A stretch of DNA of 64,000 nt from Promethearchaeota archaeon (GTDB taxonomy: Archaea > Asgardarchaeota > Lokiarchaeia > Sigyniarchaeales > SOKP01). The notes beneath the pieces are model-generated. The model made no database searches. It was not told where the DNA came from and saw only the letters and a list, made by a program, of their open reading frames with translations. Where the stretch lies: positions 128,001 through 192,000 of the forward strand of contig JAHPZA010000001.1 of assembly GCA_019058445.1 (NCBI GenBank), written 5' to 3'. Both the position numbers and the translations under genes were made by a program. Numbering within the stretch: position 1 is the stretch's first letter; each line of letters begins with the position of its first letter. This document shows, piece after piece, positions 1 to 64,000 of this stretch.

Positions 1-1
1 T

Positions 2-469
2 GGTGCGTGTTTTGGAGTTGGGTTGAGTTTAGCGTGTGCCTGTGATTTAAGAATATGTTCCGAAAAAGCTAAATTTGGGGTTGCTTTTACAAGTGTTGGT
101 CTTTCTCCTGATTCTTCACTGACCTTTCATCTACCTAAGATAGTTGGGTTACCACTAGCAAATGAAATGGCAATCTTAAATAGAATTCTAAATGCTAATG
201 AAGCGATTAAATTTAATTTAGTTTCAAAAGTCACCCCTGAAGATTTGTTATTAGAAGAGGTAAAAGGAATTGCTAAAAAAGTTAGTCAGGGACCAACAAT
301 GGCCTATGGGAGTACGAAAAAATTATTCACAATGTCATTTTCTAATGATTTGGAATCTCAACTGAATCAAGAAATAATAAATATCAAAAAAAACGCGATT
401 TCAGAAGATTTTCAAGAAGGTGTCAATTCGTTCTTTGAAAAGCGAAAGCCAGATTTCAAGGGAAGGTAA
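2..469 (+). CDS. Enoyl-CoA hydratase/isomerase family protein (5' end outside window)
   Basis: Open frame from the window edge (GACFGVGLSLACACDLRI...GLSPDSS) and C-terminal EDFQEGVNSFFEKRKPDFKG typical of crotonase-fold enzymes. Confidence 0.9.
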   Translation, partial: GACFGVGLSLACACDLRICSEKAKFGVAFTSVGLSPDSSLTFHLPKIVGLPLANEMAILNRILNANEAIKFNLVSKVTPEDLLLEEVKGIAKKVSQGPTMAYGSTKKLFTMSFSNDLESQLNQEIINIKKNAISEDFQEGVNSFFEKRKPDFKGR

Positions 470-693
470 TAAATAAGGAAAAATTGCTAATTTTTACTAA
501 ATCTAGGTTCATAAAGACTAATTTAGGTAATAATTTACAAAGAATTCTGATAAATTCATTAAGGGTCAATTTTTTTCAAAACATAAAGGTTAAATTCCTA
601 TATTTTTTATTTTAAAGAGGACAAATGAATTAAATAGATTAATAAATTCTAATATTATAAATCATAAAAATCACAAAATATCGGTATTGATTC

Positions 694-1710
694 GTGAGTG
701 TTGATAGAAAAAGATTAGACGCTTTATTAAAATGGTATAAACAAGAAGTCGGTAAGGATCTCATTGCAGCGATTATAGTAAATCGAGAAGGTTTGGTTAT
801 GGAAGCGATCTCGGGGAGTTCGGATAATAAAGCAATTGATGAAGAGATTGTAGGTGGTGTGAGCGCTTTAGTAGAGCCTGTACTCAATAGAATCACTAAA
901 GAGTTTAGTTCTGGTGCTTTTGGAACTGGAACATTTGACACCGAAGAGTATAGATTAATTTTTTGTGAAGCTGGACCAGAATCTATATTCGTAACTGTTC
1001 TAGATAGCATGGGGATGGTTGATCCCGTTTTTCCATATGCTTACTTAGCAGCAGAAAAAATTGCTCGAATCTTTGATGGGCGCACAGTCAGTCCCGTTAT
1101 ACCTAAAATTATTACAGGTAGAGCAGCAAGTCAAATTGAGCGAAAAATTGATAAAATTCAAAAACTTAAAATAAAATCTGGAGAATATGCTTTTAAATTG
1201 GTCCTAGGCGGTGATGGATCTGTTGGTAAGACGAGCATGGTACACCGTTTTGTAGAAGATATATTCCATGTGGATTATAAATCAACGATCGGAACGTCTA
1301 TAATGAAAAAAGAATGTAAATTTGAGGGATTAGAATCAAAAGTTCGGTTTGTCATATGGGATTTAGCAGGACAGTCTCAATTTAAACGAGTGAGACAAAC
1401 CTATGTTGCCAATGCGGAAGCAGGAATTTTAGTGTTTGATGTGACAAGAAGAGAGACTTATGATAATGTGAAGCTCTGGTATGATGAAACAGTTAAAGAA
1501 GCACAAGGTATTACCTTAATTTTAGTCGGTAATAAAATTGACTTAACCGATTCAAGACAAGTTTCAAAAGAAGAGGGGGAAGCATTAGCTAATCAGTTAG
1601 GATTAAGCTATATCGAGACCTCTGCTAAGACTGGTGAAAATATAGAAGACGCTTTTAAAATGCTCGCTTTAAATATAATAAAAATTTATGTTGAAGCAAT
1701 TGAAGTATAA
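694..1710 (+). CDS. Roadblock/LC7 domain fused to Rab-like small GTPase (Asgard eukaryotic signature protein)
   Basis: N-terminal AAIIVNREGLVM roadblock-like domain; G1 GDGSVGKT, G2 TIG, G3 WDLAGQ, G4 NKID, G5 ETSAK. Confidence 0.9.
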   Translation: MSVDRKRLDALLKWYKQEVGKDLIAAIIVNREGLVMEAISGSSDNKAIDEEIVGGVSALVEPVLNRITKEFSSGAFGTGTFDTEEYRLIFCEAGPESIFVTVLDSMGMVDPVFPYAYLAAEKIARIFDGRTVSPVIPKIITGRAASQIERKIDKIQKLKIKSGEYAFKLVLGGDGSVGKTSMVHRFVEDIFHVDYKSTIGTSIMKKECKFEGLESKVRFVIWDLAGQSQFKRVRQTYVANAEAGILVFDVTRRETYDNVKLWYDETVKEAQGITLILVGNKIDLTDSRQVSKEEGEALANQLGLSYIETSAKTGENIEDAFKMLALNIIKIYVEAIEV

Positions 1711-1812
1711 AGCCTCTGGGGGGACTTGAACCCCCGGCCGAATCATCCAATCGAATGTATTAATCGATCAATTGATTACGAATCAATCGCTCTACCACTA
1801 AGCCACAGAGGC
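1711..1812 (-). tRNA. tRNA-Thr(CGT) with ~30 nt insertion (putative non-canonical intron) at the anticodon stem/variable loop junction
   Basis: Reverse complement folds: acceptor GCCTCTG/CAGAGGC, D arm GCTT/GAGC, anticodon arm ATTGA-TTCGTAA-TCAAT, T arm GGGGG-TTCAAGT-CCCCC; extra ~30 nt at 1741-1770. Confidence 0.9.
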
Positions 1813-1864
1813 AATAAATATAGCTTATTAATTATAAATCATACAGAATTTTAAATTTTTTCTA

Positions 1865-2881
1865 ATGAATAATAATCCTCAGATAGGGAATATTGGAGAA
1901 TTTGAATTAATAAAACTAATTGAAGATCTGGTTTCAAAAAAAACTGGAAAAGAATTATTAAGAGATGATTCTTTTTTTTTTTCCCATCGTAATGAAGAAG
2001 TAGATAAAGATGTAATCCTAAATTCTGATATGCTTGTGTCCACGACAGATATACCTCCTCAAATGAATTTTTATCAAATGGGGCGTAAATCTGTTATTAT
2101 GAATATTAGTGATTTAATCGTAAAAGGCGTCAAACCAAGGGGAATTATCATCTCTTTGGGGTTACCAAAAGAACTTAAGAGAGAGGATTTTATTAATTTA
2201 ATGCTAGGAATTATTGATTGTACCCTGAATTTTAATATTGAGTATATCGGTGGAGATCTCAATGAGACGATAGAAATTATCATAAATCCAACTACTTTTG
2301 GTTTTAAGGCCCCTTCCGCTATAATTTTCAGAAAGGGGATGAAATCAGGTGATATACTTATAACTAACAATAAATTTGGCTTAACCGGCGTTGGTTTTGA
2401 TCTTCTTTTGAATAAAAACATGGATCTGAAAGACATTACGAATTATAAACGTTCTGTAATGAGTGTATTGGAGCCTAAAATACCTGGAAATGAAGCATTA
2501 ATTTTATCTGAACATAATTTAGCTACATCGAGCATTGATTCTTCTGATGGTCTTGCCAAATCGTTAAGAGATTTAATATTATCTAATCCTGATTATGGCT
2601 TTGAGATTGATTTTACTGAAGAACTAATAGATCCAGAAGCCCTAATTTATTCTCAAGAATTTGATGTTCCTTTAGAAACACTTGTGTTTAATGGAGGTGA
2701 AGAATTTAATCATTTATTTACTATTAATCCAAAAAGCTTTAATGCTGCTCAAAAAATAATTAATGCGCAAGGGGGGCAAATCTTTAAAATTGGAAAGGTG
2801 ATTTCAGAAGAAAAGATTTATTTTTTAAAAGAAAATGAAAAACTTGAATTAAAAAGTCATGGATTTGAACATTTTAAATAA
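1865..2881 (+). CDS. thiL: Thiamine-monophosphate kinase
   Basis: GEFELI N-terminus, NISDL, IGGDL, DSSDGL and GGEEF motifs. Confidence 0.92.
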   Translation: MNNNPQIGNIGEFELIKLIEDLVSKKTGKELLRDDSFFFSHRNEEVDKDVILNSDMLVSTTDIPPQMNFYQMGRKSVIMNISDLIVKGVKPRGIIISLGLPKELKREDFINLMLGIIDCTLNFNIEYIGGDLNETIEIIINPTTFGFKAPSAIIFRKGMKSGDILITNNKFGLTGVGFDLLLNKNMDLKDITNYKRSVMSVLEPKIPGNEALILSEHNLATSSIDSSDGLAKSLRDLILSNPDYGFEIDFTEELIDPEALIYSQEFDVPLETLVFNGGEEFNHLFTINPKSFNAAQKIINAQGGQIFKIGKVISEEKIYFLKENEKLELKSHGFEHFK

Positions 2882-3024
2882 TTTTTTACTATAGAAGAGT
2901 TCAAGCAATTTGCTAGTTTTATTAGACACAGAAAAAGTTTTATATTATTATAGATTTAAACTATTACAATTTTACCCTTTAATTAATTTTTAAAATAACG
3001 ATAATGTTTAAATTTTATGTTTAA

Positions 3025-3127
3025 GGGCCATTAGCGCAGAAAAACCGCAATTCGCGTTTTTTGCGTAAGCAGGTAGCGCAGCAGGCTTTTAACCTGAAGG
3101 TCGTGGGTTCGATTCCCACATGGCCCG
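3025..3127 (+). tRNA. tRNA-Lys(TTT) with ~29-30 nt D-loop intron (~position 15/16)
   Basis: Acceptor GGGCCAT/ATGGCCC, D stem GCGC/GCGC, anticodon loop CTTTTAA, T arm GTGGG-TTCGATT-CCCAC; insertion 3040-3068 forms a BHB-like structure. Confidence 0.92.
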
Positions 3128-3239
3128 TGATTTTCTTTTATTTTTTATGATATTTTAGATTGTTAACAGCACACAAAAATAACAAAAATAAAATTCAATT
3201 CTACCCTACTTTTAATATATACGAATCGTCTCATAATTC

Positions 3240-4253
3240 TTGAATATGGAAAATTCCGAATTTAAGCTTCCATCAGATGAGTCAGAGCAACTTTTAATTA
3301 AATCACAAGAAAATTCTAATCCTGACTATGGATGTGAACCAGAAAAGCGAGATATTAAAACTCATCTTGAATATGGGGTTATTAATCTAGACAAACCCAG
3401 TGGACCAACTAGTCATGAAGTTGTTTCTTGGGTTCGTAAAATTCTTGGAATTTCAAATGCGGGTCATGGGGGGACATTAGATCCAAAAGTTACTGGCGTG
3501 TTACCATGTGCACTTGGAAAAGCAACACGAGTTCTATCAGCACTATTGACTGCTGGAAAAGAATATGTAGGGGTAATGACTTTACATTCTACTGAACCAA
3601 GTAAAAAAGTGGAATCTGTTTTTAAAGTATTTACCAATAAAATTTATCAACGCCCTCCTTTAAAATCTTCTGTTGCTCGAAAATTAAGAATTAGGGAAAT
3701 TTATTATCTTAAATTATTAGAACTTAAAGATAATCGTGTACTATTCCGAGTAGGATGCGAAGCAGGAACCTATATTAGAAAATTATGTTTTGATATCGGT
3801 GAGGCACTCTGTTCAGGGGCTCATATGCTTGAATTAAGACGTACGAAAGTGGGTAATTTTAAGGAAGAAACAAATTTACAAACACTTCAAAATTTAAAAG
3901 ATGCTTATACTATTTATCAAACAGAGGGAGAGGAGTATTATTTACGAAAAATAATTTCTCCTATGGAAAAAATGGTGGAACATTTACCGAAGATTTTTGT
4001 GAGAGATACTGCGGTTGATGCGCTTTGTCATGGAGCAGATTTAGCTGCAGCTGGCGTTTGTTATATCGACGCGAGAATAAACCATAAAATGTTAATAGCA
4101 TATATGACACTTAAGAAAGAACTTATCGGATTTGGTATTGCACAGAAAAAGGCAATGGATATTTATAAAGCTAAATCGGGAATTATGGCTAAGACGAAAA
4201 AAATTTTTATGGAACGTGGCGTGTACCCTCGATGGAGTGAAAAAAACAAGTAA
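3240..4253 (+). CDS. cbf5: H/ACA RNA-guided pseudouridine synthase Cbf5 (TruB family)
   Basis: INLDKPSGPTSHEVV, GHGGTLDPKVTGVLP (catalytic Asp), C-terminal PUA domain. Confidence 0.97.
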   Translation: MNMENSEFKLPSDESEQLLIKSQENSNPDYGCEPEKRDIKTHLEYGVINLDKPSGPTSHEVVSWVRKILGISNAGHGGTLDPKVTGVLPCALGKATRVLSALLTAGKEYVGVMTLHSTEPSKKVESVFKVFTNKIYQRPPLKSSVARKLRIREIYYLKLLELKDNRVLFRVGCEAGTYIRKLCFDIGEALCSGAHMLELRRTKVGNFKEETNLQTLQNLKDAYTIYQTEGEEYYLRKIISPMEKMVEHLPKIFVRDTAVDALCHGADLAAAGVCYIDARINHKMLIAYMTLKKELIGFGIAQKKAMDIYKAKSGIMAKTKKIFMERGVYPRWSEKNK

Positions 4254-4280
4254 ACTAAGATAATTTAATGCATTGAGATT

Positions 4281-4940
4281 ATGAATCAAAAAAATCAGCA
4301 TTATTCAACTGAATATCCAGATGTAAAATTAAAGATCTACACGATATCTGAAAGCTTACGAAGACATCTTTATATATTTAAAACCGCGACTGGTGTGTTT
4401 TCTTTTAAGAAAATTGATTTAGGAACACAGATATTAATCGAGAATATGACAATTCCTAAAAATCCTAGCGTTTTATTAGATTTAGGATGCGGATATGGCC
4501 CAATAGGAATTGTTTTAGGATATGAATCTCCCTTAAGTCAGATTTTCTTCATAGATATTAATAAACGAGCAACCTGGTGTTCAAAGCAAAATATTAAGAT
4601 TAATTTTCCGGAGAATAGGAATCGGTTTAAGGTACTAACAGGGAATTACCTTGAACCAGTAATAAAAAAGAGTATAAAGTTCGATGGAATATTTATGAAT
4701 CCTCCTATAAGAAAGGGAAGAGCAGAATTTCTAAAAATACTTAATGAAGCTCTAAACGTCTTAAAACCAAATGGATTTTTTCAATTTGTAATTAGAAAAA
4801 AAATGGGGGCTTCTTATATAGAAAACTTTATTAATAAAAATTTTCCGAGAAATAAATATAGTTTTAATATTTTATGTAAAAGAAGTGGCTATTGGGTTTT
4901 CAATCTTATGTTAAATACAGCATTTTCTGATGAAAATTAA
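4281..4940 (+). CDS. Class I SAM-dependent methyltransferase (RsmC/MTS-like)
   Basis: GVFSFKKIDLGT, LDLGCGYG and NPPI motifs. Confidence 0.88.
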   Translation: MNQKNQHYSTEYPDVKLKIYTISESLRRHLYIFKTATGVFSFKKIDLGTQILIENMTIPKNPSVLLDLGCGYGPIGIVLGYESPLSQIFFIDINKRATWCSKQNIKINFPENRNRFKVLTGNYLEPVIKKSIKFDGIFMNPPIRKGRAEFLKILNEALNVLKPNGFFQFVIRKKMGASYIENFINKNFPRNKYSFNILCKRSGYWVFNLMLNTAFSDEN

Positions 4941-5025
4941 AAACGTGTTAAGAAAAAATCGTAAAATTTTTTACGAAAGCGAAATTATTTATAAATAATT
5001 TGGAACTTTAAGAGGAATTATTTTT

Positions 5026-5283
5026 TTGACCAAGAAAAAAAAAATCGACGTATTATTACACGAACTTGTTCCGAAACATAAACTTTTAACTAAGAAAGAA
5101 ACATCTGATCTCTTAGAGAAATATCAAATCAGCGTTATTGATTTACCACAGATATTTGAAAAAGATCCGGTTGCAATTGCTATTGGAGCAAAGGAGGGCG
5201 ATGTAGTAAAGATTATACGTGATTCAAATACTACAGTAAAGACAATAAACTATTTTCGATATGTTAAAAAAGAAAAAGCCTAA
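5026..5283 (+). CDS. rpo5: RNA polymerase subunit Rpo5 (H)
   Basis: HELVPKH...LPQI...DPVA...GDVVKIIR; directly upstream of rpo2. Confidence 0.97.
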   Translation: MTKKKKIDVLLHELVPKHKLLTKKETSDLLEKYQISVIDLPQIFEKDPVAIAIGAKEGDVVKIIRDSNTTVKTINYFRYVKKEKA

Positions 5284-5334
5284 AAGAAGTTCTTTTTATA
5301 TAAATTCAAAGTAATAGTTGGTGTAAATTAAAAT

Positions 5335-8300
5335 TTGATTTCTGAGAATTTATCAAATGAGGATAAATGGGTAATATTAAAGAGTCTTTTTGATGAGAAG
5401 GGATTAGTAAGGCAACATTTGGATTCTTATAACAATTTCATTGAGCTTGAAATGCAAGATATTGTGAATGAATCTGGAGAAGTAGTACCTGATATTCCCG
5501 GATTTAAGATTAAATTTGGAAAAATAAAAGTTGGCAATCCGAAAGTTCGTGAGGCTGATGGGGCCACAATGGAAATAACTCCAATTGAAGCAAGGATAAG
5601 AGAACTTTCATATGCTGCTGATATCACTTTAGAAATGACCCCAATCACAATAGACGAGAGAACACAGAGAGAAGAAGCAGAAGAAACGCTCGACATCTAT
5701 ATTGGTAAAATTCCAATAATGCTAAAAAGTTGTCGCTGTCCATTAGAGAATTTATCGGAACCCGAATTGATAAATCGTGGTGAAGATCCATTAGATCCAG
5801 GAGGATATTTTATAATAAATGGTACTGAAAGAGTCTTAGTGACTCAAGAAGATCTAGCTCCTAACAGAATATTAGCCGAAGAAGCAAGTAGAAGTTCAAG
5901 TGCAACTCACCAAGCTAAAGTATTTTCTACTCGTAGTGGATTTAGAGCCCCAGTCACGATAGAAAGAAAGAAAGATGGTAATTTAAGGGTTTCATTCCCT
6001 TCTGTTCCAGGAAAAATACCATTAGCTATACTTATGCGTGCTCTAGGCTTACATTCTGACAGAGAAATTTTCGAAGCAATATCAGAAAATCCAGAAATAG
6101 AAAAAGAATTAATTCCTGTAGTGGATGTTGCTGCTGAAATTCAAGTATTAAAAGATCCTGAAAAATCTCAACAAAATGCTTTAGATTATATTGGTAAACG
6201 TGTTGCTATTGGCCAAACTAAAGATTATCGTATCCGTAGAGCTCTTCAAGTTTTAGATAGATATCTTTTGCCACATATTGGTAATAATGAAGAGGATAGA
6301 ATCAAAAAAGCCTATTATTTAGGACAAATGGCCCAAAAAGTTATGGAACTTGCATTAGCATTTAGAGACCCAGATGATAAAGATCATTATGCCAATAAAC
6401 GTTTGAAGTTAGCAGGGGAATTATTCACATCATTATTTAGAGTTGCCTTTCTTAACTTGGTTAAGGATATTAAGTATCAATTAGAGCGAACAGCCGTTCG
6501 AGGCAGAGCTCCAAATATAAAAACCGCGGTAAGAGCGGATGTAATAACTGAAAGAATAAGACATGCTTTAGCAACTGGAAATTGGGTTGGTGGAAAAGCG
6601 GGAGTTAGCCAATTATTAAATAGAACTAATCATGTAGGTACTTTGAGCCACCTTAGGAGAGTGATATCACCTTTAAGTCGAAGTCAACCACATTTTGAGG
6701 CAAGAGATCTTCATCCTACTCAATGGGGTAAAATATGTCCTGCTGAAACTCCTGAGGGTCCTAATTGTGGTTTGGTCAAAAATCTTGGCTTAACTTCAAT
6801 AATCTCTGTTGGAACTGATGAGAGAATTCTCGAGAATATATTACTCGATTTGGGGGTAATTCCTATAAATCAGGTTACAAATATTAGGGGAGATAAAGTT
6901 AAAGTGTTCCTTAATGGTAAATTAATTGGAATTCATCAGCAATACAATGCTTTCATACGGCAAATTAGAGAGAAAAGAAGAAAAGGAGAGATTGGTCAGT
7001 ATGTCAATATTGGCTATTATCACGATTCAAAGGAAGTACAGATAAATTGCGACGCCGGGAGAGCAACCAGACCGCTTTTTGTATTAAAAAACAAGAATTT
7101 ACTAATTAATAGTGAAGATATCGAAAAACTCAAACAAGGTAAATATATTTGGTCAGACTTAGTGCAAAAAGGGGTTATAGAATATTTAGATGCTGAAGAA
7201 GAAGAAAATGCCTATATTGCAATGTTTGAAGAAGATATTACCGCAGAACATACTCATTTTGAAATATCTCCTGCTGCAATCTTAGGGATTTGTGCCTCTA
7301 TTATACCTTTTCCTGAACACAATCAATCACCACGAAATACATACGAAGCTGGGATGGTCAAGCAAGCATTAGGATTATTTGCCGCGAATATGCATTTGAG
7401 GTTGGATACTAGAGGTCATACTTTACATTACCCTCAACAACCACTTGTTAAGACAAGTCCCATGGAAATTGTCGGATTTAATCAACGTCCAGCAGGTCAG
7501 AATTTTATTATTGGAATGATGAGTTTTGAGGGTTTTAACATTGAGGATGCTATTATTATAAATAAAGCCTCAATAAATCGAGGATTAGCTCGTAGTCATT
7601 TCTTTAGAACGTATGATGCTGAAGAAAGAAAATATCCGGGTGGTGAAGTAGACAAATTTGAAATTCCTGAAAGAGGAGTTAGAGGTTTCAAATCTGCCGA
7701 ATCATATCGATTATTATCAGAGGAAGACGGAATTATAGAGCCTGAAACTAAAGTAGATGGAGGAGATGTACTAATTGGAAGGACATCCCCTCCAAGATTC
7801 ATAAAATCTTATGAAGAATTCGAGTTAATGCAACCAAATCGAAGAGAAACTTCTAAGAATATGAGACATAATGAAAAGGGAATTGTGGATACAGTAATTA
7901 TTTCAGAAACAGTTGATGGAAATAAGCTTGTTAAAATTAAAGTGAGAGATTTAAGAATTCCAGAATTAGGAGATAAATTTTCTTCGCGTCATGGACAAAA
8001 AGGTGTACTTGGACTATTAGTACCTGAATGCGACATGCCATTTACTTCGAAAGGAGTAATCCCTGACATAATAGTTAATCCCCATGCTATGCCTTCGAGA
8101 ATGACTTTAGGTCAGTTATTTGAGGGTATTAGCGGTAAAATCGCATGTAATGTGGGGAAGCTGGGCGATGCAACAGCTTTCGAATGGAAAGATATCACTA
8201 AACTTCAAGAACAGTTAGTTCAGGCGGGATTTGAATTTAATGGAAGAGAAGTAATGTATAATGGGATTACGGGAGAAAAGTATGAAGCGGGAATTTATTG

Positions 8301-8706
8301 CGCTCCCATTTATTATCAAAAATTGTATCATCTAGTAGCAGATAAACTGCATGCCAGAGCAAGAGGTCCAGTCCAAATTTTAACTAGGCAACCAACAGAA
8401 GGTCGTGCAAGAGAGGGGGGATTAAGATTTGGAGAAATGGAACGAGATTGCCTTGTTGGTCACGGTTCTGCTTTATTATTAAAAGAACGATTGTTAGACG
8501 AGTCAGATCGAACTGTAATTCTTGTATGTGAAAAATGTGGTCTTCTTGCGGTCTATGATAGAAATAGAGATAAACGCTATTGTCCAGTATGTGGAGAGGG
8601 GACAATCATTTCAAAGGTTGTTTGCTCATATGCTTTTAAACTACTTTTACAAGAAATGATGAGCTTAGGACTCGCACCAAGATTAAAACTCAAGGAAAAA
8701 ATTTAG
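5335..8706 (+). CDS. rpo2: RNA polymerase subunit Rpo2 (B), unsplit
   Basis: GGYFIINGTE, CPAETPEG, GDKFSSRHGQKG, GGLRFGEMERD and C-terminal Zn ribbon. Confidence 0.99.
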   Translation: MISENLSNEDKWVILKSLFDEKGLVRQHLDSYNNFIELEMQDIVNESGEVVPDIPGFKIKFGKIKVGNPKVREADGATMEITPIEARIRELSYAADITLEMTPITIDERTQREEAEETLDIYIGKIPIMLKSCRCPLENLSEPELINRGEDPLDPGGYFIINGTERVLVTQEDLAPNRILAEEASRSSSATHQAKVFSTRSGFRAPVTIERKKDGNLRVSFPSVPGKIPLAILMRALGLHSDREIFEAISENPEIEKELIPVVDVAAEIQVLKDPEKSQQNALDYIGKRVAIGQTKDYRIRRALQVLDRYLLPHIGNNEEDRIKKAYYLGQMAQKVMELALAFRDPDDKDHYANKRLKLAGELFTSLFRVAFLNLVKDIKYQLERTAVRGRAPNIKTAVRADVITERIRHALATGNWVGGKAGVSQLLNRTNHVGTLSHLRRVISPLSRSQPHFEARDLHPTQWGKICPAETPEGPNCGLVKNLGLTSIISVGTDERILENILLDLGVIPINQVTNIRGDKVKVFLNGKLIGIHQQYNAFIRQIREKRRKGEIGQYVNIGYYHDSKEVQINCDAGRATRPLFVLKNKNLLINSEDIEKLKQGKYIWSDLVQKGVIEYLDAEEEENAYIAMFEEDITAEHTHFEISPAAILGICASIIPFPEHNQSPRNTYEAGMVKQALGLFAANMHLRLDTRGHTLHYPQQPLVKTSPMEIVGFNQRPAGQNFIIGMMSFEGFNIEDAIIINKASINRGLARSHFFRTYDAEERKYPGGEVDKFEIPERGVRGFKSAESYRLLSEEDGIIEPETKVDGGDVLIGRTSPPRFIKSYEEFELMQPNRRETSKNMRHNEKGIVDTVIISETVDGNKLVKIKVRDLRIPELGDKFSSRHGQKGVLGLLVPECDMPFTSKGVIPDIIVNPHAMPSRMTLGQLFEGISGKIACNVGKLGDATAFEWKDITKLQEQLVQAGFEFNGREVMYNGITGEKYEAGIYCAPIYYQKLYHLVADKLHARARGPVQILTRQPTEGRAREGGLRFGEMERDCLVGHGSALLLKERLLDESDRTVILVCEKCGLLAVYDRNRDKRYCPVCGEGTIISKVVCSYAFKLLLQEMMSLGLAPRLKLKEKI

Positions 8707-8888
8707 TCCAACATTTTTTTTATTACTCTTTTTAATGATATTCTAATAAAAATTCTGATATATGTAATTTAAAAAGCTTTAAAGTTCAGATTTGAACAAA
8801 TAATTTGGTTACATTGATCATTTTGTATGAGAAATTTATTCTTAAATAATTTATTCACAAAAATTCATTGAAAGATTGTAGAATAGAT

Positions 8889-9179
8889 TCAATAGCCCGC
8901 TTGGAGCAAAAAGAAATGCAATGAAAAACCTAAAAATATGGAACCAACCAAAATTGTGATAATAGACAGTCTAATTGAGGTTTCCCTTCCATACTTAGTA
9001 TAGAGTACTAAAATTAATAAAGCTACTATCCCTATTCCAAAAAAAATCCAAGCTAAAACCCATAAAACAAGTGAAGGGCCCTCAAATAGTTCTTCTGGAG
9101 GTCTTTCTTCTTCCCAAGGCCATTCAAAGTCATTTTGTAATATTGTACTAGTTAACACAAAAAGTAAGGTAAGAATCAT
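8889..9179 (-). CDS. Small membrane protein, unknown function
   Basis: 96 aa with 2-3 hydrophobic segments, fills an intergenic gap. Confidence 0.7.
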   Translation of the reverse strand: MILTLLFVLTSTILQNDFEWPWEEERPPEELFEGPSLVLWVLAWIFFGIGIVALLILVLYTKYGRETSIRLSIITILVGSIFLGFSLHFFLLQAGY

Positions 9180-9320
9180 TTGTATTCAAATTTTAATTTT
9201 AAAGCTTGTTTAAGCTATAAATTTTTCATTTTTTTTTAAGTTTTTCAATAAATAGAATTTTAAAGAGATGTTCGCTTATTATTATTAAAATTTTTAAAAA
9301 AAATAAAACTCTAAGTTAAA

Positions 9321-10097
9321 ATGCATTATTTAAGTGAGCTAATTAAAACCCCTTCTTTACAGGATCCAGCAAAAAAGCATATGAATATTCACCGTCATTT
9401 TTATAGATACTCTAAAGGTGATTTTATCGGTCCTGCATTAAAGATAACTATTACAAAAGCAAGAATAACGCTTAGGGGATCACATGAATATGAAGATTTA
9501 ATTCAGGAAATTGTAGTTCGTACAATGGGTGGTAACGATATCAATATTAATGGGGTTTTAATTACAGGGAGCGATATTAATGAAGATCTTCAAAATCTTG
9601 GGTTAGATTGGAATTTAAAAAAATCCACTGGTAAAACAAAGAATTATAAGGCTGAAGTATCGGATAAAATTACAGCAGAACTTTTACTCAAAATTATTGA
9701 AAAGTTTCGAATAAATTCATATCTCCTACTATCTTTTAATGTTAATCCAACATGTAAGGTTAGTACAAAAAAGAGAATCCCTCAACCTTCTAAGAAAAAA
9801 GTGGATGAAGATGATATAAATAAGAGAGTTCAATTCTGCACAGGAGTAATTAACAATACCCAAGAGAATCTAAAATTGATAATTGATTTAGCATTATCAG
9901 ATTTTAAAGCAGACCTTCCTAATCAATTTAAAAACATAATATTACTAAATAACTATAAAATAGAAGAAATTATCCTCCCCAAAGATGTTAAAAATTCTAT
10001 GTTGTTAAGAATAATAGCAATCAGAAAAGGGAAAATGTTTCGTTCCCTTGAATATGATGGAGACATAATAGAGAAACAGTATAATATCGTTGTCTAA
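9321..10097 (+). CDS. Conserved hypothetical protein
   Basis: 258 aa ORF upstream of tfe; no motif recognised. Confidence 0.75.
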   Translation: MHYLSELIKTPSLQDPAKKHMNIHRHFYRYSKGDFIGPALKITITKARITLRGSHEYEDLIQEIVVRTMGGNDININGVLITGSDINEDLQNLGLDWNLKKSTGKTKNYKAEVSDKITAELLLKIIEKFRINSYLLLSFNVNPTCKVSTKKRIPQPSKKKVDEDDINKRVQFCTGVINNTQENLKLIIDLALSDFKADLPNQFKNIILLNNYKIEEIILPKDVKNSMLLRIIAIRKGKMFRSLEYDGDIIEKQYNIVV

Positions 10098-10183
10098 ATT
10101 TAATTGTTAAAAAATGTTGGCATAATTTAGTAAAATTTAATTCTTATAAAACACTAAAAAATATCATAAAAAGACTAAAATAT

Positions 10184-10780
10184 ATGAGTCAGAGAGGAAT
10201 GTCTTTAAATCCCTTTTTAAGATCTCTTCTATATCTTATTGGTGGCGATGTAGCAATAGAAGTCGGAATAGAACTTTTAAATTCTGAAAATGAAGATATT
10301 ACAGATGAGGATATTACCGAAAATATTAAGGATCGGATTGAGGGGAAAGGAATAGATTTCGAGCCCGATGATAGCGATATATTAAAATTAAATACTGTTC
10401 GAAAAACGCTTTATAAATTATACAGTGAAAAATTGGCTCAATTTAGAAGGATAAGGGATAAAAGCACTGGATGGTTTATCTATTACTGGTGGCATGAATT
10501 TGACTTTCTTGAGAGTATTTTACTAGAAAAAAAGAATTATGTCCAAAGAAAGCTCAGAGACAGGCTCCAATATGAAGAAAATAATTATTTCTTCATTTGT
10601 AAAGCTTGTGAAATGTCAAATATGAAATATAGATTTGATGAAGCATTTGAATTAAACTTTAGGTGCCCAGAATGTGGGGGCCCCTTAGAAGCTCAAGATA
10701 ATCAAAAAATAATTGATTTTTTAAAAGAAAAAATTGTACTCAATCAAAATGTAACAATTAGTAAGGAGTTTGAAGAGTAA
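10184..10780 (+). CDS. tfe: Transcription factor E alpha
   Basis: wHTH LNTVRKTLYKLY...RDKSTGWFIYYW plus Zn ribbon CKAC...FRCPECG. Confidence 0.95.
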   Translation: MSQRGMSLNPFLRSLLYLIGGDVAIEVGIELLNSENEDITDEDITENIKDRIEGKGIDFEPDDSDILKLNTVRKTLYKLYSEKLAQFRRIRDKSTGWFIYYWWHEFDFLESILLEKKNYVQRKLRDRLQYEENNYFFICKACEMSNMKYRFDEAFELNFRCPECGGPLEAQDNQKIIDFLKEKIVLNQNVTISKEFEE

Positions 10781-10785
10781 TATAC

Positions 10786-11355
10786 TCACTTTTTCTTTTT
10801 GATAAATGCAGTATCGCCCATTGAAGTAGTTGATGTCTTTTTCATATATTTTTTTGTATTAACTTTTACATCATCAGTGGCCTTGAGGATCTGAATTTTA
10901 TATACTTCTTCAATCTTTTTTGCTAATTTTAAATTCGGCTCTACTTTCCCAGATTCAATCCTCCTTAGTAGGGATGGTTTTTCATTTAATTTTTGAGCAA
11001 ATTGTTCTTGAGTAAGGTTTTTCTGCGTTCTGACATTTCGAATTCTCTTTGAGTAATCAGATACAATTTCCACTGAAGGTTCCAGAATACTGCTTTGTTT
11101 AGTAGACGGTTTTCTTTTAATAATTTTTTGTGTATTTTTAGAGGTTCTTTCAAAACTGGAGATTTTAGGTTTACTTATTATTTTTTTACCTAAATGTGCG
11201 CAACTTTGACATACTGTTATTTTTGCTCCTTCTATTAAGACTTTTTGACCTTTACCCCATATTTTGCCTCCACAAATGGGACAGTCATCATCTATTCTAG
11301 CATTTTTTTTTTTATACATGGATAAACTTAAATCTATTATATATTTAAAAATCAA
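10786..11355 (-). CDS. mbf1: Archaeal multiprotein bridging factor aMBF1 (start more likely ATG at 11319)
   Basis: N-terminal Zn ribbon CPICG...VCQSC plus HTH LTQEQFAQKLNEKPSLLRRIESG; divergent from pan. Confidence 0.92.
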   Translation of the reverse strand: MIFKYIIDLSLSMYKKKNARIDDDCPICGGKIWGKGQKVLIEGAKITVCQSCAHLGKKIISKPKISSFERTSKNTQKIIKRKPSTKQSSILEPSVEIVSDYSKRIRNVRTQKNLTQEQFAQKLNEKPSLLRRIESGKVEPNLKLAKKIEEVYKIQILKATDDVKVNTKKYMKKTSTTSMGDTAFIKKKK

Positions 11356-11535
11356 TGGTGTTATATGATATAAATTAGCTAAAGGAAATTCTTATAATTT
11401 ATGTTTTTATGGAAATTTTATAAAATATAATATATAGATTTTTTTTACATCAAAGATTTAATTTTGATGAAGAGATAGACTTAAATTTATATGAATAAAA
11501 GTTTATTATTAAATTAAAATCGTTCAAATAAAAAC

Positions 11536-12762
11536 TTGGGTTTACTGAATGTGACAACTACTAAAGATAAAAAGAAGAAGGAAGAGACGAAAGATGGAGA
11601 GTATCTAATCACTTATACGAGGCATCTTGAAAAAAGGCTCCGTAATTTAGAGACTGAGAAACAGCTATTAGATGCAGAAAGATTAAGATTAGAGCAAGAG
11701 CTTCATAGTCTTAGGAATGAAATTGACAGATTAAGAGAGCCACCCCTAGTTTCAGCAACCGTTATTGATATTTTAGATGATAGTAGAGGAAGAGCAATTG
11801 TAAAAAGTTCAACCGGTCCTAGTTTTGTAGTCAATGCAAGTAGAAAAGTGAAGAATGAGAAGTTGAATCCTGGTATGAGAGTTGCTTTAAACCAACGTAC
11901 TTTTGCGATAATGGAGGTATTGCCAACAAAATTGGATCCTTTCGTTAAAGGGATGGAAGTTATTGATTCAATTCCAGATATCTCCTATAATGATGTTGGT
12001 GGTCTGGAGGACCAAATGCAAGAAGTGAGAGAAACTGTGGAATTACCCCTTAAAAAACCAGAGTTATTTAAGAAAATCGGGATAGAACCTCCCAAAGGAG
12101 TATTGCTATATGGAGCTCCTGGTACGGGAAAAACATTATTAGCAAAAGCAGTTGCTCATGAAACTGAAGCTACTTTCATAAGAATCATAGGTTCTGAATT
12201 AGTTCAGAAATTTATTGGGGAAGGAGCTCGATTAGTGAGAGAGATTTTTAATCTAGCAAAAGAAAAAGCTCCAACAATTTTATTTATTGATGAATTAGAT
12301 GCGATTGGTTCTCAAAGACTTAAAATCGCAACATCTGGAGATAGAGAGGTCCAAAGAACTTTAATGCAGCTGTTAAGTGAACTGGACGGATTTGATATAA
12401 GAGGAGATGTAAAAATTATTGGCGCAACAAACAGAGTTGATATCTTAGATCCCGCATTATTAAGACCTGGAAGATTTGACCGAATGATTGAATTTCCTAT
12501 TCCAGATGAATTTTCAAGAGAATCAATTTTTAAGATTCATACTAGGAATTTAACTGTGGAAGATGATTTAAATCTGAAGAAATTCGTTAATCTTACAGAA
12601 GGTGCAACAGGAGCGGATATTAAAGCAATATGTACTGAGGCTGGGATGTATGCTATACGAAGAGAAGCTGAAATGATTAAGGAAAGCGATTTTTTTGATG
12701 CCGTAAATAAAGTAATGCGAAAAGCAAAAGAAAAATTCGTAGACTCAAGACTATATATGTAA
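11536..12762 (+). CDS. pan: Proteasome-activating nucleotidase
   Basis: Coiled coil, OB domain, Walker A GAPGTGKT, Walker B FIDELD, SRH, C-terminal HbYX (LYM). Confidence 0.97.
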
Positions 12763-12857
12763 AGATATTTTACTTCTTACATTTTTATTTTAATATTAAC
12801 TATTCTAATAATAGTTAGTTTATTATCTAAACAAAATCTACAAGCTACATTAATAAA

Positions 12858-13349
12858 TTGAATGTTGAATATTTATTAGGATTGCGGAAAATTACAGCTA
12901 TATGTGATTATCAATTTGATCCAGAAATAACCGACGTCCTATTTAGTAATAAAGAAAATATTCACCTTGAGAGGTCAAAAAATACTAATAAAATTAGATA
13001 TATATACGTAAAAGACAATCTACTATTAACATTGAGACCAACTAACGGTTTGTTTACATTAAGTTTTTTCTCCGCCCAAAAAATAATAGATAATACCCCT
13101 CCACCTAAATTAAGGGCTATTGTATTGAATGAAGTCTCAGATTATATTAAAAAGGGGAGAAATGTCTTCTGTAAACATATTATTGATATTGACGAAAATT
13201 TAAGACCTATGGATGAAGTTATTATAGTTGATCAAAATGACGAATTATTAGCATTGGGTCGTTTAAAACTTCCGATTACCTATATCAAGACTTTTAAATA
13301 TGGTGTGGGTATTAATGTTAGAAAAGGAATTAATAAATCAAAAGGTTAA
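12858..13349 (+). CDS. PUA-domain protein (stand-alone C-terminal module of archaeosine tRNA-guanine transglycosylase type)
   Basis: ICDYQF...TNKIRYI pre-PUA segment and GRNVFCKH...RPMDEV PUA domain. Confidence 0.8.
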   Translation: MNVEYLLGLRKITAICDYQFDPEITDVLFSNKENIHLERSKNTNKIRYIYVKDNLLLTLRPTNGLFTLSFFSAQKIIDNTPPPKLRAIVLNEVSDYIKKGRNVFCKHIIDIDENLRPMDEVIIVDQNDELLALGRLKLPITYIKTFKYGVGINVRKGINKSKG

Positions 13350-13387
13350 AAATCAAAATTAATTTTATATAGTAAATTGTTGTAAAT

Positions 13388-13876
13388 GTGAAAATAAGTA
13401 TGAAATTACCTAAAGAAATGCAGAAAAAAGAGAAGAGTAAACCAAAACGCCCTCAAGCAGTTAAAAAGAGAGAAGGTCAACAATTTGGGTCTAGACAAAT
13501 GCGTAGAAAAATGCAGCAACAAGGGATAGATATGGATCAAGTCGACGCAACACGAGTAATAATTGAAGGCCCTGAGAAAACACTTGTTATTACTCAACCT
13601 GAAGTGGTTTTAATGAAACAAGCAGGTCAGGAAATATACCAAGTAATTGGAACAGCAGAAGAATTTTCTCCAGAAGAAATTTCAATCGATGAGGCAGAGA
13701 AAATAGATGATAGTGAACCATTAGATGAATCCGAGATGAAACCTACCATTACTGAGAATGATATTATGTTAGTAGCGGCACAGGCAAATGTTGAACGAGA
13801 CGAAGCTGAGGCTGTTTTAATAGATTGCAATGGTGATATTGCTAAAGCTATTTTGCTTCTTAAAAATAGACCTTAA
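13388..13876 (+). CDS. nac: Nascent polypeptide-associated complex protein
   Basis: RQMRRKMQQQG, NAC domain and C-terminal UBA (DIMLVAAQA...GDIAKAIL). Confidence 0.93.
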   Translation: MKISMKLPKEMQKKEKSKPKRPQAVKKREGQQFGSRQMRRKMQQQGIDMDQVDATRVIIEGPEKTLVITQPEVVLMKQAGQEIYQVIGTAEEFSPEEISIDEAEKIDDSEPLDESEMKPTITENDIMLVAAQANVERDEAEAVLIDCNGDIAKAILLLKNRP

Positions 13877-13970
13877 ATTCTTAAAAGTAAAATTTGAATA
13901 ATAAGAAAACATTAAGAATAATGAACCTATTTAAAATATATTCATAAGGAATTATAATTAATGAGTTAAC

Positions 13971-14327
13971 ATGTCTAAAATTAAAAAAAAACCCGCCGAT
14001 CGCTCAACAACAACTATTTCGAAAAAGGATATCGCATTTGAGAAATCAATCCAGTTTTGTGCGTGGATGTTTTTAATCTCATTAAGCATATTTCTTGTTT
14101 ATTATGGTATTTTTGATATCATCTTAGAAGAAATTGATATTGAAATCACCGCTATGCTATTTTCCTACGCTCTTTTTACGGGAACATCTTCTGCACTTTG
14201 CTTTGCTTTATCAACAAAAATAAGAAGAAATAGAGATAGAAAGAAAGAGATATTTATAGACTGGATTATAGCTGAGTTTTTGTTTTGTATGTTTGCGATA
14301 TTTTCAGTAGCGGTTTATCAATGGTAA
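13971..14327 (+). CDS. Membrane protein (3 TM), unknown function
   Basis: Three hydrophobic segments. Confidence 0.7.
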   Translation: MSKIKKKPADRSTTTISKKDIAFEKSIQFCAWMFLISLSIFLVYYGIFDIILEEIDIEITAMLFSYALFTGTSSALCFALSTKIRRNRDRKKEIFIDWIIAEFLFCMFAIFSVAVYQW

Positions 14328-14330
14328 AAA

Positions 14331-14663
14331 TTATTTATAATCCTCCCTCGCAGGACTAAAAACTTCTACAACTTCAGCAGTTTCAAGCACTTTTGCGCCA
14401 TGTTTTTCCCACGAATCAAAAACATAGCTATCTCCTTCTTGAGCTAAAAATTCACCTCTAGTTTCAGTAACAAATTGGATTTTTCCAGACACTACGTACC
14501 CAATCTGATGGGCATCGTGATCATGGAGAGGAATTTCAGCGTTTTTTTCAAGATCAAAAAAACATAACATAACTGAATCATTATAAGTCATGGTTTTTCT
14601 AAAAATTCCGTCTAGCGCTTTGACTTTTTGGATATTGTCTTTATTTACGGGTCCTTTAATCAT
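14331..14663 (-). CDS. Cupin domain protein
   Basis: HDHDAHQIGYV...GDSY...H cupin motifs, C-terminal FSPAREDY. Confidence 0.9.
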   Translation of the reverse strand: MIKGPVNKDNIQKVKALDGIFRKTMTYNDSVMLCFFDLEKNAEIPLHDHDAHQIGYVVSGKIQFVTETRGEFLAQEGDSYVFDSWEKHGAKVLETAEVVEVFSPAREDYK

Positions 14664-15057
14664 TTATTTTTTACCTCTTACATCCATTTAATATTTTTTT
14701 TATTTAAATATATACAAGACTAATTCTTATAAAATTTTATAGTTAAAACTGAAAGGCGTTTTACTGACTAGCGACAGAAATCCCTAAGAAGAGAAATTAG
14801 AAAACTAGTTAACCCTCTAAATAAAAAAATCCTAAAATGATTAGGATTTCAAGAGGAAACTCTTTTACAAGAACATTGTTACATTAATAGGAAAAACTTA
14901 AATTAAAAATACAAATAAATTTTTATATTCATCGAAGAAAAATATAATGTAATTAACTGAAATATTATTCACATGAATTATCTAATTAGGTTGGGATTGC
15001 CGACAAAAATTCTTTATTTGTGAATCTTAAAGATAAGTTTATTTATAAAAAGATAAA

Positions 15058-17208
15058 ATGGAAACAAAAGATAATGGAAGGTTAAAAATGGTTTTTGTAG
15101 AACAAACGAGTGCACATAAAAAGAAAAGTAAATATCTAAAAAATTTATTACCTAGAGTGTTTAGAACGGAAGGGGATGTGGTTAAGTTTGATCCGTTAAA
15201 AATTGAAAATAGTATCATTAAAGAAACTGGTTTGGATAAAGAAAATGCTGATAGATTAACTGAAATCGTTGTGAGAAGGATCATATCATCAGGAATTCAA
15301 TTTCTCTCAGGACCCCATATTCGAGAAATAGTTTGCTCTGTTCTTTCAGAAGAACACTATGAGGACCAGAGAAAGTTATATACTCGAATTGGAATGCCTT
15401 TAATGGATTATGAAGCTATTTTAGACCAAGGCATAAATGAAAATGCTAATCAAGATATGAATCCTGAGAGTATCCATCACTGGGCTGCAAATCGAATCTC
15501 CGAAGAATATGCGCTTTTAAGGCTTTTAGATTCAGAAGAAGCTAAAGCTCATTTGTATGGTGATATCCATATCCATATGCTAAGATATTTCGATCTTCGT
15601 CCTTTCTGCCAGGAATGGGACCCTCGCATGATTCTCGAGCATGGTTTACCCCCTGTTGAAAGTTGGCCGCATTGTAGTAAATCGGCTCCTGCTGGAAGCT
15701 TGAGAGTGGCTGTAACTCATTTAGCAAAATGGTTAGGCATAATACAAGGGGAATTTTCAGGAGGACAAGGTTATGATTATATTACAACGTTTTTAGCTCC
15801 TTATGCGAGAGGAATTTCTGACAGGGAAATAGAACAATCAATGCAATGCTTAATTTTTGAAACTAACCAAATTTTTGCTGCAAGGGGTGGGCAAGTACCA
15901 TTTACTTCAATATCCTGTACTCCAACAGTACCAGAAGGGTTACTTGATATTTCAGCAATAGGACCTCATGGAAAAATAGTTGGATCTTATGGAGATTATA
16001 AAGATGAATGCCTACAGCTATTTGATGCATTAACGGATGTGTACATTAAAGGAGATCAAAATGGAAAACTTTTTGCTTTTCCAAAACATGAAATAAAAAT
16101 TAAAAAAGAATGGATAAATGATTTCGAACCGTCTTATTTGAAATTGATGGAAGAAGTGGCAACTATGGGTACTCCTTATTTCCTTAATATGTGTCCTGAC
16201 TGGATGCCTGATGAAATACATAGTCAATGTTGTAGAAAATTTCTCAGTGGAAATGAAATCATTAGTAAATGTATCCTTGATCCCGAAAAAAGAAAAGATG
16301 CAAATGTTTGGGAAAATTACGTGACTATTGGCTCTCTTCAAAGTGTAAGCTTAAATCTACCTAGATATGCCTATTTATCTCGAAATGAAGATGATTATTT
16401 GGAAATATTAGATGAAAAAATGGAATTATCTGCTAGAATTTTGATAAAAAAATGGAAGTTAATGGAAAAAAGATTACAATCAGGTCACCTCCCACTGTGC
16501 TGCGGAAAAATAAACGGAAAACCAATTTTTAATATAAACGATCAAAACCTCTCTATAGGTTTTACAGGATTAAATGAAGCCGTTAAAAGTTTAACTGGAG
16601 AAGAACTCCACGAAAGTAAAGATGCGTATAATTTGGGCAAAAAAATATTGGAATTCATGGTCGCAAAATGCAATACAATGACAGAAAGAGATGGATATTC
16701 ATATTCACTCTGGGAACAGCCCGCCGAGAGCAGTTCAGGACGCTTTGCTAAATTGGATTTGAAACATTTTCCTAAAAAAGCAATTCCTCAATCATCTGGT
16801 AAATCTGCTTATTACACAAATTCGGGTCATTTCAGATATGATGCTGATATTCCACTATCAGAAAGAATAAAAAAGCAAGGAGATTATCATCCAATCGTGA
16901 GTGGGGGTGTTATTACTCATATTTTTCTAGGAGAACAAAAACCAGACATAAATGGATTGTGGGAGCTTACAAAAAATATTTGTCTTAACACAAATACGGC
17001 ATATTTTGCATATTCTCCCGATTTTACATACTGTCCGCATTGTCGAAAGATGTTTCGAGGGGGAAGCTTTACCTGTTCTCAGTGTGGATCTCAGGACGCA
17101 AAAGTTTATTCGCGTATTACCGGATATTATAGTGAAGTTAATAGATATAATGCTGGAAAGAGAGCAGAATGGGAAACCCGAAAACGACAAAATATAGTTC
17201 ATATATAA
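15058..17208 (+). CDS. nrdD: Class III (anaerobic) ribonucleoside-triphosphate reductase with ATP cone
   Basis: ATP cone, GDIHIH, QPAES, YYTNS, CxxC...CxxC Zn site and glycyl radical motif YSRITGYY. Confidence 0.96.
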   Translation: METKDNGRLKMVFVEQTSAHKKKSKYLKNLLPRVFRTEGDVVKFDPLKIENSIIKETGLDKENADRLTEIVVRRIISSGIQFLSGPHIREIVCSVLSEEHYEDQRKLYTRIGMPLMDYEAILDQGINENANQDMNPESIHHWAANRISEEYALLRLLDSEEAKAHLYGDIHIHMLRYFDLRPFCQEWDPRMILEHGLPPVESWPHCSKSAPAGSLRVAVTHLAKWLGIIQGEFSGGQGYDYITTFLAPYARGISDREIEQSMQCLIFETNQIFAARGGQVPFTSISCTPTVPEGLLDISAIGPHGKIVGSYGDYKDECLQLFDALTDVYIKGDQNGKLFAFPKHEIKIKKEWINDFEPSYLKLMEEVATMGTPYFLNMCPDWMPDEIHSQCCRKFLSGNEIISKCILDPEKRKDANVWENYVTIGSLQSVSLNLPRYAYLSRNEDDYLEILDEKMELSARILIKKWKLMEKRLQSGHLPLCCGKINGKPIFNINDQNLSIGFTGLNEAVKSLTGEELHESKDAYNLGKKILEFMVAKCNTMTERDGYSYSLWEQPAESSSGRFAKLDLKHFPKKAIPQSSGKSAYYTNSGHFRYDADIPLSERIKKQGDYHPIVSGGVITHIFLGEQKPDINGLWELTKNICLNTNTAYFAYSPDFTYCPHCRKMFRGGSFTCSQCGSQDAKVYSRITGYYSEVNRYNAGKRAEWETRKRQNIVHI

Positions 17209-17457
17209 ATAACAAAATTTTATGCACTCTATCAATTTAAAAATCATTATATTTGAAATATTTGCATCATTAGTGAGAGATTTACTCTAGTTATATAACT
17301 TGAATGAAGATATAAATCCGAAAAAATAATATCAAGCAAATAACGAAAGACATTTTGAGATATTCACTAATAAAATTAATGATGAATTTAGAAAATTATT
17401 TAAGAAACTAAGACCTATGAACATAGGACAAAAGATTAAAGATGAGTAGATTTTTCA

Positions 17458-20400
17458 ATGAAACAAACAGAAAGATCATATTTTTCTTATTCAACAAAAT
17501 TAAAAATTGCTGCATATTGTAATAATACTTGCGCTTTTCCTTCATGTGGTAAAAAAGTTCTTAGTGGGAGGATTAAGGCAGAAGATCTCGAAAATGGATT
17601 TTCTAAAGGTGAATTTGCTCATATAGTTGGTGTATCTCCTCAAGGACCTAGGCGATCTCAAGATGTGTCTCTAGAGAGCATTAATGATGTTTCAAATGGG
17701 ATACTACTATGTGCAGAACACCATGCATTAATAGATGCAAATCCTAATGATTATCCTATAGAAACCTTAAGAAAATGGAAAAGGAATATTGAAGATAATT
17801 ATAAAAATCTTCTGTTTATCAGTGATTATGATTCATGGGATGTTGACATAAATAATTTAATTAAAACTTCTGAATTTATTCAATATTCCGAAGAATTAAA
17901 TAAATTTTTAAATAGTTCTGAGAATCTAATTGTGCACGTAGACGGCGAAATAGGAGTCGGGAAAAAAACTTTTGTAAAATATTGCTTTTCTCAATTACCT
18001 AAAAATCTGCAGAACGAAGTTATTATAATACAATCTAATGATTTTGATCTCTCAAATTTCTCATTGTTTAATAAAATGATTAAATCAAGATTCCTTATTT
18101 TGCTTGAGACTTCTCCAAATTATCTTAAAAAATTAGTTGATAGAATTAAACAAGTTAATCCAACTAGTTATAAAGTCATTTCGATTGGTTCGGGTGAATT
18201 AGTAACTAAAAAAATAAATGGAATTATAAAAAAATATACTTTAAACCGTTTAGATTCGAAAAGTTCAAGGAAATTAATCAGCCAATTAAGCAAAATTATT
18301 TCTCAGAATAATATAAAATATATTTTGGATTTGACAAAAGGAAATCCAGGAATTATTGCATCATTGGTCAAATATAATGAAAGAAAATATGATTTCACAG
18401 ATGATTCCATAATTTCTGAAATTTTCGAGAATTTCAATGAAAGAATTAAAAAAATGGGGATAGAGTTAATTCTAGTTAAAAAAATTATATTAGGTTTCTC
18501 AATCTTCTCTGAATTAGGATGGTATAAAGGATTATATAAGACATTATTTGAGAAAGGAAAATGGAGTTATGAATTTGAAGAGATACCTAACAAATTTTCC
18601 AAGATAATAAATGTTGATCTAGACAAGATTGACATTATTATTACAGAATTACTTGAACTAAAAGTTTTAGAAAGAAAAGGGAGATTTTTAACTTTATCTT
18701 TACCATGTTTATCAGGTCTTTTCATTCGTCAGACACAGGAGGTATTTCTCAAGTATTTTAAGCGAATTATGGATTTACAAGATCCACATTTATTACAAAA
18801 ATTTTTAAAACGATTAAAACAGTTTGCTTATGAAGAAGTCCTAATTTCATCAATTGTTAAGGAAATTCTCGATACTGGGTTATTATCAACTATAGACTGC
18901 CTAAATATTAATTTTTTTTCTACAATCCTCTTAAATCTTGCACAGCTTAATAATAAACTAGTGGCTGACCATCTTGAATTATTATTCAAGCATAAAAATC
19001 CACTAGAATTAAAAGAAATTTTAATCAATCGAAGAAACTTAATAACAGCTCTTGAGCATCTGATATGGTATCCAGAAACATTTAAGACGGGAATGGATAT
19101 TTTAATTAAACTAAGCATAGGTGAAAATGAAGACTGGGCTAATAATGCAACAGGATTAATACCTGAAAAATTTAGAGTATATTTACCTGGAACGTCAGCA
19201 AGTTTAGATTTGAGATTGAATTATTTATCTGAGTTTATTGCTAATTCAACTGAAGAGCATTTTTTTTTGATTCCAATGATTTTCAAATCTATTTTCTATC
19301 TAAATACTAGTTCTAGATTGATATACGCTGAGATACAATCATTTAAGCCAATACCAAAAGAATTCGTACCAAATCCAAAAGAATTGTCAAAGTATTTAAA
19401 TGAAACTTTTAAAATTTTTAAAAATCAATTTGAAAATGAAAAATTTGAAAAAGATGGATTAGAAATCATAAATAATAATTTGAAACTTTTTGTAGAACTA
19501 AACAAGTTTGAAGAAATTAAATCAATATGGAATAAAATAATAAGTAAAGATAGAGATTTTAAAATCAGATTAATAAATTTTTTCGAATATCGATTCAAGA
19601 ATGATACAATCTATCCAGATATTAAAGAGTATATAAACAAATTAAAAGAAGATTTTTCCCTACTTGATTCAATTAAAGAGTTTTCTTGGAAAAGCCCATT
19701 AGATTTTAAAGAAGAAGATATGAAATCCAAATCTCTTGAAGTAAAAAAAGTATTATCTAGTTTAGAAAAGGAAGAAATTCAAGAGATTCTAGAATGGTTA
19801 ATGAAAAATTCTGGTGATTTTGTCATACAAATTGGAATTTTGTTATCATTGGACAAAGATTGGATTGATCAATATGAAGATGTATTAGAAAGCTTTCTAA
19901 AATTAAAGGAAAATAGGGAATTTGATTTCTTTCTTGCGGTCTCTTATAACATTAGAATTAAGGACCAAGAAAGGTGGAGATCTATATTAAAAAAAATTGA
20001 AGCAAATGAAGGACTTTCACATGATTACTTTAGATTGTTAAGAGCAACTCCAATTCTCGATGATTGGGTTGTAAATAAAATAGTTGATTTAGCTGAACAT
20101 GATTTCCTAAATGAAAGTGATTTATATCAATTTTCATGTTTAGAAAATGTAATTGAATTGGATGAAAACTTGTTTAAAAAAATAATGAGAATCTATTATA
20201 ATAGATTTCCTAATGTAATTTCTGTTAAGCCTCAACAATGGAATGATAATTTATTCTTAATAAAACGATATATTGAAAAAAATCCCAATTTTATCAAAAG
20301 AAATGTTGAAGATCTATTAAAAATTCTTTTAAATTTTGAGTGTCATGAAGTTGAGATTGGTGATAAATTTTCAAGCCTTTGGTTAGAAATTATTCTTATA

Positions 20401-21009
20401 ATTATTAAAGAATGTCCGGGAACAATTAAGGAAATAAGAAAAAAAATAATTAGTTTAATTCCTAGCAAATATTTACCAATGGATTTTGACAAAACAACTA
20501 TTAACACTCTATTTATCAATTTTTATGAAATAGAAGCAGAAGATACCTGGGAAGATTTTAAAATTTTATTTAAATCCAAATCAATTGATTATGTAGAGTT
20601 TTATTTCAACCTCTTATTTCTAAAATTAGTGCCTATCAATAAAATTTTAGAATTATGTGAGGAAAATGTAGAAAAAAATCCTTTAATTCTTGTTAAAATT
20701 GTAGGAGAGGATATCCAATCTCAAAAAGGTCAAGATCTTGTTCGTGAAATTTGGTATAACTACTCGAATATTAGCAATCTTTCTTTTGAAATATATTCTA
20801 ATTATACTTCTGGTGTCAAAATATTCTCACCTGGTGAAAGCGCTAAAATTCAAGAATTTCAATTAAAAAGACTTGAGGAGTGGCTTGAAAAAGAAAAAAA
20901 AATGGAAAAAACTAGAGAAAAAATGACGATATTAATAAATGAATTGAAAAGATTAATCTCGAGGGATGAAATACACGCAAAACAGAATGATGAAGAAACA
21001 AAAATTTAG
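17458..21009 (+). CDS. HNH nuclease + STAND-like P-loop domain + long helical sensor region (Avs/NLR-like defence protein)
   Basis: CAFPSC...AHI...GPR...NGILLCAEHHALID HNH; GEIGVGKK degenerate Walker A; KGNP STAND-type helical motif; long alpha-helical C-terminus. Confidence 0.7.
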   Translation: MKQTERSYFSYSTKLKIAAYCNNTCAFPSCGKKVLSGRIKAEDLENGFSKGEFAHIVGVSPQGPRRSQDVSLESINDVSNGILLCAEHHALIDANPNDYPIETLRKWKRNIEDNYKNLLFISDYDSWDVDINNLIKTSEFIQYSEELNKFLNSSENLIVHVDGEIGVGKKTFVKYCFSQLPKNLQNEVIIIQSNDFDLSNFSLFNKMIKSRFLILLETSPNYLKKLVDRIKQVNPTSYKVISIGSGELVTKKINGIIKKYTLNRLDSKSSRKLISQLSKIISQNNIKYILDLTKGNPGIIASLVKYNERKYDFTDDSIISEIFENFNERIKKMGIELILVKKIILGFSIFSELGWYKGLYKTLFEKGKWSYEFEEIPNKFSKIINVDLDKIDIIITELLELKVLERKGRFLTLSLPCLSGLFIRQTQEVFLKYFKRIMDLQDPHLLQKFLKRLKQFAYEEVLISSIVKEILDTGLLSTIDCLNINFFSTILLNLAQLNNKLVADHLELLFKHKNPLELKEILINRRNLITALEHLIWYPETFKTGMDILIKLSIGENEDWANNATGLIPEKFRVYLPGTSASLDLRLNYLSEFIANSTEEHFFLIPMIFKSIFYLNTSSRLIYAEIQSFKPIPKEFVPNPKELSKYLNETFKIFKNQFENEKFEKDGLEIINNNLKLFVELNKFEEIKSIWNKIISKDRDFKIRLINFFEYRFKNDTIYPDIKEYINKLKEDFSLLDSIKEFSWKSPLDFKEEDMKSKSLEVKKVLSSLEKEEIQEILEWLMKNSGDFVIQIGILLSLDKDWIDQYEDVLESFLKLKENREFDFFLAVSYNIRIKDQERWRSILKKIEANEGLSHDYFRLLRATPILDDWVVNKIVDLAEHDFLNESDLYQFSCLENVIELDENLFKKIMRIYYNRFPNVISVKPQQWNDNLFLIKRYIEKNPNFIKRNVEDLLKILLNFECHEVEIGDKFSSLWLEIILIIIKECPGTIKEIRKKIISLIPSKYLPMDFDKTTINTLFINFYEIEAEDTWEDFKILFKSKSIDYVEFYFNLLFLKLVPINKILELCEENVEKNPLILVKIVGEDIQSQKGQDLVREIWYNYSNISNLSFEIYSNYTSGVKIFSPGESAKIQEFQLKRLEEWLEKEKKMEKTREKMTILINELKRLISRDEIHAKQNDEETKI

Positions 21010-22261
21010 CGAATTGATTCCAAAATTCGATAATTGTTATATTCCTTTTAGATCAAACCTTGAAATTAAGATAGATCAAATTCATTTTAGAAAAAAAGGA
21101 CAAGATGAATGGTCATATTTTTCTAAATTATTCAGTTATGAAGATGATTATAATCATATAGTTGAAATTAATAACGAAATTGATGAAAATCTAATAATTA
21201 TCTACTATAAATCACTTGATCCTATAAAGTTTTCGTCAGAATTTGTCCAACTTCGAGTTATTATAAATAATGAGATTTATAGATGTATGTGCTCAATAGA
21301 ATGGATAAAAATTGAAGATGATTTACTTCCAAAGATCGTAATTAATTCAAATTTAGGATTTAAAAAGGAAAGAATTACCTGCCTATGTCTAAAATTAAAC
21401 GACAATTGTTTGAAATTCCTTAAACAATTTAACCAATTAATTGAAACTCAAAATATTACAGATTTGACTGATATTCGTGGAATTAATATTAAAAATTATG
21501 ATATCGCAATTGTAAATATCAAATTCTTAGATGATATAAATTTATACTTGAGATTTCTAAAGAATATTGGACAAATATACATCTCTGATGACATTGGAAA
21601 ATTATCAGAAAATTGTCTCAATATCAACAAACACAATTCATCTTATTCCTTTCATTATCGTATATCTGAATTTTTAAAAATAAAATGTTTAAACATTGAG
21701 AAAAATGATAAAGTCGATTTTTGGGAACAAAATAAAGATGAATCCGAGAGATTTTGGCAAAAATACTTACAAAAGCATACTGATATCTTTTCCTCTGCTC
21801 TAAACTATACTATGGAATTTATCTGTGATGAAGGATCTGTAAGAGGGCAAGATATATATGGAAAGGGAGAAAAAAGAATAGATTTTCTATATAAAGGAAA
21901 TGATAATAATGCTATTCTAATCGAAATAAAAGGACCAAAAACTCAATTAATTATGAATATGGAATATCGTGAAGGAATATATCCTCCCACAACTGATTTA
22001 TCAGCTTCAGTCCTTCAGGTAATGGATTATAAGAAAATACTAATCGAAAATTATAATGAAATTAAAAAAAGATGTGATTGTGATGGTTTAAAGACAGACA
22101 TCATTAAATGTTATGTTATAATTGGAAACTTAGAAGATTTAAAAGAGGAACAAGAAAAAAGTTTTTCTTATTTTAAAGAAGTCGTAAACCCATATGTGGA
22201 GATAATCACCTTTGATGATCTTTTTGATAAATATAAAAAAAGCTATTTAATGGTCATTTAA
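20966..22261 (+). CDS. sduA: Shedu anti-phage nuclease SduA (DUF4263) with unknown N-terminal domain (start possibly TTG at 21014)
   Basis: C-terminal ERFWQKYL...IDFL...IEIKGP...YR...LSASVLQV...VIIG...IITFDDL. Confidence 0.8.
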   Translation: MKYTQNRMMKKQKFSELIPKFDNCYIPFRSNLEIKIDQIHFRKKGQDEWSYFSKLFSYEDDYNHIVEINNEIDENLIIIYYKSLDPIKFSSEFVQLRVIINNEIYRCMCSIEWIKIEDDLLPKIVINSNLGFKKERITCLCLKLNDNCLKFLKQFNQLIETQNITDLTDIRGINIKNYDIAIVNIKFLDDINLYLRFLKNIGQIYISDDIGKLSENCLNINKHNSSYSFHYRISEFLKIKCLNIEKNDKVDFWEQNKDESERFWQKYLQKHTDIFSSALNYTMEFICDEGSVRGQDIYGKGEKRIDFLYKGNDNNAILIEIKGPKTQLIMNMEYREGIYPPTTDLSASVLQVMDYKKILIENYNEIKKRCDCDGLKTDIIKCYVIIGNLEDLKEEQEKSFSYFKEVVNPYVEIITFDDLFDKYKKSYLMVI

Positions 22262-22323
22262 TTACAAATTATCTTTTTGGATTATGGAAAATATATAAAA
22301 ATGAGTTTGGAATACTTAAAAAT

Positions 22324-24222
22324 TTATTTATTGTCTTTTATGAAAGTTTGAAGATCTATAAAGAAATTGAAATTATCGCTTGTAATATTAGTTTTAAGTG
22401 TTTCTACTTCTTTATAAGTAACTGTCTCTGCTTCAGTATTATTTCTTTTCTTACAAACAAATTTCCCATCTTCCTGTTCTACAAGAATTGGTTCCCTTGT
22501 TTGCTTAATAGCAACAATCAAAATGATTTTTTCTATATCGAAATCATCTATCAATTTTATCTCTTTACATTTAATAAAATCCTTTTTTGGTTCTGTAAAT
22601 TTCCTTAATACTTTCTTAATTTGTTTAATTTTTTCCTCTAATCCATCAATTCCGACAATCTTTTTTGGATCATCATCTGTAATACCAATAATTAATAAGC
22701 CACCATCATAATTGGCAAAACTTGTTACTTGATTGCAGAATTTAATTTTAGCCCTCTTTTTTTCTGATTTGCTGGATTTTTCCCAAAAGTCAAGTGTTTG
22801 CTTAAAGTCCCATAAATCATTTTCAATGCGGTTAGGTTCTATAGCTTTTTTTATAAAAAGAATTAAAGCTTCTTCATTATATAAAAAGGTTTGTTGCAGT
22901 CTATATTTGTTAATATCTAAATCTAATTCTTCATAAATTTCTTCAAAATCTTCTTCAAGAATTTTGTTCACAATGGATTTAGTGTTTTCTTTTTGAATTA
23001 AATATACAGAGCATTCCTCTTCATTTTCGTATAAAAATTCTCTAGAATGCGTAGTTATAAAAATCTGATTAGATTTTGATTCTTGAAGGAATTTATCCCT
23101 TAACTTAATTTCTAATCCAGGATGTAAATGAAGCCCAGGTTCTTCTATACATAGTATATTATCTTGCCCAATTTCCATGATATAAGCAATAAAGTGTGCT
23201 ATGTTAAGTATACCAGCACCCATATTGTCCAAATTCAATTCTATGTTTAAATCATTTTCTTTTAAAATTAATATAGTATAATCATTTTCGATCACTTCTT
23301 GCCTTAGTATATCAATTTCAGGAATAAATTCTAATAATTGCTTATTAAGTTTTGAGTTCCAATCATGTTCATTGGTAACCAATTTCTTATATATTATAGT
23401 AACTAAATTACTTCCTACCGGATCCAGACTTAAGCGAGTGGCCCCTGAGGTCTCAGCCCTTGGATTAAATCTACGTTTATCTGGAATAATATGGATATTT
23501 TCAAAAAATTTAATTAATTCTTTAGCTATAAATGGAATAGGGGGATAATTTTCAAGATTCAAATGTTCTTCTAAAATTTGTTTTATATATCGAATTCCAC
23601 CAGTTCTTATATTTGCAAAATAATTTTTTAGAAATACTCTATCAATTGAAACATTTTGTTTTTGAATAGCTTTAGGATTATATACTGAGTTTTGAAAATT
23701 ATCATTATCAAGTCTTTTAAAATGGAACAAATCTTGATAGTTATTATCCATATGTAAAATTTGAATTCTTTCAATATATAAAGCCTTTCCAATATCGTAC
23801 TTTTTCAAAAAAATTTTAATTTTATTGAAATATTCATTTGATTTAAGCCAGTCTAAAGCGACTTTTGTGTCATTCCAATTAAATTCTTGAAATTTTGGAT
23901 CATTTTTCCTTGTATAATCAAAAACTCTATTTAAAAAATTTCGAGTGATAAGTTCCAATATAATTTTATTTCTAAACTCTGATGTTAGGGAAAAAATTAG
24001 ATTAAGTTCTAATGGTAGTGTTTCGTCTCCATCATAATATTGTTCTCTATTTACTTTTCTTTCTGAATAAGAATCTTGGAGTATCTTAAATATTTTAAAT
24101 AAATTTGATTTACCTGAACTATTTTTTCCTATTATAACATTGTAATCTTTAAAATCCTCAAATTTAGCATCTTTATAACTCAAGAAATTTTTGATTTCTA
24201 TTCCTGAAAGCTTAATATTCAA
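22324..24222 (-). CDS. ABC-type ATPase (AAA_15/OLD-like) fused to a C-terminal Schlafen AlbA_2 domain
   Basis: GKNSSGKS, MGAG signature, IEEPGLHLHP, ITTHS; C-terminal ENDLWDFKQ...SFANYDGGLLIIGITD...IVGI. Confidence 0.8.
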   Translation of the reverse strand: MNIKLSGIEIKNFLSYKDAKFEDFKDYNVIIGKNSSGKSNLFKIFKILQDSYSERKVNREQYYDGDETLPLELNLIFSLTSEFRNKIILELITRNFLNRVFDYTRKNDPKFQEFNWNDTKVALDWLKSNEYFNKIKIFLKKYDIGKALYIERIQILHMDNNYQDLFHFKRLDNDNFQNSVYNPKAIQKQNVSIDRVFLKNYFANIRTGGIRYIKQILEEHLNLENYPPIPFIAKELIKFFENIHIIPDKRRFNPRAETSGATRLSLDPVGSNLVTIIYKKLVTNEHDWNSKLNKQLLEFIPEIDILRQEVIENDYTILILKENDLNIELNLDNMGAGILNIAHFIAYIMEIGQDNILCIEEPGLHLHPGLEIKLRDKFLQESKSNQIFITTHSREFLYENEEECSVYLIQKENTKSIVNKILEEDFEEIYEELDLDINKYRLQQTFLYNEEALILFIKKAIEPNRIENDLWDFKQTLDFWEKSSKSEKKRAKIKFCNQVTSFANYDGGLLIIGITDDDPKKIVGIDGLEEKIKQIKKVLRKFTEPKKDFIKCKEIKLIDDFDIEKIILIVAIKQTREPILVEQEDGKFVCKKRNNTEAETVTYKEVETLKTNITSDNFNFFIDLQTFIKDNK

Positions 24223-24648
24223 ATCTCCTTTCCCCCTTAATAATGATTTAAGACTCTTCTGATATTCTTTAGCAAAATATAATATTTATTCTCTTTGGTA
24301 AATTAGAAATTATAGAATAATAATTTAATAATATTAATTAAAAAGTAAAAATAAAGAGAGTCTAATTATTTTTTACAATTCATTAAACACAATTTTACAA
24401 ATTTTGAAGCAGATCTTCATTCTTTTAAATCTTAATATAATTCTAAATTATTGAATTCAATATTTTCGTATATACTAGAACTATAATTTCAATTTTTATC
24501 AATACTCATGTATAGTAATCCTTAAGGTTAGTATTTAATTATGAATATAAATATAAAGCTATCAAATAGTTATAGATTACTAGTATATATTTAAATTCAC
24601 TTAATTACAAATAATTTTATATATTAATACATAAAAAAAGATTTTTTA

Positions 24649-26190
24649 ATGATAAAAATGAACGAGGCAAGCGTTATTGTACCAAAAAGTGAAATTAGTG
24701 ACGATTTCTTAATTAAGAATTACTGTAAGCTCATTAAAAAAGGGGAGATTGAATTTCTAGAGAAAATGGATAGTTTTGACATATATGATAAGAATTATGA
24801 AGAATTAAAGGATGAGTCTAACTATATAAAAATTGATACTAAGAATCTTGTTAATATTTTAAATGATCTCACTATAGAAGATAAAAAAGAAGAAGAAAAA
24901 GTAAAGATTCTGAAAAAGAAAAAAATAATATTTCAGAAACTATGGCCGAATTTTGTAAGGAGTGCTATTAAATATCTAAGAATAAAAGATACTCGAGATA
25001 AAGGTACCTTTAAATTTGATTTTGGAGTCAACAATTTAACAAAATATTTTGAAGAATTCTCAAAATTTGAAGAAATTCTTTATGGAATTGACGAATACTA
25101 TCGAGATCATTCCCTACATGTTTTTAGAGTGTATCTTTTAGGAGTATATTTAGTAAGAAAATTTTTTAAAGATTATGATCAATTGAAGATTAAAAATAAA
25201 CCTTCTATAATCGGTAAAATCTTTTCTGATGAAAAAGAAGCGATTTGGTGCGTTATAGCATTATGTCATGATTTAGGATATCCATTACAGAAATTAGATG
25301 AATTAAATAAAAAACTTGTTAAAATACTCGAATTTTTTGGTACTTCAAATTTTAATCCTTTAAGATTTAGCTTACCTCTTGAAGGAACAATCTTAGACAA
25401 ATTTATTTTAAAATTAATTTCGTCAAGAATCAATGACAACTTATTGATTCAACATCAACCTAAATTTTATGCAAAATACTCTAAGGCTTATGAAAAATTG
25501 AGCCATGGAATAATGTCTTGTATCTTATTAATGAAAAATTTAGTATATTTTAAAGAAACAGATTATGAACCTGATTTCCAAAAAGGTTTTAAATATATTA
25601 AAGAGCCTTCTACAAATAGCAACGATTTTGATGAAAGAACTTTAGAGGATGCAAGACAATATGTAATTAGAAGAGAAATACTACGATCAATTGCTTCCCA
25701 TGATAACGAAGATATTTATCATATAGAAATGAATAATTTTCCCTTTTTATTGATAATGTGTGATGAAATCCAGGAATGGAGCCGACCTGCTTCAAAAATA
25801 AGACTACTATATGCCTTAGATGAAAAAAATAGAGAGATAATTAATATCAATGCTTTTAATGAAAATATAATAGATATCTTAATAAATTTAAATTTTGATG
25901 AAAATGATTTATTAAATTATGTTGCAAAGAAATATATGAAATTTATTCGATTATTGAGAAGTGCTGTAGATTCAGATAAACGGAAATTTAATTTTATAAT
26001 GTCGATACAAAATAGGGAAGGCATAAAATACCAGTTTATTTATGAAAGTCCTAATGAATTCTATACTGATGAAGAAAAGAAAAAAATGGAAATCTCGTAT
26101 GAAGAACCAAAATGTATAAAATTTATAAATGAAAAACCAATAGAAGATTTCTCATTAAGGAATATTATTGATTTAATAAATAAAAAATGA
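24649..26190 (+). CDS. HD-superfamily metal-dependent phosphohydrolase
   Basis: RDHSLHVFRV, CHDLG, SHG, SHD and CDEIQEWSR metal-ligand motifs. Confidence 0.75.
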   Translation: MIKMNEASVIVPKSEISDDFLIKNYCKLIKKGEIEFLEKMDSFDIYDKNYEELKDESNYIKIDTKNLVNILNDLTIEDKKEEEKVKILKKKKIIFQKLWPNFVRSAIKYLRIKDTRDKGTFKFDFGVNNLTKYFEEFSKFEEILYGIDEYYRDHSLHVFRVYLLGVYLVRKFFKDYDQLKIKNKPSIIGKIFSDEKEAIWCVIALCHDLGYPLQKLDELNKKLVKILEFFGTSNFNPLRFSLPLEGTILDKFILKLISSRINDNLLIQHQPKFYAKYSKAYEKLSHGIMSCILLMKNLVYFKETDYEPDFQKGFKYIKEPSTNSNDFDERTLEDARQYVIRREILRSIASHDNEDIYHIEMNNFPFLLIMCDEIQEWSRPASKIRLLYALDEKNREIININAFNENIIDILINLNFDENDLLNYVAKKYMKFIRLLRSAVDSDKRKFNFIMSIQNREGIKYQFIYESPNEFYTDEEKKKMEISYEEPKCIKFINEKPIEDFSLRNIIDLINKK

Positions 26191-26750
26191 CAGTAAATGA
26201 TTATACTGATATAAAAACTATTGAAATTAAGAAAAGGGATTTAATATTTTCTAAAAAAACTCGTTTGTGGTGTAGATTACCATATCCAAATCATCCTTAT
26301 GGATGTCCAAATTATAATAAAAATCCATTATGTCCCCCTTTTGCCGATTACATGGATTATATTAAAAAAAAATATTCTCATTTTTATTTAATTTATGCTA
26401 TTTTTAAATTAAAAAGTCAAAGAGAAAGAATGCTTTCAATCCATCCAAATTGGTCAATAAAAAAAGCTAATTGTTTGTTATATTGGCAGGGTTCTGTAAA
26501 AAAAGTCTTAAAAAACTATATTCAAAGGATTATACTAAAAAATAAAAATAGAAAAACCTATATTTTAGCATGTGGTTCTGGATTTAAATTTAGTAGTATT
26601 CATCAAAATAAAGTCTATAGTATGGAAGCTGTAGGAATAAATGTATTAAAAACTTTAGATAATGTGGGAATAGAATACGAACTTAAACCTAAGAATAAAG
26701 TATTACTAGTTACACTATTATGTTCTCAAGAGTACCTTTTATTTTTTTAA
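26187..26750 (+). CDS. DUF2284-like predicted metal-binding protein
   Basis: WC...GCPNYNKNPLCPP and SMEAVGINV motifs; ATGA overlap with the HD gene. Confidence 0.7.
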   Translation: MTVNDYTDIKTIEIKKRDLIFSKKTRLWCRLPYPNHPYGCPNYNKNPLCPPFADYMDYIKKKYSHFYLIYAIFKLKSQRERMLSIHPNWSIKKANCLLYWQGSVKKVLKNYIQRIILKNKNRKTYILACGSGFKFSSIHQNKVYSMEAVGINVLKTLDNVGIEYELKPKNKVLLVTLLCSQEYLLFF

Positions 26751-27771
26751 ATTCTTCAGGTATATAATCTTTAGTTAAATCTATTTGTTTAATGTTATTG
26801 CATACTAATTTTTGAATTGGACAAATTTCATTACATATTTTTCTTTCTAAACAATATCCACATTTTAGATTTTCTTTAAAATGCTGTAATTCTATATCTA
26901 ATAACCTATTAGAAATAACTTTTCGAAGCGAATTTTTATCATTCAGTTTCACGAAGCAATTTGAAATATTTTTAAAAGCAGTACAAGGAAATAATTTAAG
27001 ATCAGATGTAATCATAAATTTATTTTTTCCAGCTTCACACTTAAAACAAGAATTACTAAGGTTAGAAAATGCCGATCCTATTTCGACTTTAGAGGAAGGA
27101 TAATTTAATTTCACATTATTTAAAATGATAGCTAGATCTTCTTTGCTAAATACTAATTTCTCATGATTTTTTAAAGCCCTACCATGTAATATAAGGCGAA
27201 GTATCTTGACATGTTTAATATTTAGCTCATTTATTAAATATTCTATTGTATCTTCAAGGTATTTAATATTTAAACAATTAGGGATGATATGAACTTCAGT
27301 ATTGATATTTAAATCTATACATGATTTAATTGAAGTTATAGTATTTTCAAAACCAAATGTGGTTTTTGTTAATTTAGCAAAATTTTCTTTATCAATGGTT
27401 TGAAAATTATATCTTATTGTCAAATTAGGATGATTTTTATATCTCATTAAGATATTTTTAGGAATAGGCAAATACTCCCTATCTTTATAAATACATCCAC
27501 AAGAGTAAATTTCCAGCAAAAAATCACAATTTAGAATATAATCAATAAATTCTATAATGTTTGGATGAAGAAATGGTTCTCCTCCTGATAATTGGATAAT
27601 ATCAAGACCAAGTTTTTTAGCATCTTGAATAAGTTCGATAAATTTCTTTTTTTCTATATATTTCTTCTTATAGATGGTTGAATCACTAGAACAAAAAATA
27701 CAATTAAAAGGACATTTGTTAGTTATTTCAATCAACAATTCTTTTTTCTTTTTCAATTTTGCTTTCCTCAA
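26710..27771 (-). CDS. Radical SAM/SPASM domain protein
   Basis: CPFNCIFC, SGGEPF, and SPASM cysteines CEAG...FPC...CGYCLERKICNEICP. Confidence 0.9.
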   Translation of the reverse strand: MRKAKLKKKKELLIEITNKCPFNCIFCSSDSTIYKKKYIEKKKFIELIQDAKKLGLDIIQLSGGEPFLHPNIIEFIDYILNCDFLLEIYSCGCIYKDREYLPIPKNILMRYKNHPNLTIRYNFQTIDKENFAKLTKTTFGFENTITSIKSCIDLNINTEVHIIPNCLNIKYLEDTIEYLINELNIKHVKILRLILHGRALKNHEKLVFSKEDLAIILNNVKLNYPSSKVEIGSAFSNLSNSCFKCEAGKNKFMITSDLKLFPCTAFKNISNCFVKLNDKNSLRKVISNRLLDIELQHFKENLKCGYCLERKICNEICPIQKLVCNNIKQIDLTKDYIPEEFKKIKGTLENIIV

Positions 27772-28065
27772 CGATTCAATTCTAATATTGACTTAGATAC
27801 TTTTAATCTTTTTCTATATAAAAAAATAAAAATATCTTGGTTTTTTCTCATCATCTCCTAAACTTGTTTAACTCTATATTATGCTTAAATATTAGAAATA
27901 TTTTAAATCTTTTAGCTTTTCTCATTTAAAATATATTTCTTAAAAATATTTAAAATTATTGGCAATGAAATTATTCGAAATTTAATAAAATCTCATTTAA
28001 TTAATAAGATTTTGATTTCAATTTAACTTATAATAAAAAAATAGATTTAACCGACAAATTTATAT

Positions 28066-28093
28066 TATTCTCTTTTCTTAAGAATTGAGAATA
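28066..28093. promoter_or_regulatory. 28 bp near-perfect palindrome, putative operator of the adjacent wHTH gene
   Basis: TATTCTC-TT-TTCTTAAGAA-TT-GAGAATA directly after a TATA-like TTTATA, ~35 bp upstream of 28128. Confidence 0.45.
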
Positions 28094-28127
28094 TTTAAAA
28101 ATGCTTGTTTATAATTTAATTATGTAG

Positions 28128-28454
28128 ATGATTGCCCTTGAAAAAGAGATAATTATTATAAATTTTTTAAATGAGAAAGCTATAAATTTATTATATATTC
28201 TAGCTAAAAAATATCCAATAACTAGCGTTAATTTGAGGAATAAGGTTATTAAAAATGAAATAATGTCTATAAGTTCTTACTATAGGTATCTGGATTTCCT
28301 TTTGAAACATAAACTGATAAAAAAAGAAAAATATAGAAAGAAGACAGGGGGTTATATTTATAATATAAGTAATTTTGGTAAGTATTTCCTAGAATTAATT
28401 TTAAAATCAAACATTCCTTTTTATAATAATCTAAATCATGATCTAAACTCATAA
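28128..28454 (+). CDS. Winged helix-turn-helix transcriptional regulator
   Basis: MSISSYYRYLDFLLKHKLI...YNISNFG wHTH pattern; divergent from the radical SAM gene. Confidence 0.7.
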   Translation: MIALEKEIIIINFLNEKAINLLYILAKKYPITSVNLRNKVIKNEIMSISSYYRYLDFLLKHKLIKKEKYRKKTGGYIYNISNFGKYFLELILKSNIPFYNNLNHDLNS

Positions 28455-28498
28455 ACTTATAGAATAGCGGATTTTTATTTAAAAAATTTAAAGTGTTT

Positions 28499-28940
28499 AA
28501 TTCCTCAATCTTCTGATAATTAGGCTTACTATACAAATTCAAGTTATTTCAGATATGATGCTGAGATTTTACATTCAGAAAGGATTAAAAAACAAGGAGA
28601 TTACCATTCTATTATAAGTGGTTGAGTAATTATTCATAAAAGCTTAGGCGAGCAAAAATCAGACATACAAGGATTATGAGAATTAACTAAAAATATTTGC
28701 CATAATAATAACACAGCATATTATGCCTACACTACAGATTTCACTTATCACCCTTATTGAAGAAGAATCTTTCGAGGGGACAGTTTTACCTTTTAAGAAT
28801 GTGGTGCTCAAGATGCCAGAATTTACTCCAGAATTACTGGCTATTATAATGAAGTAAATAAATATAATGAGGGAAATAGAGCAGGATGGGAAGCCTGTAA
28901 AAGAGATTATATCAACGTATTACAGAGATTAAAAAAATAA
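28499..28940 (+). pseudogene. nrdD: Displaced, decayed 3' fragment of nrdD
   Basis: Frame from 28500 reads IPQSSDN*AYYTNSSYFRYDAE...QGDYH...YSRITGYYNEVNKYN...; collinear with the nrdD C-terminus; 5 internal stops, no frameshift. Confidence 0.93.
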
Positions 28941-28959
28941 GAATCATATATTTTCTTCT

Positions 28960-31164
28960 CTAATTTTTAATATAGATTTGTCCTATTCCTGATGTAAAGA
29001 TTTCATAGAATGGAACTGTTAAATCATAAATATTATTATTTTCATTATTAAATTCTATAGATTTTACTTTAGTGAAAGTATTTTTAGCAAATTTCATCCA
29101 TAACTTCTCAACAACAGGAGTATTATATTTCTTTTTTATAAGAAAACTCAATGTATCTAATAATTTTCCTTCAGATATATTCATTGTACTATTCTTTTGA
29201 GCACATCTCGCTGCGATATATGGAATTTTTCCTTTTTCAGATAACATTCTAAGAGATATAGCATAATTCTCTTTTAATTCTACATTCATTTTTTTCATCC
29301 ATGGATTTAAATCGATGACTGGTTCTATATCCCTCCCAAAATGTCCAATTTCTGGAATAGATGGAATAAACTTCCTTAATATAGATAGATTTCTTTTTCC
29401 TTTTATTTCTAAATGATAAGCATTATACCAACTAGGATGTTCTACATTATCAAATTCTCGTTTCCTAATATAAGATGAAATCCCTAAGCGTTTTAATAAA
29501 AAACTCAAACCAAAAACTAATTTGCGTGAAGATGTGTAAAAACTCACTAAAACATCTCTTCGTGGTGAGCCTTCACGTGTATATACTACTTCAGATCCGT
29601 CTCCTTCTAAATAAGCAGCGATAAAACCTTTCACACATTCAATGGGAGCATTATATAGAAATGAAGGAATTTCCTTAAACGGTGCTTTTTCAAGTTTTAA
29701 TCCTAATCCCGTTGAAAACATAGATTTAATTAGAATGGAATTACTATTGACGCTATATACAGTGTTATAATCCGCTTTATCATGTGTAGCAATATAAGGT
29801 GTATATCCAAAATTCCTTTCTATAAGAAATGCTACTTTTTCCATCTCAGTTTTATTATTTCCACAAGTGAACGTAATATGTTTCATAGAACCTTCGGAGC
29901 AGTAATGCCCTAAGATATATCCAACCTCGAAATTTTTCTCAACAAATCTAAAGGCTTTTGTTAATGCATTTTTAACATACTCAATGCCTTTCTCCACAAT
30001 AATTTCTCCACAATTACTAAAGTCTAAGGGGGAATCGTCTTCATTAACATCGATGACTCGAGGCATTAGAATTGGAGTTCCTTCTTTAACGTTTTCTGCT
30101 GTAATTTGGATTATATTAAGATTTTCATCAACAGAAAGTAGCTTATGTTGTTTTGATAACGATAATATCCCATGCTTCAATGTTAAATTTAATGAAAAAT
30201 CTCTATACTTTTTTTTAATTCCTTCAATGGGGATTTTTTTTAATTCAAAATTCTCGTCCAATCCAAAGATATAAGAGTTTTTATAATTTTCTATTTCTTT
30301 AATTTCTATTAGATTATATGAATTTGTATTTAAATCGAACAATAGAACGAGCTCGTTTTGCTGCATTTTAGAAAAAAGATTCTCTTCAATGGGGGTTCGT
30401 TCCTTCTCATACACATCATTAATTCGCTGAAGTTTATCTTCTTGGATAATTTCTTCATCAAAGAATACTTGATTATTTATTTCTTTTTCTTTAATATTCA
30501 CACTCGTTTCTAATCCAAAAAATTGGATTAAATCTTTTCGAATTACTTTTTCGAGGTTAAATAATCCCTCCTCAGTATCAATTTGACTCATTATTTTAAA
30601 TATTATTTCTATTATCCAACACAAGTAGACAAAAAAAGCCTTGCGGTATTTCTTGTTTTTTTTAATTTTCCTTTGGTATATTTTTAGTTCTGAGAGGAAT
30701 CCACTGTAGTTAGCATTTTCGAGATATTTCAAAATATTTAATATTGGTTTTTTAGTTATAATTGGAGTCAAATGAGCTTCAATTCTTTTAATTAGTTCAA
30801 TGGTTAGTTCCATTTGTGAAATCGGCGTGTTTACTTCTCTCTCAAATTTTTTTAATTTAACATAACTCATTCGAGCAATAAATAGAAGATAAGTATCCTT
30901 AAATCGTTGTGAAAATTCTGGATCGTAAATAATAAGCTCTAAGGCACTATTCAACTTATCATTATTATTTTTTTTATAAATTAATTGAACTTTATCAATA
31001 GTTTCAATCGAATAATTCTTAAAGTCAATTTTTTTGCCACATTCTGAGCAGAATATGAATTTTAAATCAATATTAGCAATATTTAAAATTGTATTCACTG
31101 TAATTAACATGCCACATTCTGGACAGTAAATATGTGTTTGTTTAAGTTTGTCTTTGCTTTTCAT
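28960..31164 (-). CDS. Zn-ribbon protein fused to an intein-derived Hint + LAGLIDADG homing endonuclease (no C-extein)
   Basis: CPECG/CSECG; intein-like blocks SKQH, AENVKEGTPILMPR, LGHYCSEGS, FIAAYLEGDGS, YDLTV; ends IYIKN-stop. Confidence 0.8.
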   Translation of the reverse strand: MKSKDKLKQTHIYCPECGMLITVNTILNIANIDLKFIFCSECGKKIDFKNYSIETIDKVQLIYKKNNNDKLNSALELIIYDPEFSQRFKDTYLLFIARMSYVKLKKFEREVNTPISQMELTIELIKRIEAHLTPIITKKPILNILKYLENANYSGFLSELKIYQRKIKKNKKYRKAFFVYLCWIIEIIFKIMSQIDTEEGLFNLEKVIRKDLIQFFGLETSVNIKEKEINNQVFFDEEIIQEDKLQRINDVYEKERTPIEENLFSKMQQNELVLLFDLNTNSYNLIEIKEIENYKNSYIFGLDENFELKKIPIEGIKKKYRDFSLNLTLKHGILSLSKQHKLLSVDENLNIIQITAENVKEGTPILMPRVIDVNEDDSPLDFSNCGEIIVEKGIEYVKNALTKAFRFVEKNFEVGYILGHYCSEGSMKHITFTCGNNKTEMEKVAFLIERNFGYTPYIATHDKADYNTVYSVNSNSILIKSMFSTGLGLKLEKAPFKEIPSFLYNAPIECVKGFIAAYLEGDGSEVVYTREGSPRRDVLVSFYTSSRKLVFGLSFLLKRLGISSYIRKREFDNVEHPSWYNAYHLEIKGKRNLSILRKFIPSIPEIGHFGRDIEPVIDLNPWMKKMNVELKENYAISLRMLSEKGKIPYIAARCAQKNSTMNISEGKLLDTLSFLIKKKYNTPVVEKLWMKFAKNTFTKVKSIEFNNENNNIYDLTVPFYEIFTSGIGQIYIKN

Positions 31165-31339
31165 ACTAATGAAATAAATTACTTATATTTAAAACAAAAA
31201 AAAGTTTTAAAATTGATTTCAATATGAGATAAAGCACGTTGGTATTAATAAAAAATTCAGAGAGTCATCAAATTTTTAGAGTTATATTTGCTCCCTAATA
31301 TAAAGATTTAATTGAATCTGTAACACTTTTGATGATATA

Positions 31340-32086
31340 ATGCGAATTGGCGGAATAATTGATATTTCTACAAAAGATATTCCAAATAAAGCATGCATGG
31401 TTATCTTTACTAATGGGTGTAATTTTAATTGCGAATTTTGTCATAACAAACATTTATTACAAAATAATCGCGGTAAAATTATAAAAGTAGAAGAGTTAAT
31501 GAAACTAATAAATAATAACCTACTAGTTAATAGTTTAAGTATCACAGGGGGCGAACCGACGCTTCAGGAGGATTTAGTAGAGTTATGTAGAGAAATCACT
31601 AAGTTAGGGAAATATCTAAGTATAGATACTAACGGTTCTAGACCTGAAATCATTCAAAAAGTTATTCCATATATTAATAGAATTGCTTTAGATATAAAAG
31701 CACCGTTAAAGCAACATCAATTAGAGAGAGTTGCTAGAAAAAGTATAGACCCTACGTTAATTACTCAGACATTTCTTATGCTAAATACCAGTAAGACTAT
31801 TGATTTTGAAATTAGGACCACTTATGCTGAAAACTTATTGACACCAGGGGATATTCATGAGATAATTTTCTTTCTTAAGGAGCATAATTTTAGAGGCAAT
31901 TATGTCTTACAACAATATAACTATTCTGAGGGGGTGGGTAAAGAGTTTAGAAATAAGTTTCATAAGCCGTCGCATCTTTCTTTAGTCAATATTCTTGGTT
32001 CTTATAAAAATCGCAATGTACCTTTTGAAATTTATTTAAGAGATGATATTGTTGGGTATTGCATGCTTAAAGAAATATTTAATTAA
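31340..32086 (+). CDS. nrdG: Anaerobic ribonucleotide reductase activating radical SAM protein
   Basis: FTNGCNFNCEFCHN, ITGGEPTLQ, IDTNGS, LDIKAP, EIRTT; near nrdD. Confidence 0.9.
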   Translation: MRIGGIIDISTKDIPNKACMVIFTNGCNFNCEFCHNKHLLQNNRGKIIKVEELMKLINNNLLVNSLSITGGEPTLQEDLVELCREITKLGKYLSIDTNGSRPEIIQKVIPYINRIALDIKAPLKQHQLERVARKSIDPTLITQTFLMLNTSKTIDFEIRTTYAENLLTPGDIHEIIFFLKEHNFRGNYVLQQYNYSEGVGKEFRNKFHKPSHLSLVNILGSYKNRNVPFEIYLRDDIVGYCMLKEIFN

Positions 32087-32187
32087 ATTGACTAAGCTAA
32101 AATGCATTTAAAAGATAACGATTAGATCGGTATTATGAATCCCTTTTTGTATTTTTAATTTAAATATTTTTAAGATATATTGTTATT

Positions 32188-32505
32188 ATGAGTGAAACAA
32201 AATCATTAGCATCAATTCAAGAGAAAATTGATAAGTTTATAGAGAATCATGGGGGATATTGGCCTCCTCTTTCCATGCTTAGTGCGTTAATGGAAGAGAT
32301 CGGAGAATTAGCACGTGAAATAAATCATTTAGAAGGTTTTAAACCAAAAAAAACTACAGAAACGCAAATTGATATAGGGGAAGAACTTGGGGATATTCTA
32401 TTTGCAATTATATGTTTAGCAAATTTCTACAATATCGATTTACATGAAAAAATAAATGAAATTATTGACAAATACCGAAATAGAGATTCTACACGGTTTA
32501 TTTAA
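32188..32505 (+). CDS. MazG-like nucleotide pyrophosphohydrolase
   Basis: EEIGELARE...EELGDILF motifs. Confidence 0.9.
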   Translation: MSETKSLASIQEKIDKFIENHGGYWPPLSMLSALMEEIGELAREINHLEGFKPKKTTETQIDIGEELGDILFAIICLANFYNIDLHEKINEIIDKYRNRDSTRFI

Positions 32506-32640
32506 GAGGAGAGAGGTAATTAAATCTTTCTTTTTATTCAATTAGGGAAGAATAGATTATAATATTTTAATTCAATAGATAATTCTAACTTTTAATCAAT
32601 TAGAAATAGATAAACGGAAATATTCACATATAATAGAGAA

Positions 32641-33822
32641 ATGCTAAGAGAAGGCTTAAAGAAAAGTGAGATCATAAGATTGTTGGAAAAAAAACTATCT
32701 TTGGATTATTCTTATGAATCAGGATATATTTTAGGATCAATGTGCTCTGAGCCGATTGATTTTGGAAAAGAATTATATGTCAAATATCTCTCTAAAAATT
32801 TGGGAGATCCTGGCCTATTTCAAGGAACAGCAGCCTTGGAAAAGGAATTGATTTCTGAGATTGGAATGCTTTTTGGTGGAAAAGATATTATTGGATCGAT
32901 AACTACTGGAGGAACAGAAGCAAATATAATGGCTATGCGAATAGCCAAAAAACTTCGACCTGACATTGAGAATCCTGAGTTTATAGTACCCCGTTCTGCT
33001 CACGTATCTTTTGATAAAGGGGAGGATATAATGTGTGGAGGTATAAAGCTTCGAAAGGCGAACTTGGATAAGAATTTTAAATTAGACATTCATCATTTTG
33101 AATCTCTTATAAATAAGAACACTTGTGGGGTGTTAGGAATAGCGGGAACAACATCATTAGGGATTGTTGATCCTATAAAAGAAATAGGAAGAATTATTGA
33201 AGGAAAAGATATTTTTTTTCATGTTGATGCTGCATTTGGAGGTTTTGTTCTCCCTTTTCTAAGTGAATTAGGTTATCAAGTGCCTCCTTGGGATTTTGGT
33301 GTAAAACAAGTAAATTCTATAACAGCAGACCCCCATAAAATGGGTCTTGGACCGATACCAACAGGGGGGTTTTTTTTAAGAGATTCTTCTGTTATGAATA
33401 GGGTCGGTTTTGATATCCCTTATTTAGCAGGAGGTAATTTCAAACATTTCCATCTTGTTGGAACTAGACTTGGAGGGCAGGTAATTGCGTTTTGGGCAAT
33501 TCTTAAGTATTTAGGAATAGAGGGTTTTGTTAAAATTGTTAAGGATTGTATGGAGAATACATTTTATTTAGTAAAATTAATATCTGAGATTAAAGGAATT
33601 AAACTTGCGGCTACTCCTGAAATGAATATTTTGGGAATTACCACTGAAAGTGGAAATAAAATAAATGAAATTGATGAGGAACTTCGAAAACGAAATTGGA
33701 TGGTTGGAAAATTCATTGATTTTAATTTAATCAGAGTAGTCATCATGCCCCATGTAAATCAAAACCATTTATTAAAATTTGCTAATGAATTGGAGGATAT
33801 TACAAAAAACTTAAAAATTTAA
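32641..33822 (+). CDS. mfnA: PLP-dependent tyrosine/aspartate decarboxylase
   Basis: ILGSMC, NLGDPGLF, TTGGTEAN, HVDAAFGG, ADPHK. Confidence 0.9.
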   Translation: MLREGLKKSEIIRLLEKKLSLDYSYESGYILGSMCSEPIDFGKELYVKYLSKNLGDPGLFQGTAALEKELISEIGMLFGGKDIIGSITTGGTEANIMAMRIAKKLRPDIENPEFIVPRSAHVSFDKGEDIMCGGIKLRKANLDKNFKLDIHHFESLINKNTCGVLGIAGTTSLGIVDPIKEIGRIIEGKDIFFHVDAAFGGFVLPFLSELGYQVPPWDFGVKQVNSITADPHKMGLGPIPTGGFFLRDSSVMNRVGFDIPYLAGGNFKHFHLVGTRLGGQVIAFWAILKYLGIEGFVKIVKDCMENTFYLVKLISEIKGIKLAATPEMNILGITTESGNKINEIDEELRKRNWMVGKFIDFNLIRVVIMPHVNQNHLLKFANELEDITKNLKI

Positions 33823-33832
33823 GTGAATTTTT

Positions 33833-34447
33833 TTAATTCTCTAAATCATCCCATGATTTTAATTCAAATGTGTTCACTTTTTTACCAATTATATTTGAAA
33901 TTATATCTATTTTTTTTATTATTAATGTATCTGAAATATTTTCCTTTTCATATATAAAAGTTAAATTATAATTACTCCAATTTTCATTATCTAGCTGTCT
34001 TATAAGACTTTTGCATTTTTTATTTATATTTTCTAACGCTTTTTCTGATAAATTAGGATTAACAATCTTATAATCTTCCACCGATAAAGGTCCACCTGAA
34101 ACGATTATATTACGGGGATCGATACCAATGCTTTTTAACTTTTTCTTTGAAGAATTAGCTGAAATTAAAATTTTCATATTATTTTTTACCAATTTTAGAA
34201 GAGTGCTTTTAATATCTTCTGAGTCCTCATATACTCTTTTATTTTCAGTACTTAAATAGGCAGAAAAGACTGGTTTGAGCTTTTGGTGAAGTGATTCTAA
34301 TTTTGAGAGAAAGGTTTGATACATTGTCTCACTTAAATTGTAATTTGGAACAATTTCTCGAATTATTACTTTGATATCAATTAAGTCATCAATTGCCGCT
34401 AAAAGTGCTTTAACTTCCTCTGAATTTAGGTTTTTCATTTTGAACAT
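33833..34447 (-). CDS. DUF2100-like protein
   Basis: KKKLKSIGIDPRNIIVSGGPLSVEDYKIVNP motif. Confidence 0.7.
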   Translation of the reverse strand: MFKMKNLNSEEVKALLAAIDDLIDIKVIIREIVPNYNLSETMYQTFLSKLESLHQKLKPVFSAYLSTENKRVYEDSEDIKSTLLKLVKNNMKILISANSSKKKLKSIGIDPRNIIVSGGPLSVEDYKIVNPNLSEKALENINKKCKSLIRQLDNENWSNYNLTFIYEKENISDTLIIKKIDIISNIIGKKVNTFELKSWDDLEN

Positions 34448-34567
34448 CCAATTATATTAACATTAGTAAGGAAAAATATTAAAAAAAGATATTTAAAGGG
34501 AAAAATTAATTTAATATTTAGTAAATAAATATTTGGCATAATTATTTCTAAAGATTTGAATTAGAGA

Positions 34568-35260
34568 ATGGGAAAAGAAAAAAAGCCTAAACTTGGAATA
34601 AAGACAGCTAGATATTATACAAAAAAATGTGATAATTGTAATTCTGAATACCCCAACTGGTTCACTAATTGTCCTAACTGTGGAAAAGCTTGGGATGAAG
34701 TAAAAGAAATACAAGATGCCAGTGGAAATCTTAAGAAAAATATAAAAATTGTTGTAAAGATCACTGAAGAGGATTTTACTGAAGCGATTAATATTGTTAA
34801 ATTAATATTTAGTGCAAATCAAGGACAAAACTGGTATCAGATAAAGATGGATATGAAAATGGATTATTTCATCGCTGAGATCGCTGAAGTACCTATTGGA
34901 TCAGTCATAATGTATTATATTGAAGTCAGATTGGAAAACGGTGAGACTTTCATAGAAAATAATAATGGGCAATATTTTTTTTATAAAGTTGGTTCTACTA
35001 TCGAAGAAAATGAAACAGAACCATTTGAATCTGAGGCAAACTTAATAAATGAGAATATAACAGATTCACAAATTCCCGTTCAAAATTATAAAGAAGATTT
35101 ACAAACTGTTAATGATAATCAACCTGCCAGTAACAATAATACAACTATTTTTGGAAAACCGCAGACTCAAGTTGATCCCAATTTAAAAGTATGTCCTCAT
35201 TGTAATTCAAAAATAAAGAAAATGTGGAGTAAATGTCCTTTATGCGGTAAGGACGTTTAA
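34568..35260 (+). CDS. Protein with N- and C-terminal Zn ribbons and a central beta-rich domain
   Basis: CDNC...CPNCG and CPHC...CPLCG. Confidence 0.75.
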   Translation: MGKEKKPKLGIKTARYYTKKCDNCNSEYPNWFTNCPNCGKAWDEVKEIQDASGNLKKNIKIVVKITEEDFTEAINIVKLIFSANQGQNWYQIKMDMKMDYFIAEIAEVPIGSVIMYYIEVRLENGETFIENNNGQYFFYKVGSTIEENETEPFESEANLINENITDSQIPVQNYKEDLQTVNDNQPASNNNTTIFGKPQTQVDPNLKVCPHCNSKIKKMWSKCPLCGKDV

Positions 35261-35344
35261 GAATTCAGAATTTTTACGAAGTAAGGCTCTTTTTACTTAT
35301 TCTAACCTTCTTTTACATAGAAATTTAAATTAATTTAATAAAAA

Positions 35345-37135
35345 TTATTGTAACTTAGCACCACATTTGTTACAAAATGCATAATCTGAAGACAGCATCG
35401 CCCCGCAATATTGACAGATTAGAATGTCTTTTCGGGTGCTTCGAGTGCTTGAAGGTTCAGATTTCTCCGGAATTGAGGTTTCTGGAGAAGTATCGAATAT
35501 TTCTGGTAGAGGTGCACTACTTGGAGCTTGAGCTGCGCCTTTATCAATATCTGCTACGTTAGGAATTATCCTAAGACTTGAGGTTTGTTTTTCATCAGAT
35601 GGTGCTTTATCTCCAAATGGGATAAATGAGGTACCGTGAGTGGAAGCTGGCTGTTCTGTTTTTTGACTTAAAGTTTGAAATAAGGTTGGTGTATCAGATT
35701 CCCTTTTTTCAGGTTCAGCTGTTTGAAATGGCACGATTGTCTCCTGTTTTTCTTGAGGAGCTGCTTGAAATGCCATAAGAGGTTTAGTTTCTGCTTGAAT
35801 TTCCTGTAGTGCTTCTTTTTTTTCTTTTTTCCCTACTTTTTGCATTTCTTCTTTAAGTTTTGCAGCTTTCTCTCTTTTTTTTTTAAGTTTCTTCTCCTTT
35901 TCTTCTTTTTTCTTCTGTTTCTCTAATTTTTTTCGTTCTTTCTTAGATATTATAGTTTCAGGCATATAATCTACAAGGAGTTCAGATACGGGTTCTGGTG
36001 TTTTAAATTCCTCTGGACCGGGTGCTGGAACTGGAATACTTGATGTGAAAGGAATTGCTTTAGGTTTATAAGCAGGAGGTTCTGATGATACTGATACTTC
36101 AGATTTCATACCAAATTGAGTAGGGATTTCTTCTTTTTGAACTTCCTCAGATAATATTTGTTCTGGTGTTTTAAATTCAAATTCCATTGTATCTTTTGCC
36201 GTGGGTTCTAATGAGGTTGTGGGTATAGTTTCTCTTATTGGTACCGGTTCTGGAACAGGTGGTGTTGTAAAATCAATCTCTGGCTCAGGCTCAAAGGTTT
36301 TTGCCGGTTCTGGAACAGGTGGTGCGGCAAAATCAATCTCTGGCTCGGGTTCAAAGGTTTTTGCCGGTTCTGGAACAGGTGGTGCGGCAAAATCAATCTC
36401 TGGCTCGGGTTCAAAGGTTCTTGCTGGTTCTGGAACAGACGGTGCAATAAATTGAGTATCTGGTTTGGGTTCAAGCACAGGGGTGGAAACCTTAGCATCA
36501 GGTTGAATTCCCGAGATGAGTTCTGCAGGTGCAGTAGATGGTGCGGAGAAAGCTTGACCTGGACTATATACAGTACCTTCAGAAATTAGTTGATCTGGAA
36601 TTCCTGATCCCACCATTAAACATGCTAGGATATAGAAGCAATCTCCAACCCCTTCTCCAGTTTTAGCTGAAGTTTCCATATAATATAGATTAAATTTTTG
36701 AGTAAAACTATTAATTTCCTCATTTGATAAGGATCGTTCATCAATCAAATCGCTTTTGTTGCCAACAAGAAGTAACGGTATTTCTGTTTTGATATTTGCC
36801 CTTACTTCCTCAATCCATTGTGGTAAATGCTCAAAACTTTCATATGACGTCAAATCAAAGATTAACAAACCACCCAATGAGCCTCTGTAATACATCGGTC
36901 TAATTGAACTAAATCGCTCTTGACCACCGGTATCCCAGATTTGTAATTTAACCTTTATAGGTCCTTCTTCTTCGGTATCTATTGATATTGTCTTTACGTG
37001 AAAATCTACGCCAATTGTCATTTTATAATCTTCCGTGAAAAACCCTTTGCTAAACCGAATTGTTAAAGCAGTTTTTCCAACTCCACCATCTCCAACGACA
37101 ATACATTTAAATAGATAATCGTATTCATCAGCCAT
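35345..37135 (-). CDS. Rab-like small GTPase with Pro/Glu-rich repeat linker, Lys/Glu-rich helix and C-terminal Zn ribbon
   Basis: GDGGVGKT, TIGVDF, WDTGGQE, NKSD, ETSAK; C-terminal CQYCG...FCNKCG. Confidence 0.9.
   Translation of the reverse strand: MADEYDYLFKCIVVGDGGVGKTALTIRFSKGFFTEDYKMTIGVDFHVKTISIDTEEEGPIKVKLQIWDTGGQERFSSIRPMYYRGSLGGLLIFDLTSYESFEHLPQWIEEVRANIKTEIPLLLVGNKSDLIDERSLSNEEINSFTQKFNLYYMETSAKTGEGVGDCFYILACLMVGSGIPDQLISEGTVYSPGQAFSAPSTAPAELISGIQPDAKVSTPVLEPKPDTQFIAPSVPEPARTFEPEPEIDFAAPPVPEPAKTFEPEPEIDFAAPPVPEPAKTFEPEPEIDFTTPPVPEPVPIRETIPTTSLEPTAKDTMEFEFKTPEQILSEEVQKEEIPTQFGMKSEVSVSSEPPAYKPKAIPFTSSIPVPAPGPEEFKTPEPVSELLVDYMPETIISKKERKKLEKQKKKEEKEKKLKKKREKAAKLKEEMQKVGKKEKKEALQEIQAETKPLMAFQAAPQEKQETIVPFQTAEPEKRESDTPTLFQTLSQKTEQPASTHGTSFIPFGDKAPSDEKQTSSLRIIPNVADIDKGAAQAPSSAPLPEIFDTSPETSIPEKSEPSSTRSTRKDILICQYCGAMLSSDYAFCNKCGAKLQ
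36244..36475. repeat. Coding tandem repeat, 60 bp unit, ~3.9 copies (20 aa unit FEPEPEIDFAAPPVPEPAKT)
   Basis: Near-identical consecutive 60-mers in lines 36241, 36301 and 36361, degenerate copy in line 36421. Confidence 0.95.
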
Positions 37136-37376
37136 TAAATGTCCACTATAAAAATTTTATTTCATAAAATTAATTCAAACTATATAAGTTACAACTATTA
37201 ATATAAATATATATTTTTATTTTTACCGTTAAATTATTATTTGATGAAGATAAGCCTAAGAAATTTATACAAAATAATGAAATTGTAAGAAAATGAAAAC
37301 TCTTTAATGTAGAGAAATTTTATTTTCCCTAGTAAAGTAATCTTAGCGTAATTTAGTAAATATAATTCAAAAGAAA

Positions 37377-38723
37377 GTGATATTCTTGTTAAAAAAAAGA
37401 GATGAACCCTATCTCCAAATCGCTCTAGATTTAATAAATAAACACAGAGCTTTACAAATAGCAGAGGAAGGCGTCAATGGAGGTGTAGATTGGATAGAAG
37501 CGGGAACACCGCTTATTAAATCTGAAGGTATGGATATTTTAAGAGTTTTACATAAAAAATTTCCAAATAAAGTATTAGTTGCTGATATGAAGACGGTTGA
37601 TGGGGGATCGATTGAAATTGAAATTGCAGCAAAATCAGGTGCTAACATAGTATTAATGCTAGGGGGGAGTGATAATGCTTCTGTTACAGAAGCAGTTGAA
37701 GCTGCTGAAAAATATGGAGTGATGTTAGGTTGCGATACTATTGATATAATCCCTGAGAGACTTGTAGAGAGAGCTTTAGAGTTGGAGGAATTAGGGGTAA
37801 ATATGATATGTTCTCACGTAGGGGTAGATCAACAAGTAATATATGGGGGTGAGAAAACCCTCGAGGTGGCAAAAAAATTAAAGGAAAAATTAAAACCAAC
37901 AACTTGGTTAGCAATAGCTGGAGGTATTAATAGTGAAACGGCTGCGATAGCTAAGGAAATTGGAGTTGATGTCATAATAGTAGGAGGAGCACTTTACAAA
38001 TCTCAAAGCCCTGAAGATTCGGCGAGAAAAATAAAAGAAGCCATAAAACTTGCTAAACCTTTAGAAACCAGCTTATTTAAAAAATATGATGAGGCCCATA
38101 TTCGTGAAGCTTTAATGAAAGTTTCAACACCTAATATATCTGATGCCATGCATCGTTCAGGAGAATTAAAAGGTTTAAAGCCTGTGTGGATTGGAACCGA
38201 GGATTATCCATTGAAATTCGCGGGTACCGCCTATACAGTTAGAGCTTACAATGGAGATTGGAGTAAGCCAGTGGAAGCGATAGAAGAAGCAAGTAAAGGT
38301 GATGTAATAGTAATTGATGCTTGTGAAGGAAAGGACGCAGTATGGGGTGAATTAGCATCATGGAGTTGCAAAGTTAAAGGTATTGAAGCCGTTATAATTG
38401 ATGGCGCAGTGAGGGATATTGACGATATAAGAAAAATAAAATTCCCCGCTTTTGCCCGTTATTTTACACCAACTGCTGGCGAGCCTAGAGGTTTGGGGGA
38501 AACAAATGTGAGTATTGTATGTGCGGGTCAACATATAAATCCTGGAGATTGGATAGTTGGAGATGATTCTGGTGTTGTAGTGATTCCTAAGAAAAAAGCA
38601 CAAGAAATGGCAAATAGGGGGATTGATGTAATGGAAAAAGAGAATCGAATTCGTGAAGAAATAAAGCGAGGATCTACGCTTTCTGAAGTTATGTATCTTA
38701 AAAAATGGGAGAAACAAAAATAA
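37377..38723 (+). CDS. hxlA: 3-hexulose-6-phosphate synthase fused to an RraA/MenG-like domain
   Basis: LQIALD, IEAGTPLIKSEG, ADMKTVD; C-terminal WGEL...DGAVRD...GDDSGVVVIP. Confidence 0.88.
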   Translation: MIFLLKKRDEPYLQIALDLINKHRALQIAEEGVNGGVDWIEAGTPLIKSEGMDILRVLHKKFPNKVLVADMKTVDGGSIEIEIAAKSGANIVLMLGGSDNASVTEAVEAAEKYGVMLGCDTIDIIPERLVERALELEELGVNMICSHVGVDQQVIYGGEKTLEVAKKLKEKLKPTTWLAIAGGINSETAAIAKEIGVDVIIVGGALYKSQSPEDSARKIKEAIKLAKPLETSLFKKYDEAHIREALMKVSTPNISDAMHRSGELKGLKPVWIGTEDYPLKFAGTAYTVRAYNGDWSKPVEAIEEASKGDVIVIDACEGKDAVWGELASWSCKVKGIEAVIIDGAVRDIDDIRKIKFPAFARYFTPTAGEPRGLGETNVSIVCAGQHINPGDWIVGDDSGVVVIPKKKAQEMANRGIDVMEKENRIREEIKRGSTLSEVMYLKKWEKQK

Positions 38724-38768
38724 ATGATATTCCCTTATTCTTTAACAATTATTTTATTTTAAAAGTTA

Positions 38769-38866
38769 AGCCAGAGGTGAGATTTGAACTCACGATAATC
38801 AACTCTGCAGGCTGACGCTATCGGCATTTTTTTAAAAAAAATTCGACCGGGCTAAGCGACTCTGGC
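38769..38866 (-). tRNA. tRNA-Cys(GCA) with 24 nt intron at ~22/23
   Basis: Acceptor GCCAGAG/CTCTGGC with U73; anticodon arm TCAGC-CTGCAGA-GTTGA; T arm GTGAG-TTCAAAT-CTCAC; removing 38820-38843 restores D stem GCTT/GAGC. Confidence 0.92.
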
Positions 38867-38938
38867 ATAAAATATCTAAACTAAAAAATAAAGATATAGA
38901 TATAATAATTAAGATTAAATTTTAATTTTTTGTTTAAT

Positions 38939-39883
38939 TCAATTAAAAGTAGATTTTAATTGGTCATGAAATTTATTTAATTCGACTTTCATCTCATTGA
39001 TGCTTTTAAATGGGACGGAAATTCCTAAATAAAAGATATTTCTTCCATTTTGTAATTGTATCTCATATTTTTTAACATATTCTATATTTTCCTTGACAAA
39101 TGACAATCTTTCATCTATTGCTACTTGGTTATCAGTTAGTCTTTGAAAAAATTCCAAATCCTCGTTAATCTTATTGCTTATTAGTTCTTCGAAATCTCTT
39201 GAATCCATAGATTCATTATAATAATCTGAAATGATTAAACCGGTATCAGTATATAAAATTGCATGATTACAATGAAAATCTTGCACAATATTTCTTAATT
39301 TATCATTAATAGTTACCAAATTTAGCAATTTATTTAGTGAATAGGAAATCGCTTTTGACAAGGATGATATATCATAGATAGAAGTCTTAAAAAATTTAAA
39401 TTTCATATCTTTATTTTGACTTAATATGAGATTTTGAATCATGTCGATTCTATCAATGAATTCTTCATTGGTTTTATATTTTGGATCATATTTATTAAAG
39501 CATATAAGAATTTCATTAGAATAATCCATATTTCTATAAATATCTAAAAGTTCATGCAGATATCTTACTGATGCTTCAAATTTTAGCTCATCCTGGATAT
39601 CGATAAGGTAATATAAGTAATTGGTTTCTGTGAAATAAATGGGATTATTGACATAAATCTTTCGATATTTAGCTTGTCCTCCCATATCCCACAAATTTAT
39701 AGTCCAGTTGTTTAAAAAATCAAAAGAATTATAATCGATTTTTATCGTTGGTTTTAAATTTCTCACTTTTTCGTAAAAGTTATATTTTTTTCTTAAGGCT
39801 ATTAAAGCACTCGTTTTTCCTGCATTATCTAGGCCACTTATTACTATTTTTATGTCTTCCATTTTTACCGAATTATCTGCCAT
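38939..39883 (-). CDS. Arf/Rag-like small GTPase with C-terminal roadblock/longin-like domain
   Basis: GLDNAGKT, WDMGGQ, NKYD, TSIYD; C-terminal AILYTDTGLIISD. Confidence 0.85.
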   Translation of the reverse strand: MADNSVKMEDIKIVISGLDNAGKTSALIALRKKYNFYEKVRNLKPTIKIDYNSFDFLNNWTINLWDMGGQAKYRKIYVNNPIYFTETNYLYYLIDIQDELKFEASVRYLHELLDIYRNMDYSNEILICFNKYDPKYKTNEEFIDRIDMIQNLILSQNKDMKFKFFKTSIYDISSLSKAISYSLNKLLNLVTINDKLRNIVQDFHCNHAILYTDTGLIISDYYNESMDSRDFEELISNKINEDLEFFQRLTDNQVAIDERLSFVKENIEYVKKYEIQLQNGRNIFYLGISVPFKSINEMKVELNKFHDQLKSTFN

Positions 39884-40121
39884 TTTCGAGATTTAGTCAA
39901 GACTTTTTTTTTCTAAAGGAACATATGATTGTATAAATAGTTTAAGTTTTTTTATTTAATTTTTAGTATTTCTCAAAATAGAGTTTAAAGAGAAACAATG
40001 TGGAAAAAAAAAAGGGTAATATAATATGGAAGTTATAAGTTTATAAAGAATTGAGATCTAAAATTTAAAAAAACAAAGAAAAATAATTAATAGTATAGAT
40101 GAATAAATAAAGAGGATAAAT

Positions 40122-41150
40122 ATGGATTCAAAAGAGATAGATTTTTATTCGCTTGGTTTTAACTTTATTGAAACCAAAACTATGTTCGTTACAGATTATA
40201 AAGACGGTAAATGGACTGAGGGCAAGTTGGTTCCTTTTGGACCTTTCGAGATTTCACCAGGAGCTTGTGTATTAAACTATGGGCAAGGTATTTTTGAAGG
40301 TATGAAAGCTTTAAGAGCAAAAACAGGTCAAATTACATTATTTAGACCAGAAGAGAATGGAAAAAGGTTTAAAGATAGCGCAGAGAGAATGTTAATGCCT
40401 ACTTATGACGAGAATAAATTTGTGCAAGCAGTAAAGAAAGTAGTAAAAGCTAATGAAGAATATATACCCCCTTATGATAGTGGTGGAGCTTTGTATATTC
40501 GACCGTTAATGATCGGAAATGGACCAATTTTGGGTGTTGCTCCAGCTAATGAATATAAGTTCATAATTTTTACTGTTCCCGTAGGCCCATATTTCCCAGA
40601 AGGTTTTAAAGCAATCGATCTTGAGATTTCTAAGAAATATACTCGAGCGGCTCCTGGAGGAACTGGCTTTGCAAAAACATGCTGTAATTATGCACCAACA
40701 ATGAAACCGGCGAAAGAGACAAAAGCCAAAGGATTTGCTCAAGTTATTTATTTAGACGCCGTAGAAAGAGAATATATTGATGAGGTGGGGACTGCCAATT
40801 TTTTTGCGATTATAAATGGAAAACTTGCTTCACCTAAAGCAGCAGGAACGATACTACCGGGAATTACGCGTAAATCAGTATTAGAAATAGCTGAAAAGAA
40901 ACTTAACCTGACAGTTGAAGAGAGAGACATCTCTTATAAAGAATTATTTGAGGAGAGTTGTACTGAAGTATTTTGTACTGGAACAGCTGCGGTTATTACA
41001 CCAATAGGTTCAGTAGTATTAGAAGACAAGAAACGAGTATTTAATAATGGTGAACCTGGAAAATTAACCAAAAAACTCTACGATCTCTTAACTGGTATTC
41101 AGCGATTAGAAATTGAAGACGAATTTGGATGGGTTACAGTATTAGAATAA
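40122..41150 (+). CDS. ilvE: Branched-chain amino acid aminotransferase
   Basis: LNYGQGIFEGMKA, LYIRP, RAAPGGTG.AK, ILPGITR, GTAAVITP. Confidence 0.95.
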   Translation: MDSKEIDFYSLGFNFIETKTMFVTDYKDGKWTEGKLVPFGPFEISPGACVLNYGQGIFEGMKALRAKTGQITLFRPEENGKRFKDSAERMLMPTYDENKFVQAVKKVVKANEEYIPPYDSGGALYIRPLMIGNGPILGVAPANEYKFIIFTVPVGPYFPEGFKAIDLEISKKYTRAAPGGTGFAKTCCNYAPTMKPAKETKAKGFAQVIYLDAVEREYIDEVGTANFFAIINGKLASPKAAGTILPGITRKSVLEIAEKKLNLTVEERDISYKELFEESCTEVFCTGTAAVITPIGSVVLEDKKRVFNNGEPGKLTKKLYDLLTGIQRLEIEDEFGWVTVLE

Positions 41151-41339
41151 GTGTATTTTTTATAATCTTTTATTTTCTTTATTATTGGTTTACTTCTTTT
41201 ACGTATTATAAATTAAAATTTATTCCTTAGTTTTTAATTAACAATTAACTTAATTTGGAGTTAACCATATTCAATTATAATACCTTGTAAGGATAGGGGA
41301 TACAATTATAAGTAAAAACATATTTAAATAGGAAATTTT

Positions 41340-42770
41340 ATGGATATTGCTATTATAAACACTTGGTTAATAACTTTTGAAGGAAAAGGTTTAGGAATAA
41401 TTCAGAACGGGGGTATCGGAGTAGAAAATGAGAAAATTAGCTTTGTAGGTAAAATGGAAGATTTTAACTCATATAAAAAAGCTGATTTGATAATCGAAGG
41501 AAATAATACTCATGTTACAATGCCTGGATTGATTAATGGTCATACACATTCTGCTTTAACACTATGTCGTGGGACTGCTAATGATTTACCTGAAATAGAA
41601 TATATCCCAAAGGGACTTGGTATATTTGCTAGTCATTTAAAAGCTGAGGATATTATTCTGGGAACTAAACTTGCTGTCTTAGAAGGTTTAAAAACCGGGA
41701 CGACGACATTTACAGAATATGGAATAGGTTTATTAGATATTGTTAAGAAAGTCTTCTTACCGTTTAAAGCTCGAGTTGTGGCTACAGAAATGATAAGTGA
41801 ATTAAACTTTAATGAAGAAAAAAAGCCAAATGAGCTTTATACTTTTTATAAGTATTTAGGAACAAATGCATTTAAGCGTGCTATTAGATTATACAAGGAA
41901 TTCAAAAATAACGATCTTATTTCTGTGATGTATGGTCCAAATGCGTTGGATATGGTTTCAATGGAAATGATAAAAAATGTCAAGAATCAAGCAGCTGTAG
42001 ATGGAACAAAAATACATATGCACATTGCACAGGGAGGGAGGGAACGCGTTCAAATTACAAAGCGTTATGGAAAAAATATGACTGCCATAAAATTACTTAA
42101 GAAAAATGGTTTATTAGATCCAAGACTTATAGCAGCTCATATTCATGATACTACTGAAGCGGAGAGAGAACAGTTGGTAAAAAAAGGAGTTAAAATGGTG
42201 GGCTGTCCTAGCTCAATTTCCAAAATTGACGGAATGATTCCTCCTTTAGCCAGTTATATTAAATTAGGAGGAAATGCTGCTTTAGGTACCGATGAAGCTC
42301 CAGGAACCGGGCATCATAATTTATTTAACGAGATAAAAATGGCTAGTATTTTATCTAAAGTCGCCTTTAAAGATCCCACTGCGATGCCGCCATGGGAATC
42401 CATGAAATTGGCAACAATTTCAGGTGCCAACGTACTCGGACTTGGAACTGAAATTGGGAGTCTAAGTGTGGGAAAAAATGCTGATATTATAACTATTAAC
42501 TTGCATCATGCTCATTTAACACCTATCATTCATAAACCGTTTATCAATTTGATCGCAAACTTAGTTTATTCAAGTAAAGGAAACGAAGTAGATAATGTTA
42601 TCATCGCAGGAAAACCTATTATTATTCATGGCAAATTTCGTGAGATAGATGAGGATTTAATTGTTAATAAAGCAAATAAACGTGCTCAAGATCTTTTTGA
42701 AAATATCTCAGAAGATTGGGAAAAAGCAGGTTCAAAAATGGTTTCCTATCATAAGCAGGGGTACATATAA
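41340..42770 (+). CDS. Amidohydrolase family protein (MTA/SAH deaminase-like)
   Basis: PGLINGHTH, HMHIAQ, AAH, LGTD, GSLSVGKNAD. Confidence 0.85.
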   Translation: MDIAIINTWLITFEGKGLGIIQNGGIGVENEKISFVGKMEDFNSYKKADLIIEGNNTHVTMPGLINGHTHSALTLCRGTANDLPEIEYIPKGLGIFASHLKAEDIILGTKLAVLEGLKTGTTTFTEYGIGLLDIVKKVFLPFKARVVATEMISELNFNEEKKPNELYTFYKYLGTNAFKRAIRLYKEFKNNDLISVMYGPNALDMVSMEMIKNVKNQAAVDGTKIHMHIAQGGRERVQITKRYGKNMTAIKLLKKNGLLDPRLIAAHIHDTTEAEREQLVKKGVKMVGCPSSISKIDGMIPPLASYIKLGGNAALGTDEAPGTGHHNLFNEIKMASILSKVAFKDPTAMPPWESMKLATISGANVLGLGTEIGSLSVGKNADIITINLHHAHLTPIIHKPFINLIANLVYSSKGNEVDNVIIAGKPIIIHGKFREIDEDLIVNKANKRAQDLFENISEDWEKAGSKMVSYHKQGYI

Positions 42771-42786
42771 TACATCCTTCCGCTTT

Positions 42787-43056
42787 TTAACCCCATTCAC
42801 TTTTATATCCTGTTCCGCCTTGAGGCCAATTAAAGTTAATTGCTCCTTCTACACAGACATACCAGCATGAGGCGCATTCCATGCATGTCTCGAGACTTTT
42901 TATGTGAGCTTTCTGGCTTATTATCTCAAAACAGCTCCCCAAACAAACTTTTATGCAGTTTGCACAACCGGTACATTTTTCATCGTTTATCTTTATAAAA
43001 TCACCAGTACCTTCTACCCATTCTACACCTGGGAATTTATCGGATGTCCTAACCAT
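42787..43056 (-). CDS. Ferredoxin (FixX-like); start placed at ATG 43056
   Basis: CTGCANCIKVC and CMECASCWYVC; PQGGTG C-terminus; overlaps the upstream stop with a GAGGTG RBS. Confidence 0.88.
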   Translation of the reverse strand: MVRTSDKFPGVEWVEGTGDFIKINDEKCTGCANCIKVCLGSCFEIISQKAHIKSLETCMECASCWYVCVEGAINFNWPQGGTGYKSEWG

Positions 43057-44728
43057 GTACAGCACCTCTCTTATAATCTGGAACCTTAAAAATTTCTGGA
43101 TCGGCCTTTTTAACAAACTCAATCAACCTTTTACTTAATTTTTCTGAAATAGGGTCCATTAAACTCACTAGTTTTAGAAGTCTTGGTTCCATCTTGGGAA
43201 GTTTTTTACTAAGATAAGAGTTTGCATTGTCAGCTAAATTGATTAAGGTTTTTGTATATAATTTTTTGAACACACTAAATAATTTTACCCATAAATTGAT
43301 TAATTTTAAACCAGTAAGAAATAAAGATTGTTTAAATAGGGGTCTATGGTGTGTTTTCTCTTGATATGTCTTTGTTTTGAAATCATAAATCCAATTCTGG
43401 TAATATCTGAAGTACATTTTCATCCATTTCGTAAGAATAGTGGGATCATCTCTTATAAATAAGAAAGCTAATCTTAGAAATGGAGTTGTAAAATAAGTAA
43501 GAGATCCAAGCCCCCATCCATCATGTATATATTTTTTAAGTTTCTCCTCATCATGTTCCCTTTGTGCTATCCGAAGATTATATCTATTTTTCGCCGATAT
43601 GGACCATTGAATTATGGGATGTTTTTTTATTTTTTCATTATATTTACTTAAAAATGATTTAGAAGTATCATTTGCTCGAATCGCTTTAATGGCAATTTCC
43701 GCGGCAATTTCTGCGGAAAACCATGCTGCGGGAACTCCATCGCATAATTCAGTACCCTCAAGTCCCGCTACATCACCGATTAAAATCATTCCATTCGTAT
43801 AATTTGGATAGTTCCTTAATGTACTATTAAGACCAACATATATTTCAAATCCTTCCCACATCCTTGCTCTTAGTTTTATACGGGGAGCAACCAAATTTTT
43901 CCACCATGGTAGTTTAGATGTGATATTCTTATGATACTCGTCAAAAAGTTTTTTCAGATTTGGTACGATTTTTTGATCGGTTCGTAAACATTGGTCTTGC
44001 ATAAAATGAAGGCTATTCCTATAGGGCCAAACCATAAGACCATTTCCGTAACCCAGTGGGGGTGCAATTTTTTGTTCATCCCAACCCCAACACATTTTCA
44101 CAGTATACCCGAAAATTTTATCTATATTTTCTTTAGCCATTTCATAGTCGTAAGTGTCTGCCAATGAAATTGTTTCTGGAGGATATTTTTCTCTAACACC
44201 GGCTTTTATAGCTAATAACCCTTGACTACCTTCGGCGTCAATGACAATCTTAGATCTTATTTGTTCTCCCTTATCCGTTATAACTCCCTTAATAAAACCT
44301 TCTTCTTTTATAAAATCTACTACCGTAGTGGAAGTTTTCAACGTCGCTCCCGCCTGTATAGCTTTTTTAGCTTCCCATTGACAGAAAGGTTTGCAGTAAG
44401 TATTATACCCAAATGCAACTATCGGGGATAACGGTTTTGGGACTCTAAGAGAATCATCTATATCTATAATTCCGTTTTCAATATCCTTAATAATATAATT
44501 AATAATTCCGTCAGAGGGCCTTTCAAAGGGGGGATTTCCATCTCTAATGAATGCGGGACCGAATATAAAGCCGTAAAATGGTATTGTCAATCCGGATATT
44601 ACTTTATCCCCCACATTTTCCGATCTTTCAATCAATAAGGTCTTTAAACCTGCATCAGCACATAGTTTAGCGGCAACTGGTCCTCCAAATCCCGCTCCTA
44701 CAACAATGATATCATATTCTTTATTCAT
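43049..44728 (-). CDS. FAD-dependent oxidoreductase (FixC/geranylgeranyl reductase family)
   Basis: DIIVVGAGFGG, DAEG and LIGDVAG motifs; coupled to the ferredoxin. Confidence 0.85.
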   Translation of the reverse strand: MNKEYDIIVVGAGFGGPVAAKLCADAGLKTLLIERSENVGDKVISGLTIPFYGFIFGPAFIRDGNPPFERPSDGIINYIIKDIENGIIDIDDSLRVPKPLSPIVAFGYNTYCKPFCQWEAKKAIQAGATLKTSTTVVDFIKEEGFIKGVITDKGEQIRSKIVIDAEGSQGLLAIKAGVREKYPPETISLADTYDYEMAKENIDKIFGYTVKMCWGWDEQKIAPPLGYGNGLMVWPYRNSLHFMQDQCLRTDQKIVPNLKKLFDEYHKNITSKLPWWKNLVAPRIKLRARMWEGFEIYVGLNSTLRNYPNYTNGMILIGDVAGLEGTELCDGVPAAWFSAEIAAEIAIKAIRANDTSKSFLSKYNEKIKKHPIIQWSISAKNRYNLRIAQREHDEEKLKKYIHDGWGLGSLTYFTTPFLRLAFLFIRDDPTILTKWMKMYFRYYQNWIYDFKTKTYQEKTHHRPLFKQSLFLTGLKLINLWVKLFSVFKKLYTKTLINLADNANSYLSKKLPKMEPRLLKLVSLMDPISEKLSKRLIEFVKKADPEIFKVPDYKRGAVHG

Positions 44729-44903
44729 GGTATTGCATTCTTCATTATCTAAATTATATAGAATTTAATTGTTTTCTTATATAAAATGTATCTTTAAATT
44801 ATCAATTTCTAGAGTAAAACGGTTAAACTTCAAAAATTAAAGTTAAAATACAAATAATAAGAATTTCAATACTATCTGGCTTAAGTACTCATTTCTCTTG
44901 TAT

Positions 44904-46004
44904 TTAAATAGCATCGGGACCAACAGTTCTTATTAATCTTTTCATATCATCTTCTTTTTTAGCAAATATGCCTATATTTCCGATCCTAACTTTCTTTAGA
45001 CCTAATTTTTTTACTGCTTTATATGTATCTAAAATTTCGGTTAAAGTTGGTGGTCGAAAATCTTTTAATTTGTACTGCGGGAAAAATGCTAAAATGTGGA
45101 AAGGTATATTCTCATCTATTTCTACTATTAACTGTGCTATCTTCTCAAATTGCTCAATTTCAACCAAATCTGGAATATATACTGTAAGAATCTCTAAGAT
45201 AAAGTTACGAGATAGGATTTCTTTAGGACTTTTCAATACAGATTTATTAGAAGTACCACATAATTTTTTATAAATATTTTCATCAAAAGCTTTAATATCT
45301 AACCAATAGGAATCTAAACCGACTTTTTGCAATAGATCTAAATTTTTTGGAGTTAAACCATATCCATTGGTTTCTAATAATACCCATATATTTTTACATA
45401 TCCTCTTGATTTTTTGGCTAGCTTCAGCATAAAAGTTTGCTTGGCATGCAATATCTCCTCCTGTAAATGCAACTATATTCCTTGCAGGTCCGATTCCTCC
45501 TTGTGAAATAACAATCTGATCTTGGGAGATTTTATTAGGACAGAGCGGACTCCTCTTATTAAATAAGATGCATGCTCCGCAGTGTTTGCACGAATCAGTC
45601 GCATAATACATTAAAGCTCTTTCTCTGGGTTCCCATACTGTGACTGATTTTTCGTATTCTTCGCATGCGAGGGCTATCTCATCTGTGGAATACCATTCCC
45701 CAGAATAAAATTTACTAAATTCCCATGAGTGACATTTTAAACAGTTATGATTGCATCCAGATTGGTAAATCGAGAAATAATCTTCGGGTCGTGATAAATG
45801 CATCGATTTTATTAACCTATAATAGGTATTATTTTCATACTTCAGAGTTGCCACGCAAGCTGGTTGAATAGTATTATCTTTTAATGTGACCTCACATGCA
45901 CCTTGAGGATAGCCCTGTTTGACCATATTGCAGTACGAAAATGAATTTTCCATGACAGTAAATTGTTGTATAATTATTATTTTGTCGATACAAAAAATGA
46001 TCAT
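44904..46004 (-). CDS. Radical SAM protein (PFL-activase-like); start probably ATG at 45953
   Basis: GCNHNCLKCHS, FTGGD, ETNGYG, LDIKA, FFPQY. Confidence 0.85.
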   Translation of the reverse strand: MIIFCIDKIIIIQQFTVMENSFSYCNMVKQGYPQGACEVTLKDNTIQPACVATLKYENNTYYRLIKSMHLSRPEDYFSIYQSGCNHNCLKCHSWEFSKFYSGEWYSTDEIALACEEYEKSVTVWEPRERALMYYATDSCKHCGACILFNKRSPLCPNKISQDQIVISQGGIGPARNIVAFTGGDIACQANFYAEASQKIKRICKNIWVLLETNGYGLTPKNLDLLQKVGLDSYWLDIKAFDENIYKKLCGTSNKSVLKSPKEILSRNFILEILTVYIPDLVEIEQFEKIAQLIVEIDENIPFHILAFFPQYKLKDFRPPTLTEILDTYKAVKKLGLKKVRIGNIGIFAKKEDDMKRLIRTVGPDAI

Positions 46005-46044
46005 ATTTGAATGGAAATTAATCTAATATAGATAAAGAGGTTAA

Positions 46045-46713
46045 TTAAAAGTTATCATACTTTTCCATGTCTTCCAATTTATACACGCCAAACCGCTCTG
46101 TCCTTTTTCTTCTTAATGTTTCCCATCCTGCCCTAGTTCCTTTAATGCATAATTGGGTTTTGTATATCTTCATTATCTCGTATAATTTTTCACGGTATTT
46201 AGCGATATTTATTTTGATTTGTTTTTCTTTAGGAGACACTGAATAATAAACGTAATATTCTGCATCCAATTCAAGCTCCTTTCCGGCAGTTTTGGCGATT
46301 ATATGGGTGGCTTTATGATCGGGATGGCTTTTTATATCCCCCGGTAACACTATCCGGTTTGCATCCTTAATGATTTCTTTGGATAAGGAGACTGCTAAAT
46401 CTATGTTATTCATAGCGTCTTGATCATGTATTTTTAGGAGATGAACGTTATCCGGTAAAAGGCCTAACGCACTTGCCGCATCTTCAGCCTCTTTAAGAGC
46501 AATATCGGCAATTTGATTTTCATTGAGATCTTTATATTCATCTATTTCCCCAACAACTAATTCATTCGCTTTTAAACCCCATGAGATTAAAACTCTATTG
46601 TCGGTCACATAAATAATATGGACCTCCTGTTTTTCTTCTATCCATTTTAATATACTTCCACCACATCCATAAATTTCATCATCAGGATGGGGTGCAAACA
46701 CTACAATTTTCAT
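46045..46713 (-). CDS. PIG-L family deacetylase
   Basis: APHPDDE and HPDH motifs. Confidence 0.9.
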   Translation of the reverse strand: MKIVVFAPHPDDEIYGCGGSILKWIEEKQEVHIIYVTDNRVLISWGLKANELVVGEIDEYKDLNENQIADIALKEAEDAASALGLLPDNVHLLKIHDQDAMNNIDLAVSLSKEIIKDANRIVLPGDIKSHPDHKATHIIAKTAGKELELDAEYYVYYSVSPKEKQIKINIAKYREKLYEIMKIYKTQLCIKGTRAGWETLRRKRTERFGVYKLEDMEKYDNF

Positions 46714-46835
46714 GATTTATTGAGTAATATTTCTTTAGAATGATCTTTAAAATTTATAATGATTTTTAGATATTAGGAAGTTTTAATTTAAAAAGAGAAG
46801 ATAGTATATATTGTAATTCTATTCAGAGTTATAAC

Positions 46836-47828
46836 ATGAAACCGATTTTAGGCATTTTATTAGGAGAAGCTACAGGTATAGGTCCTGAGGTTGTATCTCA
46901 AGTTTGTGCTAAACATGAAATATTAGCTTATTGTAAGCCAATTTTGATTGGGGATCTTCGTGTATTAAGGGCTGGTATGAATATATCTGGCATAGATTTT
47001 ACTGTTAATGTAATTGATGATATTAAACAAGCTGATTGGACGGATTCTATTCCAATTTTAGACCAAAAAAATATTGATCCTGCTAATATTAAGATGGGTC
47101 AGATAGATGCAAAGTCGGGTAAAGCAACTGGTGAATTATTTGAAACCGCATTAAAACTTTTTAATAATGGAGATATCCACGGCTTTACTTTTGCTCCCTA
47201 CAATAAAGCCGCATTAGAATATGGAGGATTTGATATTTTTAAGCTATTTGCCCGTAATTTGAAAGTAAATTGGCCTTTTGGTGAATTAAATACAGTAAAT
47301 AATGTATGGGTTTCAAGAGTCACGAGCCATATTCCATTAAAAGATGTTTCAAAACGTTTGACTGTTAAAAATATTGTTGGTGCTATAAAACTTGTCAATG
47401 ACACAATGATTTTAACGGGTATTGATCAACCTCGAATAGCTGTAGCTGCATTGAATCCCCATGCTGGAGAGGATGGATTATTTGGAAAAGAGGAAATTGA
47501 AGTAATAATCCCCGCGATTGATAAAGCAAATGAAGAGGGGATTAATGCAAAGGGTCCTTTTCCAGCAGATACACTTTTCATGAACGCATTTAAGGGATTA
47601 TATAATGGAATTACCACAATGTACCATGATCAAGGGCAAATTGCTCTTAAATTAGTGAATTTTGAATCAGCAGTTACGGTTGTAGCTGGTTTGTCCTGCC
47701 CGATTACAACTCCCGCACATGGAACTGCGTTTGATATAGTTGGAAAAGGGGTTGCGGATCCTAGTGCGATGCAAAATGCGATTAAAATCGCAGCTGAAAT
47801 GGCAATTCACATGTCAAAAAATTTCTGA
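46836..47828 (+). CDS. pdxA: PdxA family dehydrogenase
   Basis: GIGPEV, LNPHAGE, GPFPADT, MYHDQG, HGTAFDI. Confidence 0.9.
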   Translation: MKPILGILLGEATGIGPEVVSQVCAKHEILAYCKPILIGDLRVLRAGMNISGIDFTVNVIDDIKQADWTDSIPILDQKNIDPANIKMGQIDAKSGKATGELFETALKLFNNGDIHGFTFAPYNKAALEYGGFDIFKLFARNLKVNWPFGELNTVNNVWVSRVTSHIPLKDVSKRLTVKNIVGAIKLVNDTMILTGIDQPRIAVAALNPHAGEDGLFGKEEIEVIIPAIDKANEEGINAKGPFPADTLFMNAFKGLYNGITTMYHDQGQIALKLVNFESAVTVVAGLSCPITTPAHGTAFDIVGKGVADPSAMQNAIKIAAEMAIHMSKNF

Positions 47829-47845
47829 AGTTTGAGGGGTATCTA

Positions 47846-48352
47846 ATGGTTGAAAGAGTGTTAGTTATAGGGGATACTCATATTTCAAAATTTAAGGATC
47901 TACCTGAAAAAATGATACAATTAATTCAAGACGCAGATTGGGTGATTCATGTAGGTGATTATACCTCTATCGATGTATTATTAGGATTTATTAAGCTTAA
48001 AGGGCCAAAATTCAGAGGAGTATATGGAAATGCAGATCCTATGAAAATCAGAGAGCGAGTATTGGCAAAAGATATTATAGAGATATCCCAAAAAAGGTTA
48101 GGAATTACTCATCCAGCAGCGGGAGGTACATATGAAAATACCAAAAAAAAAGTGATCAAAGCATTTAAAGATTATGAAGTAGATGCCATAATCTACGGAC
48201 ATACTCATGACCCACTTATTGAAGACTGTAATGGGATCTTATTAGTCAATCCAGGAAAAGGTTATTTAGAAGAAAGTTATTTTGGATCTCCAACTTCAGT
48301 GGCGATCCTTACTATAGAAAAAAGAATTTCAGGAACAATTGAGATTATTTAA
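47846..48352 (+). CDS. Metallophosphoesterase (YfcE/Vps29-like)
   Basis: GDTH, HVGD, GNAD, GHTH and NPG motifs. Confidence 0.9.
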   Translation: MVERVLVIGDTHISKFKDLPEKMIQLIQDADWVIHVGDYTSIDVLLGFIKLKGPKFRGVYGNADPMKIRERVLAKDIIEISQKRLGITHPAAGGTYENTKKKVIKAFKDYEVDAIIYGHTHDPLIEDCNGILLVNPGKGYLEESYFGSPTSVAILTIEKRISGTIEII

Positions 48353-48500
48353 TTATTATGCATATTCTCCAGCGTATTTTAAATCGATCTTTTGACAAAA
48401 TTTTCGATTTTAAGGGTAATTATAAAAAGTTTAAAAACTGAGAAATCGTAATATGTGTATAAATAATATTTTTAATATAAAAAAAAAGTGAATTTGAAAA

Positions 48501-49211
48501 TTGCTCTCTCTAATCGGTTGGCTTGATGGATTAACTGCATTGATAGTCGTTTTAATCGGAGTAATAATTGGATTGATATCTATTTATAAATCAGTTAAAA
48601 TGGAAGCTAAGCTATTACGTATTACAGGAATCGCTACTTTGTCTGCAGGTTTTACACTATTAGGACCAGCAGTAGACTTTCTTACAATTTTAATGACTGG
48701 GGATAATATCGAACCTTATTGGTTATATGGGCTATTAAGTTACATGTGGAGTGCTCCCCTAACCATCTCTGGGCTGTATGTGGGTGCAGAGCTAATTTTA
48801 CCCGATAAAAAGAAAGTCATAATAGCTATATTTACTGTGTTATCCTTGATTTTTGAAGTTTTACTATTTTATTACACTTTTACAAATCCTCATTTAATTT
48901 ACGAATTTCCCCCGGATCCTCAAGGAAATGCTTTATTAAACACGAGTCTTGTGATTAGATCTCCAGTATTTATTTTATTACTGATTTTTCTTATTTCAGG
49001 ACTTATATTTAATGGATTTGGTTTTTTAAATAAGAGCTTTCAATCTTCTGGTGAAATTAAAAGGAAGTTTTTTTATTTATCATTGGGTTGGATATTATTT
49101 ATTGTTTGTGGGGCATTGGATGGTTTAATTGATCCTGGTGTGGCAATTTTTCTTATTAGAACTGGAACAATGATAAGTATAATTCTAATGTATTTAGGTA
49201 TTAAATCCTAA
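48501..49211 (+). CDS. Multi-pass (~7 TM) membrane protein, paralogue of 49678-50382
   Basis: About seven hydrophobic segments; shares IGWLDGLTA, GLLSY.W.AP and FLIR.G with its paralogue. Confidence 0.8.
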   Translation: MLSLIGWLDGLTALIVVLIGVIIGLISIYKSVKMEAKLLRITGIATLSAGFTLLGPAVDFLTILMTGDNIEPYWLYGLLSYMWSAPLTISGLYVGAELILPDKKKVIIAIFTVLSLIFEVLLFYYTFTNPHLIYEFPPDPQGNALLNTSLVIRSPVFILLLIFLISGLIFNGFGFLNKSFQSSGEIKRKFFYLSLGWILFIVCGALDGLIDPGVAIFLIRTGTMISIILMYLGIKS

Positions 49212-49264
49212 TACCTATCCTAATCCAAACTACAAACCCTTTTTTTTTATTACTCAAAATGTTT

Positions 49265-49480
49265 TTATTTTAGGCTTTCTGAGACAACAACAATTTCTGA
49301 GGTAGGAATATGATATATACATTCAGTATACTCAGTTTTCTCTCTTAAAGTCACAACTTCATTTGTGAGAGTTTCCAATATTCCAGAAAACCAGCTTCTC
49401 TCACTCAAATCTCTTACATACACCGAAATTTTCTTCGTTTTTAAATTTTCAAGTATTGATTTTATAACCATTTTGATCAC
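49265..49480 (-). CDS. Small protein, possible Sm/LSm-like fold
   Basis: KKISVY...FSGIL...VTL...YHIPTSEI pattern; GGTGA RBS upstream. Confidence 0.6.
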   Translation of the reverse strand: MIKMVIKSILENLKTKKISVYVRDLSERSWFSGILETLTNEVVTLREKTEYTECIYHIPTSEIVVVSESLK

Positions 49481-49677
49481 CTAATCAATTATTTATTTTT
49501 TGATATCAAATTGCCATTAGATAAGATTCAAATATCTTTAATTAATCTATTTGATCTCTTTTCATTTAAAAATCAAAAAATAAGGATGGATGATTAAGGT
49601 TTTCCTATAAGAATTGCTTTATTTTTATAAAAAACAATAATTAAAAATTAGAAAAAAATTGGAGATTATTATCTATT

Positions 49678-50382
49678 TTAGTCTTTTAAACCAACATACA
49701 TAAATAATGGTCCACTAATATACCCGATTCTAATGAAAATCAAAGCAAATCCCGGTTCTGTTAAAGATTCAAATAGACCAAATATAGCATACAAAAATAT
49801 CCCTAAAGAAACTAATAAAAGTTTCTTTCTTACGTTTCCAGTTGCTTGTAAAGCCTTGATTAAGAAGCCTATTCCTAAAAAAACAATTAGGGAGATAATA
49901 AAAATTATCATTAAAAAGCCAGCAGGAGACAGTAATACTAAATTATAATCTATTAATGCGTCTCCAGATCTCTTGGGGTATACAAAATTAAAAGAATTCA
50001 TCGGATTCGCGAAAATCGCGATTTCGAATAAAATCATTAATACAAGGTAGATAATCGTGATAATTCTTTTCTTTTCTGGTAACATGAGTCTTGCGCCCAT
50101 ATGCATACCAAGTACGACGAGGGGCGCGATCCATATGTAACTTAATAGACCTACTAGACCATATATATTTTGTATATTTTTTCCTGACAAAATAACTATT
50201 AAAAAATCTAAAAATACTCCTAGGAAAGCAAGACCCGCTAAAATTACAAGCAATCCCACGTAAAATAGAAGATTAGCATCAATTTTTTTTGATTTGTATA
50301 TAAAATAGAGTCCAAATATACATCCGAGTATTACTACACCTGACGCTGTTAATCCATCGATCCAGCCTATTGTAGATAACAA
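49678..50382 (-). CDS. Multi-pass (~7 TM) membrane protein, paralogue of 48501-49211
   Basis: About seven hydrophobic segments; IGWIDGLTA, GLLSYIWIAP. Confidence 0.8.
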   Translation of the reverse strand: MLSTIGWIDGLTASGVVILGCIFGLYFIYKSKKIDANLLFYVGLLVILAGLAFLGVFLDFLIVILSGKNIQNIYGLVGLLSYIWIAPLVVLGMHMGARLMLPEKKRIITIIYLVLMILFEIAIFANPMNSFNFVYPKRSGDALIDYNLVLLSPAGFLMIIFIISLIVFLGIGFLIKALQATGNVRKKLLLVSLGIFLYAIFGLFESLTEPGFALIFIRIGYISGPLFMYVGLKD

Positions 50383-50637
50383 TTAATTTTCACCCATTTT
50401 AATTTTATTTTCTAACGATAGATCTCACTCAGTTATAAATTTATTTAATAAATTATTAATCTCATTAGTTATTTAAATATACGCTTTTTAAGTTCTTTTT
50501 ATTTTAATTTTAGGTTAATTTGTTAACACATATATTAAATTCATAACATAAAATGAAAAGAATTGATTACTGATAATTTAATTCATTCCAAAATGATAAA
50601 TCGTCCTGTTTATAAATTTAATTCAGAAATAAACAGC

Positions 50638-50796
50638 TTAGTTCTTTTGATGTAATTTTTTGATAATCAAAAGTTCCACAATTTTTTTGAATTTAAACCA
50701 TTTTTCCTCGTCAATTTCACCACTTAACCGGGTATTTCGCTTCGTTTGTTGGTTAAAATATACAACATTACATGGAACTTTATTTTTTGATATCAT
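50638..50796 (-). CDS. Small unannotated ORF (52 aa)
   Basis: MISKNKVPCNVVYFNQQTKRNTRLSGEIDEEKWFKFKKIVELLIIKKLHQKN; fills the gap downstream of the Fe-S gene on the same strand. Confidence 0.45.
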   Translation of the reverse strand: MISKNKVPCNVVYFNQQTKRNTRLSGEIDEEKWFKFKKIVELLIIKKLHQKN

Positions 50797-50882
50797 ATGT
50801 TCATATTGAAAATTAACTATAAAAAGAAAGAAATTTTTCTTCTGTGACCCTATTAAATCAATATTTTAAGAGAAGTAGAGAT

Positions 50883-52046
50883 TTAAAGTAATGAAATGAG
50901 TTCTGATAATAAATTGTTGAGATCAATGACATTAATATCATACCTGTTCTTTTCTACAACTGATTTATATTGATATTCACAAAATGGGCAAGCAGTTAAA
51001 ATGGTATGTGCTCCAAGCTCTTTGACTTCCTCTAATCGCTGTATTGTAGTTTTTTCAGCTAACTCAGGATACGCAGATCGAACTCCCGAACCGGAACCAC
51101 AGCAATTTGAGTCTTCTTTAGTTTGATTAAACTCTGCATAAGGAAGTTGGATTGCATCTAAAATTGCCCTAGGTTCATTATAAATGCCCAACCCTCTAGC
51201 TAAATGACAAGGATCATGCCAAATAATGGGTCCTTTTATGGTAGTTTTTAATAGTTCGTTAATTTTTGATTTTAAATCTCCTAGTTTGGATATTTTATCA
51301 ACAAGGTATTCTGAGAAATGTAAAAGTTTCGTGTCTTCAAATTTTTCTTTTAATTCCGATTTATATATCTCTTTAAACGCCGTTAGACATCCAGGACATG
51401 TGAAAATTATCTGTTTAGGAATATTTTCTCTTATTTCATTTAACATCGAATTAGTAAGATCATATAATAGTTCATTATGTCCGGTACGATATAAAATACC
51501 AGAACAACATGTTTCATTTTTCAATACTTTAATATTTTCTCCTAATTTTTCAAATAGTTTTAGGGTGTGTAATGCTATTTCAGGTATTCGATAAATAGCC
51601 ATACATCCTGGGTAATATATTGAATCAGCATTTACATTTCCTTTCAAATTTGGCCATGAAGCGTCTCTTGGTTGCGTTTCTCCAAATGGATTTCCATGGT
51701 TTTTTATATTCTCAACAATTTTTTTATGTGCTTCAGGATAGTTGTCAGCTTCAACTAATTTCTTTTTACCAAGATATATAATAGAGGGAACATCTACTCC
51801 TGAGGGACAAATATATTCACAATGACCGCACCCTGTACATGAAAAAAGGCGTTCTTTTGCTAATTCACTATTCTGGAACCTTAAATCTGGATCTTGCATT
51901 ATAGCGTGGACGATGGAGACCTTTCCTCGAGCAAAAGAACTTTCCCATCTAGTATCTTCATCATATCCCGGACACTCCATATCTTTGGGACAAAATCCAC
52001 ATAAATTACATTTCCATATTATACCAAGTAATTGTTTTTCTCTCAT
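50883..52046 (-). CDS. Fe-S oxidoreductase (GlcF/HdrD-like, CCG domains)
   Basis: CNLCGFC, CTGCGHCEYICP, CCSG, HDPCHL, CCGSG, ACPFC. Confidence 0.9.
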   Translation of the reverse strand: MREKQLLGIIWKCNLCGFCPKDMECPGYDEDTRWESSFARGKVSIVHAIMQDPDLRFQNSELAKERLFSCTGCGHCEYICPSGVDVPSIIYLGKKKLVEADNYPEAHKKIVENIKNHGNPFGETQPRDASWPNLKGNVNADSIYYPGCMAIYRIPEIALHTLKLFEKLGENIKVLKNETCCSGILYRTGHNELLYDLTNSMLNEIRENIPKQIIFTCPGCLTAFKEIYKSELKEKFEDTKLLHFSEYLVDKISKLGDLKSKINELLKTTIKGPIIWHDPCHLARGLGIYNEPRAILDAIQLPYAEFNQTKEDSNCCGSGSGVRSAYPELAEKTTIQRLEEVKELGAHTILTACPFCEYQYKSVVEKNRYDINVIDLNNLLSELISLL

Positions 52047-52063
52047 AGTAAACTCTTTTCTAT

Positions 52064-53545
52064 TTAATTTGAAAAAATCGCAAGTTTATTTATTGAATAC
52101 ATTTTACCGGGATTTAAGATGTTGTTAGGATCAAAAATAGATTTAATTTTGCCCATAAGTTCTACAACTTCCTCCCCTAATACCGTACCTAAATAGGGGG
52201 CTTTCCAAATTCCGCATCCATGTTCCGCCGATACCGACCCCCCTAGGGATGTTGCTAATGTGACTAATTGTTCTTGAAGATCACCCATTTTTTGAACATC
52301 TGCTTTAGATTTTAATGTTACAGTTGAAATAAAATGAACATTACCATCTCCTAAATGCCCCATACGAGTAAAAATCAAATTATGAGATCTCATAATTTCC
52401 CCAAACTGTTCCATTAAATTATATATCTTGCTATAGGGAACAGAAAAGTCTAAAATTGCCGGAATTAGGGAAGAAGGATTCTTTTCAGGTCTTCTAATTC
52501 GTAATAATGAGGGTCCTGCCCCATCTCTTGCTTTCCAAATGTATTCATGTTCAAGACCTCTCAGAATTTTTATATCAGATGCGTGTTGATTACGTGAGAA
52601 TAAATTTTTAATACGATTAGCATAGTCTGAGGTAGTTTTCTCATCCCCATCTAAACGGACTAATATTGCAGCCTTAGCTATTTTTAATACCATTTTGGGA
52701 GTTAATCTAGATAAGTATGAATTCATCCCACTTAGTACTAATTGGTCAACCATTTCTATTGACATTGGAATTATCATTTCTTTTATTTCTTTTGCTATTT
52801 GAACAGCTACTTCAATGGAGTCAAAATATCCTAGAATAGTTACGAAACTTTCTGGAAGAGGTAAAAATTCTAAAGCTGCCTCGGTTATTACCCCTAAAGT
52901 CCCCTCAGATCCTACAAAGAGACTTAATAAATCCAAGCCAGCTACAGTTTTTTTCACTTGGCGTCCAAGTTGGACTTTTTGACCAGTACCTAAAATAGTT
53001 TTCAGATTTAACACATAATCTTTTGTTGTTCCGTATTTTATTGCTGATTCGCCTGAAGCATCATTGGCTATCATTCCACCAATGGTGCACACGTCTGCTG
53101 AACCCGGATTACAGGGTATCCAATAACCTCTACCCGTATTTCTTAAAACTTTACCTAAATCTTTATATAACACTCCCGGTTCTACAATTGCATAATTATC
53201 CTCAGTGTCAATTTTAATAATATGATTCATCCGAGAAAAATCTAAGACAACGCCTCCCTCGATCGGAAGAAACTGGCCCCCATAACTTGTCCCGGCCCCT
53301 CTTGGTATAATTTTTAAAGATTCTTCATTTGCCAAATCTATAATAGATTTAACTTGGTCAGCATTATCTGGTTTTACCACGAGATCTGCCATAATTCGAT
53401 AATTATCATCTACCCAACTAAGAGCCCGAGAAACTAGATCATGGGAATAACAATAGAGCTCAACAGGATCATCTGAGAGATATTTATCTCCAACAATAGT
53501 TTTTAATTTTGCTTTAATTGAGGGTTCAATCATGATTATACTCAA
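52064..53545 (-). CDS. FAD-linked oxidase (GlcD/D-lactate dehydrogenase-like)
   Basis: PRGAGTS, TIGGMIA, GSEGTLG, GHLGDGNVH, SAEHG, DPNNILNPGK. Confidence 0.9.
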   Translation of the reverse strand: MSIIMIEPSIKAKLKTIVGDKYLSDDPVELYCYSHDLVSRALSWVDDNYRIMADLVVKPDNADQVKSIIDLANEESLKIIPRGAGTSYGGQFLPIEGGVVLDFSRMNHIIKIDTEDNYAIVEPGVLYKDLGKVLRNTGRGYWIPCNPGSADVCTIGGMIANDASGESAIKYGTTKDYVLNLKTILGTGQKVQLGRQVKKTVAGLDLLSLFVGSEGTLGVITEAALEFLPLPESFVTILGYFDSIEVAVQIAKEIKEMIIPMSIEMVDQLVLSGMNSYLSRLTPKMVLKIAKAAILVRLDGDEKTTSDYANRIKNLFSRNQHASDIKILRGLEHEYIWKARDGAGPSLLRIRRPEKNPSSLIPAILDFSVPYSKIYNLMEQFGEIMRSHNLIFTRMGHLGDGNVHFISTVTLKSKADVQKMGDLQEQLVTLATSLGGSVSAEHGCGIWKAPYLGTVLGEEVVELMGKIKSIFDPNNILNPGKMYSINKLAIFSN

Positions 53546-53699
53546 TATATTTCTTAAAACGTAAATTTATTCAAAATCCAAATTAATAAGTACCAAAATT
53601 AATTCTTCATTTAAATTATTACCATTAATCCTCTGTAAAAAAATAGAAAAATAATAGAATATATGAGAGTATAGACATAAATTTAAAAGGTGATAGAAA

Positions 53700-54299
53700 T
53701 TGAAGGAGAATGAATTGGATTATAAAGAATTAGAACCAGAGATAAAAGTATTGGAGAAAAAGGGATTTTTGATTCTCATACAACTTATTGGATGGGCACT
53801 TTTCGGATTCTGTGTATATCGATGGATAACTTATTTTTTTATATATGAATATTATAGGTCCCTTACACATACTACATATCTTACTTTAATCATAATAAGT
53901 CTTACGTGCATTAATAAATTTGAGTCTCCTCTTTTAAATTCTGCGGCAAGTATGTCCTTTTTGCTTTTCATTATAGTTTCAGTAATATTTGTATCATTAG
54001 CAACCGATATATTCACTTTTATCGATGGAGTTGTATTACATGGCGCTATTGCTGCATTTCAAATGTATATACTACTCAATAAAAAGATCGTAGTCAGTAA
54101 GAAATATTTATTATGGAGCTTTTTACTTTACTTAATTTTTATAAGTTCTTACGATAGTTTCGCCCGCATAATTGCCGCTATTGACATGAATGAAGAAACA
54201 TCAAGCATTAAAATGACCGTTCAAATATTTTATGCTTTATGCATTAGTACGATGCTAGTGTATGTTATTAAGAAGAAATGTGGAATTTTGTTTCCCTAA
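53700..54299 (+). CDS. Multi-pass membrane protein
   Basis: About six hydrophobic segments. Confidence 0.7.
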   Translation: MKENELDYKELEPEIKVLEKKGFLILIQLIGWALFGFCVYRWITYFFIYEYYRSLTHTTYLTLIIISLTCINKFESPLLNSAASMSFLLFIIVSVIFVSLATDIFTFIDGVVLHGAIAAFQMYILLNKKIVVSKKYLLWSFLLYLIFISSYDSFARIIAAIDMNEETSSIKMTVQIFYALCISTMLVYVIKKKCGILFP

Positions 54300-54309
54300 G
54301 AAAGATATT

Positions 54310-54759
54310 TTAAGATGTTTCAATTTTTTTTTTGTAGCAAGAACAACAATAAAATTGTAGTAGAGGATTTATCCAATATCTCATTAATGCCTCTTGTGAA
54401 AAGTTTTTATTAAAAGAAGAGCAACTGCATTCTAAAAAAGTTATCTCCTTCTCGCAATCTATACATTTTCTTTTTAAATTATATGCATGTTTAAAATCAA
54501 CAAGGCAAGAGGGACAAAATACTTTATGTTTCAAATTTTTCCAAGTTTTTGAGATATCAATATCTGGGATAAATTTGAATTGGTCTTTATTGTTTAATAT
54601 GTTAAAGAAACTCTCTACAGGATTATTATATGAGCTTAAGTAGTGATAGACATTTTTAAATTCATTAAAATAGAATCTTTCATGACAAATCGAACAAGAA
54701 CGGCTCTCATTTAGAGAAATTTTATTGTTTTTCTTTTTTGAATGGATTAGACTTTTCAA
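54310..54759 (-). CDS. Protein with two tandem Cys4 Zn-finger-like modules
   Basis: CSIC...W.N...FCPSC and CIDC...W.N...YCCSC. Confidence 0.65.
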   Translation of the reverse strand: MKSLIHSKKKNNKISLNESRSCSICHERFYFNEFKNVYHYLSSYNNPVESFFNILNNKDQFKFIPDIDISKTWKNLKHKVFCPSCLVDFKHAYNLKRKCIDCEKEITFLECSCSSFNKNFSQEALMRYWINPLLQFYCCSCYKKKIETS

Positions 54760-54936
54760 GATTTATCCTTTAGTTTTGTCTGGTTTGGAGCTCAAAATTT
54801 AAAAGGTTTTTTTTAAATTTCTATCTTCTCATATAAAAATTTTCATTTAAAACTTTATGGATATCTTTTTATATCGAATACGCTTATAGTTGATAATTTA
54901 AAAAAGAAAACTGGGTTTATTGCTTTAAGATTTTGA

Positions 54937-55830
54937 CTATAAACCCCACATATTATCTATCTTTTCAGCTAATTTATCTTGAATGAGAATAATTTCAGTA
55001 TCAAAGTAATTTTTTACAATATCTATTATAAATTTGAAATATGGTTTACTTATTTTTATGAAATGAGTATCTTCTAAATATCGTATTGCTTTTTTCGCTT
55101 CTAGTGGACGGCTTATATCTTGTTTATTATAGAATTCGAATAATTTATGAGCTAGTGTATAAATTTCTCTAATTTTATCTCTTAAATTCTTTAAAGCTAA
55201 ATTTGAATCACTTTCTTTAAAGAATTCTTTAATAAATTCTTGTTCTATTTTTAATTCATTTATGTTTAGTGATTTTTTCATCCTTCCAGTTATTCTTTTA
55301 CCTTCTAAGACTAAATATTCCGTATAATGTTTTTTACTAACCTTATATGTCTCTTTTGTATGGATTAAAATGTGGGCATCGAACGATTTTTGAAAAGTAT
55401 AATCGAAAAAATCAAATAATGTATCTTTAAGATATTCAAGATTATTATCTATTACGATCAAAATTCTCTTTTTAATTAAGCTCCCTCGAATTGCATAAAT
55501 TAGAATTTCAGGTCTAAGATTCATCTTAATCTCAAACACATCAATATCTTGAGGTTTAAGTTCTGGAGTAAGGTCGATCTTAGGTTCTATATCGTCTAAT
55601 AAAGCATCTAATTTTTGATAGCCTCTTACTTTAAGATGTTTATCAATAAACGGTACAAATGCATGATCGCACACTCTTCCTGTGGGAATAAATAAACTGG
55701 TCAATTGTTTTGACTGGTCAATTATACGCATAGGAATATTGACAATTTTTTTTGAGCGACAGATAGGGCACACAATCTCAACATTTCCCCACACTTCAGT
55801 TTCTATATTACTTTGTGTTTTAACAGCCAT
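54937..55830 (-). CDS. Hypothetical protein with N-terminal CxxC...CxH...VRGY Zn-binding domain
   Basis: CPIC...CDHAF.PFID...VRGYQK domain shared with 60428-61075. Confidence 0.75.
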   Translation of the reverse strand: MAVKTQSNIETEVWGNVEIVCPICRSKKIVNIPMRIIDQSKQLTSLFIPTGRVCDHAFVPFIDKHLKVRGYQKLDALLDDIEPKIDLTPELKPQDIDVFEIKMNLRPEILIYAIRGSLIKKRILIVIDNNLEYLKDTLFDFFDYTFQKSFDAHILIHTKETYKVSKKHYTEYLVLEGKRITGRMKKSLNINELKIEQEFIKEFFKESDSNLALKNLRDKIREIYTLAHKLFEFYNKQDISRPLEAKKAIRYLEDTHFIKISKPYFKFIIDIVKNYFDTEIILIQDKLAEKIDNMWGL

Positions 55831-56004
55831 ATATCATTTTGATCCATTTTTTGTTATGTATTGCTAATTCACCTAAAAAAACTAAACTTTTTTTTTAGAT
55901 TAAACTTTATTTAGAAAAAATTTTGATCCAATAAGCAATATAACATAAGATTGATGGACAAAAAAATAATTAAAAATAAATGATTGAAATTGCCGTTTAT
56001 CAGC

Positions 56005-56475
56005 TTATTCCTCTTGTTTATGGATGTCAGCAATGGTAAGATTAAATCTCTTAAGTATTTTAGGATCGATTTTTAAACCATGATAAGGGGTGCCAGCGGA
56101 GCCTAAGATGAAATCTTTTGTAATTACCTTTTTATCTATATATACTGGCATTTTGTTTATAACAGAAATAGGAGGAACGCCTCCAATTGAATATCCCGTA
56201 CTCTCTTTTATGAGTTTTTCAGAGGCAAACGTGAATTTTTTCATTTGTGATATGGTTTCTAACTTTTTTAGATCTAACTGTTGGTTTCCTAAGAGAATTA
56301 CAGATAAAAGATCTCCCTTTTTAGATTTCAATATCAAACATTTAATTATATTCTCAAGAGGAATATTGAGTGCTTTTGCGATATTCTCAGAGTGCGTCCC
56401 ATTTATGTTTTCATGTTCTATAATTTCTCCATTGATACCTAAATCGGACATTATAATTTTTGTTTTCTCAATCAT
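56005..56475 (-). CDS. YbaK/EbsC aminoacyl-tRNA deacylase family
   Basis: IIKCL, TGYSIGGVPP and SAG motifs. Confidence 0.9.
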   Translation of the reverse strand: MIEKTKIIMSDLGINGEIIEHENINGTHSENIAKALNIPLENIIKCLILKSKKGDLLSVILLGNQQLDLKKLETISQMKKFTFASEKLIKESTGYSIGGVPPISVINKMPVYIDKKVITKDFILGSAGTPYHGLKIDPKILKRFNLTIADIHKQEE

Positions 56476-56814
56476 TTTACACAGGGTAAAGGATACTTAT
56501 TTTAAGATTATAGCATATATGCAGATAACGCGACTATTTCTTATCTTAAGGTTGTTGTCAATTACGAATATATTCCTATTACTATTTTCCATTCAATCTA
56601 AAAGATCTTACCAATAATATTTTTTGTTTTTTTCTATTTAAAATTACTTACTCTTTTTTCCAAATTTAGTTTTATTAAAATGCGAAAAAACATTTTAGCA
56701 TAAAAAATGAGAGGAGACTCCTAGCACATCAACCTGATTACCAGGTCAGAAAAAAAGAGGATAAATAAGATAAATTTAGTGCGAAGATTTGTACACTAAC
56801 CAAAAGACAAAAAT

Positions 56815-56973
56815 CTAGAATGTGATAGGAGTCATTTTTAATTTTTTTTTGAATTCTGAGGTGATTTGTTTTCTATTATTTTTCCTCCATGAGAATAATC
56901 TAATTCGATGTTTTTTGTCCTTATCTAAAATATTTTTAATTACTTTTACCTCTACTAAATTTAAATCTTTCAT
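56815..56973 (-). CDS. Small basic unannotated ORF (52 aa; frame stays open upstream to a TGA at 57031-57033)
   Basis: MKDLNLVEVKVIKNILDKDKKHRIRLFSWRKNNRKQITSEFKKKLKMTPITF. Confidence 0.4.
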   Translation of the reverse strand: MKDLNLVEVKVIKNILDKDKKHRIRLFSWRKNNRKQITSEFKKKLKMTPITF

Positions 56974-57198
56974 ATAGTTAGGATCGAGAAATAACTCGAT
57001 TTTATCCTTGTTTACTTTTTTTATTCCAAATCACCTTACATATCCCATTCTAGACCTACCTATAAAAAAAGCGATATTTTTTATGCTACACTCTAATGAA
57101 CAGAAATCAATTCTAATAAGTTCGGCAAGTTCACATTTTACACCCACCATAAATTAAATAAAACATTTTTTAAATTTCGGAATAATTTAAAATATATC

Positions 57199-58374
57199 AT
57201 GGATCTTTCTAACATCACTAAAGTTTTTTCTGAATCTGTTATCCGTGAAATGACGCGTATAGCCAATGAACATCCGGGATGTATCAATCTGGCTCAAGGC
57301 TTTCCTGATTTTTCAGCACCTGAGTCAATCAAAAATGCCGCAATTGAAGCAATTCGAGCAGATATAAACCAGTATGCGATAACATGGGGTTCTGTATCGC
57401 TAAGAAATGCTATTGCCGAAAAAATAACTGAATATAATAAATTAAAATTTGTGGATCCTGCAAAAAATATTACAGTCACCTGCGGCTCAACAGAAGCAAT
57501 GCTCTCTTCAATGAAAGCCATTATAAATCCTGGTGACGAAGTAATCATATTTGAACCATTTTATGAAAATTATGGTCCTGATTGTCTATTATCTGGAGCT
57601 ACTCCTCGTTACATTATGTTAAATCCTCCTGATTGGAAGTTCGAGTTTGATGAGCTTGAACAACTTTTTAATGAGAGAACAAAAGCAATAATAATTAATA
57701 CTCCAAATAATCCTACTGGAAAGGTATTTAATCAAAAAGAATTGAAATTTATCGCAGATTTATGTCTAACCTATGACTGTATTGCGATTACCGATGAGAT
57801 TTATGAACATATATTATTTGATGATCATAAGCATATTTCCATAGCATCCTTGTCTGATATGGAAAATAATTCAATTACCATTAATTCCATATCTAAAACA
57901 TACTCCCTTACTGGCTGGAGAGTTGGTTGGGCCGTTGCGAGTGAAAAAATAACCAATGAACTTAAAAAAGTTCATGATTTCCTAACAGTTGGGGCTCCAG
58001 CTCCGCTTCAAGATGCAGCAGCATTTGCACTTTCTCTTGGTGACGACTATTATAAATGGCTTGGAGATTTCTATCAACATGCTAGAGATAAGCTCTTCAA
58101 CGCTCTAAAACAAACATCTCTTAATCCAATTAAACCAGATGGAGCCTATTACATTATAACGAATTGTGAAGATTATATGGATCAATATTGTCTTCAAGAT
58201 TCAACTGATTTAGCTATACATTTGGTAAAAAACATAGGTATTGCAACCGTACCTGGTTCCTCATTTTATGCGGATCCTAAAAGTGGTCAATATCAAACCC
58301 GTTTTTGTTTTTGTAAAAAAGAAGAGACATTACAATCAGCAACCCAATGTCTTAATAAGATAAGACATAAATAA
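57199..58374 (+). CDS. Class I/II PLP aminotransferase (YbdL-like)
   Basis: INLAQGFPDF, NTPNNPTG, DEIYE, SISKTYSLTGWRVG, RFCFCK. Confidence 0.92.
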   Translation: MDLSNITKVFSESVIREMTRIANEHPGCINLAQGFPDFSAPESIKNAAIEAIRADINQYAITWGSVSLRNAIAEKITEYNKLKFVDPAKNITVTCGSTEAMLSSMKAIINPGDEVIIFEPFYENYGPDCLLSGATPRYIMLNPPDWKFEFDELEQLFNERTKAIIINTPNNPTGKVFNQKELKFIADLCLTYDCIAITDEIYEHILFDDHKHISIASLSDMENNSITINSISKTYSLTGWRVGWAVASEKITNELKKVHDFLTVGAPAPLQDAAAFALSLGDDYYKWLGDFYQHARDKLFNALKQTSLNPIKPDGAYYIITNCEDYMDQYCLQDSTDLAIHLVKNIGIATVPGSSFYADPKSGQYQTRFCFCKKEETLQSATQCLNKIRHK

Positions 58375-58481
58375 AAGACATTTAATCTCTATTTATAGGT
58401 GAAAAACCAATTTACTCGCTCCAGGTAATGCCGAGATTCAATTTCTTAAAGTTTTAAATCAATCAAACTTTACATTTATTA

Positions 58482-59618
58482 ATGGACTCATTTTTTAGAG
58501 AATCTTACAATTACTTAGCTAGAAAAATAGAAGACGCTTTAAAGAGCGTAAATAAGAGAGTAATGCAATCTTGTTTAGATATTTTAGATAATGGAAAACA
58601 AGAAAAACGTGTTACAATTGATGGAGCTGGTAGATCATTACAAAGCGCCTTATTACTCGCTAATGAGTTAGAAAACTTATATGGGATTCGAGTTAACCAA
58701 GTTAATAATGCAAATCTAAGACCTTTAAGAAAAGGAGATATATTCATAGTAAATTCTCGATCAGGGTCAGGAAAATCCACTAGAGATGCTGAATTTGCAG
58801 TAAAAAAGGGGTTAAGCGTTATCTATATAACAGGAAACCCAGAACTGGAGGAGAAATTTGAAAATGTAATTCTTATCAAGGGAGATATCAATCATGAAAG
58901 AAAATATGCCCCTCTTGGGACTGAATTCGAACAAGCAAGTGCGATTTTATGCTCATGTATGGGATATGCCTATAATAAATCCGATAAAATGAAAGCTTTT
59001 AATATTATTTGTAAAACGGTAATAAATGGGTTATATTCAAATCTTCAGGAACTGGAAAAACAAGAAAAGCCAATTGCGAGTTACACTTCATTAATAAACG
59101 ATTTTTTAGACGTTAAAAATGACAGGGTGATTTATTTTAAAGGAGCAGGGATAAATGATATCATCTCAAGAGTAATTGCAATAAGATATGGTCATTTACA
59201 TAAAGAAAATTTGAAAGATTTACACGTAGTATATGAGGGTCATTGGAAAAGTAGAAAGAAGGATGATTTAGCCGTCTTGATAAGCGGGAGTGGGGAGACA
59301 GATCAAATCCTAAAATATGCGCAGCAAGCGGGTGATGTTGGAATGAAGTTGTTTACCATAACCTCATTTAAGCAATCGAATTTAGCAAGAACTAATAAGT
59401 GGTATCGTAAATATCAAGGAAATTTAATAATTGAAGGTCGACCTGAGATGATTAGTTATTATAATAAATCAATCCATAAGGTAACTAAGACGTTCTTCCC
59501 TCAATTTGAATTAAACACTTATATTACACTTGATGCTTTATTAGCTTTAATCGCAAACCATAATGACATTACGGAAGAGGATATGAAAAAAACGCATAGA
59601 GATAAGGAGTTAGAATAG
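58482..59618 (+). CDS. Tandem SIS-domain protein, 6-phospho-3-hexuloisomerase-like
   Basis: Two SIS repeats: GAGRS...SRSGS...APLGTEFE and GAG...ISGSGET...C-terminal MKKTH. Confidence 0.75.
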   Translation: MDSFFRESYNYLARKIEDALKSVNKRVMQSCLDILDNGKQEKRVTIDGAGRSLQSALLLANELENLYGIRVNQVNNANLRPLRKGDIFIVNSRSGSGKSTRDAEFAVKKGLSVIYITGNPELEEKFENVILIKGDINHERKYAPLGTEFEQASAILCSCMGYAYNKSDKMKAFNIICKTVINGLYSNLQELEKQEKPIASYTSLINDFLDVKNDRVIYFKGAGINDIISRVIAIRYGHLHKENLKDLHVVYEGHWKSRKKDDLAVLISGSGETDQILKYAQQAGDVGMKLFTITSFKQSNLARTNKWYRKYQGNLIIEGRPEMISYYNKSIHKVTKTFFPQFELNTYITLDALLALIANHNDITEEDMKKTHRDKELE

Positions 59619-59650
59619 AAAGAGTTTAATATATAAATAAAACGTACTTC

Positions 59651-59896
59651 TTGAAAATTAGAATTAAGATGGAACAATTTCAAATTGCAAGAGTACGACC
59701 TCCCACGGAAAATTTTAGTTTAGCAATAAATACTTATTTTTTTTGTCCATGGGGCAAATGCACTTTTTGCCCGAATAATTTATTTCATGAAACAATCAAA
59801 TTTAGGAGGAGGACATTAGAAGAAATAAAAAATGATATTGATAACGCAGCCCTTCTTAATAAAAGTCTTTTAAAAAGAGAAACCTCGATCTTTTAA
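59651..59896 (+). pseudogene. Truncated radical SAM gene (N-terminal fragment only)
   Basis: RPPTE...CPWGKCTFC...RRTLEEIKNDI, then stop at 81 aa. Confidence 0.7.
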
Positions 59897-59936
59897 TAGT
59901 TGATTGTAAAACATTTGGTAGTTCATCTATGAATGA

Positions 59937-60359
59937 ATGGTTTGGCGGATGAACTCAATACCGCGTAAAGCCACGATATCAACAATGGGGAAAAAAAGGA
60001 GTAGATACATGGAAAGTCAATCTCAAGAAAAAGAAAAGAAAGATACAAAAAAAAAGAAGAAAAAGAAAGATTCTATTGTAACCTCATGCAGATGGCGAAA
60101 GGATATTTACAGAATTGAGGAATGGAAAACGCTGATTAAAGGCGATATGAAGAAACTGAAAAAACGCTATTATACGCTCTTTAATAGGGGAGTACAACCA
60201 AACGATATACAAGGCGGAGTATTGTATGACCAATTAGCAGAGAAATTAGTGTTATTGATGATTAAAGCGAAGATCAATTCGGACGAGTACGGGATTGCGA
60301 TCACCCACGATGAAGTACAGCCAATCATTAACAAACTGAAGGAAGGTGGGGTACTATAG
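59937..60359 (+). CDS. Hypothetical protein
   Basis: 140 aa ORF in a GC-richer patch; no motif recognised. Confidence 0.55.
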   Translation: MVWRMNSIPRKATISTMGKKRSRYMESQSQEKEKKDTKKKKKKKDSIVTSCRWRKDIYRIEEWKTLIKGDMKKLKKRYYTLFNRGVQPNDIQGGVLYDQLAEKLVLLMIKAKINSDEYGIAITHDEVQPIINKLKEGGVL

Positions 60360-60427
60360 ATTTTGCACAATGGGTTCTCAATGAAAAAGAGAGGCAGGAG
60401 AGAGAGAAGCAAGAAAAGGAACGCGAT

Positions 60428-61075
60428 ATGAATCCGCAAAGCGAAGAGACTTCAAAAAAACTACAAAAAATTGCGAGATTTAGAAGTTTTAGCTCATATC
60501 CCCCTCCCTCACCCTCCGATAGTACTAAACCAACTATCAAGCAAAATGCCCCTGCGTTAAAACCACCCCCAGCACAGGATAAGAATAATATCATCCCTAT
60601 GCGAACAGTGAAAGTGAAATGCCCCATTTGTAGCGCACAAAAAGAGATTGACATACCAGAAAGTGTTATTAACCATAGTAAACAACTGGCAACTGTGTCG
60701 ATCAATCCGCACTCGGTATGTAATCATTCTTTTCAAATCTTTATTGACAAGAATTTTAAAGTACGCGGGTATCAGAAACCAGAATACGAAGTGAACGGGA
60801 CGGGGCAGACAAAAAAAGAAGATGCCAAATTTGAGAGAATGCAAAAAGTATTTGCGGGAATTCAACATCTAAAAGACTATGATAAAGCCAAAGAGAAGAA
60901 GAATATCCCTAAGAATAGGGCAGATGAACACACATCTACCCTTGAACAGAGGATACAACAGAAGAAAATGACATTAGAAGACATTTACGAGATATTTTGG
61001 CAGGATATAGACGATGAGAACCGAGAATTTCGAGAATTTATTGTCAAAGATCCACGACGTGAGACGAGATCCTAA
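60428..61075 (+). CDS. Hypothetical protein with CxxC...CxH...VRGY Zn-binding domain
   Basis: CPIC...CNHSFQIFID...VRGYQK, paralogous to the N-terminus of 54937-55830. Confidence 0.75.
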   Translation: MNPQSEETSKKLQKIARFRSFSSYPPPSPSDSTKPTIKQNAPALKPPPAQDKNNIIPMRTVKVKCPICSAQKEIDIPESVINHSKQLATVSINPHSVCNHSFQIFIDKNFKVRGYQKPEYEVNGTGQTKKEDAKFERMQKVFAGIQHLKDYDKAKEKKNIPKNRADEHTSTLEQRIQQKKMTLEDIYEIFWQDIDDENREFREFIVKDPRRETRS

Positions 61076-61174
61076 TATAGAGGGAATTGAAATTCTCATA
61101 TCTTTTATATAAAAGAATGACCTAATAAGAAATATAAATCCTAAAAAGCGTTAGATGAATTTTTAGTAAATAAG

Positions 61175-61378
61175 GTGTCGTATATAACCTATAAAGGACA
61201 AAGATATTATGTAAAAGATGGAGATTTAAGACTCAGTTCTTTAGGTATAAGTGATATAAGTGAGATAGATGGATTGGAAACATTTACTAATCTACAAGGA
61301 TTACATCTTCGGGATAATTCAAAATTGGAGATAAAAAGATTGGAGAAGCTTACTGATCTACAAGCACTATTAAATTAG
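61175..61378 (+). pseudogene. Truncated leucine-rich repeat protein
   Basis: LRLSSLGISDISEIDGLETFTNLQGLHLRDN, then early stop. Confidence 0.6.
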
Positions 61379-61457
61379 AAATAAAATCATAAATAAGATT
61401 TTTTCTTTATTCGTAATTAATTATACTTCTAAAATAATAAAATACTTCTATTAAATT

Positions 61458-61673
61458 ATGTCACGTTCTAAGCCATATGTGGATAAGGATGAAGAACTCA
61501 CAGAAAAAGAGAAAAGAATGGTAGTTATTGGACTGATATTACTTATACTTGGTCTTTTTATTGCTTTACTTTTTTCTGATTTTGTATATGTAGGACTTGC
61601 TTTATTTTGTATTGACATTTGTCTTGCACTTGTTTTTGGCAGTAAGGGAGGGGTTTCTAAATTTGATTTTTAA
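61458..61673 (+). CDS. Small 2-TM membrane protein
   Basis: Two hydrophobic segments. Confidence 0.6.
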   Translation: MSRSKPYVDKDEELTEKEKRMVVIGLILLILGLFIALLFSDFVYVGLALFCIDICLALVFGSKGGVSKFDF

Positions 61674-62277
61674 AAGCTACGAAGTGGAAATAAAATGACT
61701 GATGACGAGATAATATTATGGGAAAAACAATTTCTAGATTTTTTCAAAAGTTCAAAATTTTTATATGATTTCAATCTTTAGGAGAATCTTCAATCGCTCT
61801 CTGAAAATTCTCAAAAAAAAAAGACAAGACTCAAATGCATTTAAATACATCATTTCTTATGATCTTATATAGAAAACGACGTGCGAGGGGTTATGCCACA
61901 TAAACATTATTGAGAAAATTAAAAAAAATAGTATGAAAAGCGCCATCCTTATCGCTATTATAAAAAACCTTATCGTATTTGCGATCCAACTAAATTTTCT
62001 TGTGTTACTTTGATTCTTTTTTCATTATTAGTTATATTTGGTCAGAATGTATTGATGTTACTAATTCTATTAATAATCCTATTTATTTGGTCAGTTTTAT
62101 TTATCCTATTATTATTTTTTTTTAGTGAGAGAAAAAGTCCAGAGGAAATAGAACCAGAAGAAAAATAAAAAATATTTTATATTACACTTTTTGAGAATTT
62201 GTAGTACTTTTTTATTTTGCAGGATGAAATTTAAAATTATTATTCCTTCAAATATGTATAAAAAGAAATAAGAGAAA

Positions 62278-62745
62278 ATGGCTCTTAAACTTTATATAGC
62301 TTCCATTGAAGAGAAAGAGAAGATTTATAATGCGTTGATTGAATATTCCAAAGAACTTAAGCAATTTCAAGAACATACGTCAAGAGAGATTGCATCAGAG
62401 AAATATTTTGATGATTATTGGACCGAATCACAGAGGTTTCCTATAGTTGTATATGACGACGATAAGTTGATTGGATTTTGTTTACTTAGAAGTGAGAAAA
62501 ACTATTACAGTATAGCAGAATTTTATATAAAACCAAAGTTCAGACGTTTTGGCTATGGTACAAAACTATTAAATTTTACACTAGAGTTCTGTAAAAGGAG
62601 GGGAATTCATAGTTCCATCATTGCTATTTCATTGGTAAAGAATATAAGAGCAAATGATTTTTGGATAGTCAATGGTTTTATTAGATATAAAGAGGTTTTT
62701 CTTGAAAATGAGAGGTATAATTGCAATTTAAAGGAATTGATTTAA
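62278..62745 (+). CDS. GNAT family N-acetyltransferase
   Basis: IAEFYIKPKFRRFGYG and N..A..FW...GF motifs. Confidence 0.9.
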   Translation: MALKLYIASIEEKEKIYNALIEYSKELKQFQEHTSREIASEKYFDDYWTESQRFPIVVYDDDKLIGFCLLRSEKNYYSIAEFYIKPKFRRFGYGTKLLNFTLEFCKRRGIHSSIIAISLVKNIRANDFWIVNGFIRYKEVFLENERYNCNLKELI

Positions 62746-62820
62746 AATTTAATGATTTTAGGAAATATGAAAAAATAAAATCTATCGAATATTTATGTAA
62801 AAATAAACGTTAAATGTGAA

Positions 62821-64000
62821 ATGAAAATGGCAGATTTTGAACCTAAAATTGTAAGTAAAGAAGAATTGAGTAGAATCTCTGCTGATGTAAATCCAGAAGA
62901 ATTATTACTATTTGACGATCATTGTTTAAATGTCCACTATGAATCAAAAGTATTACTTGGAGCAAAAGAGCCGGGATCACCCTGGGTGGTAACGAAAGAT
63001 ATTAAAACCGGAGAGAAAGCGGAGATTCTTGATTGCACCTCACAAAATTGGACTTTAGCATTGGGATTCGCCCATCCTGACGTAAATTATGCGGTCACCG
63101 AACAAATGAAAAGACTCACTCATGTCAAATCCGCTGGTGTTTCTCCTGCTCGAGCCAAATTTGCAAATAAATTATCCGAATTGGTCCCAGGAAGATTGAA
63201 AGGTGGCAGAGTTCATGTTAATAATTCAGGGGGTAGTTTAGCACTTGAAGCTGCAATAAAGCTCGCGCTAGTCGCAGGTAAAGGAGCGGATCAATTATTA
63301 GTGTTCAGGGGCGGATATCACGGGAATACATTAGCCATGATAACCGCGTCACAACCAATTCATACCGTAACGCGATTTCGCCCATTTGGAGTGGATAGAT
63401 TCGTTCGTTGTCCCCAACCGTATTGCTATAGATGTATGTGGAACTATAAAAATGGTTTGTATGGTAAAAAAGACCCTCAATGTAATTTGGAATGCTTTAA
63501 TTTAGTGAAAGAATATTTACGGGGATTATCCTCAAGAAAAATAGCTGGAGTGATCTTAGAAGTATGTCAAGCAGCAGGGGGTCATATTCCTTTTCCGCCA
63601 GAGTTTCTGTTGAAATTAAGAGAAGTATGTGATGAAGAAAAGATTCTCATTATTTATGATGAGTCCCAAACAGCAGTTTGGAGGTCTGGAAAATATTTCT
63701 CTCTCACAGAGAGATATGAAAAGGAATTAAGTATTGATGTGTCTCCTGATATGATGTGTTTTACGAAAGCCATTGGAGGAGGTTTCCCGTTAGGCGCGAT
63801 GATCGCAAGCCCAAAGATTAAAAAGAGATTTAGTCCCTCAGAAGATCATACCACTTTTTCTAATACCCCAATAGGAATGACAGCTGGCCTAGCAGCATTT
63901 AAAGTTATTGAGCAAGGGAAAATTAATGAAAATTGTGAGAAGAGAGGCAAACAAATCACAAAGAGATTAAAAGAACTCCAAGAAAAATATGAAGTTATAG
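62821..64000 (+). CDS. Class III PLP aminotransferase (3' end outside window; absent from the ORF track)
   Basis: Manual translation: LALGFAHP, NNSGG..LEAAIK, FRGGYHG, YDESQT, PDMMCFTKAIGGGFP. Confidence 0.9.
   Translation, partial: MKMADFEPKIVSKEELSRISADVNPEELLLFDDHCLNVHYESKVLLGAKEPGSPWVVTKDIKTGEKAEILDCTSQNWTLALGFAHPDVNYAVTEQMKRLTHVKSAGVSPARAKFANKLSELVPGRLKGGRVHVNNSGGSLALEAAIKLALVAGKGADQLLVFRGGYHGNTLAMITASQPIHTVTRFRPFGVDRFVRCPQPYCYRCMWNYKNGLYGKKDPQCNLECFNLVKEYLRGLSSRKIAGVILEVCQAAGGHIPFPPEFLLKLREVCDEEKILIIYDESQTAVWRSGKYFSLTERYEKELSIDVSPDMMCFTKAIGGGFPLGAMIASPKIKKRFSPSEDHTTFSNTPIGMTAGLAAFKVIEQGKINENCEKRGKQITKRLKELQEKYEVI

Follow-up and report, generated by a model that had tools for sequence, protein, structure and literature searches.

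Gene islands are usually put down to integrases or transposases. The elements e14 and phage 21 insert in the 3' part of E. coli icd, supply a replacement tail for the gene and leave a pseudo-tail at their far end; e14 encodes its own integrase and uses one fixed core. Insertion of Tn7 produces a 5-bp target duplication. Insertion of restriction-modification genes with a long target duplication was reportedly described by Nobusato et al. in 2000. A later screen for such long target duplications used direct repeats of more than 30 bp, an insert of less than 20 kb, the lack of mobility genes and a relative with an empty site, and no archaeal case came through it (PMC2853133; Furuta et al. 2010). 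In fungal mitochondria, mORF elements have been described in atp6 of Allomyces macrogynus and in atp6, atp9, cox2 and nad3 of Glomus; a foreign C-terminus together with a LAGLIDADG ORF displaces the native C-terminus, and in the Glomus atp6 element the two C-terminal copies are strongly diverged, at 63.5% (PMC3630166). For the Rhs/CDI loci and the effector arrays of the Vibrio T6SS, homology-facilitated illegitimate recombination (HFIR) has been proposed (PMC5361080 and works cited in it). The nrdD gene itself has been reported as the att site of archaeal Tn7-like elements, one of them in a Promethearchaeota genome (bioRxiv 10.1101/2025.07.27.667033).

The locus described here lies in a 64,000-nucleotide stretch of a Promethearchaeota archaeon genome (the window, to which all positions refer) and resembles each of these systems in part. 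As in the e14 case, a duplication of the 3' end of the target gene brackets the insert; however, no integrase was found here, the edges differ from one genome to the next, and at the repeat edge nothing marks the intact tail as foreign. Low-GC defence genes, long direct repeats, the lack of mobility genes and an empty-site relative recall the restriction-modification insertions, but in those the repeats are near-identical copies of recipient sequence, whereas here, clearly so in the relatives G096 and G106, they are of different lineages. The Tn7-like elements use the same gene end as a landing site for cargo DNA in Asgard archaea, yet no tns genes were found here, and Tn7 does not produce long duplications of a gene end. 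The likeness to a mORF consists of a working housekeeping gene with an inserted C-terminal piece, a second and diverged C-terminal copy downstream, and a LAGLIDADG endonuclease gene at a locus with no integrase. The locus differs from a mORF in that the insert is 11.3 kb of cargo and not one endonuclease ORF, in that the endonuclease gene of the window stands beyond the displaced tail and not between the copies (it is between them in G106), and in that it is carried on an archaeal chromosome, with an endonuclease that derives from an intein and has a Zn ribbon at its N-terminus. Finally, the Rhs/CDI/T6SS arrays share with this locus a constant 5' part followed by displaced 3' fragments (orphan tails) and stacked cargo, the lack of a recombinase, and orphans that come from other lineages, of which the window has one and G096 and G106 two each. 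In contrast to those loci, which vary the toxin tip of a gene and keep immunity genes, the gene here encodes a conserved metabolic enzyme, the function of its tail is unaltered, and the cargo bears no relation to the gene.

Results

The duplicated end of nrdD

The intact nrdD of the window (Table 1) matches TIGR02487 at 459.6 bits (cut-off 326), and its product is 80-91% identical in amino acids to the orthologues of relatives. Its last 427 nt, copy A, hold four Zn-site Cys and the RITGYY glycyl-radical motif. They recur as copy B, collinear and ungapped, at 72.8% identity (74%, without gaps, for 16782-17081 against 28499-28798; tblastn E = 2e-59). Over the 427 nt to the stop, the mismatches at codon positions 1/2/3 number 28-29/22/65-66. 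Copy B has 5 in-frame stops and has lost three of the four Zn-site Cys, and at those codon positions 1+2 that are invariant in four close genomes it carries 12-15% private changes, a pattern that indicates long neutral decay.

Table 1. Features of the nrdD locus, with positions in the window.
Feature	Position	Strand	Basis
Intact nrdD, anaerobic ribonucleoside-triphosphate reductase, 716 aa	15058..17208	+	PF13597, 477.7 bits
Repeat copy A, working nrdD 3' end, codons 576-716	16782..17208	+	Sequence comparison
Inserted block, 11,290 bp, 24.7% GC, seven genes, three defence-type	17209..28498		Absent from closest relative G003
Protein with N-terminal HNH nuclease domain, defence-effector type, 1183 aa	17458..21009	+	PF13391
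Shedu SduA-like nuclease, 431 aa	20966..22261	+	PF14082, 84 bits; PADLOC SduA, 134.5 bits
ABC-type ATPase (AAA_15/AAA_21) fused to AlbA_2/Schlafen, 632 aa	22324..24222	-	Pfam, PADLOC
513-aa protein, first gene of three-gene module	24649..26190	+	55% aa identity to G055 counterpart
DUF2284 metal-binding protein, 187 aa	26187..26750	+	PF10050, 52.4 bits; 62% aa identity to G055 module
Radical SAM (SPASM-type) enzyme, 353 aa	26710..27771	-	PF04055, 59.4 bits; 54% aa identity to G055 module
Putative winged-helix protein, last block gene, 108 aa	28128..28454	+	DUF4364, 19.4 bits, below cut-off
Repeat copy B, dead 5'-truncated nrdD tail, codons 576-716	28499..28925	+	Sequence comparison
Free-standing intein-derived LAGLIDADG endonuclease gene, 734 aa	28960..31164	-	PF14528, PF14890
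nrdG, activating radical-SAM enzyme of NrdD	31340..32086	+	TIGR02495, 152.5 bits (cut-off 131); NrdG2
Family backbone: MazG-like gene (32188-32505), PLP-dependent decarboxylase (32641-33822)	32188..33822	+	Synteny

Both copies open with the 12-mer AATTCCTCAATC, which has two exact occurrences in the window (16782 and 28499; chance expectation 0.04). Outside the repeat the identity between the two regions is random, at 24% upstream and 35% downstream of the stop. The left edge of copy B is genuine, since neither shuffle tests nor a family profile of NrdD residues 380-575 found anything nrdD-like upstream of 28499. More specifically, an extension of copy B back to 28371, hinted at by tblastn, was rejected by the shuffles (p = 0.07-0.5 for protein and 0.53 for nucleotide), and the profile scores for an upstream extension were negative throughout. 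The 12-mer sits where conservation resumes after a hypervariable linker, and thus its identity needs no att function.

The inserted block and its surroundings

Among all 11.3-kb stretches of the window the block between the copies has the lowest GC content (window median 31%), and each of its genes has 21-26% GC. A defence assignment was obtained for three of the seven genes (HNH, SduA, ABC ATPase), the other four being without one; several known defence families are therefore clustered here, as in a defence island. The HNH protein matches PADLOC PDC-M68A (82.6 bits) and HNH 'Effector' models (70-83 bits). The ATPase, the sole one of the block, has PADLOC matches of the AriA/HEC-01A/GajA type (85-87 bits for AriA/HEC-01A), and its homologues in G065, G012 and G008 (38-42% amino acid identity) are all at other loci. 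No Pfam, NCBIfam or PADLOC match was found for the 513-aa protein; the presence of an HD protein beside the nrdD orphan of G065 hints that it might be an HD-type hydrolase. The radical SAM enzyme has SPASM-family NCBIfam matches. The G055 module has no homologue of the 108-aa ORF, which stops 45 bp short of copy B; the ORF looks complete, and the idea that the last block gene is truncated, as a mark of an illegitimate joint, was rejected. This genome holds no second copy of block DNA, and in 60 family genomes no intact copy of the block was found, only the three-gene module (G055, 67% nucleotide identity) and homologues of single genes. The region 12000-34000 is without a tRNA gene, which excludes a tRNA-type att site.

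Pfam searches detected no recombinase domain in any block ORF, and none of these ORFs was recognised as an integrase, a Tn7 gene or a protein of the serine-recombinase type. Six-frame searches of the whole genome with PF00589 (Phage_integrase) and PF16795 (SSV-type integrase) gave no match in the window; the matches are confined to contigs 6, 9 and 3, and the genome has two tyrosine recombinases only, both on other contigs. Neither TniQ nor rve was found in the window, and their best matches in the genome, both on contig 6, have E = 0.13 (TniQ) and 0.007 (rve). TniQ is present in 3 of 135 family genomes; in G065 its gene lies ~6 kb from an nrdD orphan. No recombinases were found in the cargo of G096, G106, G099 and G065.

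Convergent with copy B and 35 bp from it stands the LAGLIDADG gene, whose product consists of a Zn ribbon, a linker and a Hint/LAGLIDADG body that ends in 'IKN*' without a C-extein. The protein matches VMA-type intein structures and keeps acidic residues in both LAGLIDADG motifs (SEGS, GDGS). Close homologues number five in 135 genomes (G000, which is the window genome, G019, G065, G106 and a remnant in G147); all five adjoin an nrdD tail, and four are convergent with it at 11-35 bp. The gene is present in 3 of 9 orphan-bearing genomes versus 2 of 126 others, counts that come from related genomes and are not independent samples. In G106 it is flanked by the intact nrdD and by orphan 1, whose left edge is 49 bp away; in G019, G065:C75 and G147 it has no adjoining orphan within the regions compared. 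A scan of genome contigs with the endonuclease protein as query gave no match.

In the closest relative, G003, nrdD is followed by nrdG after a gap of 54 bp, and in G007 nrdG also comes directly after nrdD. These arrangements support the view that the block is an insertion relative to G003. The MazG-like/PLP decarboxylase backbone is kept 3' of nrdD in 13-14 of the compared relatives, and in five other genera the MazG-like gene is within ~0.1 kb of nrdD, compared with an interval of 15 kb in the window.

Much of what an earlier note had described from these letters was borne out. The ~430-bp end of nrdD does recur (427 nt, second copy at 28499-28925), collinearly and with the third-position differences and 5 stops that had been noted, and homology does begin abruptly at an identical 12-mer, the upstream identity of 24% being random. 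The interval is very AT-rich, at 24.7% GC, with both sampled lines (19441 and 25861) at the values given, 18% and 10% GC. Defence-type genes (Shedu SduA, HNH effector-like, ABC ATPase-AlbA_2/Schlafen) lie in it and, according to the Pfam and six-frame integrase searches, a recombinase does not. The placement of nrdG beyond the dead copy also stands, but a 2.2-kb endonuclease gene separates the two.

Recurrence in relatives

The relatives compared were Promethearchaeota/Promethearchaeia MAGs, with a family set of 135 genomes, in which the interval 3' of nrdD can be as short as 0.05 kb and as long as 15 kb. In at least 9 of the 135, variable cargo has an orphan nrdD tail on its distal side, and in two of these genomes the tails form serial arrays; the orphans listed are from G008, G024, G065, G096 (two), G099, G106 (two), G128 and G129. 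Wherever flanks were available the orphans are distal to cargo and adjoin native or backbone DNA. In nine genomes their left edges fall at codons ~560, 572, 576, 592, 619, 628, 630, 636, 646, 654 and 658, and this scatter over codons ~560-658 argues against one fixed att core. The cargo is unlike in every genome (CBASS in G065; SUKH/DUF285, Fer4/FUR-like and PEMT methyltransferase in others). When nrdD-nrdG intervals were compared across relatives, much as the earlier note had suggested, variable cargo was found at this site; its idea of an Asgard defence hotspot holds to that extent, but the cargo is mixed and not only defence.

An orphan of G096 has diverged by 23% from the resident tail (19/12/64 differences at codon positions 1/2/3), and its 137 codons are free of stops; the undecayed orphans of G096 and G106 differ mainly at synonymous sites. 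G101 has the empty site, and its nrdD flank matches the DNA past the distal orphan of G096 at 92% identity over 2.3 kb. In this pair the divergent tract of the resident gene starts at the left edge of the distal orphan, which is easier to reconcile with a crossover at the edge, in the style of e14 or a mORF, than with an internal crossover. The candidate reading of this pair as a clean switch within the glycyl-radical tract lost weight, as the G101 tail shares only 79% identity with orphan 2. For G106, a change of affinity at the orphan edge was set aside, as the jump at codon 570 is common to control genomes because codons 555-569 are hypervariable. Measured against relatives, the G008 orphan shows distances like those of the gene body.

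Ancestry of the two tails

Copy A groups with G002 (UFBoot 93-99%) and copy B with the G008 tail (UFBoot 68-97%). The AU test of A and B as sisters was borderline (p = 0.050-0.057 in the window); the same test of a sister relation between resident and orphan gave p = 1e-51 in G096 and p = 0.013 in G106, and a position of copy B within the clade of the gene body gave p = 0.34. Tree topology thus supports the view that the two tails are probably of different lineages and not a simple in-situ duplicate, and for this reason the foreign DNA would seem to have brought its own tail. The raw divergence of A and B, 46% at third positions, is not far above what long decay and synonymous drift could produce.

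No phylogenetic break was found at 16782: sliding identity is without a step there, informative sites show none, and a recombination breakpoint at this position was rejected. Copy A and the gene body are equally close to G003 and G002, and according to the informative sites the G003-like pattern of the body runs ~110 nt past 16782 before any switch. Because nrdD is mosaic throughout among close relatives, a switch 110 nt inside the repeat cannot be tied to the insertion. An alignment of tails and flanks with G003, G002, G008 and G007 was uninformative on the crossover position in the window.

The e14-style reading of the earlier note is consequently retained in part. That incoming DNA carried its own nrdD C-terminus is favoured by the different lineages of the tails (UFBoot, AU), but the view that the whole last 427 nt came in, with the crossover at the 12-mer, conflicts with the continuation of the gene-body pattern for ~110 nt past 16782, and the scattered orphan edges also speak against a single att site like that of e14. 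The enzyme would be chimeric at most from the crossover onward. The separate trees that had been proposed gave different partners for the two copies (G002 for A, G008 for B).

Discussion

The comparisons establish the architecture of the locus, the absence of recombinase genes in the sequences searched and the reappearance of this layout in relatives, where both cargo and edges vary; they also support a different ancestry for each tail. From these we infer a mechanism of recombination and a form of the incoming DNA. The best explanation, to which a probability of roughly 0.55 may be given, is homology-guided entry of foreign DNA at the nrdD end by host enzymes, with no element-encoded integrase. 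The incoming DNA would have consisted of cargo genes linked to a 5'-truncated nrdD tail that runs from codon 576 to the stop, and a single exchange inside the shared 427-nt tail would yield the observed product, either by a Campbell-type single crossover of a circle or by homologous repair at one end and an illegitimate joint at the other. The result would be a complete nrdD, the cargo and a 5'-truncated spare tail beside native downstream DNA, and the spare tail, being dispensable, would decay. The left edge of copy B would then mark the limit of the homologous fragment and not necessarily the crossover point. The gene-body pattern that continues ~110 nt past the repeat edge appears to fit such an exchange inside the repeat; however, the tails were already ~10% diverged, which would make homologous exchange inefficient. 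A possible stimulus is the intein-derived LAGLIDADG endonuclease, the gene for which adjoins nrdD tails.

A special case of this explanation, unlikely but deserving consideration, names that endonuclease as the trigger: the LAGLIDADG enzyme would cut the nrdD 3' end, and repair would copy a resistant foreign tail with the DNA that follows it, stranding the native tail downstream, much as in the published mORF cases (PMC3630166). The attachment of all five close homologues to nrdD tails (four convergently, at 11-35 bp), the higher frequency of the gene among orphan-bearing genomes, the mORF layout of G106 and the acidic residues in both motifs argue for it, whereas the window gene lies outside the A-to-B interval, distal to copy B, six orphan-bearing genomes lack the gene, and three carriers (G019, G065:C75, G147) have it without an adjoining orphan in the regions compared. 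The gene and orphan counts are moreover drawn from related genomes. An element of the e14/phage-21 type, its integrase lost or supplied in trans, would have recombined attP x attB at the 12-mer, so that copy A would be wholly foreign and copy B native. This would account for the bracketing by a duplicated gene end, for the abrupt opening of homology at the 12-mer and for the native position of copy B beside the downstream genes, and the resident gene of G096, which turns outlier at the distal orphan's left edge, and the gene-body-like distances of the G008 orphan are in line with it. It is made improbable by the lack of an integrase in the block and in the cargo of four relatives (G096, G106, G099, G065), by the location of both tyrosine recombinases of the genome on other contigs, by orphan edges that spread over ~100 codons, by the absence of a phylogenetic break at 16782, by the affinities of the tails (A no farther from G003 and G002 than the gene body, B with G008) and by the placement of the 12-mer at the point where conservation resumes after the hypervariable linker.

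Under long target duplication of the restriction-modification type, both copies would stem from the recipient's own tail and the distal one would have decayed. The low-GC defence genes, long direct repeats and missing mobility genes agree with the features used in PMC2853133, each repeat can be aligned with the one copy that the empty-site genome has, and decay can explain much of the A-B divergence. However, the trees join A and B to other partners (UFBoot 97-99%) and not to each other (AU p = 0.05 for sisters), a sister relation is rejected in G096 (p = 1e-51) and G106 (p = 0.013), and the synonymous character of most differences in the undecayed orphans of these two genomes also speaks against it, making this account highly improbable. 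Scarcely credible is a decayed Tn7-like element with its attachment site in nrdD, or an assembly artefact. The former could draw on the reported att site (bioRxiv 10.1101/2025.07.27.667033) and on the TniQ gene near an orphan in G065, but TniQ and rve do not rise above noise in this genome, TniQ is confined to 3 of 135 family genomes, and Tn7 duplicates 5 bp against 427 nt here. As to the latter, the assembly comprises 10 contigs for 4.6 Mb, and collapse is dismissed because the repeats are 27% diverged and repeats of this kind do not mislead assemblers.

Homology-guided entry by host enzymes, the preferred reading, may be part of a wider pattern, as related genomes appear to show recurrent integrase-free gene addition at nrdD. 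A more tentative proposal, possible but itself rather doubtful, is that the nrdD tail serves as a homology 'handle' for integrase-free gene capture in Promethearchaeia, in which host recombination would insert and stack cassettes with a truncated tail and perhaps also excise them, with breaks seeded by a domesticated nrdD-cutting LAGLIDADG endonuclease; this would be a chromosomal archaeal counterpart of the mORF that builds defence islands, and if true would provide a link to a mechanism documented until now in mitochondria. The history of the nrdD 3' end probably differs from that of the gene body, and caution is therefore advisable when this end is used in phylogenies. Orphan gene tails offer a simple sequence signature for locating such sites elsewhere. 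For the Asgard family examined here, the finding suggests that foreign genes, antiviral systems included, are gained repeatedly at one housekeeping gene without an integrase or transposase, and that the stranded gene tail left by each such event is a scar that can be dated.

The repeated nrdD tail and its insert

The last 427 nt of nrdD recur downstream in exact register and without gaps, at an offset of 11,717 nt (copy A, the working 3' end, and copy B, the dead tail; see table). The two copies share 72.8% nucleotide and 67% amino-acid identity, with 28-29, 22 and 65-66 differences at first, second and third codon positions. Copy B carries five in-frame stops and has lost three of the four zinc-site cysteines, its RITGYY glycyl-radical motif being still legible. 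Both copies open with the 12-mer AATTCCTCAATC, found only at 16782 and 28499 (chance expectation 0.04), and their flanks are unrelated (24% identity upstream, 35% past the stop). The collinear repeat, its five stops and its abrupt start at a shared 12-mer had thus been correctly described in the earlier note. An extension of copy B to 28371, proposed by tblastn, was rejected; shuffles and a profile of 33 family NrdD sequences score nothing upstream of 28499, and the left edge is therefore real. Codons 555-569 (window ~16720-16764), ahead of the conserved C-terminal block, form a short hypervariable linker in all orthologues (61-74% nucleotide identity) and conservation restarts at about codon 570, so the edge sits where detectable similarity would start anyway. 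The orphans (5'-truncated nrdD tails apart from the full gene) of this genome and of the related genome G106 both start just past this linker. Repeats that are 27% diverged cannot mislead an assembler, and the genome comprises 10 contigs (4.6 Mb). The Asgard assignment also holds, the relatives of nrdD being Promethearchaeota/Promethearchaeia MAGs.

Features of the nrdD region in window coordinates
Feature	Position	Strand	Remarks
nrdD	15058-17208		716 aa; PF13597 477.7 bits, TIGR02487 459.6 bits
Copy A	16782-17208		codons 576-716 of nrdD
Insert	17209-28498		between copies A and B
HNH protein	within insert		1183 aa; N-terminal HNH nuclease, defence-effector type
Shedu	within insert		SduA homologue
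ABC ATPase	within insert		fused to AlbA_2/Schlafen domain
Three-gene module	24649-27771		513-aa protein without family hit, DUF2284, radical-SAM/SPASM enzyme
Small gene	within insert		putative winged-helix
Copy B	28499-28925		dead tail
LAGLIDADG gene	28960-31164	minus	734 aa; intein-derived; distal to copy B
nrdG	31340-32086		NrdG2 152.5 bits; distal to copy B, after LAGLIDADG gene

The insert (11,290 bp) has a GC content of 24.7%, the lowest of all equal-length stretches in the window (median 31%), and each of its seven genes lies at 21-26%; a very AT-rich island with defence-type genes between two nrdD tails is what had been claimed. The three-gene module is present as a unit (54-62% amino-acid identity) at an unrelated locus of G055, a genome of another genus (contig 236, locus L063, 3200-6320), so the inserted block is a mosaic. 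There is no second copy of island DNA in the same genome and no tRNA gene near the island. HD-type proteins also adjoin nrdD tails in G065 and G106.

A second nrdD-like gene of 604 aa lies on contig 3 of the same genome (120459-122258; L002 1486-3300). It is 60% identical over residues 29-392 and ends near NrdD residue 655, so that the tail with Zn ribbon and glycyl-radical site is apparently missing. This short type is the sole nrdD-like gene found in G001, G005, G006 and G009.

Variable cargo downstream of nrdD in relatives

The closest relative, G003 (NrdD 91% identical), has the same four upstream genes and nrdD, followed by nrdG 54 bp on; the two genes are adjacent in G007 as well. The family backbone runs TGT-C2/PUA, NAC, two small genes, nrdD, a MazG-like gene, PLP decarboxylase and DUF2100, and the gap from nrdD to the MazG-like gene measures ~0.05-0.12 kb in five genomes (G010, G011, G015, G022, G023), 0.9 kb in G003, 1.2-2.9 kb in G017, G099 and G101, 8.9 kb in G096 and 15 kb in the window. 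With a gap of 0.05-15 kb and cargo that differs everywhere, the site downstream of nrdD is a variable-cargo site, and the hotspot proposed earlier is borne out, though as a defence hotspot only in part.

A census of 135 family genomes with NrdD residues 576-716 as query found further orphans in G008, G024, G065, G096 (two), G099, G106 (two), G128 and G129. Wherever flanks are available the orphan is distal to the cargo, beside native DNA, and in G099, G106 and G129 it immediately precedes the MazG-like backbone gene. Past the distal orphan of G096, 2.3 kb of DNA match the nrdD flank of the insert-free G101 at 92% identity. Cargo kinds include SUKH/DUF6891, DUF285, Fer4, FUR-like, a PEMT methyltransferase and a CBASS pair; no recombinase was found in the relatives' examined cargo. 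The left edges of orphans fall at codons ~560, 572, 576, 592, 619, 628, 630, 636, 646, 654 and 658.

Several MAG contigs end shortly after nrdD (609 bp downstream in G002, 652 bp in G008, 423 bp in G014), which would fit strain-level variation at the site within the sampled populations. The G008 orphan (L049, contig 662, 1245-1544) reads as an undisrupted ORF of 99 aa that has its own ATG; the four Zn-site cysteines are all retained, and so is the glycyl-radical motif. By analogy with GrcA/YfiD, which serves pyruvate formate-lyase as a spare part, this ORF might be expressed on its own as a replacement piece.

Ancestry of the two tails

The gene-body tree places the window with G003 and G002, as ((G003,G002),window) with G008 outside (support 92-100%). 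In the tail tree copy A groups with G002 (support 93-99%); copy B goes with G008, at 68% for 15 taxa, 97% for 36 taxa and 90% for the last 93 codons. Placing A and B as sisters gave p = 0.057 and 0.050 in AU tests, and placing B within the gene-body clade was not rejected (p = 0.34-0.36). Where four close genomes are invariant, copy B has private changes at 11.7% of first, 14.7% of second and 25.6% of third codon positions, mainly G/C to A/T. This pattern indicates long neutral decay, by a rough estimate for about half the age of the split from G003. Decay accounts for a large part of the 27% divergence, so in-situ duplication is not excluded by divergence alone; for the window the tree does exclude it, but at borderline significance only. 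In G096, orphan and resident tail (that of the intact gene) differ at 19/12/64 positions over 137 codons, with no stop, and a sister relation is rejected (p = 1e-51); the same test gave p = 0.013 in G106, and the G008 pair differs at 9/4/29 positions over 94 codons, again with no stop. The relatives' tails diverged as working genes in separate lineages and were later brought together.

Identity to G003 and G002 has no step at the repeat edge. At sites that distinguish the two, the window sides with G003 (42:14) over a stretch that opens 240 nt before the edge and closes ~110 nt after it, and with G002 (33:20) over the remainder. Mosaic tracts of this kind are spread over the whole of nrdD, so this switch is not attributable to the insertion event. 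Of the earlier note, the island, the hotspot and the absence of an integrase stand. Its specific e14-like reading, in which incoming DNA replaces the 3' end as in E. coli icd and strands the native tail, with a wholly foreign C-terminus and the crossover at the 12-mer, is not demonstrated, there being no identity step and a G003 pattern that persists past the edge. In G096 the resident gene's divergent tract (codons ~658-682) begins right at the left edge of the distal orphan, in line with an exchange at the edge of the e14 or mORF kind. A G096/G101 switch in the invariant glycyl-radical tract, suggested by a first alignment, lost weight, the G101 tail being only 79% identical to the distal orphan. 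Measured against relatives, the G008 orphan shows distances similar to those found for the gene body, another hint that the orphan is the native tail.

Mechanism of insertion

Homology-guided, integrase-independent insertion is the reading we favour, at slightly better than even odds (about 0.55). The incoming DNA would have been a 5'-truncated nrdD tail, stop codon included, joined to cargo, and one homologous exchange between it and the resident gene would yield the observed layout. Insertion-duplication by a non-replicating circle would give this product, and so would one-ended homologous repair in which the second joint is illegitimate (homology-facilitated illegitimate recombination, HFIR); HFIR has been proposed as the source of the orphaned 3' regions lined up at Rhs, CDI and Vibrio T6SS loci (PMC5361080). 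Homologous exchange would explain why left edges are arbitrary, why an integrase is missing, why cargo varies and why orphans are stacked, and homology would stop at the stop codon because donor cargo and recipient flank diverge there.

The same insertion may have been triggered by an endonuclease, although we consider this unlikely. In the 734-aa protein an N-terminal Zn ribbon and a ~260-residue linker precede a body made up of Hint and double LAGLIDADG, in which both acidic residues are kept; it ends in IKN and thus has no C-extein. Close homologues (52-56% amino-acid identity) occur in just four other genomes of the 135 and all adjoin nrdD tails: convergent with full nrdD at 11-20 bp in G019, G065 and G147 (a remnant), and between intact nrdD and the first orphan, 49 bp from the orphan edge, in G106. 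Such strong positional linkage is typical of a free-standing homing endonuclease targeting an adjacent conserved gene, which makes nrdD cleavage a candidate activity, and there is a precedent in fungal mitochondrial mORF elements, whose LAGLIDADG gene accompanies insertion of a foreign C-terminus and stranding of the native one downstream (PMC3630166). In the window the gene is not between copies A and B, and six of the genomes with orphans have no such gene. Rather less probable is a classical integrase element whose enzyme was lost or acted in trans: as previously noted, no island ORF has a recombinase domain, and a six-frame, stop-tolerant search of the whole genome found Phage_integrase on contigs 9 and 6 only and nothing convincing for SSV-type integrase, TniQ or rve. 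True target duplication is improbable; like the restriction-modification "insertion with long target duplication" (PMC2853133), whose layout the island shares, it takes both repeats to stem from the recipient itself, and the relatives contradict this. A Tn7 remnant or an artefact is the least credible origin. nrdD is a reported att site of archaeal Tn7-like elements, including one Promethearchaeota genome (bioRxiv 10.1101/2025.07.27.667033), and TniQ occurs in 3 of 135 family genomes. On G065 contig 28 (L069 and just beyond it) TniQ (16188-16631) and an orphan (22798-23058) lie ~6 kb apart with a CBASS pair (SMODS and Cap17-like) and an HFX_2341-like gene between them, probably a Tn7-like element with the nrdD tail as att site. 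Such a mechanism exists nearby but cannot account for the window island, and it would produce no duplication of 427 nt.

In about ten genomes of the family the open nrdD frame is 1187-1228 or 1658-1687 aa long, equivalent to one or two inteins (for example L068 528-4082); the G099 intein lies near residue 170-184.

Apart from the Tn7 att-site report, we found no description in the literature of such an event for nrdD or Asgard archaea. Its kind, a gene-tail duplication round an insert with displaced orphans, has precedents in mitochondria and, among bacteria, at toxin and restriction-modification loci. The safe statement for the window is a single exchange somewhere within the shared tail, and the NrdD enzyme would be chimeric at most from the exchange point onward.

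Follow-up and report, generated by a model that had tools for sequence, protein, structure and literature searches.

A putative ATP-controlled Schlafen nuclease on an OLD-type ABC ATPase in an Asgard archaeon

What might a protein do in which an ABC ATPase and a Schlafen-type domain are joined in a single chain? The question is raised by a gene at 22324..24222 (minus strand) of a 64,000-nucleotide stretch of archaeal DNA, referred to here as the window. The gene comes from an Asgard (Promethearchaeota) archaeon, whose genome has just this one copy. The ORF list and translation give one intact reading frame, with a product (P0001) of 632 amino acids plus stop. Its start codon is the TTG at 24222, which lines up with the Met start of the homologues and is directly preceded by a purine-rich, Shine-Dalgarno-like run, GGGGGAAAGGAG (24225..24236, minus strand). 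Other start codons were ruled out on the basis of this alignment and this run. Pfam recognizes AAA_15 (4.4e-24) and AAA_21 (7.2e-19) within residues 4-396 and SLFN_AlbA_2 (3.2e-13) at residues 468-597, and the full-length AF2 model has a pLDDT of 89.4.

The N-terminal 435 residues (22918..24222, minus strand) look like an OLD/GajA/PtuA-type ABC ATPase that, judging by its motifs, is catalytically competent. Walker A (GKNSSGKS) spans residues 32-39 (G32-S39), the signature (MGAG) 334-337 (M334-G337) and the H-loop (TTHS) 390-393 (T390-S393), while the stretch IEEPGLHLHP at 359-368 contains the Walker B/catalytic pair E360-E361. All of these motif residues are invariant in an alignment of 56 homologues. 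Besides Pfam and motif conservation, the assignment draws on Foldseek, in which the top matches of the ATPase are GajA, retron Eco8, PtuA, OLD (6p74) and Rad50, and on PADLOC, in which the matches to HEC-01A, AriA, Old and GajA are confined to the ATPase part. Within the ATPase insert, variability peaks in a beta-rich stretch at residues 131-235 (23518..23832, minus strand), according to the alignment and the modelled secondary structure. Here the mean majority-residue fraction is 0.37, compared to 0.65-0.69 in the ATPase heads, and we regard these residues as a candidate sensor or dimerisation surface.

A two-helix linker follows (residues 436-465; 22828..22917, minus strand; AF2 helices 437-448 and 450-460) and leads into the C-terminal domain (residues 466-632; 22327..22827, minus strand). 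The linker is included in a profile that is matched by proteins without the ATPase, and hence it moves with the C-terminal domain as one module. Pfam, profile matches in the PDB, Foldseek and VIA all point to a single-lobe Schlafen (AlbA_2) nuclease domain. Its score against SLFN_AlbA_2 (PF04326) is 50.7 bits, relative to a gathering cut-off of 25.3. Family conservation and the published motif definition identify E467-x4-D472-x-K474 (22801..22824, minus strand; ENDLWDFK, residues 467-474) as the catalytic motif Ex4(E/D)xK. Among 56 ABC-fused relatives, E467 and D472 are found in 56/56 and K474 in 55/56, and all three residues are invariant in 63 members of the Schlafen module that have other N-termini. 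The family alignment reveals a third acidic residue, D516 (22675-22677, minus strand), which is Asp in 45 of the 56 relatives and Asn in 11; D516 may therefore be dispensable, or some members may be inactive. Upstream of it, SFANYDGGLLIIG occupies residues 501-513 and forms part of a SAFAN-type box, SFANYDGGLLIIGITD (501-516), in which N504, G507, G508 and G513 are invariant in the family. This box aligns with FANTxGGYLxxGVDD of the SLFN13/11/12 C-lobes. Read from its sequence, then, the C-terminal region is a Schlafen nuclease domain of ~165 residues in which the predicted metal-binding E-x4-D-x-K and D516 are intact.

Structural comparison led to the same family. The AF2 model of the C-terminal domain alone (pLDDT 92.5) retrieved only AlbA_2, Schlafen and SAMD9 chains in Foldseek at E<1e-3, with a probability of 1.0 for 3lmm, SAMD9 and SLFN13/11/14/12/5. 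In VIA-align, Z was 11.4 for 3lmm, 9.8 for 2kyy, 9.3 for SAMD9 and 7.8 for SLFN11/12 (7.5-11.4 over the whole Schlafen/AlbA_2 set), and the next unrelated chain had a Z of 4.3. The sequence profile of the domain also matches the SLFN13/11/12/14 C-lobes in the PDB. The nearest structures, 3lmm and 2kyy, are bacterial AlbA_2 proteins of unknown function rather than proven RNases. Because the motifs are invariant or nearly so in the 56 homologues, and because the AF2 models are confident, a chance origin of these motifs can be excluded. An earlier note, made from the letters of the window, had described a complete ABC ATPase followed by an AlbA_2 domain with catalytic-type acidic residues. Every motif that it quoted is present in the 632-residue translation, and the HMM and structure checks that it proposed bear out both domains: AAA_15/AAA_21 with the full set of Walker A/B, signature and H-loop motifs, and SLFN_AlbA_2 with an AlbA_2/SLFN fold and conserved E467, D472 and K474.

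How did an OLD-type ATPase come to carry such a domain? The fused architecture occurs in ~75 sequence clusters, nearly all from Promethearchaeota (Asgard) assemblies. In a quick IQ-TREE run, Schlafen-fused proteins and proteins fused to a TOPRIM-like domain form one ATPase clade (SH-aLRT 99). These TOPRIM-like sisters are ~800 aa long, and the TOPRIM-like domain takes the position that the Schlafen domain holds here, in line with the earlier suggestion that Schlafen stands where OLD/GajA proteins have TOPRIM. Their C-termini contain VEGxxD and DLD motifs, with weak DUF3226/OLD-like_TOPRIM matches in 8-9/10 members; TOPRIM-like motifs are found only in these sisters, and the protein encoded in the window has no Pfam match to TOPRIM. 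Given this single clade, nuclease modules have, by sequence comparison, been swapped on one ATPase chassis, with no donor or order of exchange claimed, as the base of the clade lacks resolution in the quick run. The Schlafen module is also found on an unrelated N-terminal domain of ~250 aa. Among 40 related genomes, two have a match at E<=1e-30, and one of these is the TOPRIM-type form; the ATPase-Schlafen gene is patchily distributed among relatives. Viral contigs in IMG/VR yielded distant ATPase-only matches and no full-length family member, and a fold search of the ESM Atlas returned ATPase clusters only. In the feature search of the ESM Atlas, the nearest cluster was a bacterial 424-aa family annotated with PF04326, PF13304 and PF00005 (233 members, score 0.91), and, going by this annotation, Bacillota may have further ABC-Schlafen fusions that are shorter.

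Taken with its sequence, models and known analogues, the architecture makes it rather probable that this is a stand-alone antiviral protein that cuts tRNA under the control of ATP, with a Schlafen nuclease mounted on an OLD-type ATPase. By analogy, tRNA is also the substrate that we would on balance expect for the Schlafen domain. Prokaryotic and human Schlafens alike need the motif Ex4(E/D)xK to cleave tRNA (PMC13056530; 10.64898/2026.05.29.728809), and all three characterised prokaryotic Schlafens, RorSlfn5 (PMC13056530), CbCash (PMC13462974) and RzAgo (10.64898/2026.05.29.728809), cleave tRNA on activation. Defence role and architecture could be as we propose and the target nonetheless differ, being rRNA, mRNA, or ssDNA/viral DNA. 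The DNA-directed logic of the OLD/TOPRIM relatives would then persist, and indeed the closest ATPase relatives carry a DNase-type TOPRIM-like domain; in addition, the SAMD9 AlbA_2 domain has a crystal structure with DNA (7ksp), and SLFN14 entries among the structure matches contain dsRNA or nucleic acid. We nevertheless judge another target to be unlikely, in view of the three-of-three record of the prokaryotic Schlafens, the association of Ex4(D/E)xK with tRNases, and the deposition of the SAMD9 AlbA_2 domain itself as a tRNase (9o0d).

Might the domain instead bind nucleic acid and not cut it? The protein would in that case be an ATP-dependent clamp or regulator with a non-catalytic AlbA_2 sensor, or would need an unlinked effector. 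Nucleic-acid binding without cleavage occurs in some AlbA_2/Schlafen domains, and human SLFN5 is not known to have RNase activity. The lack of a known function for 3lmm and 2kyy, the Asn found in place of D516 in some members, and the SAMD9 entry 7ksp, deposited as a DNA-binding domain with bound DNA, could all be taken in this sense. However, the pattern at E467, D472 and K474, in ABC-fused and other members alike, is consistent with selection on catalysis, none of the neighbours is conserved such that it could act as the effector, and the sister clade has a nuclease-type domain in the same position. We therefore consider a purely sensory role improbable.

The preferred reading of an ATP-controlled tRNase implies a switch. 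The fusion protein would be latent in uninfected cells. A cue from infection would act on the ATPase, possibly via the variable insert or by altering its nucleotide state, and the resulting change in ATP-dependent head engagement would bring two Schlafen domains together. Paired in this way, they would rebuild the two-lobed nuclease, which would cut tRNA and stop translation, giving an outcome of the abortive-infection type. RzAgo offers a precedent: its fused ATPase binds ATP, the protein oligomerises as a result, and the bilobal nuclease is re-formed from two single-lobe SLFN domains (10.64898/2026.05.29.728809). A homodimer prediction for the Schlafen module (A2, two copies) scored 0.00, which speaks neither for nor against pairing. 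We offer more tentatively the fuller scenario in which an Asgard lineage of OLD-family ATPases swapped a DNA-cutting TOPRIM for an RNA-cutting Schlafen domain and dimerisation of the ABC heads assembles the bilobal tRNase; we would put its chances at somewhat less than even.

The surroundings of the gene are those of an inserted segment. GC content, an nrdD remnant, a repeated 12-mer and an empty site together delimit a low-GC inserted island at 16782..28913, with a GC of 0.23-0.27 vs 0.31-0.35 outside. The island is bounded by the 12-mer AATTCCTCAATC, which stands at both 16782 and 28499, and its far border is marked by a remnant of the nrdD 3' end, riddled with stops, which tblastn of NrdD located at 28371-28913. 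In the closest relative (L157) the site is empty: 54 bp separate nrdD and the conserved gene downstream. Within the island, the gene is flanked by a convergent Shedu sduA and by a divergent 513-aa ORF without a Pfam family. Homologue loci hold integrase, type I R-M, DpnII REase, HEPN, fused AriAB and other AAA_15 genes. Neighbours vary from locus to locus, and no conserved partner was found at the homologue loci, so that the gene stands alone, as the earlier claim of a single-gene system had it. As a crude measure, 107 ORFs from the flanks of 12 homologues were scanned with PADLOC and gave matches to 267 models, including type I MTase (1e-149), fused AriAB (1e-141), mad2/3/5 and Aga REase. As a control, 89 ORFs in seven random 18-kb regions of the same genome matched 121 models, among them IIG R-M, IetA, Old and GajA-like. 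Because the random regions are also rich in PADLOC matches, the enrichment in defence islands that the earlier note had set as a check on its reading finds qualitative support only. Alba-fold proteins are chromatin proteins in archaea, and a housekeeping Rad50/RecF/SMC-like ATPase for repair or chromosome maintenance, with an Alba-like DNA-binding tail and no defence role, could be read into the weak similarity of the N-terminal P-loop to SMC_N, RecF and Rad50 and into the Alba chains at Z 3-4 in VIA-align, but it is very improbable for a single-copy gene that lies in an insertion its closest relative is without, is matched in only 2/40 related genomes, has differing neighbours that are often restriction or Abi-type genes, and encodes an ATPase that groups with the OLD/GajA/PtuA defence ATPases.

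Does the fusion amount to a new system? No model in PADLOC or NCBIfam covers an ABC-ATPase-Schlafen fusion, and NCBIfam reports only sub-threshold P-loop matches for the protein (MAD3, retron Eco8, RecF). Our literature search found no paper on AlbA_2/Schlafen joined to AAA_15/AAA_21, the partner lists of prokaryotic Schlafens (pSlfn) being compared as given in the main texts. To that extent the earlier note was right not to recognise a named system, but the class of Schlafen defences is already established (PMC13056530). Since work of 2026 has shown that prokaryotic Schlafens act in defence by cleaving tRNA, the kind is known, and the fusion is most likely an undescribed variant of the bacterial Schlafen defences established in that year. 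Schlafen tRNases are common to human innate immunity and bacterial phage defence, the latter shown in 2026, and the central mechanistic question is how the nuclease is held silent and then turned on. The family described here ties it to another well-studied switch, the OLD/Gabija-type ABC ATPase, and the TOPRIM-like sisters provide a natural comparison for one sensor/ATPase chassis controlling unrelated effectors. If ABC-gated pairing is correct, pairing driven by ATP would be a general switch of Schlafen nucleases, reached by convergent evolution, and with the TOPRIM and Schlafen sisters one could test directly how an OLD-type ATPase gates nucleases that are unrelated to each other. The gene also extends candidate Schlafen-based immunity to the Asgard archaea, to which eukaryotes are more closely related than to any other prokaryotes. 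Its domain is structurally nearer to bacterial AlbA_2 than to mammalian SLFNs, and hence lends no particular support to a direct Asgard origin of eukaryotic Schlafens.

Among known systems, the pSlfn proteins are an established class of defence effectors with ~55 fusion architectures, RorSlfn5 and EcoSlfn7 being examples of the class (Perez Taboada et al. 2026, PMC13056530). They share with our protein a single-lobe SLFN_AlbA_2 effector, Ex4(E/D)xK, a fused presumed sensor or regulator, location in defence islands (a putative one in our case) and, as expected output, tRNA cleavage. Partners named in the main texts are HisKinase/GHKL, HTH, Ig-like, DUF262, DUF5929, TBP-like, Csx15 and methyltransferase (PMC13056530; PMC13462974); an OLD-type ABC ATPase (AAA_15/AAA_21), the partner in our predicted protein from an Asgard host, is not among them.

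The OLD nucleases (P2 Old, Thermus OLD 6p74, GajA and the retron Eco8 effector) have the same ABC fold, motifs, insert and C-terminal nuclease in one chain, but here the defining TOPRIM nuclease is gone and a Schlafen domain stands in its stead. Unlike Gabija and the retron, the gene is adjoined by no GajB/UvrD-type helicase or retron partner, and no helicase is conserved next to its homologues. PARIS (AriA-AriB), PrrC and RloC share the logic of an ABC-type ATPase that controls a tRNA-directed nuclease in infection. In PARIS, a separate TOPRIM protein, AriB, is released from the AriA scaffold; by Pfam and PADLOC, no AriB (DUF4435/TOPRIM) effector is among the neighbours, and matches to the AriA models stay within the ATPase part. 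PrrC and RloC have a C-terminal anticodon-nuclease domain of another type, to which neither Pfam nor PADLOC gave a match here, Pfam reporting SLFN_AlbA_2 alone in the C-terminal part.

The temperature restriction locus TrlF-TrlG (PMC7554251) likewise ties an ATPase-type protein to AlbA_2 at mobile, R-M-linked loci. It comprises two genes, however, TrlG being AlbA_2 plus HATPase_c_4 and TrlF a PHP-domain protein, and both the ATPase and the Schlafen lineages differ from ours. The SLFN-pAgo 'Schlatpase' (RzAgo; 10.64898/2026.05.29.728809) resembles our protein in joining an ATPase and a single-lobe Schlafen domain in one chain. That ATPase is of the GHKL type, lies C-terminal to SLFN and works with an Argonaute sensor, whereas ours belongs to the ABC (Rad50/OLD-like) type, lies N-terminal to SLFN and has neither an Ago nor a known guide. 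The 'Schlatpase' is the best precedent for the gating that we propose.

The gene for the ABC ATPase-Schlafen fusion P0001 is a single uninterrupted ORF on the minus strand (22324-24222; 632 codons plus stop), as the earlier note had read it, and is present in one copy in its genome. A purine-rich run, GGGGGAAAGGAG, stands upstream of the TTG start (24222), and alignment matches the N-terminus residue for residue to those of Met-initiated homologues. All motifs quoted in that note were found in the protein: Walker A GKNSSGKS, the signature-like MGAG, IEEPGLHLHP, TTHS, ENDLWDFK and SFANYDGGLLIIG. Pfam assigns AAA_15 (residues 4-396; 4.4e-24), AAA_21 (7.2e-19) and SLFN_AlbA_2 (residues 468-597; 3.2e-13, 50.7 bits versus a cut-off of 25.3). 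PADLOC matches (HEC-01A, AriA, NsnB, Old, AbiLi, GajA and mad3) were confined to the ATPase part, and no NCBIfam model matched P0001 at or above its cut-off.

AF2 models built with the family alignment were confident, both for full-length P0001 (pLDDT 89.4, pTM 0.74) and for the C-terminal module of linker and Schlafen domain (residues 436-632; pLDDT 92.5, pTM 0.89). With this module as query, the Foldseek hits at E<1e-3 were AlbA_2/Schlafen-type chains without exception, namely DIP2311 (3lmm), the tRNase/DNA-binding domain of SAMD9 (9o0d, 7ksp) and SLFN13, 11, 14, 12 and 5. An independent VIA-align search against representatives gave Z scores of 11.4 (3lmm), 9.8 (2kyy), 9.3 (7ksp) and 7.8 (SLFN11/SLFN12), with the next unrelated chain at 4.3. 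The SLFN11 range aligned to the module (184-341) is the catalytic C-lobe, and the sequence profile of the module matches the C-lobes of SLFN13, 11, 12 and 14 (E 6e-6 to 2e-3). Pfam, the confident model and both structure searches agree on the AlbA_2/Schlafen domain that had been proposed for the C-terminus. Structures matched by the full-length model are those of three defence ATPases (GajA, PtuA and the retron Eco8 effector), together with Thermus OLD, Rad50 and SMC heads.

Prokaryotic and mammalian Schlafen nucleases share an active-site signature in which Ex4(E/D)xK precedes a SAFAN box and a Gly/hydrophobic core, and an acidic triad binds the metal (PMC13056530; 10.64898/2026.05.29.728809). 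P0001 fits this signature exactly (E467-x4-D472-x-K474, SFAN at 501-504 then x2-GG, and D516). In an alignment of 56 family members, E467, W471, D472, N504, G507, G508, G513, P519, E529, Q574, R593 and K610 are invariant in the C-terminal part, and K474 is kept in 55. Position 516, the aligned counterpart of the third catalytic Asp in mammalian SLFNs (GITD in P0001 versus GVDD), is Asp in 45 members, P0001 included, and Asn in 11. The catalytic motif is likewise invariant in 63 proteins that bear the Schlafen module on a different N-terminus. This fit and invariance favour a functional nuclease rather than a domain that only binds, and the Schlafen domain is likely to be nuclease-active. In the ATPase, G32, G37, K38, S39, E361, P362, T391, H392 and S393 are invariant among the 56 members, and conservation is lowest in an insert (residues 131-235; mean majority fraction 0.37, compared to 0.65-0.69 for the two head segments). 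Both the ATPase and the nuclease look competent.

Directly below the ABC-Schlafen family in the protein search rank Asgard MAG proteins of ∼800 aa, which have the ATPase in common with P0001 (E 1e-66 to 1e-75, with ∼37% identity across 68% of the query) and differ at the C-terminus. There they carry VEGxxD at the start and DLDRGNE ∼55 residues further on, the Glu and DxD signatures of TOPRIM, along with sub-threshold Pfam matches to DUF3226 (9 of 10 members) and OLD-like_TOPRIM (8 of 10). When the tree is restricted to the ATPase part, the Schlafen-fused, TOPRIM-like-fused and short forms group in a single clade (SH-aLRT 99) that excludes other OLD/AAA_15 proteins, with no branching order recovered inside it. 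Hence the claim that Schlafen occupies the place of the TOPRIM of OLD/GajA proteins holds within a single ATPase lineage. One locus (L206:4001-9446), which adjoins a DEAD/Helicase_C_2 gene, encodes an ATPase-only member of the clade (P0062, 481 aa) followed by unannotated genes for 118 and 429 aa and an nSTAND3 gene; possibly, effectors are arranged on the same chassis in a third way here.

A search of 5.8 billion proteins yielded ∼75 clusters with the length (∼620-650 aa) and Pfam architecture of P0001, at 34-75% identity, and all named members come from Lokiarchaeia/Promethearchaeota MAGs. In species-representative genomes, too, full-length copies are almost restricted to Promethearchaeota. 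The Asgard host of the window itself stands, its NrdD being 80-91% identical to that of many Promethearchaeota MAGs. One full-length copy with 38% identity (L010:7795-9699) is carried by a 9.8-kb contig from a MAG with the label Candidatus Anoxychlamydiales, representing either cross-domain transfer or a binning error. Only 2 of 40 related genomes contain a match at E<=1e-30, one a TOPRIM-type form and the other a split form. The split form belongs to one lineage and occurs with identical sequence in two assemblies (L207:4001-5902; L208, G012:C134, 1039-2937), where TAA, in frame and with ATG directly after it at the conserved linker Met (…FIGK*MEDNRIE…), divides the fusion into a 459-aa ATPase and a separate 173-aa Schlafen gene. 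Either a true two-gene arrangement or a nonsense mutation could account for this. An ESM Atlas cluster from Bacillota combining PF04326, AAA_21 and ABC_tran hints that there may be further ABC-Schlafen fusions.

The Schlafen module, too, is mobile. An exhaustive profile search retrieved 152 representatives at E<=1e-30, and the commonest form besides the ∼630-aa ABC fusions is a protein of ∼430-460 aa, found in Methanosarcinales, Acidobacteriota, Chloroflexota and Promethearchaeota. Here the linker and Schlafen domain follow a conserved N-terminal domain of ∼250 aa (P0132, P0134, P0125 and ∼60 other representatives; L014:9230-10588, L016:3120-4496, L026:9167-10603). This domain matches no Pfam family, carries the motifs FGxEV…DEIxWW and YRVWGSTRxxDR, and may be an uncharacterised sensor.

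GC around the P0001 gene is 0.23-0.27, against 0.31-0.35 in the flanking DNA. The nrdD 3' end is duplicated (16782-17208 and 28371-28913): its last ∼190 codons recur in a degenerate downstream copy with several in-frame stops and ∼58% identity at the protein level, and the 12-mer AATTCCTCAATC marks both junctions (16782 and 28499). In the closest relative (L157, NrdD 91% identical), 54 bp separate nrdD from homologues of the genes that start at 31340, uninterrupted, versus 14.1 kb in the window, indicating that the island (16782-28913) is an insertion into the nrdD 3' end. No integrase was seen within it. A 734-aa gene (28960-31164, minus strand) with Intein_splicing and LAGLIDADG_3 domains separates the nrdD remnant from the conserved downstream genes; in another Promethearchaeota MAG (L119), nrdD is followed by a 51%-identical homologue, which marks the spot as a recurrent insertion site.

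Within the island, a Shedu sduA gene (PADLOC 1e-39), with an unannotated N-terminal region of ∼250 aa, converges with the 3' end of the P0001 gene. Its start is overlapped by 44 nt by an upstream 1183-aa gene (the pair spanning 17458-22261, plus strand) with an N-terminal HNH resembling PDC-M68A/CBASS effectors and a PD-Lambda-4_A-like middle part in PADLOC; the two may form one unit, whereas classical Shedu consists of a single gene. At 24649-27771, a 513-aa ORF (no match in Pfam, PADLOC or NCBIfam) is coupled to a DUF2284 gene, with a radical SAM gene (weak pVip-like PADLOC matches, 7e-11) converging on both. This set is an unexplained enzymatic module.

The loci of seven homologues share no conserved neighbour. 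Genes found there include a tyrosine integrase accompanied by numerous small ORFs that lack annotation, a HEPN (Hypoth_Ymh) gene, LRR proteins, a further AAA_15 protein, a DpnII-type endonuclease, and a type I R-M operon together with GIY-YIG and DUF4062-LRR genes. Among 107 flanking ORFs from 12 loci, PADLOC matches include MADS components, type I methyltransferases and a fused AriAB. Because a control of 89 ORFs from random regions of the window's genome also gave many matches, we do not claim statistical enrichment of defence neighbours. P0001 is a single polypeptide without a conserved partner, in the mobile and variable setting typical of defence genes, and we consider a defence function probable.

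ABC ATPases of the Rad50/SMC/OLD class form head-to-head dimers on ATP binding, and in OLD-class relatives the ATP/dimerisation cycle is coupled to a nuclease that is either fused or bound. The full-length P0001 model matches, among others, structures of GajA, PtuAB and retron Eco8. The three prokaryotic Schlafens characterised to date are latent tRNases: RorSlfn5, activated by a phage protein (PMC13056530); CbCash, activated by cA4 (PMC13462974); and the SLFN-pAgo RzAgo, activated by guide-target pairing plus ATP (10.64898/2026.05.29.728809). In RzAgo, ATP binding by the fused ATPase pairs two single-lobe SLFN domains into an active, mammalian-like horseshoe (10.64898/2026.05.29.728809). Taken together, this pairing, ABC head dimerisation and OLD-class nuclease coupling lead us to propose ATP-gated Schlafen pairing. 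An infection cue, which the variable ATPase insert may read, would modulate ATP-dependent head engagement; engagement would in turn control the pairing and activity of the Schlafen domains, which would cleave tRNA and so arrest translation. By analogy with these precedents, tRNA is the favoured candidate for main substrate, while dimerisation-type gating is put forward tentatively.

Lacking TOPRIM, P0001 falls outside the OLD-family nucleases in the strict sense, and it is not Gabija, PARIS, PrrC or RloC, each of which has a partner gene or a type of nuclease that is absent here. TrlF-TrlG, in which TrlG has AlbA_2 and HATPase_c_4 domains (PMC7554251), is a two-gene arrangement, in contrast to the single-gene fusion here. 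The view that the architecture is not a named system stands in part: prokaryotic Schlafen defence is already a published class, with ∼55 fusion architectures (PMC13056530), but ABC/AAA_15 is not among the partners named in the main texts (PMC13056530; PMC13462974). We found no paper combining AlbA_2/Schlafen with AAA_15/AAA_21. By all sequence and predicted-fold criteria tested, P0001 belongs to the prokaryotic Schlafen effector class. Its family would extend Schlafen immunity to Asgard archaea, and its main value lies in the natural pairing of TOPRIM and Schlafen forms built on a single ATPase chassis.

Follow-up and report, generated by a model that had tools for sequence, protein, structure and literature searches.

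A mobile radical SAM-HD-DUF2284 gene module in an Asgard archaeal defence island: a candidate nucleotide- or DNA-base-targeting defence system

HD-superfamily enzymes take part in antiviral nucleotide depletion, and viperins (pVip) are radical SAM (rSAM) enzymes of defence islands that act on nucleotides; it was with these that the genes described here were first compared. Another rSAM type, the 'putative DNA modification/repair radical SAM protein' (TIGR03916/03915/03914), is genetically linked to an Fe-S UDG-family protein and has a presumed role on DNA bases; to our knowledge this pair has no HD partner. The DS-4/NTTI system of E. coli consists of a thymidylate synthase, a dNMP kinase, a 5-hmdU DNA kinase (HMUDK), TIR and Nmad2, and its anti-phage activity has been replicated (DefensePredictor, Science 2026, PMC13092281). 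5-HMUDK also occurs with aGPT-Pplase and the rSAM isomerase gp53 in phage thymidine hypermodification pathways (PMC5889632, PMC8989533). In oxetanocin-A biosynthesis the rSAM enzyme OxsB works with the HD-domain phosphohydrolase OxsA (review PMC9204698). Full-text literature searches turned up no description of an rSAM/HD/DUF2284 module; HD or rSAM partners of HMUDK may be mentioned in Iyer 2013 and Burroughs 2015.

The stretch of DNA analysed (the window) comprises 64,000 nt from Promethearchaeota archaeon (GCA_019058445.1 JAHPZA010000001.1:128001-192000), with the feature under study at 24649-28454 (Table 1). All four ORFs of the initial annotation are present where it placed them, and the arrangement it described was confirmed. 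The HD and DUF2284 genes are coupled through ATGA (ATG at 26187-26189 and TGA at 26188-26190, read directly from the sequence), the rSAM gene converges on this pair with a 41-bp 3' overlap (26710-26750, by coordinates), and the wHTH gene is divergent from the rSAM gene. Convergent overlaps of 26-65 bp were found again in six Asgard-type loci. The spacer between the divergent genes is presumed to be a control region shared by them. A sigma-70 promoter and terminator scan performed no better than on shuffled sequences, the sigma-70 model being not applicable to an archaeon.

Table 1. Features of the module locus, in window coordinates.
Feature	Coordinates	Strand	Remarks
P0001, divergent HD/PDEase-superfamily metal-dependent phosphohydrolase (predicted), 513 aa	24649..26190	+	Signature protein of the module
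P0002, short DUF2284 protein, 187 aa	26187..26750	+	PF10050, E 6.9e-14; third-slot component
P0003, radical SAM enzyme with SPASM-type C-terminal domain, 353 aa, TTG start	26710..27771	-	PF04055, E 6.6e-16
AT-rich spacer, 356 bp, between the divergent rSAM and wHTH genes	27772..28127	.	Sequence read directly
P0004, small winged-helix-like protein, 108 aa	28128..28454	+	Weak DUF4364 and ScpB matches only

No family in Pfam, NCBIfam or PADLOC reached threshold on P0001; the Pfam HD model (PF01966) scored 12.6 bits, below its cut-off of 22, and matched 6 of 18 family members weakly (best E 0.0034). The H...HD...D metal-ligand motifs of the HD superfamily are present. Residues H157, H207-D208, H351, D372 and R379 are invariant across 124 homologues, at least 90% of which also keep H154 and H286, and P0001 has all of these residues. 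Structure prediction, which had been suggested as a check, was carried out with AF2 and gave a model of P0001 with a pLDDT of 91 (66.6 for the HD protein modelled from the 18-sequence alignment alone). The top 50 matches in a wide VIA-align comparison were nearly all HD/PDE proteins (Z 9.6-5.2, with at most about 240 residues aligned), including class-I phosphodiesterases (Z 9.6, a best value that is middling for a helical protein and gives no substrate), YhaM (8.8) and PPX/GppA (8.4). SAMHD1 stood at ranks 28 and 31 (Z 6.4 and 6.2). Foldseek with the pLDDT-91 model returned nothing at E<=0.001, and neither phmmer nor a profile search with the HD protein matched any PDB sequence up to E 10.

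The modelled fold is all-helical and of the HD/PDE type, not specifically SAMHD1-like. Structure prediction supports the HD assignment. The analogy with SAMHD1 and dGTPases is not supported: SAMHD1 scores lower than class-I phosphodiesterases in the comparison, and HMMER detects no sequence similarity between those enzymes and P0001. An HD-superfamily fold with metal ligands is common to both. Unlike the module, SAMHD1/dGTPase-type defences lack an obligate rSAM partner, and the evidence gives no specific indication of dNTP depletion.

P0002 matches PF10050 at 52.4 bits (cut-off 25) over profile positions 3-159 of 161. Invariant positions in the DUF2284 alignment are C29, G39-C40, C49-P50-P51 and S145-x-E147. 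As initially described, the N-terminal Cys cluster (C29/C40/C49-P-P) is kept and the usual second cluster is gone: the GSCRLCKPCxC...PC motif of bacterial DUF2284 members is absent from P0002 and from its Asgard orthologue. A profile search of PDB sequences with the DUF2284 alignment yielded no relatives. The loss of one Cys cluster in Asgard DUF2284 counts against the defence interpretation set out below.

P0003 matches the rSAM domain profile PF04055 at 59.4 bits, and C20, C24 and C27 (CxxxCxxC) and G63-G64-E65 are invariant among its aligned homologues, the last forming the GGEP motif in P0003. At the C-terminus a CxxCx5Cx3C pattern is found; P0003 carries C245, C263, CGYCLERKICNEIC and C317, with the auxiliary-cluster cysteines present. 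C245, C263 and C317 are invariant in the alignment, and Bacillota members keep only three of the cysteines of this SPASM tail. PF13186 (SPASM) is significant in four homologues (L017, L004, L007 and L005) and not in P0003 itself. Pfam assigns Radical_SAM and Fer4_12 only, with no B12-binding domain. The viperin analogy drawn initially is not supported: the rSAM profile matches PqqE over its full length (8e-33), whereas viperin structures are matched at about 1e-8 over positions 14-165 only, the generic rSAM core. No viperin NCBIfam model is among the best 25 matches of P0003, or among the 25 families most widely matched by 22 rSAM members, and the PADLOC pVip models reach only about 40 bits. 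Viperin, moreover, has neither a SPASM/auxiliary-cluster domain nor an obligate HD partner, in contrast to P0003 with its Cys-rich tail. Judged by its motifs and profiles, P0003 is a SPASM-type radical SAM enzyme and not a viperin. Catalytic motifs are intact in all three window enzymes.

SPASM-type rSAM enzymes are mostly peptide or protein modifiers, which counts against a role in nucleotide- or base-directed defence, and the nearest solved relatives are peptide maturases (PqqE, SuiB, SkfB and CteB). The module might accordingly belong to biosynthesis or maturation outside immunity, the rSAM enzyme maturing a peptide or protein, or the rSAM-HD pair making a secreted nucleoside-type product, with the HD and DUF2284 proteins as tailoring or redox helpers. 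OxsA/OxsB is itself an antibiotic pathway, and conserved small ORFs (c10 and c13) lie 5' of the rSAM gene in some Bacillota loci. A renewed search of the window, however, found no plausible small ORF that could encode a precursor peptide, as had been reported initially; the spacer contains no conserved small ORF, and no precursor ORF was found in the Asgard loci. The rSAM gene can be replaced by a thymidylate-synthase-like gene (locus L031) or by a UDG-Panacea fusion, the third position of the module is held by enzymes that act on DNA, genes for transport, resistance or additional tailoring do not recur, and the setting is a defence island or a mobile element. Biosynthesis is on this balance quite unlikely.

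The initial annotation had named co-occurrence of the three enzyme families across genomes as a test of linkage. Among 97 loci that could be judged, from archaea and at least six bacterial phyla, 91 have an rSAM homologue adjoining the HD gene (31/36 when genome loci are taken), and in six members of the family rSAM and HD are naturally fused into one protein. Gene order varies between clades while the trio stays together. That the rSAM, HD and DUF2284 genes form a real functional unit is well supported, because the neighbourhood is conserved, the gene order changes and natural fusions exist. An assembly of four genes by chance in a crowded island could be argued from the opposite strand of the rSAM gene and from the lack of a conserved homologue of the wHTH gene. 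It is extremely improbable against the rSAM-HD adjacency across domains, the fusions, and the convergent overlapping layout itself, which is kept in about 10 Asgard-type loci. Co-occurrence and fusions refute it for the three enzyme genes, so that it is possible only for the wHTH gene.

Of the suggested linkage of four genes, then, the part concerning the three enzymes stood; that of the wHTH gene is not established. No homologue of P0004 was detected in about 118 loci, even at E<=10, and hhalign comparison with the Asgard small-ORF family A6 gave a probability of 0.1. What recurs is a regulator in the corresponding place, which belongs to an unrelated wHTH family in Asgard loci (L040, L041, L043, L045 and L049) and is a MerR or XRE/M78 protein in bacteria. 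P0004 is a candidate local regulator and not a conserved member of the module.

The rSAM and HD proteins form an obligate pair with an exchangeable third part. This is DUF2284 in 46 loci, an Fe-S UDG-like protein (family 4/5-like) in 30 and HMUDK, often with TIR and Nmad2, in 18 (PF18723, E ~1e-110). The three alternatives never occur together in one locus, and at least 13 switches between them were placed on the HD tree. HMUDK-TIR-Nmad2 adjoin rSAM-HD in L003, L007, L038 and L119, among others. The idea that DUF2284 is a cryptic UDG found no support (hhalign against UDG-like proteins, probability 0.2); as profile similarity is lacking, a shared slot need not mean a shared activity.

The UDG-like partners are relatives of genuine repair enzymes, and the module could act in DNA repair of a radical-, UV- or deamination-type pyrimidine lesion, in the manner of spore photoproduct lyase or of the 'rSAM linked to UDG' pair (TIGR03916/TIGR03914). 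That pair is far commoner and less mobile than the module, and its rSAM protein belongs to a different family: TIGR03916 is neither among the best-matching NCBIfam models nor among the 25 families hit by the greatest number of the 22 rSAM members. Spore photoproduct lyase, also an rSAM enzyme, has DNA as its substrate (PMC8989533), and MerR-type regulators lie upstream of the module in Nitrospirota. Repair is nevertheless very unlikely given the association with TIR, Nmad2, XRE/M78 and integrases, and given an extremely patchy, mobile distribution that is unlike housekeeping repair.

That distribution was surveyed at several levels. None of nine congeners searched has the module, and a full orthologue was found in one among 60 relatives; a search at E<=1e-30 across 1.84 billion representatives retrieved no more than 273 clusters. 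The module is absent from 50,697 phage records and present in one of 2.9 million viral contigs and one of 72,556 plasmids. It is a cell-side, patchy, rare and horizontally moving module that ranges from Asgard archaea to gut bacteria. The island has a GC content of 23-27%, against 30-35% in its flanks. Neighbours of the module include Shedu, HNH-STAND, OLD-Schlafen, a type I R-M system, an integrase and a DDE transposase; some are ordinary (sulfatase, LRR and VWA proteins). PADLOC scanning of the neighbours gave MADS and R-M matches, as a raw listing uncorrected for background. That the module stands next to nrdD/nrdG mostly reflects the make-up of the island as a whole. At a distant locus (L115) the module lies inside an nrdD...nrdG operon.

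UDG-like proteins bind flipped pyrimidines, and a third part of this kind, together with the type I R-M and MADS genes nearby, would suit hypermodification of self DNA. An unusual pyrimidine modification would be placed or kept in host DNA, either as an epigenetic mark or as the protective half of a restriction-like system, with no direct attack on invaders. The associated 5-hmdU DNA kinase, Nmad2 and thymidylate-synthase-like gene belong to families defined in DNA hypermodification pathways, and gp53 of phage M6 is a radical SAM enzyme acting on modified thymine in DNA (PMC8989533). Both the phage pathways and the module family gather a 5-hmdU DNA kinase, an rSAM protein and thymidylate-synthase-type enzymes around a uracil-derived base. 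The phage pathways, however, are phage-encoded and use an SPL-like rSAM, aGPT-Pplases and PLP enzymes, whereas the module is cellular, with an HD enzyme and DUF2284 or UDG. The hypermodification clusters known so far come from viruses, whereas phage genomes lack the module almost entirely; neither an aGPT-Pplase nor a partner of DNA transferase type turned up, the kinase is missing from the window version, and no cognate nuclease is consistently adjacent. DS-4 of E. coli, which has these accessory parts too, scored as a defence. On this balance self-modification is considered fairly unlikely.

Extended relatives of the module have HMUDK, TIR-like and Nmad2 proteins (3 of the 5 DS-4 parts) in one operon with rSAM-HD, and both are accessory, mobile cassettes of nucleotide-metabolism type. 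The places of rSAM and HD in the module family are taken in DS-4 by a thymidylate synthase and a dNMP kinase. Among the neighbouring genes in the window, none of the five DS-4 parts was found, a point that weighs against the defence reading. The substrate of OxsB/OxsA is reportedly a deoxynucleotide and the product is said to be an antiviral nucleoside analogue. That system gives a precedent for an HD and rSAM pair acting on a nucleotide and so supports a nucleotide-directed function. It differs in that OxsB is cobalamin-dependent, P0003 being of SPASM type with no B12 domain found; in that OxsA is a small HD protein without detectable sequence similarity to P0001; and in that OxsAB makes a secreted antibiotic and, unlike the module, is not encoded by defence-island genes.

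The three-gene module is, on balance, somewhat favoured to be a new nucleotide- or DNA-base-targeting defence module in a minimal Asgard-type version, most likely antiviral, and its target is most likely pyrimidine nucleotides or DNA bases. The nucleotide/DNA-base conflict reading was reached because the setting is a defence island and because parts of DS-4/NTTI recur in sister versions of the module. To this extent the new nucleotide-based defence system proposed in the initial annotation is partly supported, without its depletion and viperin analogies. A pyrimidine (deoxy)nucleotide would be the joint substrate of the rSAM-HD pair, with phosphates set or removed by the HD enzyme and radical chemistry on the base or sugar performed by the rSAM enzyme. 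This chemistry would resemble that of OxsB/OxsA and stand in for the thymidylate-synthase and dNMP-kinase pair of DS-4. The third component may read or process the resulting uracil-type base in DNA, by which replicating foreign DNA would be poisoned or marked. A small regulator encoded close by (a wHTH protein here, a MerR or XRE/M78 protein in other loci) would hold the module silent until needed. A bolder and more doubtful proposal is that rSAM-HD is a physically coupled machine making a new antiviral nucleotide or DNA-base lesion independently of viperin, conserved between Asgard archaea and the Bacillota and Bacteroidota of the gut, with plug-in DNA-base readers (DUF2284, UDG-like or 5-hmdU kinase). 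If true, it would give a first function for DUF2284 and a new class of radical-SAM immunity.

Because natural fusions exist and several carriers are in culture, the module can be tested directly. Should it be a defence system, it would be the second radical-SAM type of prokaryotic immunity after viperin. Its enzymology would differ, in that an HD-type phosphohydrolase is the obligate partner of a SPASM enzyme and is sometimes fused to it. Such a system would show what stands in for thymidylate synthase and kinase in relatives of the validated DS-4, and would for the first time place DUF2284, and a new HD family outside all curated libraries, in a functional context. It would also be an Asgard-archaeal addition to the nucleotide-centred immune repertoire.

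All four open reading frames of the initial annotation were present where it had placed them, and their arrangement was as it described: the HD-like and DUF2284 genes had an ATGA in common, the radical SAM gene converged on this pair with a 41-bp overlap, and the wHTH-like gene was divergent from the radical SAM gene across a spacer of 356 bp. TTG is the start codon of the radical SAM reading frame in the window as well as in L039, the closest metagenomic relative (radical SAM 77% identical, HD protein 75% identical), and neither has an in-frame ATG near the conserved N-terminus. The GC content of the block holding the module was 23-27% vs 30-35% in its flanks. The module lay in this block between nrdD and nrdG, together with three defence genes: one for a Shedu nuclease, one for a giant protein that bears HNH, and one for a fusion of an OLD-type ATPase with Schlafen.

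Coordinates of the genes discussed (window positions unless prefixed with a comparison locus)
Feature	Position	Strand	Remarks
nrdD	15058-17208		
HD-like gene, P0001	24649-26190	+	513 aa
DUF2284 gene, P0002	26187-26750	+	Pfam DUF2284, 52.4 bits
Radical SAM gene, P0003	26710-27771	-	Pfam Radical_SAM, 59.4 bits
TTG start of P0003	27769-27771		
wHTH-like gene, P0004	28128-28454	+	108 aa; sub-threshold DUF4364 match only (Pfam)
Intein-derived LAGLIDADG endonuclease gene	28960-31164	-	
nrdG	31340-32086		
LAGLIDADG gene, metagenomic relative	L039:350-1906	-	518 aa
TTG start of radical SAM gene, metagenomic relative	L039:5688-5690		
Thermoplasmata locus	L005:7740-12809		
UDG-like/SocA fusion gene	L020:69-1211		
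Distant bacterial-type module	L115:1-4763		JGI24702J35022_10004540
DUF2284 locus of a huge phage	L126:3998-6522		LR756501

The comparison covered 36 loci of species-representative genomes, 1 of viral contigs and 80 of metagenomes, which were annotated with HMMs built from recurrent neighbours. A homologue of P0003 adjoined the HD gene in 91 of the 97 loci with enough flank. The third gene was DUF2284 in 46 loci, and in 30 it encoded an Fe-S UDG family 4/5-like protein that has APGRxGA and HPS motifs (PF03167 at 1e-23 to 1e-28). Of the 92 loci that could be judged, 76 had one or the other, and most of the remainder carried a 5-hmdU DNA kinase (HMUDK; 18 loci, PF18723, E about 1e-110). Two of these three types were never found in one locus, and the type switched at least 13 times on the HD-protein tree, even between well-supported sisters. 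The gene order was radical SAM, HD, DUF2284 or radical SAM, UDG, HD in most bacteria, whereas a second archaeal-type clade had a reversed DUF2284 gene followed by forward radical SAM and HD genes; in about nine Asgard-type loci, as in the window, HD and then DUF2284 faced a reversed radical SAM gene, and the 3' ends overlapped by 26-65 bp. Single-chain fusions of 751-885 aa, with the radical SAM domain N-terminal and the HD domain C-terminal, were found in six of the representative proteins (P0130, P0131, P0221, P0232, P0238 and P0240), which would be useful constructs for biochemistry. Because proximity was kept despite rearrangement, and because of these fusions, the radical SAM, HD and third-slot genes appear to form a functional unit, about as strongly as comparative evidence can indicate; that they are chance neighbours is scarcely credible. 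Linkage of the four genes, previously called unproven, is thus well supported for HD, DUF2284 and radical SAM and not supported for the wHTH gene. In one locus (L020), which lacked a radical SAM gene, the gene directly upstream of HD encoded a fusion between a UDG family 4/5-like domain and a SocA/Panacea (antitoxin-type) one.

P0004 had no homologue in any compared locus. An unrelated small wHTH-like family occupied its position in five Asgard-type loci, and MerR genes, or XRE and M78-peptidase genes, lay upstream of bacterial versions. Since such genes hold that position elsewhere, a predicted local regulator recurs at the module, and P0004 itself does not. A recurrent set accompanying the radical SAM-HD pair comprised an XRE-HTH protein, an M78 (ImmA/IrrE-type) peptidase, a protein of ~250-300 aa without a Pfam match, and the 5-hmdU DNA kinase (L010, L012, L013, L031, L035, L063, L105, L107, L108, L110 and L114; Planctomycetota, Deltaproteobacteria and others). 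This set looks like a repressor-protease switch over the cassette.

P0001 was not recognised by any curated library tried (Pfam, NCBIfam, PADLOC), and no PDB sequence was matched by the protein itself or by the profile of its family. Across 124 aligned homologues H157, H207-D208, H351, D372 and R379 were invariant, while R152, H154 and H286 were kept in at least 90%; this H/D pattern corresponds to the predicted ligands of a metal-binding HD site. PF01966 was the sole Pfam family recurring across members (6/18, best E 0.0034), with its alignment covering the H...HD segment. A model computed from a deep alignment had a pLDDT of 91 and a pTM of 0.93; one from 18 sequences was poor. Foldseek returned no match to the model. 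In an alignment-based search of 48,161 PDB representatives nearly all matches were HD/PDEase-superfamily proteins, among them class-I phosphodiesterases (Z 9.6-7.6, ~230 residues aligned), YhaM (8.8), PPX/GppA (8.4), YqeK (6.5), SAMHD1 (6.4), Cas3-HD (6.0) and PhnZ (5.8); for a helical protein such Z scores are middling, and it is the consistency of the matched superfamily that counts. P0001 was accepted as a divergent HD/PDE-type metal phosphohydrolase. The earlier HD label is retained in this sense on the residues, PF01966 and the model, and a specific SAMHD1/dGTPase affinity is not supported: HMMER showed no sequence similarity, and SAMHD1 scored below the class-I phosphodiesterases. Six related Asgard genomes (G010, G023, G028, G034, G042 and G046; e.g. 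L123-L125) encoded another kind of HD protein, about 480-506 aa long, that matched the family core only (profile positions 123-292, E 1e-12 to 1e-16) and is possibly a sister family.

Members of the radical SAM family bear CxxxCxxC and GGEP and, in the C-terminal part, three invariant cysteines; P0003 itself also has the full CxxCx5Cx3C motif. Its family profile matched PqqE over the full length (8e-33), followed by SuiB, SkfB, the nucleoside-acting BlsE, CteB, BtrN and MoaA; viperins matched in the generic core only (about 1e-8), and no NCBIfam model came near its cut-off. For these reasons P0003 is not a viperin but a SPASM/twitch-type enzyme, from a family that is not yet curated, and the analogy drawn earlier was abandoned. 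Peptide or natural-product biosynthesis, another reading of the module, was judged unlikely.

The cysteine pattern reported for P0002 was borne out by alignment: the N-terminal C...GC...CPP cluster was present and the second cluster absent, as it was from the Asgard orthologue. DUF2284 was present in the literature searched as table entries only. In a 735-kb uncultured phage the gene of a short DUF2284 protein, which shares 31% identity with P0002, came directly after that of a DEAD_2/Helicase_C_2 helicase of 589 aa, and neither radical SAM nor HD lay nearby. The Atlas clusters nearest P0002 were 69-83% viral; DUF2284 therefore occurs in other, phage-borne partnerships too. In a Thermoplasmata locus HD was followed by a 287-aa gene without known function, by radical SAM, and by a gene whose 359-aa product contains two DUF2284 repeats.

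The HD family is rare and patchily distributed, and it belongs to the cell side. A search of 1.84 billion representatives gave 273 clusters at E ≤ 1e-30. The family occurred on a single contig out of 2.9 million viral ones, on 1 of 72,556 plasmids and in none of 50,697 phage records. Carriers included Asgard archaea, methanogens, Thermoplasmata, Nitrospirota, Bacillota, Bacteroidota, Planctomycetota and Deltaproteobacteria. Cultured organisms with an intact module are Clostridium muellerianum P21 (L016), Blautia sp. HCP3S3_C4 (L019) and Lachnospiraceae bacterium 28-4 (L024), and Parabacteroides has a version of six genes (L119). The module was found in none of nine same-genus genomes searched (three at least 91% complete), and a full orthologue in one of 60 relatives. 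MADS and R-M components occurred among 105 neighbours sampled with no background control; a complete type I R-M system adjoined one module (L045), and an integrase and a DDE transposase were other neighbours.

Placement at nrdD/nrdG was found twice, independently, in the window and in a distant bacterial-type module (HD 34% identical). The latter lay inside a co-directional operon in the order NrdD C-terminus, radical SAM, HD, DUF2284, a 179-aa ORF resembling by eye an inorganic pyrophosphatase, and an NrdG-like activase. In L039 a LAGLIDADG protein directly upstream of HD was closely homologous to that of the window (E 7.5e-162), which lies on the opposite side of the module. This placement and flank may be due to an insertion hot spot, to hitch-hiking with a homing element, or to some connection with anaerobic dNTP synthesis.

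In several lineages the operon also included HMUDK, Nmad2 and a TIR-like protein of ThsB type. DS-4 (working name NTTI), whose anti-phage activity in E. coli was replicated, consists of thymidylate synthase, an adenylate/dNMP kinase, HMUDK, TIR and Nmad2 according to the DefensePredictor paper (PMC13092281), and thus has the synthase and kinase where the present family has radical SAM and HD. In a Paenibacillus locus (L031) a thymidylate synthase-like gene stood at the usual radical SAM place, adjoining HD and HMUDK.

The substrates of thymidylate synthase and dNMP kinase are free pyrimidine nucleotides, uracil-type bases in DNA are the targets of UDG-like proteins and HMUDK, and HD enzymes typically hydrolyse nucleotide or nucleic-acid phosphates. 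OxsA/OxsB is an HD/radical-SAM pair that acts in concert in oxetanocin-A synthesis (PMC9204698). Together these suggest a two-step scheme, in which the radical SAM-HD pair would make or process a non-canonical pyrimidine nucleotide and the exchangeable third protein would handle the matching base in DNA, so that replicating foreign DNA may be poisoned or marked. Other readings of the module are hypermodification of self DNA, which is rather unlikely, and DNA repair, which is quite improbable. Somewhat favoured is an antiviral conflict module whose targets would be nucleotides or DNA bases; its specific chemistry is much less certain. PADLOC held no model for the module's HD or DUF2284, and targeted literature searches gave no description of it, although earlier computational work may mention it. 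The window holds the minimal, Asgard-type form of this probable nucleotide- or DNA-base-centred conflict system.

Follow-up and report, generated by a model that had tools for sequence, protein, structure and literature searches.

A non-splicing, intein-type LAGLIDADG protein as a probable free-standing homing endonuclease beside nrdD in Lokiarchaeia-type Asgard archaea

The protein examined in the present work, here called P0001, probably acts as the nuclease of a selfish, site-specific element; it would be an intein that has turned into a free-standing LAGLIDADG homing endonuclease in Lokiarchaeia-type Asgard archaea. Its gene lies in a stretch of 64,000 nucleotides from a Promethearchaeota archaeon, referred to below as the window. 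The original prediction, made from the letters of this DNA, had left two options, a free-standing homing endonuclease and a domesticated DNA-binding protein like HO or WhiA. We will show that the evidence favours the former, with linkage to nrdD, on the grounds of presence/absence polymorphism, conserved linkage, kept catalytic acids, decayed splicing residues and purifying selection, and that the latter fits poorly with the patchy distribution of the gene.

The P0001 gene occupies positions 28960..31164 on the minus strand, as do all of its parts given here, and is read through 734 codons without an internal stop. It encodes an N-terminal zinc-ribbon and helical domain, a linker and an extein-less Hint-LAGLIDADG module. 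The C4 zinc ribbon (residues 11-47, with C14, C17, C39 and C42; 31024..31134) is near-invariant in the N-domain family, and the helical bundle (residues 65-216; 30517..30972) reaches a pLDDT above 90 when folded alone and has no known fold match. The low-confidence linker (residues 222-265; 30370..30501) is probably disordered. It is followed by the Hint N-lobe with blocks A and B (residues 266-405; 29950..30369), by the LAGLIDADG endonuclease domain (residues 406-612; 29329..29949), in which E424 is encoded at 29893-29895 and D522 at 29599-29601, and by a helical subdomain (613-692) and the Hint C-lobe (693-734) with blocks F and G (YDLTV ... IYIKN), the latter two together at 28963..29328. 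The stop codon (28960-28962) comes directly after Asn734.

The motifs quoted in the original prediction were all located in the protein: CPECG (C14/C17) and CSECG (C39/C42), KMQQNELV (266-273), SKQH within GILSLSKQHKLL, the two LAGLIDADG motifs LGHYCSEGS (E424) and FIAAYLEGDGS (D522), YDLTV, and the terminal IYIKN before the stop. The intein layout proposed to begin after about 265 residues is borne out by the Pfam match to Intein_splicing (280-724, 42.3 bits with a cutoff of 35.8) and by a structural superposition, and LAGLIDADG_3 matches residues 509-598 with 48.7 bits. PADLOC gave no match for P0001.

For the superposition, an AF2 model of P0001 was placed on solved inteins over residues 268/269..734. 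The intein fold of Hint and LAGLIDADG parts is complete over residues 266-734, and the matches are TliVMA (Z 31-32), PI-TkoII (Z 30.7), PI-PfuI (Z 22.9) and PI-SceI (Z ~17). Residue 269 of the model falls on intein residue 4, and residue 734 on residue 454 of the 454-residue PI-SceI and PI-PfuI, which makes K266 position 1 and N734 the terminal Asn. The reading of a lysine at the block A position is thus correct, and Lys266 stands where the nucleophile of an intein, Cys, Ser or Thr, is expected.

In the alignment of about 25 homologues, position 1 is K, E or T, and no conserved nucleophile is found within four residues on either side of it. At the block B His the family has H, Q, D or N, and the block F Asp varies as well; P0001 itself retains both. 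The penultimate His is absent in every aligned homologue, being a Lys in P0001, and all homologues lack a C-extein, a few carrying tails of 0-50 unrelated residues. A C-extein hidden behind the terminal Asn by a sequencing error can be ruled out, since about 20 homologues from independent assemblies end there or a few residues off. In addition, an exact copy of 15831..33500 is present in an independent Logan contig from the source run. The module is not an in-frame insertion inside a conserved host protein, the N-terminal part being a variable accessory region. With no extein on the C side and no splicing nucleophile, P0001 cannot splice; it has kept the Hint and LAGLIDADG fold and lost splicing. 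It should be mentioned that true inteins do occur in the nrdD of relatives. They are located near residues 160-185 and are not closely related to the P0001 module, so that an origin of the module from an nrdD intein is unsupported.

Both LAGLIDADG motifs of the endonuclease part end in a catalytic Asp or Glu, and the fold is alpha-beta-beta-alpha-beta-beta-alpha. Of these metal-binding acids, E424 never varies in the family alignment and D522 hardly does, and the two residues align with Asp residues of TliVMA. The second acid is lost in one homologue, P0016. The core matches the folds of I-DmoI, I-OnuI and WhiA (Z 13), and Hedgehog Hint domains are matched structurally with Z 14. There are some 25 intact homologues, and the dN/dS values of 0.20 (G000, the genome of the window, vs L031) and 0.26 (G060 vs G056) show that the protein is under purifying selection. 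In G089, the tblastn alignment of the match contains a TAA upstream of the called start. The module is carried by about 12 of the 161 genomes of the class. No relatives were found in the viral contigs of IMG/VR, a metagenome scan for relatives returned one locus, and a scan of genome contigs gave only three already known MAGs. The database homologue P0002 is near-identical to the nrdD-linked protein of L031.

We now consider the locus. An intact nrdD, coding for the anaerobic ribonucleotide reductase and presumed to be the target gene, lies at 15058..17208 (plus strand), and nrdG, coding for an NrdG2 activase (TIGR02495, 152 bits), at 31340..32086 (plus strand), divergent from the P0001 gene across a spacer of 175 bp. 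P0001 had been placed between nrdD and nrdG. This holds for the nrdG flank, and on the other side the neighbour is a dead, displaced 3' copy of nrdD (28499..28940, plus strand; codons ~575 to the end), the intact gene being 11.7 kb upstream. The fragment is convergent with the P0001 gene at a distance of about 20 bp. It shares 74% nucleotide identity with 16782..17195, with no indels, and has five in-frame stops, at 28521, 28623, 28677, 28758 and 28794. The differences between fragment and nrdD fall mostly on third codon positions (28/22/65), which indicates that the fragment once belonged to a working, different nrdD allele. Between the intact nrdD and the fragment there is a low-GC defence island of about 11 kb (17224..28498, no strand assigned) with HNH-STAND, Shedu SduA, an OLD-like ATPase fused to AlbA_2, and an HD/DUF2284/radical-SAM module. 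Seen from the intact nrdD, the P0001 gene comes after the displaced fragment, and within the island, the most recent insertion, no homing nuclease is recognisable. Among contigs from sequencing runs, none joins nrdD to nrdG, the listed joints having sides of 21-34 letters, mostly below 30. The runs containing the sequence all come from one study, possibly the source, and there is no RNA run among those listed. We have also considered selenocysteine as an explanation for an in-frame TGA in the nrdD of congeners, and this was rejected, as the TGA is upstream of the likely start, Met11.

Comparison with related genomes shows the site in both its empty and its filled form. In the congener G052 the defence island is missing, and synteny with the window extends up to 17223 and resumes at 31346; at the empty sites of G052 and G053 the distance from nrdD to nrdG is about 30-50 bp. 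Filled sites at the same conserved target are seen in G000, L031, G060, G056 and G089. In L031, a 279-residue ORF and then the convergent nuclease gene come after nrdD; in G060 and G056, nrdD and the nuclease gene share 8 and 4 bp, respectively, at their stop regions; and in G089, nrdD fragments come after the nuclease gene. Genes of the P0001 clade are found behind nrdD in genus g11 as well, with nrdG not nearby, and the site is empty there, with MazG directly after nrdD, in 11 of the 20 genomes sampled. All members of the nrdD-linked clade (support 94/91) whose context is known, from two genera, adjoin nrdD at its 3' end regardless of their N-termini, which vary within the clade; its sister is a leuS-linked clade (100/100).

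Fragments from the 3' end of the target gene accompany the nuclease genes in several cases, of nrdD in G000 and G089 and of leuS in G064 and G108. No displaced nrdD fragment was found in G060 and G056. It is important to note that nrdD 3' fragments are also found in genomes without this nuclease (G076, G082 and G120), adjoining unrelated cargo, and the process that duplicates the tail may therefore be independent of the enzyme. G000 and L031 differ at synonymous sites by 0.48 in the nuclease gene and by 0.70 in the adjacent nrdD. Between G060 and G056, nrdD is 97.8% identical in its 5' part and 91.4% in its 3' part, and the nuclease 86% in its core and 54% in its N-terminus (amino acids). The flanks of G000 and G052 show no gradient of co-conversion. 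A scan of nrdD tails for a nuclease-specific resistant patch gave no clear signal with 3 linked and 27 unlinked alleles, the weak excess around codons 657-668 being limited to G060/G056.

The N-domain, about 220 residues of C4 zinc ribbon and helical bundle, is a Lokiarchaeial module that is also fused to HNH_3, GIY-YIG, Hint-less LAGLIDADG and other C-termini. Among the orthologues, the N-terminal part amounts to 265 residues with the zinc ribbon in P0001, about 430 acidic residues in G060 and about 55 residues in G089. Pfam and NCBIfam contain no family for the domain apart from weak zinc-ribbon matches, Foldseek gave nothing at E<0.1, a wider structural search reached at best Z 6.7, the noise level of helical bundles, and the ESM Atlas scores are at most 0.77. 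A TFIIB-like nature, considered because 1 of 46 family members carries a TFIIB repeat, is unsupported.

The mechanism that we propose on the basis of these comparisons is as follows. The enzyme would cut nuclease-free nrdD alleles, or the junction downstream of nrdD, and in repair off a filled locus the neighbouring tail of nrdD would be copied along with the nuclease gene. By analogy with the WHO elements of yeast, successive arrivals would replace the 3' end of nrdD and shift the previous tail, and cargo from earlier arrivals, further downstream. The Hint lobes may offer a DNA-binding surface, as in PI-SceI, and the zinc-ribbon/helical N-domain may be an exchangeable accessory module, giving additional DNA contacts or control, and not what determines the nrdD site. 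We infer that P0001 cleaves DNA, and that it may have a causal role in the capture of the 11-kb defence island and in the exchange of nrdD 3' ends. Speaking against this mechanism are the nrdD fragments at loci without the nuclease, the position of the P0001 gene behind the fragment while the island lacks a homing nuclease, the want of a displaced fragment in G060 and G056, and the flanks and tails, which show neither a co-conversion gradient nor a clear resistant patch.

Two other explanations were weighed against this. A domesticated intein derivative with a host function, similar to yeast HO, which makes a programmed DNA break, or to WhiA, in which a LAGLIDADG scaffold serves as a transcription factor, and acting for example as a regulator of the adjacent nrdG/nrdD, would account for the intact ORF under purifying selection, the divergent arrangement with nrdG across the 175-bp spacer, the resemblance of the LAGLIDADG core to WhiA and the attached zinc ribbon, which is of a DNA-binding type. 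We consider it unlikely, because the closest congeners lack the gene and have the empty site intact, clade members in g11 sit behind nrdD where nrdG is not nearby, and the N-terminal domain is exchanged or lost among orthologues. A WhiA-like regulator would moreover be universal in its lineage at a fixed locus, which the P0001 module is not. The catalytic acids are also kept; WhiA is not known to have catalytic activity. The other option is an inactive relic, left when the host gene of a true intein suffered truncation or rearrangement, with the linkage to nrdD reflecting a general insertion hotspot. The degenerate splicing residues, the missing second acid of P0016, the TAA in the G089 match, and the unrelated insertions and fragments that gather downstream of nrdD without a nuclease gene are all in line with this. 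We judge a relic to be quite improbable in view of the number of intact homologues, their low dN/dS and the conservation of E424 and D522, and since two clades, each faithful to a different conserved gene, are not what a passive relic would be expected to give.

Another scenario considered was that of an autoprocessing Hint protein, Hedgehog-like or bacterial intein-like (BIL), that releases or activates the N-terminal zinc-ribbon domain. An N-terminal cargo domain and a C-terminal Hint part without C-extein is indeed the architecture of such proteins, Hedgehog Hint domains are among the structural matches, and P0001 has the block B His and the block F Asp. These two residues are, however, not conserved across the homologues, position 1 is Lys266 instead of Cys or Ser with no conserved nucleophile in the family, and the N-terminal part of close homologues is unrelated or nearly absent, which makes this scenario very improbable. 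The homing endonuclease reading accordingly remains the preferred one.

It is also quite possible, if somewhat short of an even bet, that these genes belong to Asgard WHO-type homing elements (a 'third category'), which would have arisen independently from archaeal inteins, home into essential genes (nrdD, leuS) at their 3' ends, each bringing a replacement tail, and open integrase-free entry sites for cargo such as the 11-kb defence island. WHO elements are so far regarded as peculiar to yeasts and are known from few yeast genera. An apparently independent second origin in archaea would mean that homing elements of a new kind can arise repeatedly by the freeing of an intein from its host protein. 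Such an origin would also provide a prokaryotic system for testing the reuse of Hint domains in DNA recognition, as well as new LAGLIDADG nucleases that recognise long sites and naturally target nrdD and leuS. Finally, it would suggest that gene islands, defence islands included, can grow without integrases behind essential genes of Asgard archaea.

Several known systems can be compared with P0001. Canonical LAGLIDADG inteins (TliVMA, 7qss; PI-TkoII, 2cw7; PI-PfuI, 1dq3; PI-SceI, 1vde) have the same two-lobed Hint domain with inserted LAGLIDADG part, from residue 1 to the last, and both acids. P0001 differs from them in lacking a C-extein, a position-1 nucleophile and a penultimate His, and in a block B His that its family does not conserve. 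No host protein surrounds it, and its gene would move beside the target and not inside it. In fungal mitochondria, mobile ORF elements of the Allomyces atp6 type bring the 3' end of their target gene with the endonuclease gene and leave the resident end downstream as a pseudogene; these are Hint-less GIY-YIG or LAGLIDADG ORFs of organelle genomes. T4-like phages carry the free-standing homing endonucleases mobC, mobE and SegH at nrd genes, and the T4 precedent cited in the original prediction, mobC between nrdG and nrdD and mobE between nrdB and nrdA, is correct (PMC2988022). As with mobC and mobE, a free-standing nuclease gene occupies a spacer by anaerobic RNR genes, and intronless homing with co-conversion of the flanks may be shared. 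The phage enzymes are HNH or GIY-YIG proteins without Hint domain, whereas P0001 is cellular and archaeal.

Of the known systems, the one most similar to P0001 is the WHO/HO family of yeasts (Coughlan et al. 2020, PMC7282813; Osborne et al. 2026, preprint 10.64898/2026.08.13.744650), the mechanism of WHO being documented in yeast and WHO and HO having been called the sole known intein-zinc finger fusions in any organism (PMC7282813). In both cases an extein-less, non-splicing intein-like LAGLIDADG protein is joined to a zinc-binding domain, its gene is found just behind an essential metabolic gene, pieces from the 3' end of this gene (~400 bp, stops being present in some) are scattered among the elements, the target gene changes more quickly in its 3' part than in its 5' part, and the content of the locus is polymorphic. 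Unlike WHO/HO, the P0001 family is archaeal, its putative targets are nrdD and leuS, and its cargo includes defence genes. The zinc-binding domain of WHO/HO is C-terminal, whereas that of the P0001 clade is an N-terminal ribbon (internal in the leuS clade), not a GATA-like finger, which is neither universal nor indispensable among orthologues. Block G is also often largely retained in the P0001 family, terminal Asn included. The sequence of PI-SceI gave no match to P0001, and the modelled fold is nearer to the archaeal VMA, PI-TkoII and PI-PfuI inteins (Z 23-32) than to PI-SceI, the yeast VMA1 intein (Z ~17). This comparison, made with PI-SceI in place of HO and WHO themselves, favours an origin of the P0001 family independent of its yeast counterparts.

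The gene at 28960..31164 (minus strand) is a single open reading frame encoding a 734-aa protein, P0001, in which all the motifs quoted in the original prediction are present. Pfam assigns Intein_splicing to residues 280-724 (42.3 bits) and LAGLIDADG_3 to residues 509-598 (48.7 bits), and a sequence search of solved structures matched only 7qss and 7qsu, both entries of the Thermococcus litoralis VMA intein. The AlphaFold model, with 36 homologues as input (mean pLDDT 79), begins with a zinc ribbon at residues 11-47, followed by a helical bundle at 65-216 and a linker of low confidence at 222-269, and ends in a complete large-intein fold. Using VIA-align, residues 268/269-734 of the model superpose on TliVMA with Z 31-32, on PI-TkoII with 30.7, on PhoVMA with 27.9, on PI-PfuI with 22.9 and on the yeast VMA1 intein PI-SceI with ~17, and Foldseek agrees. 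Since residue 269 aligns with intein residue 4, and residue 734 with residue 454 of PI-SceI and PI-PfuI (454 aa each), the model places Lys266 at intein position 1 and Asn734, the final residue, at the terminal-Asn position. This superposition on solved inteins bears out the block assignment made from the sequence alone.

A search of 5.8 billion proteins yielded about 20 that share the Hint-LAGLIDADG module, and whole-genome searches of 161 class members added further carriers; the database homologues and related MAGs carry the label Promethearchaeota, and the window (G000:C1:128001-192000) is Asgard archaeal DNA. The splicing chemistry is not conserved in the family alignment: intein position 1 holds K, E or T, the position of the block B His holds H, Q, D or N, the block F Asp is variable and the penultimate residue is never His. 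All the proteins terminate at the end of the Hint fold or a few residues beyond (…IYIKN*, …IFVN*, …IYIN*, …IFVK*), and a Logan contig of the source run matches 15831-33500 exactly. A C-extein hidden by a sequencing error is excluded, because every homologue stops at or just past the Hint fold. Of the LAGLIDADG acids, which align with the catalytic Asp residues of TliVMA, E424 is invariant and D522 nearly so. The dN/dS of the nuclease gene is 0.20 between the source genome and the metagenome contig L031, and 0.26 between G060 and G056, two genomes of another genus, g11. P0001 is maintained for a role that depends on the nuclease site rather than on the splicing site. The ORF, the motifs, the fold and the family alignment together confirm the splicing-dead intein with a LAGLIDADG nuclease.

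We now turn to the locus. The gene for the activase NrdG2 (nrdG, 152 bits) is divergent from the P0001 gene, and directly 3' of the latter, convergent with it, the last ~138 codons of nrdD recur as a dead copy (28499-28940). This fragment is 74% identical in nucleotides, without indels, to 16782-17195 of the intact nrdD (15058-17208), but has five internal in-frame stops and has lost the zinc-binding Cys residues. Between the two is an 11.3 kb defence island of 25% GC, with HNH-STAND, Shedu and an OLD-like ATPase fused to AlbA_2. The island also holds a module (24649..27771) that comprises an HD-like protein of 513 aa, DUF2284 and a radical SAM/SPASM gene, whose product has only weak viperin-like matches in PADLOC. 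Colinearity between the window and the congener G052 breaks off after 17223 and resumes at 31346; in G052 ~30 bp separate the nrdD stop from the nrdG start, and the congener G053 has the same arrangement. As both lack 17224-31345, this stretch is inserted DNA, and the ancestral arrangement is nrdD-nrdG. Farther along, 35345..37135 (minus strand) encodes a Rab/Ras-like small GTPase that carries a long, Pro/Glu-rich repeat tail and a zinc ribbon at its C-terminus, and 38939..39883 (minus strand) an Arf-like GTPase; both are typical Asgard signature proteins and consistent with the taxonomic placement.

The linkage of homologues to nrd genes, on which the original prediction depended, was found in two genera. 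On L031, nrdD is followed by a 279-aa ORF and then a convergent nuclease gene, whose product is 75% identical to P0001 and near-identical to its database homologue P0002. In G060 and G056 the nuclease gene is convergent with nrdD and extends into its stop region, by 8 and 4 bp respectively; in G089, nrdD fragments (codons 571-712 and ~658-714) and then MazG come after the nuclease gene. The empty site, with MazG directly behind nrdD, is seen in 11 of 20 other g11 genomes. A 926-941-aa gene with AAA-type ATPase motifs precedes the nrdD-linked nuclease gene in g11 (L032 11291..14116, minus strand; L034 4744..7524, plus strand); its end extends 8 bp past the nuclease start, and the two are probably co-transcribed. 

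The maximum-likelihood tree of the module has an nrdD-linked clade (18 rows, support 94/91), whose members with known context all sit at nrdD (5/5), and a second clade (7 rows, support 100/100), whose members all flank leuS. In G114 (L040, G114:C68) and G129 (L038, G129:C316) the gene abuts the leuS 3' end, in G064 (L036, G064:C146) one inserted ORF and a 30-codon leuS 3' fragment lie between them, in G108 (L037, G108:C54) the gene is next to a short leuS 3' fragment, and in G046 (L039, G046:C185) and G045 (L041, G045:C306) it is just upstream of leuS. These extein-less proteins are 33-36% identical to P0001 and have a large unrelated N-terminal region. With one clade at nrdD and the other at leuS, site fidelity tracks the module phylogeny, which is homing endonuclease behaviour.

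The N-terminal domain follows a different pattern. Residues 1-265 belong to a narrow family, for which 1.84 billion proteins gave 57 cluster representatives, nearly always N-terminal in proteins of 600-1200 aa, and the recognisable C-termini behind it are mostly nucleases: LAGLIDADG_3 in 8 of 46, as well as HNH_3 and GIY-YIG, and in P0017 an ExDGxxH-type motif read by eye. Its fold gave no convincing relative (Foldseek E>0.1; best VIA Z 6.7, noise for helical bundles). The N-terminus varies within the nrdD-linked clade, being 265 aa with a zinc ribbon in the source genus, a different Cys/His-rich domain of ~340 aa in P0008/10/12, acidic and low-complexity in G060 and G056 (~430 and ~245 residues; 54% identical, compared to 86% for the core), and merely ~55 residues in G089, P0006 and P0013. 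The domain would on these grounds be an exchangeable accessory that does not set the genomic site. The leuS clade instead has a CxxC…CxxC zinc-ribbon insertion within the endonuclease domain, and zinc modules have been acquired repeatedly. The source genome also encodes a paralogue of the N-domain, 49% identical and fused to HNH_3 (G000:C6:924883-927024; L042 8883..11024), flanked by two M28 peptidase genes with 42% identity between them.

For the source genome and L031, synonymous difference reaches 0.48 in the nuclease gene but 0.70 in the adjacent nrdD; between G060 and G056, nrdD is 97.8% identical over codons 30-560 and 91.4% over codons 576-712, with differences growing denser toward the 3' end, while the nuclease core has 86% aa identity. 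These histories conflict with vertical descent. Compared with the live tail, the fragment in the window has 28, 22 and 65 differences at codon positions 1, 2 and 3, and a third-position excess is the pattern between working alleles; the fragment is nearest to alleles of the source-genus type (72-77%), and it was the tail of a different functional allele that later decayed. A displaced fragment in G076 is 88% identical to the live tail of G089 and only 77% to its own; tails are exchanged between lineages. Other nucleases or plain recombination may drive the replacement, since genomes that lack the Hint-LAGLIDADG nuclease likewise have fragments behind nrdD, beside unrelated cargo such as DUF285, SUKH-like proteins, a methyltransferase and sugar enzymes, and fragment start points are scattered (codons ~563-575, 592, 630-658). 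Neither a co-conversion gradient in the flanks nor a clear resistant patch in the nrdD tails was found. In the source genome the defence island is the newer layer, without a homing nuclease of its own, and a role of P0001 in bringing it in is no more than a possibility. At L046 (G076:C6 4700-13300), L035 (G089:C23) and L047 (G082:C15), two stacked nrdD 3' fragments lie between nrdD and MazG, with unrelated cargo (DUF285, SUKH/DUF6891, ferredoxin-flavodoxin, wHTH) between the fragments. Many nrdD ORFs of relatives have 1186-1687 aa (e.g. G151:C1, G113:C211, G059:C83, G082:C15, G032:C45, G035:C21), indicating one or two genuine inteins, with the G082 insertion near aa 160-185; considered as near kin of P0001, these turned out not to be close relatives.

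Of the two options initially offered for P0001, domestication as a DNA-binding protein is unlikely, and site fidelity, the kept acids and the lost splicing residues support, at the level of sequence, a free-standing homing endonuclease. The phage precedent invoked for it is correct, as T4 has mobC between nrdG and nrdD and mobE between nrdB and nrdA (PMC2988022). Full-text literature searches, of incomplete coverage, turned up no account of an extein-less intein nuclease in prokaryotes, and WHO elements are still presented as a phenomenon of yeasts in a 2026 preprint (10.64898/2026.08.13.744650). WHO proteins, encoded downstream of FBA1, are intein-like LAGLIDADG nucleases that lack exteins and bear a zinc finger; they cut FBA1 allele-specifically, each homing event swaps the FBA1 3' end and shifts the previous end downstream, and successive events lead to clusters of nuclease genes and ~400-bp FBA1 fragments (PMC7282813). 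The archaeal family has the same architecture and genomic footprint as WHO/HO, but its fold is nearer to archaeal inteins than to PI-SceI, the yeast structure in the comparison. For this structural reason convergence is more likely than common descent, and the P0001 family is apparently an archaeal counterpart of WHO/HO that evolved independently.
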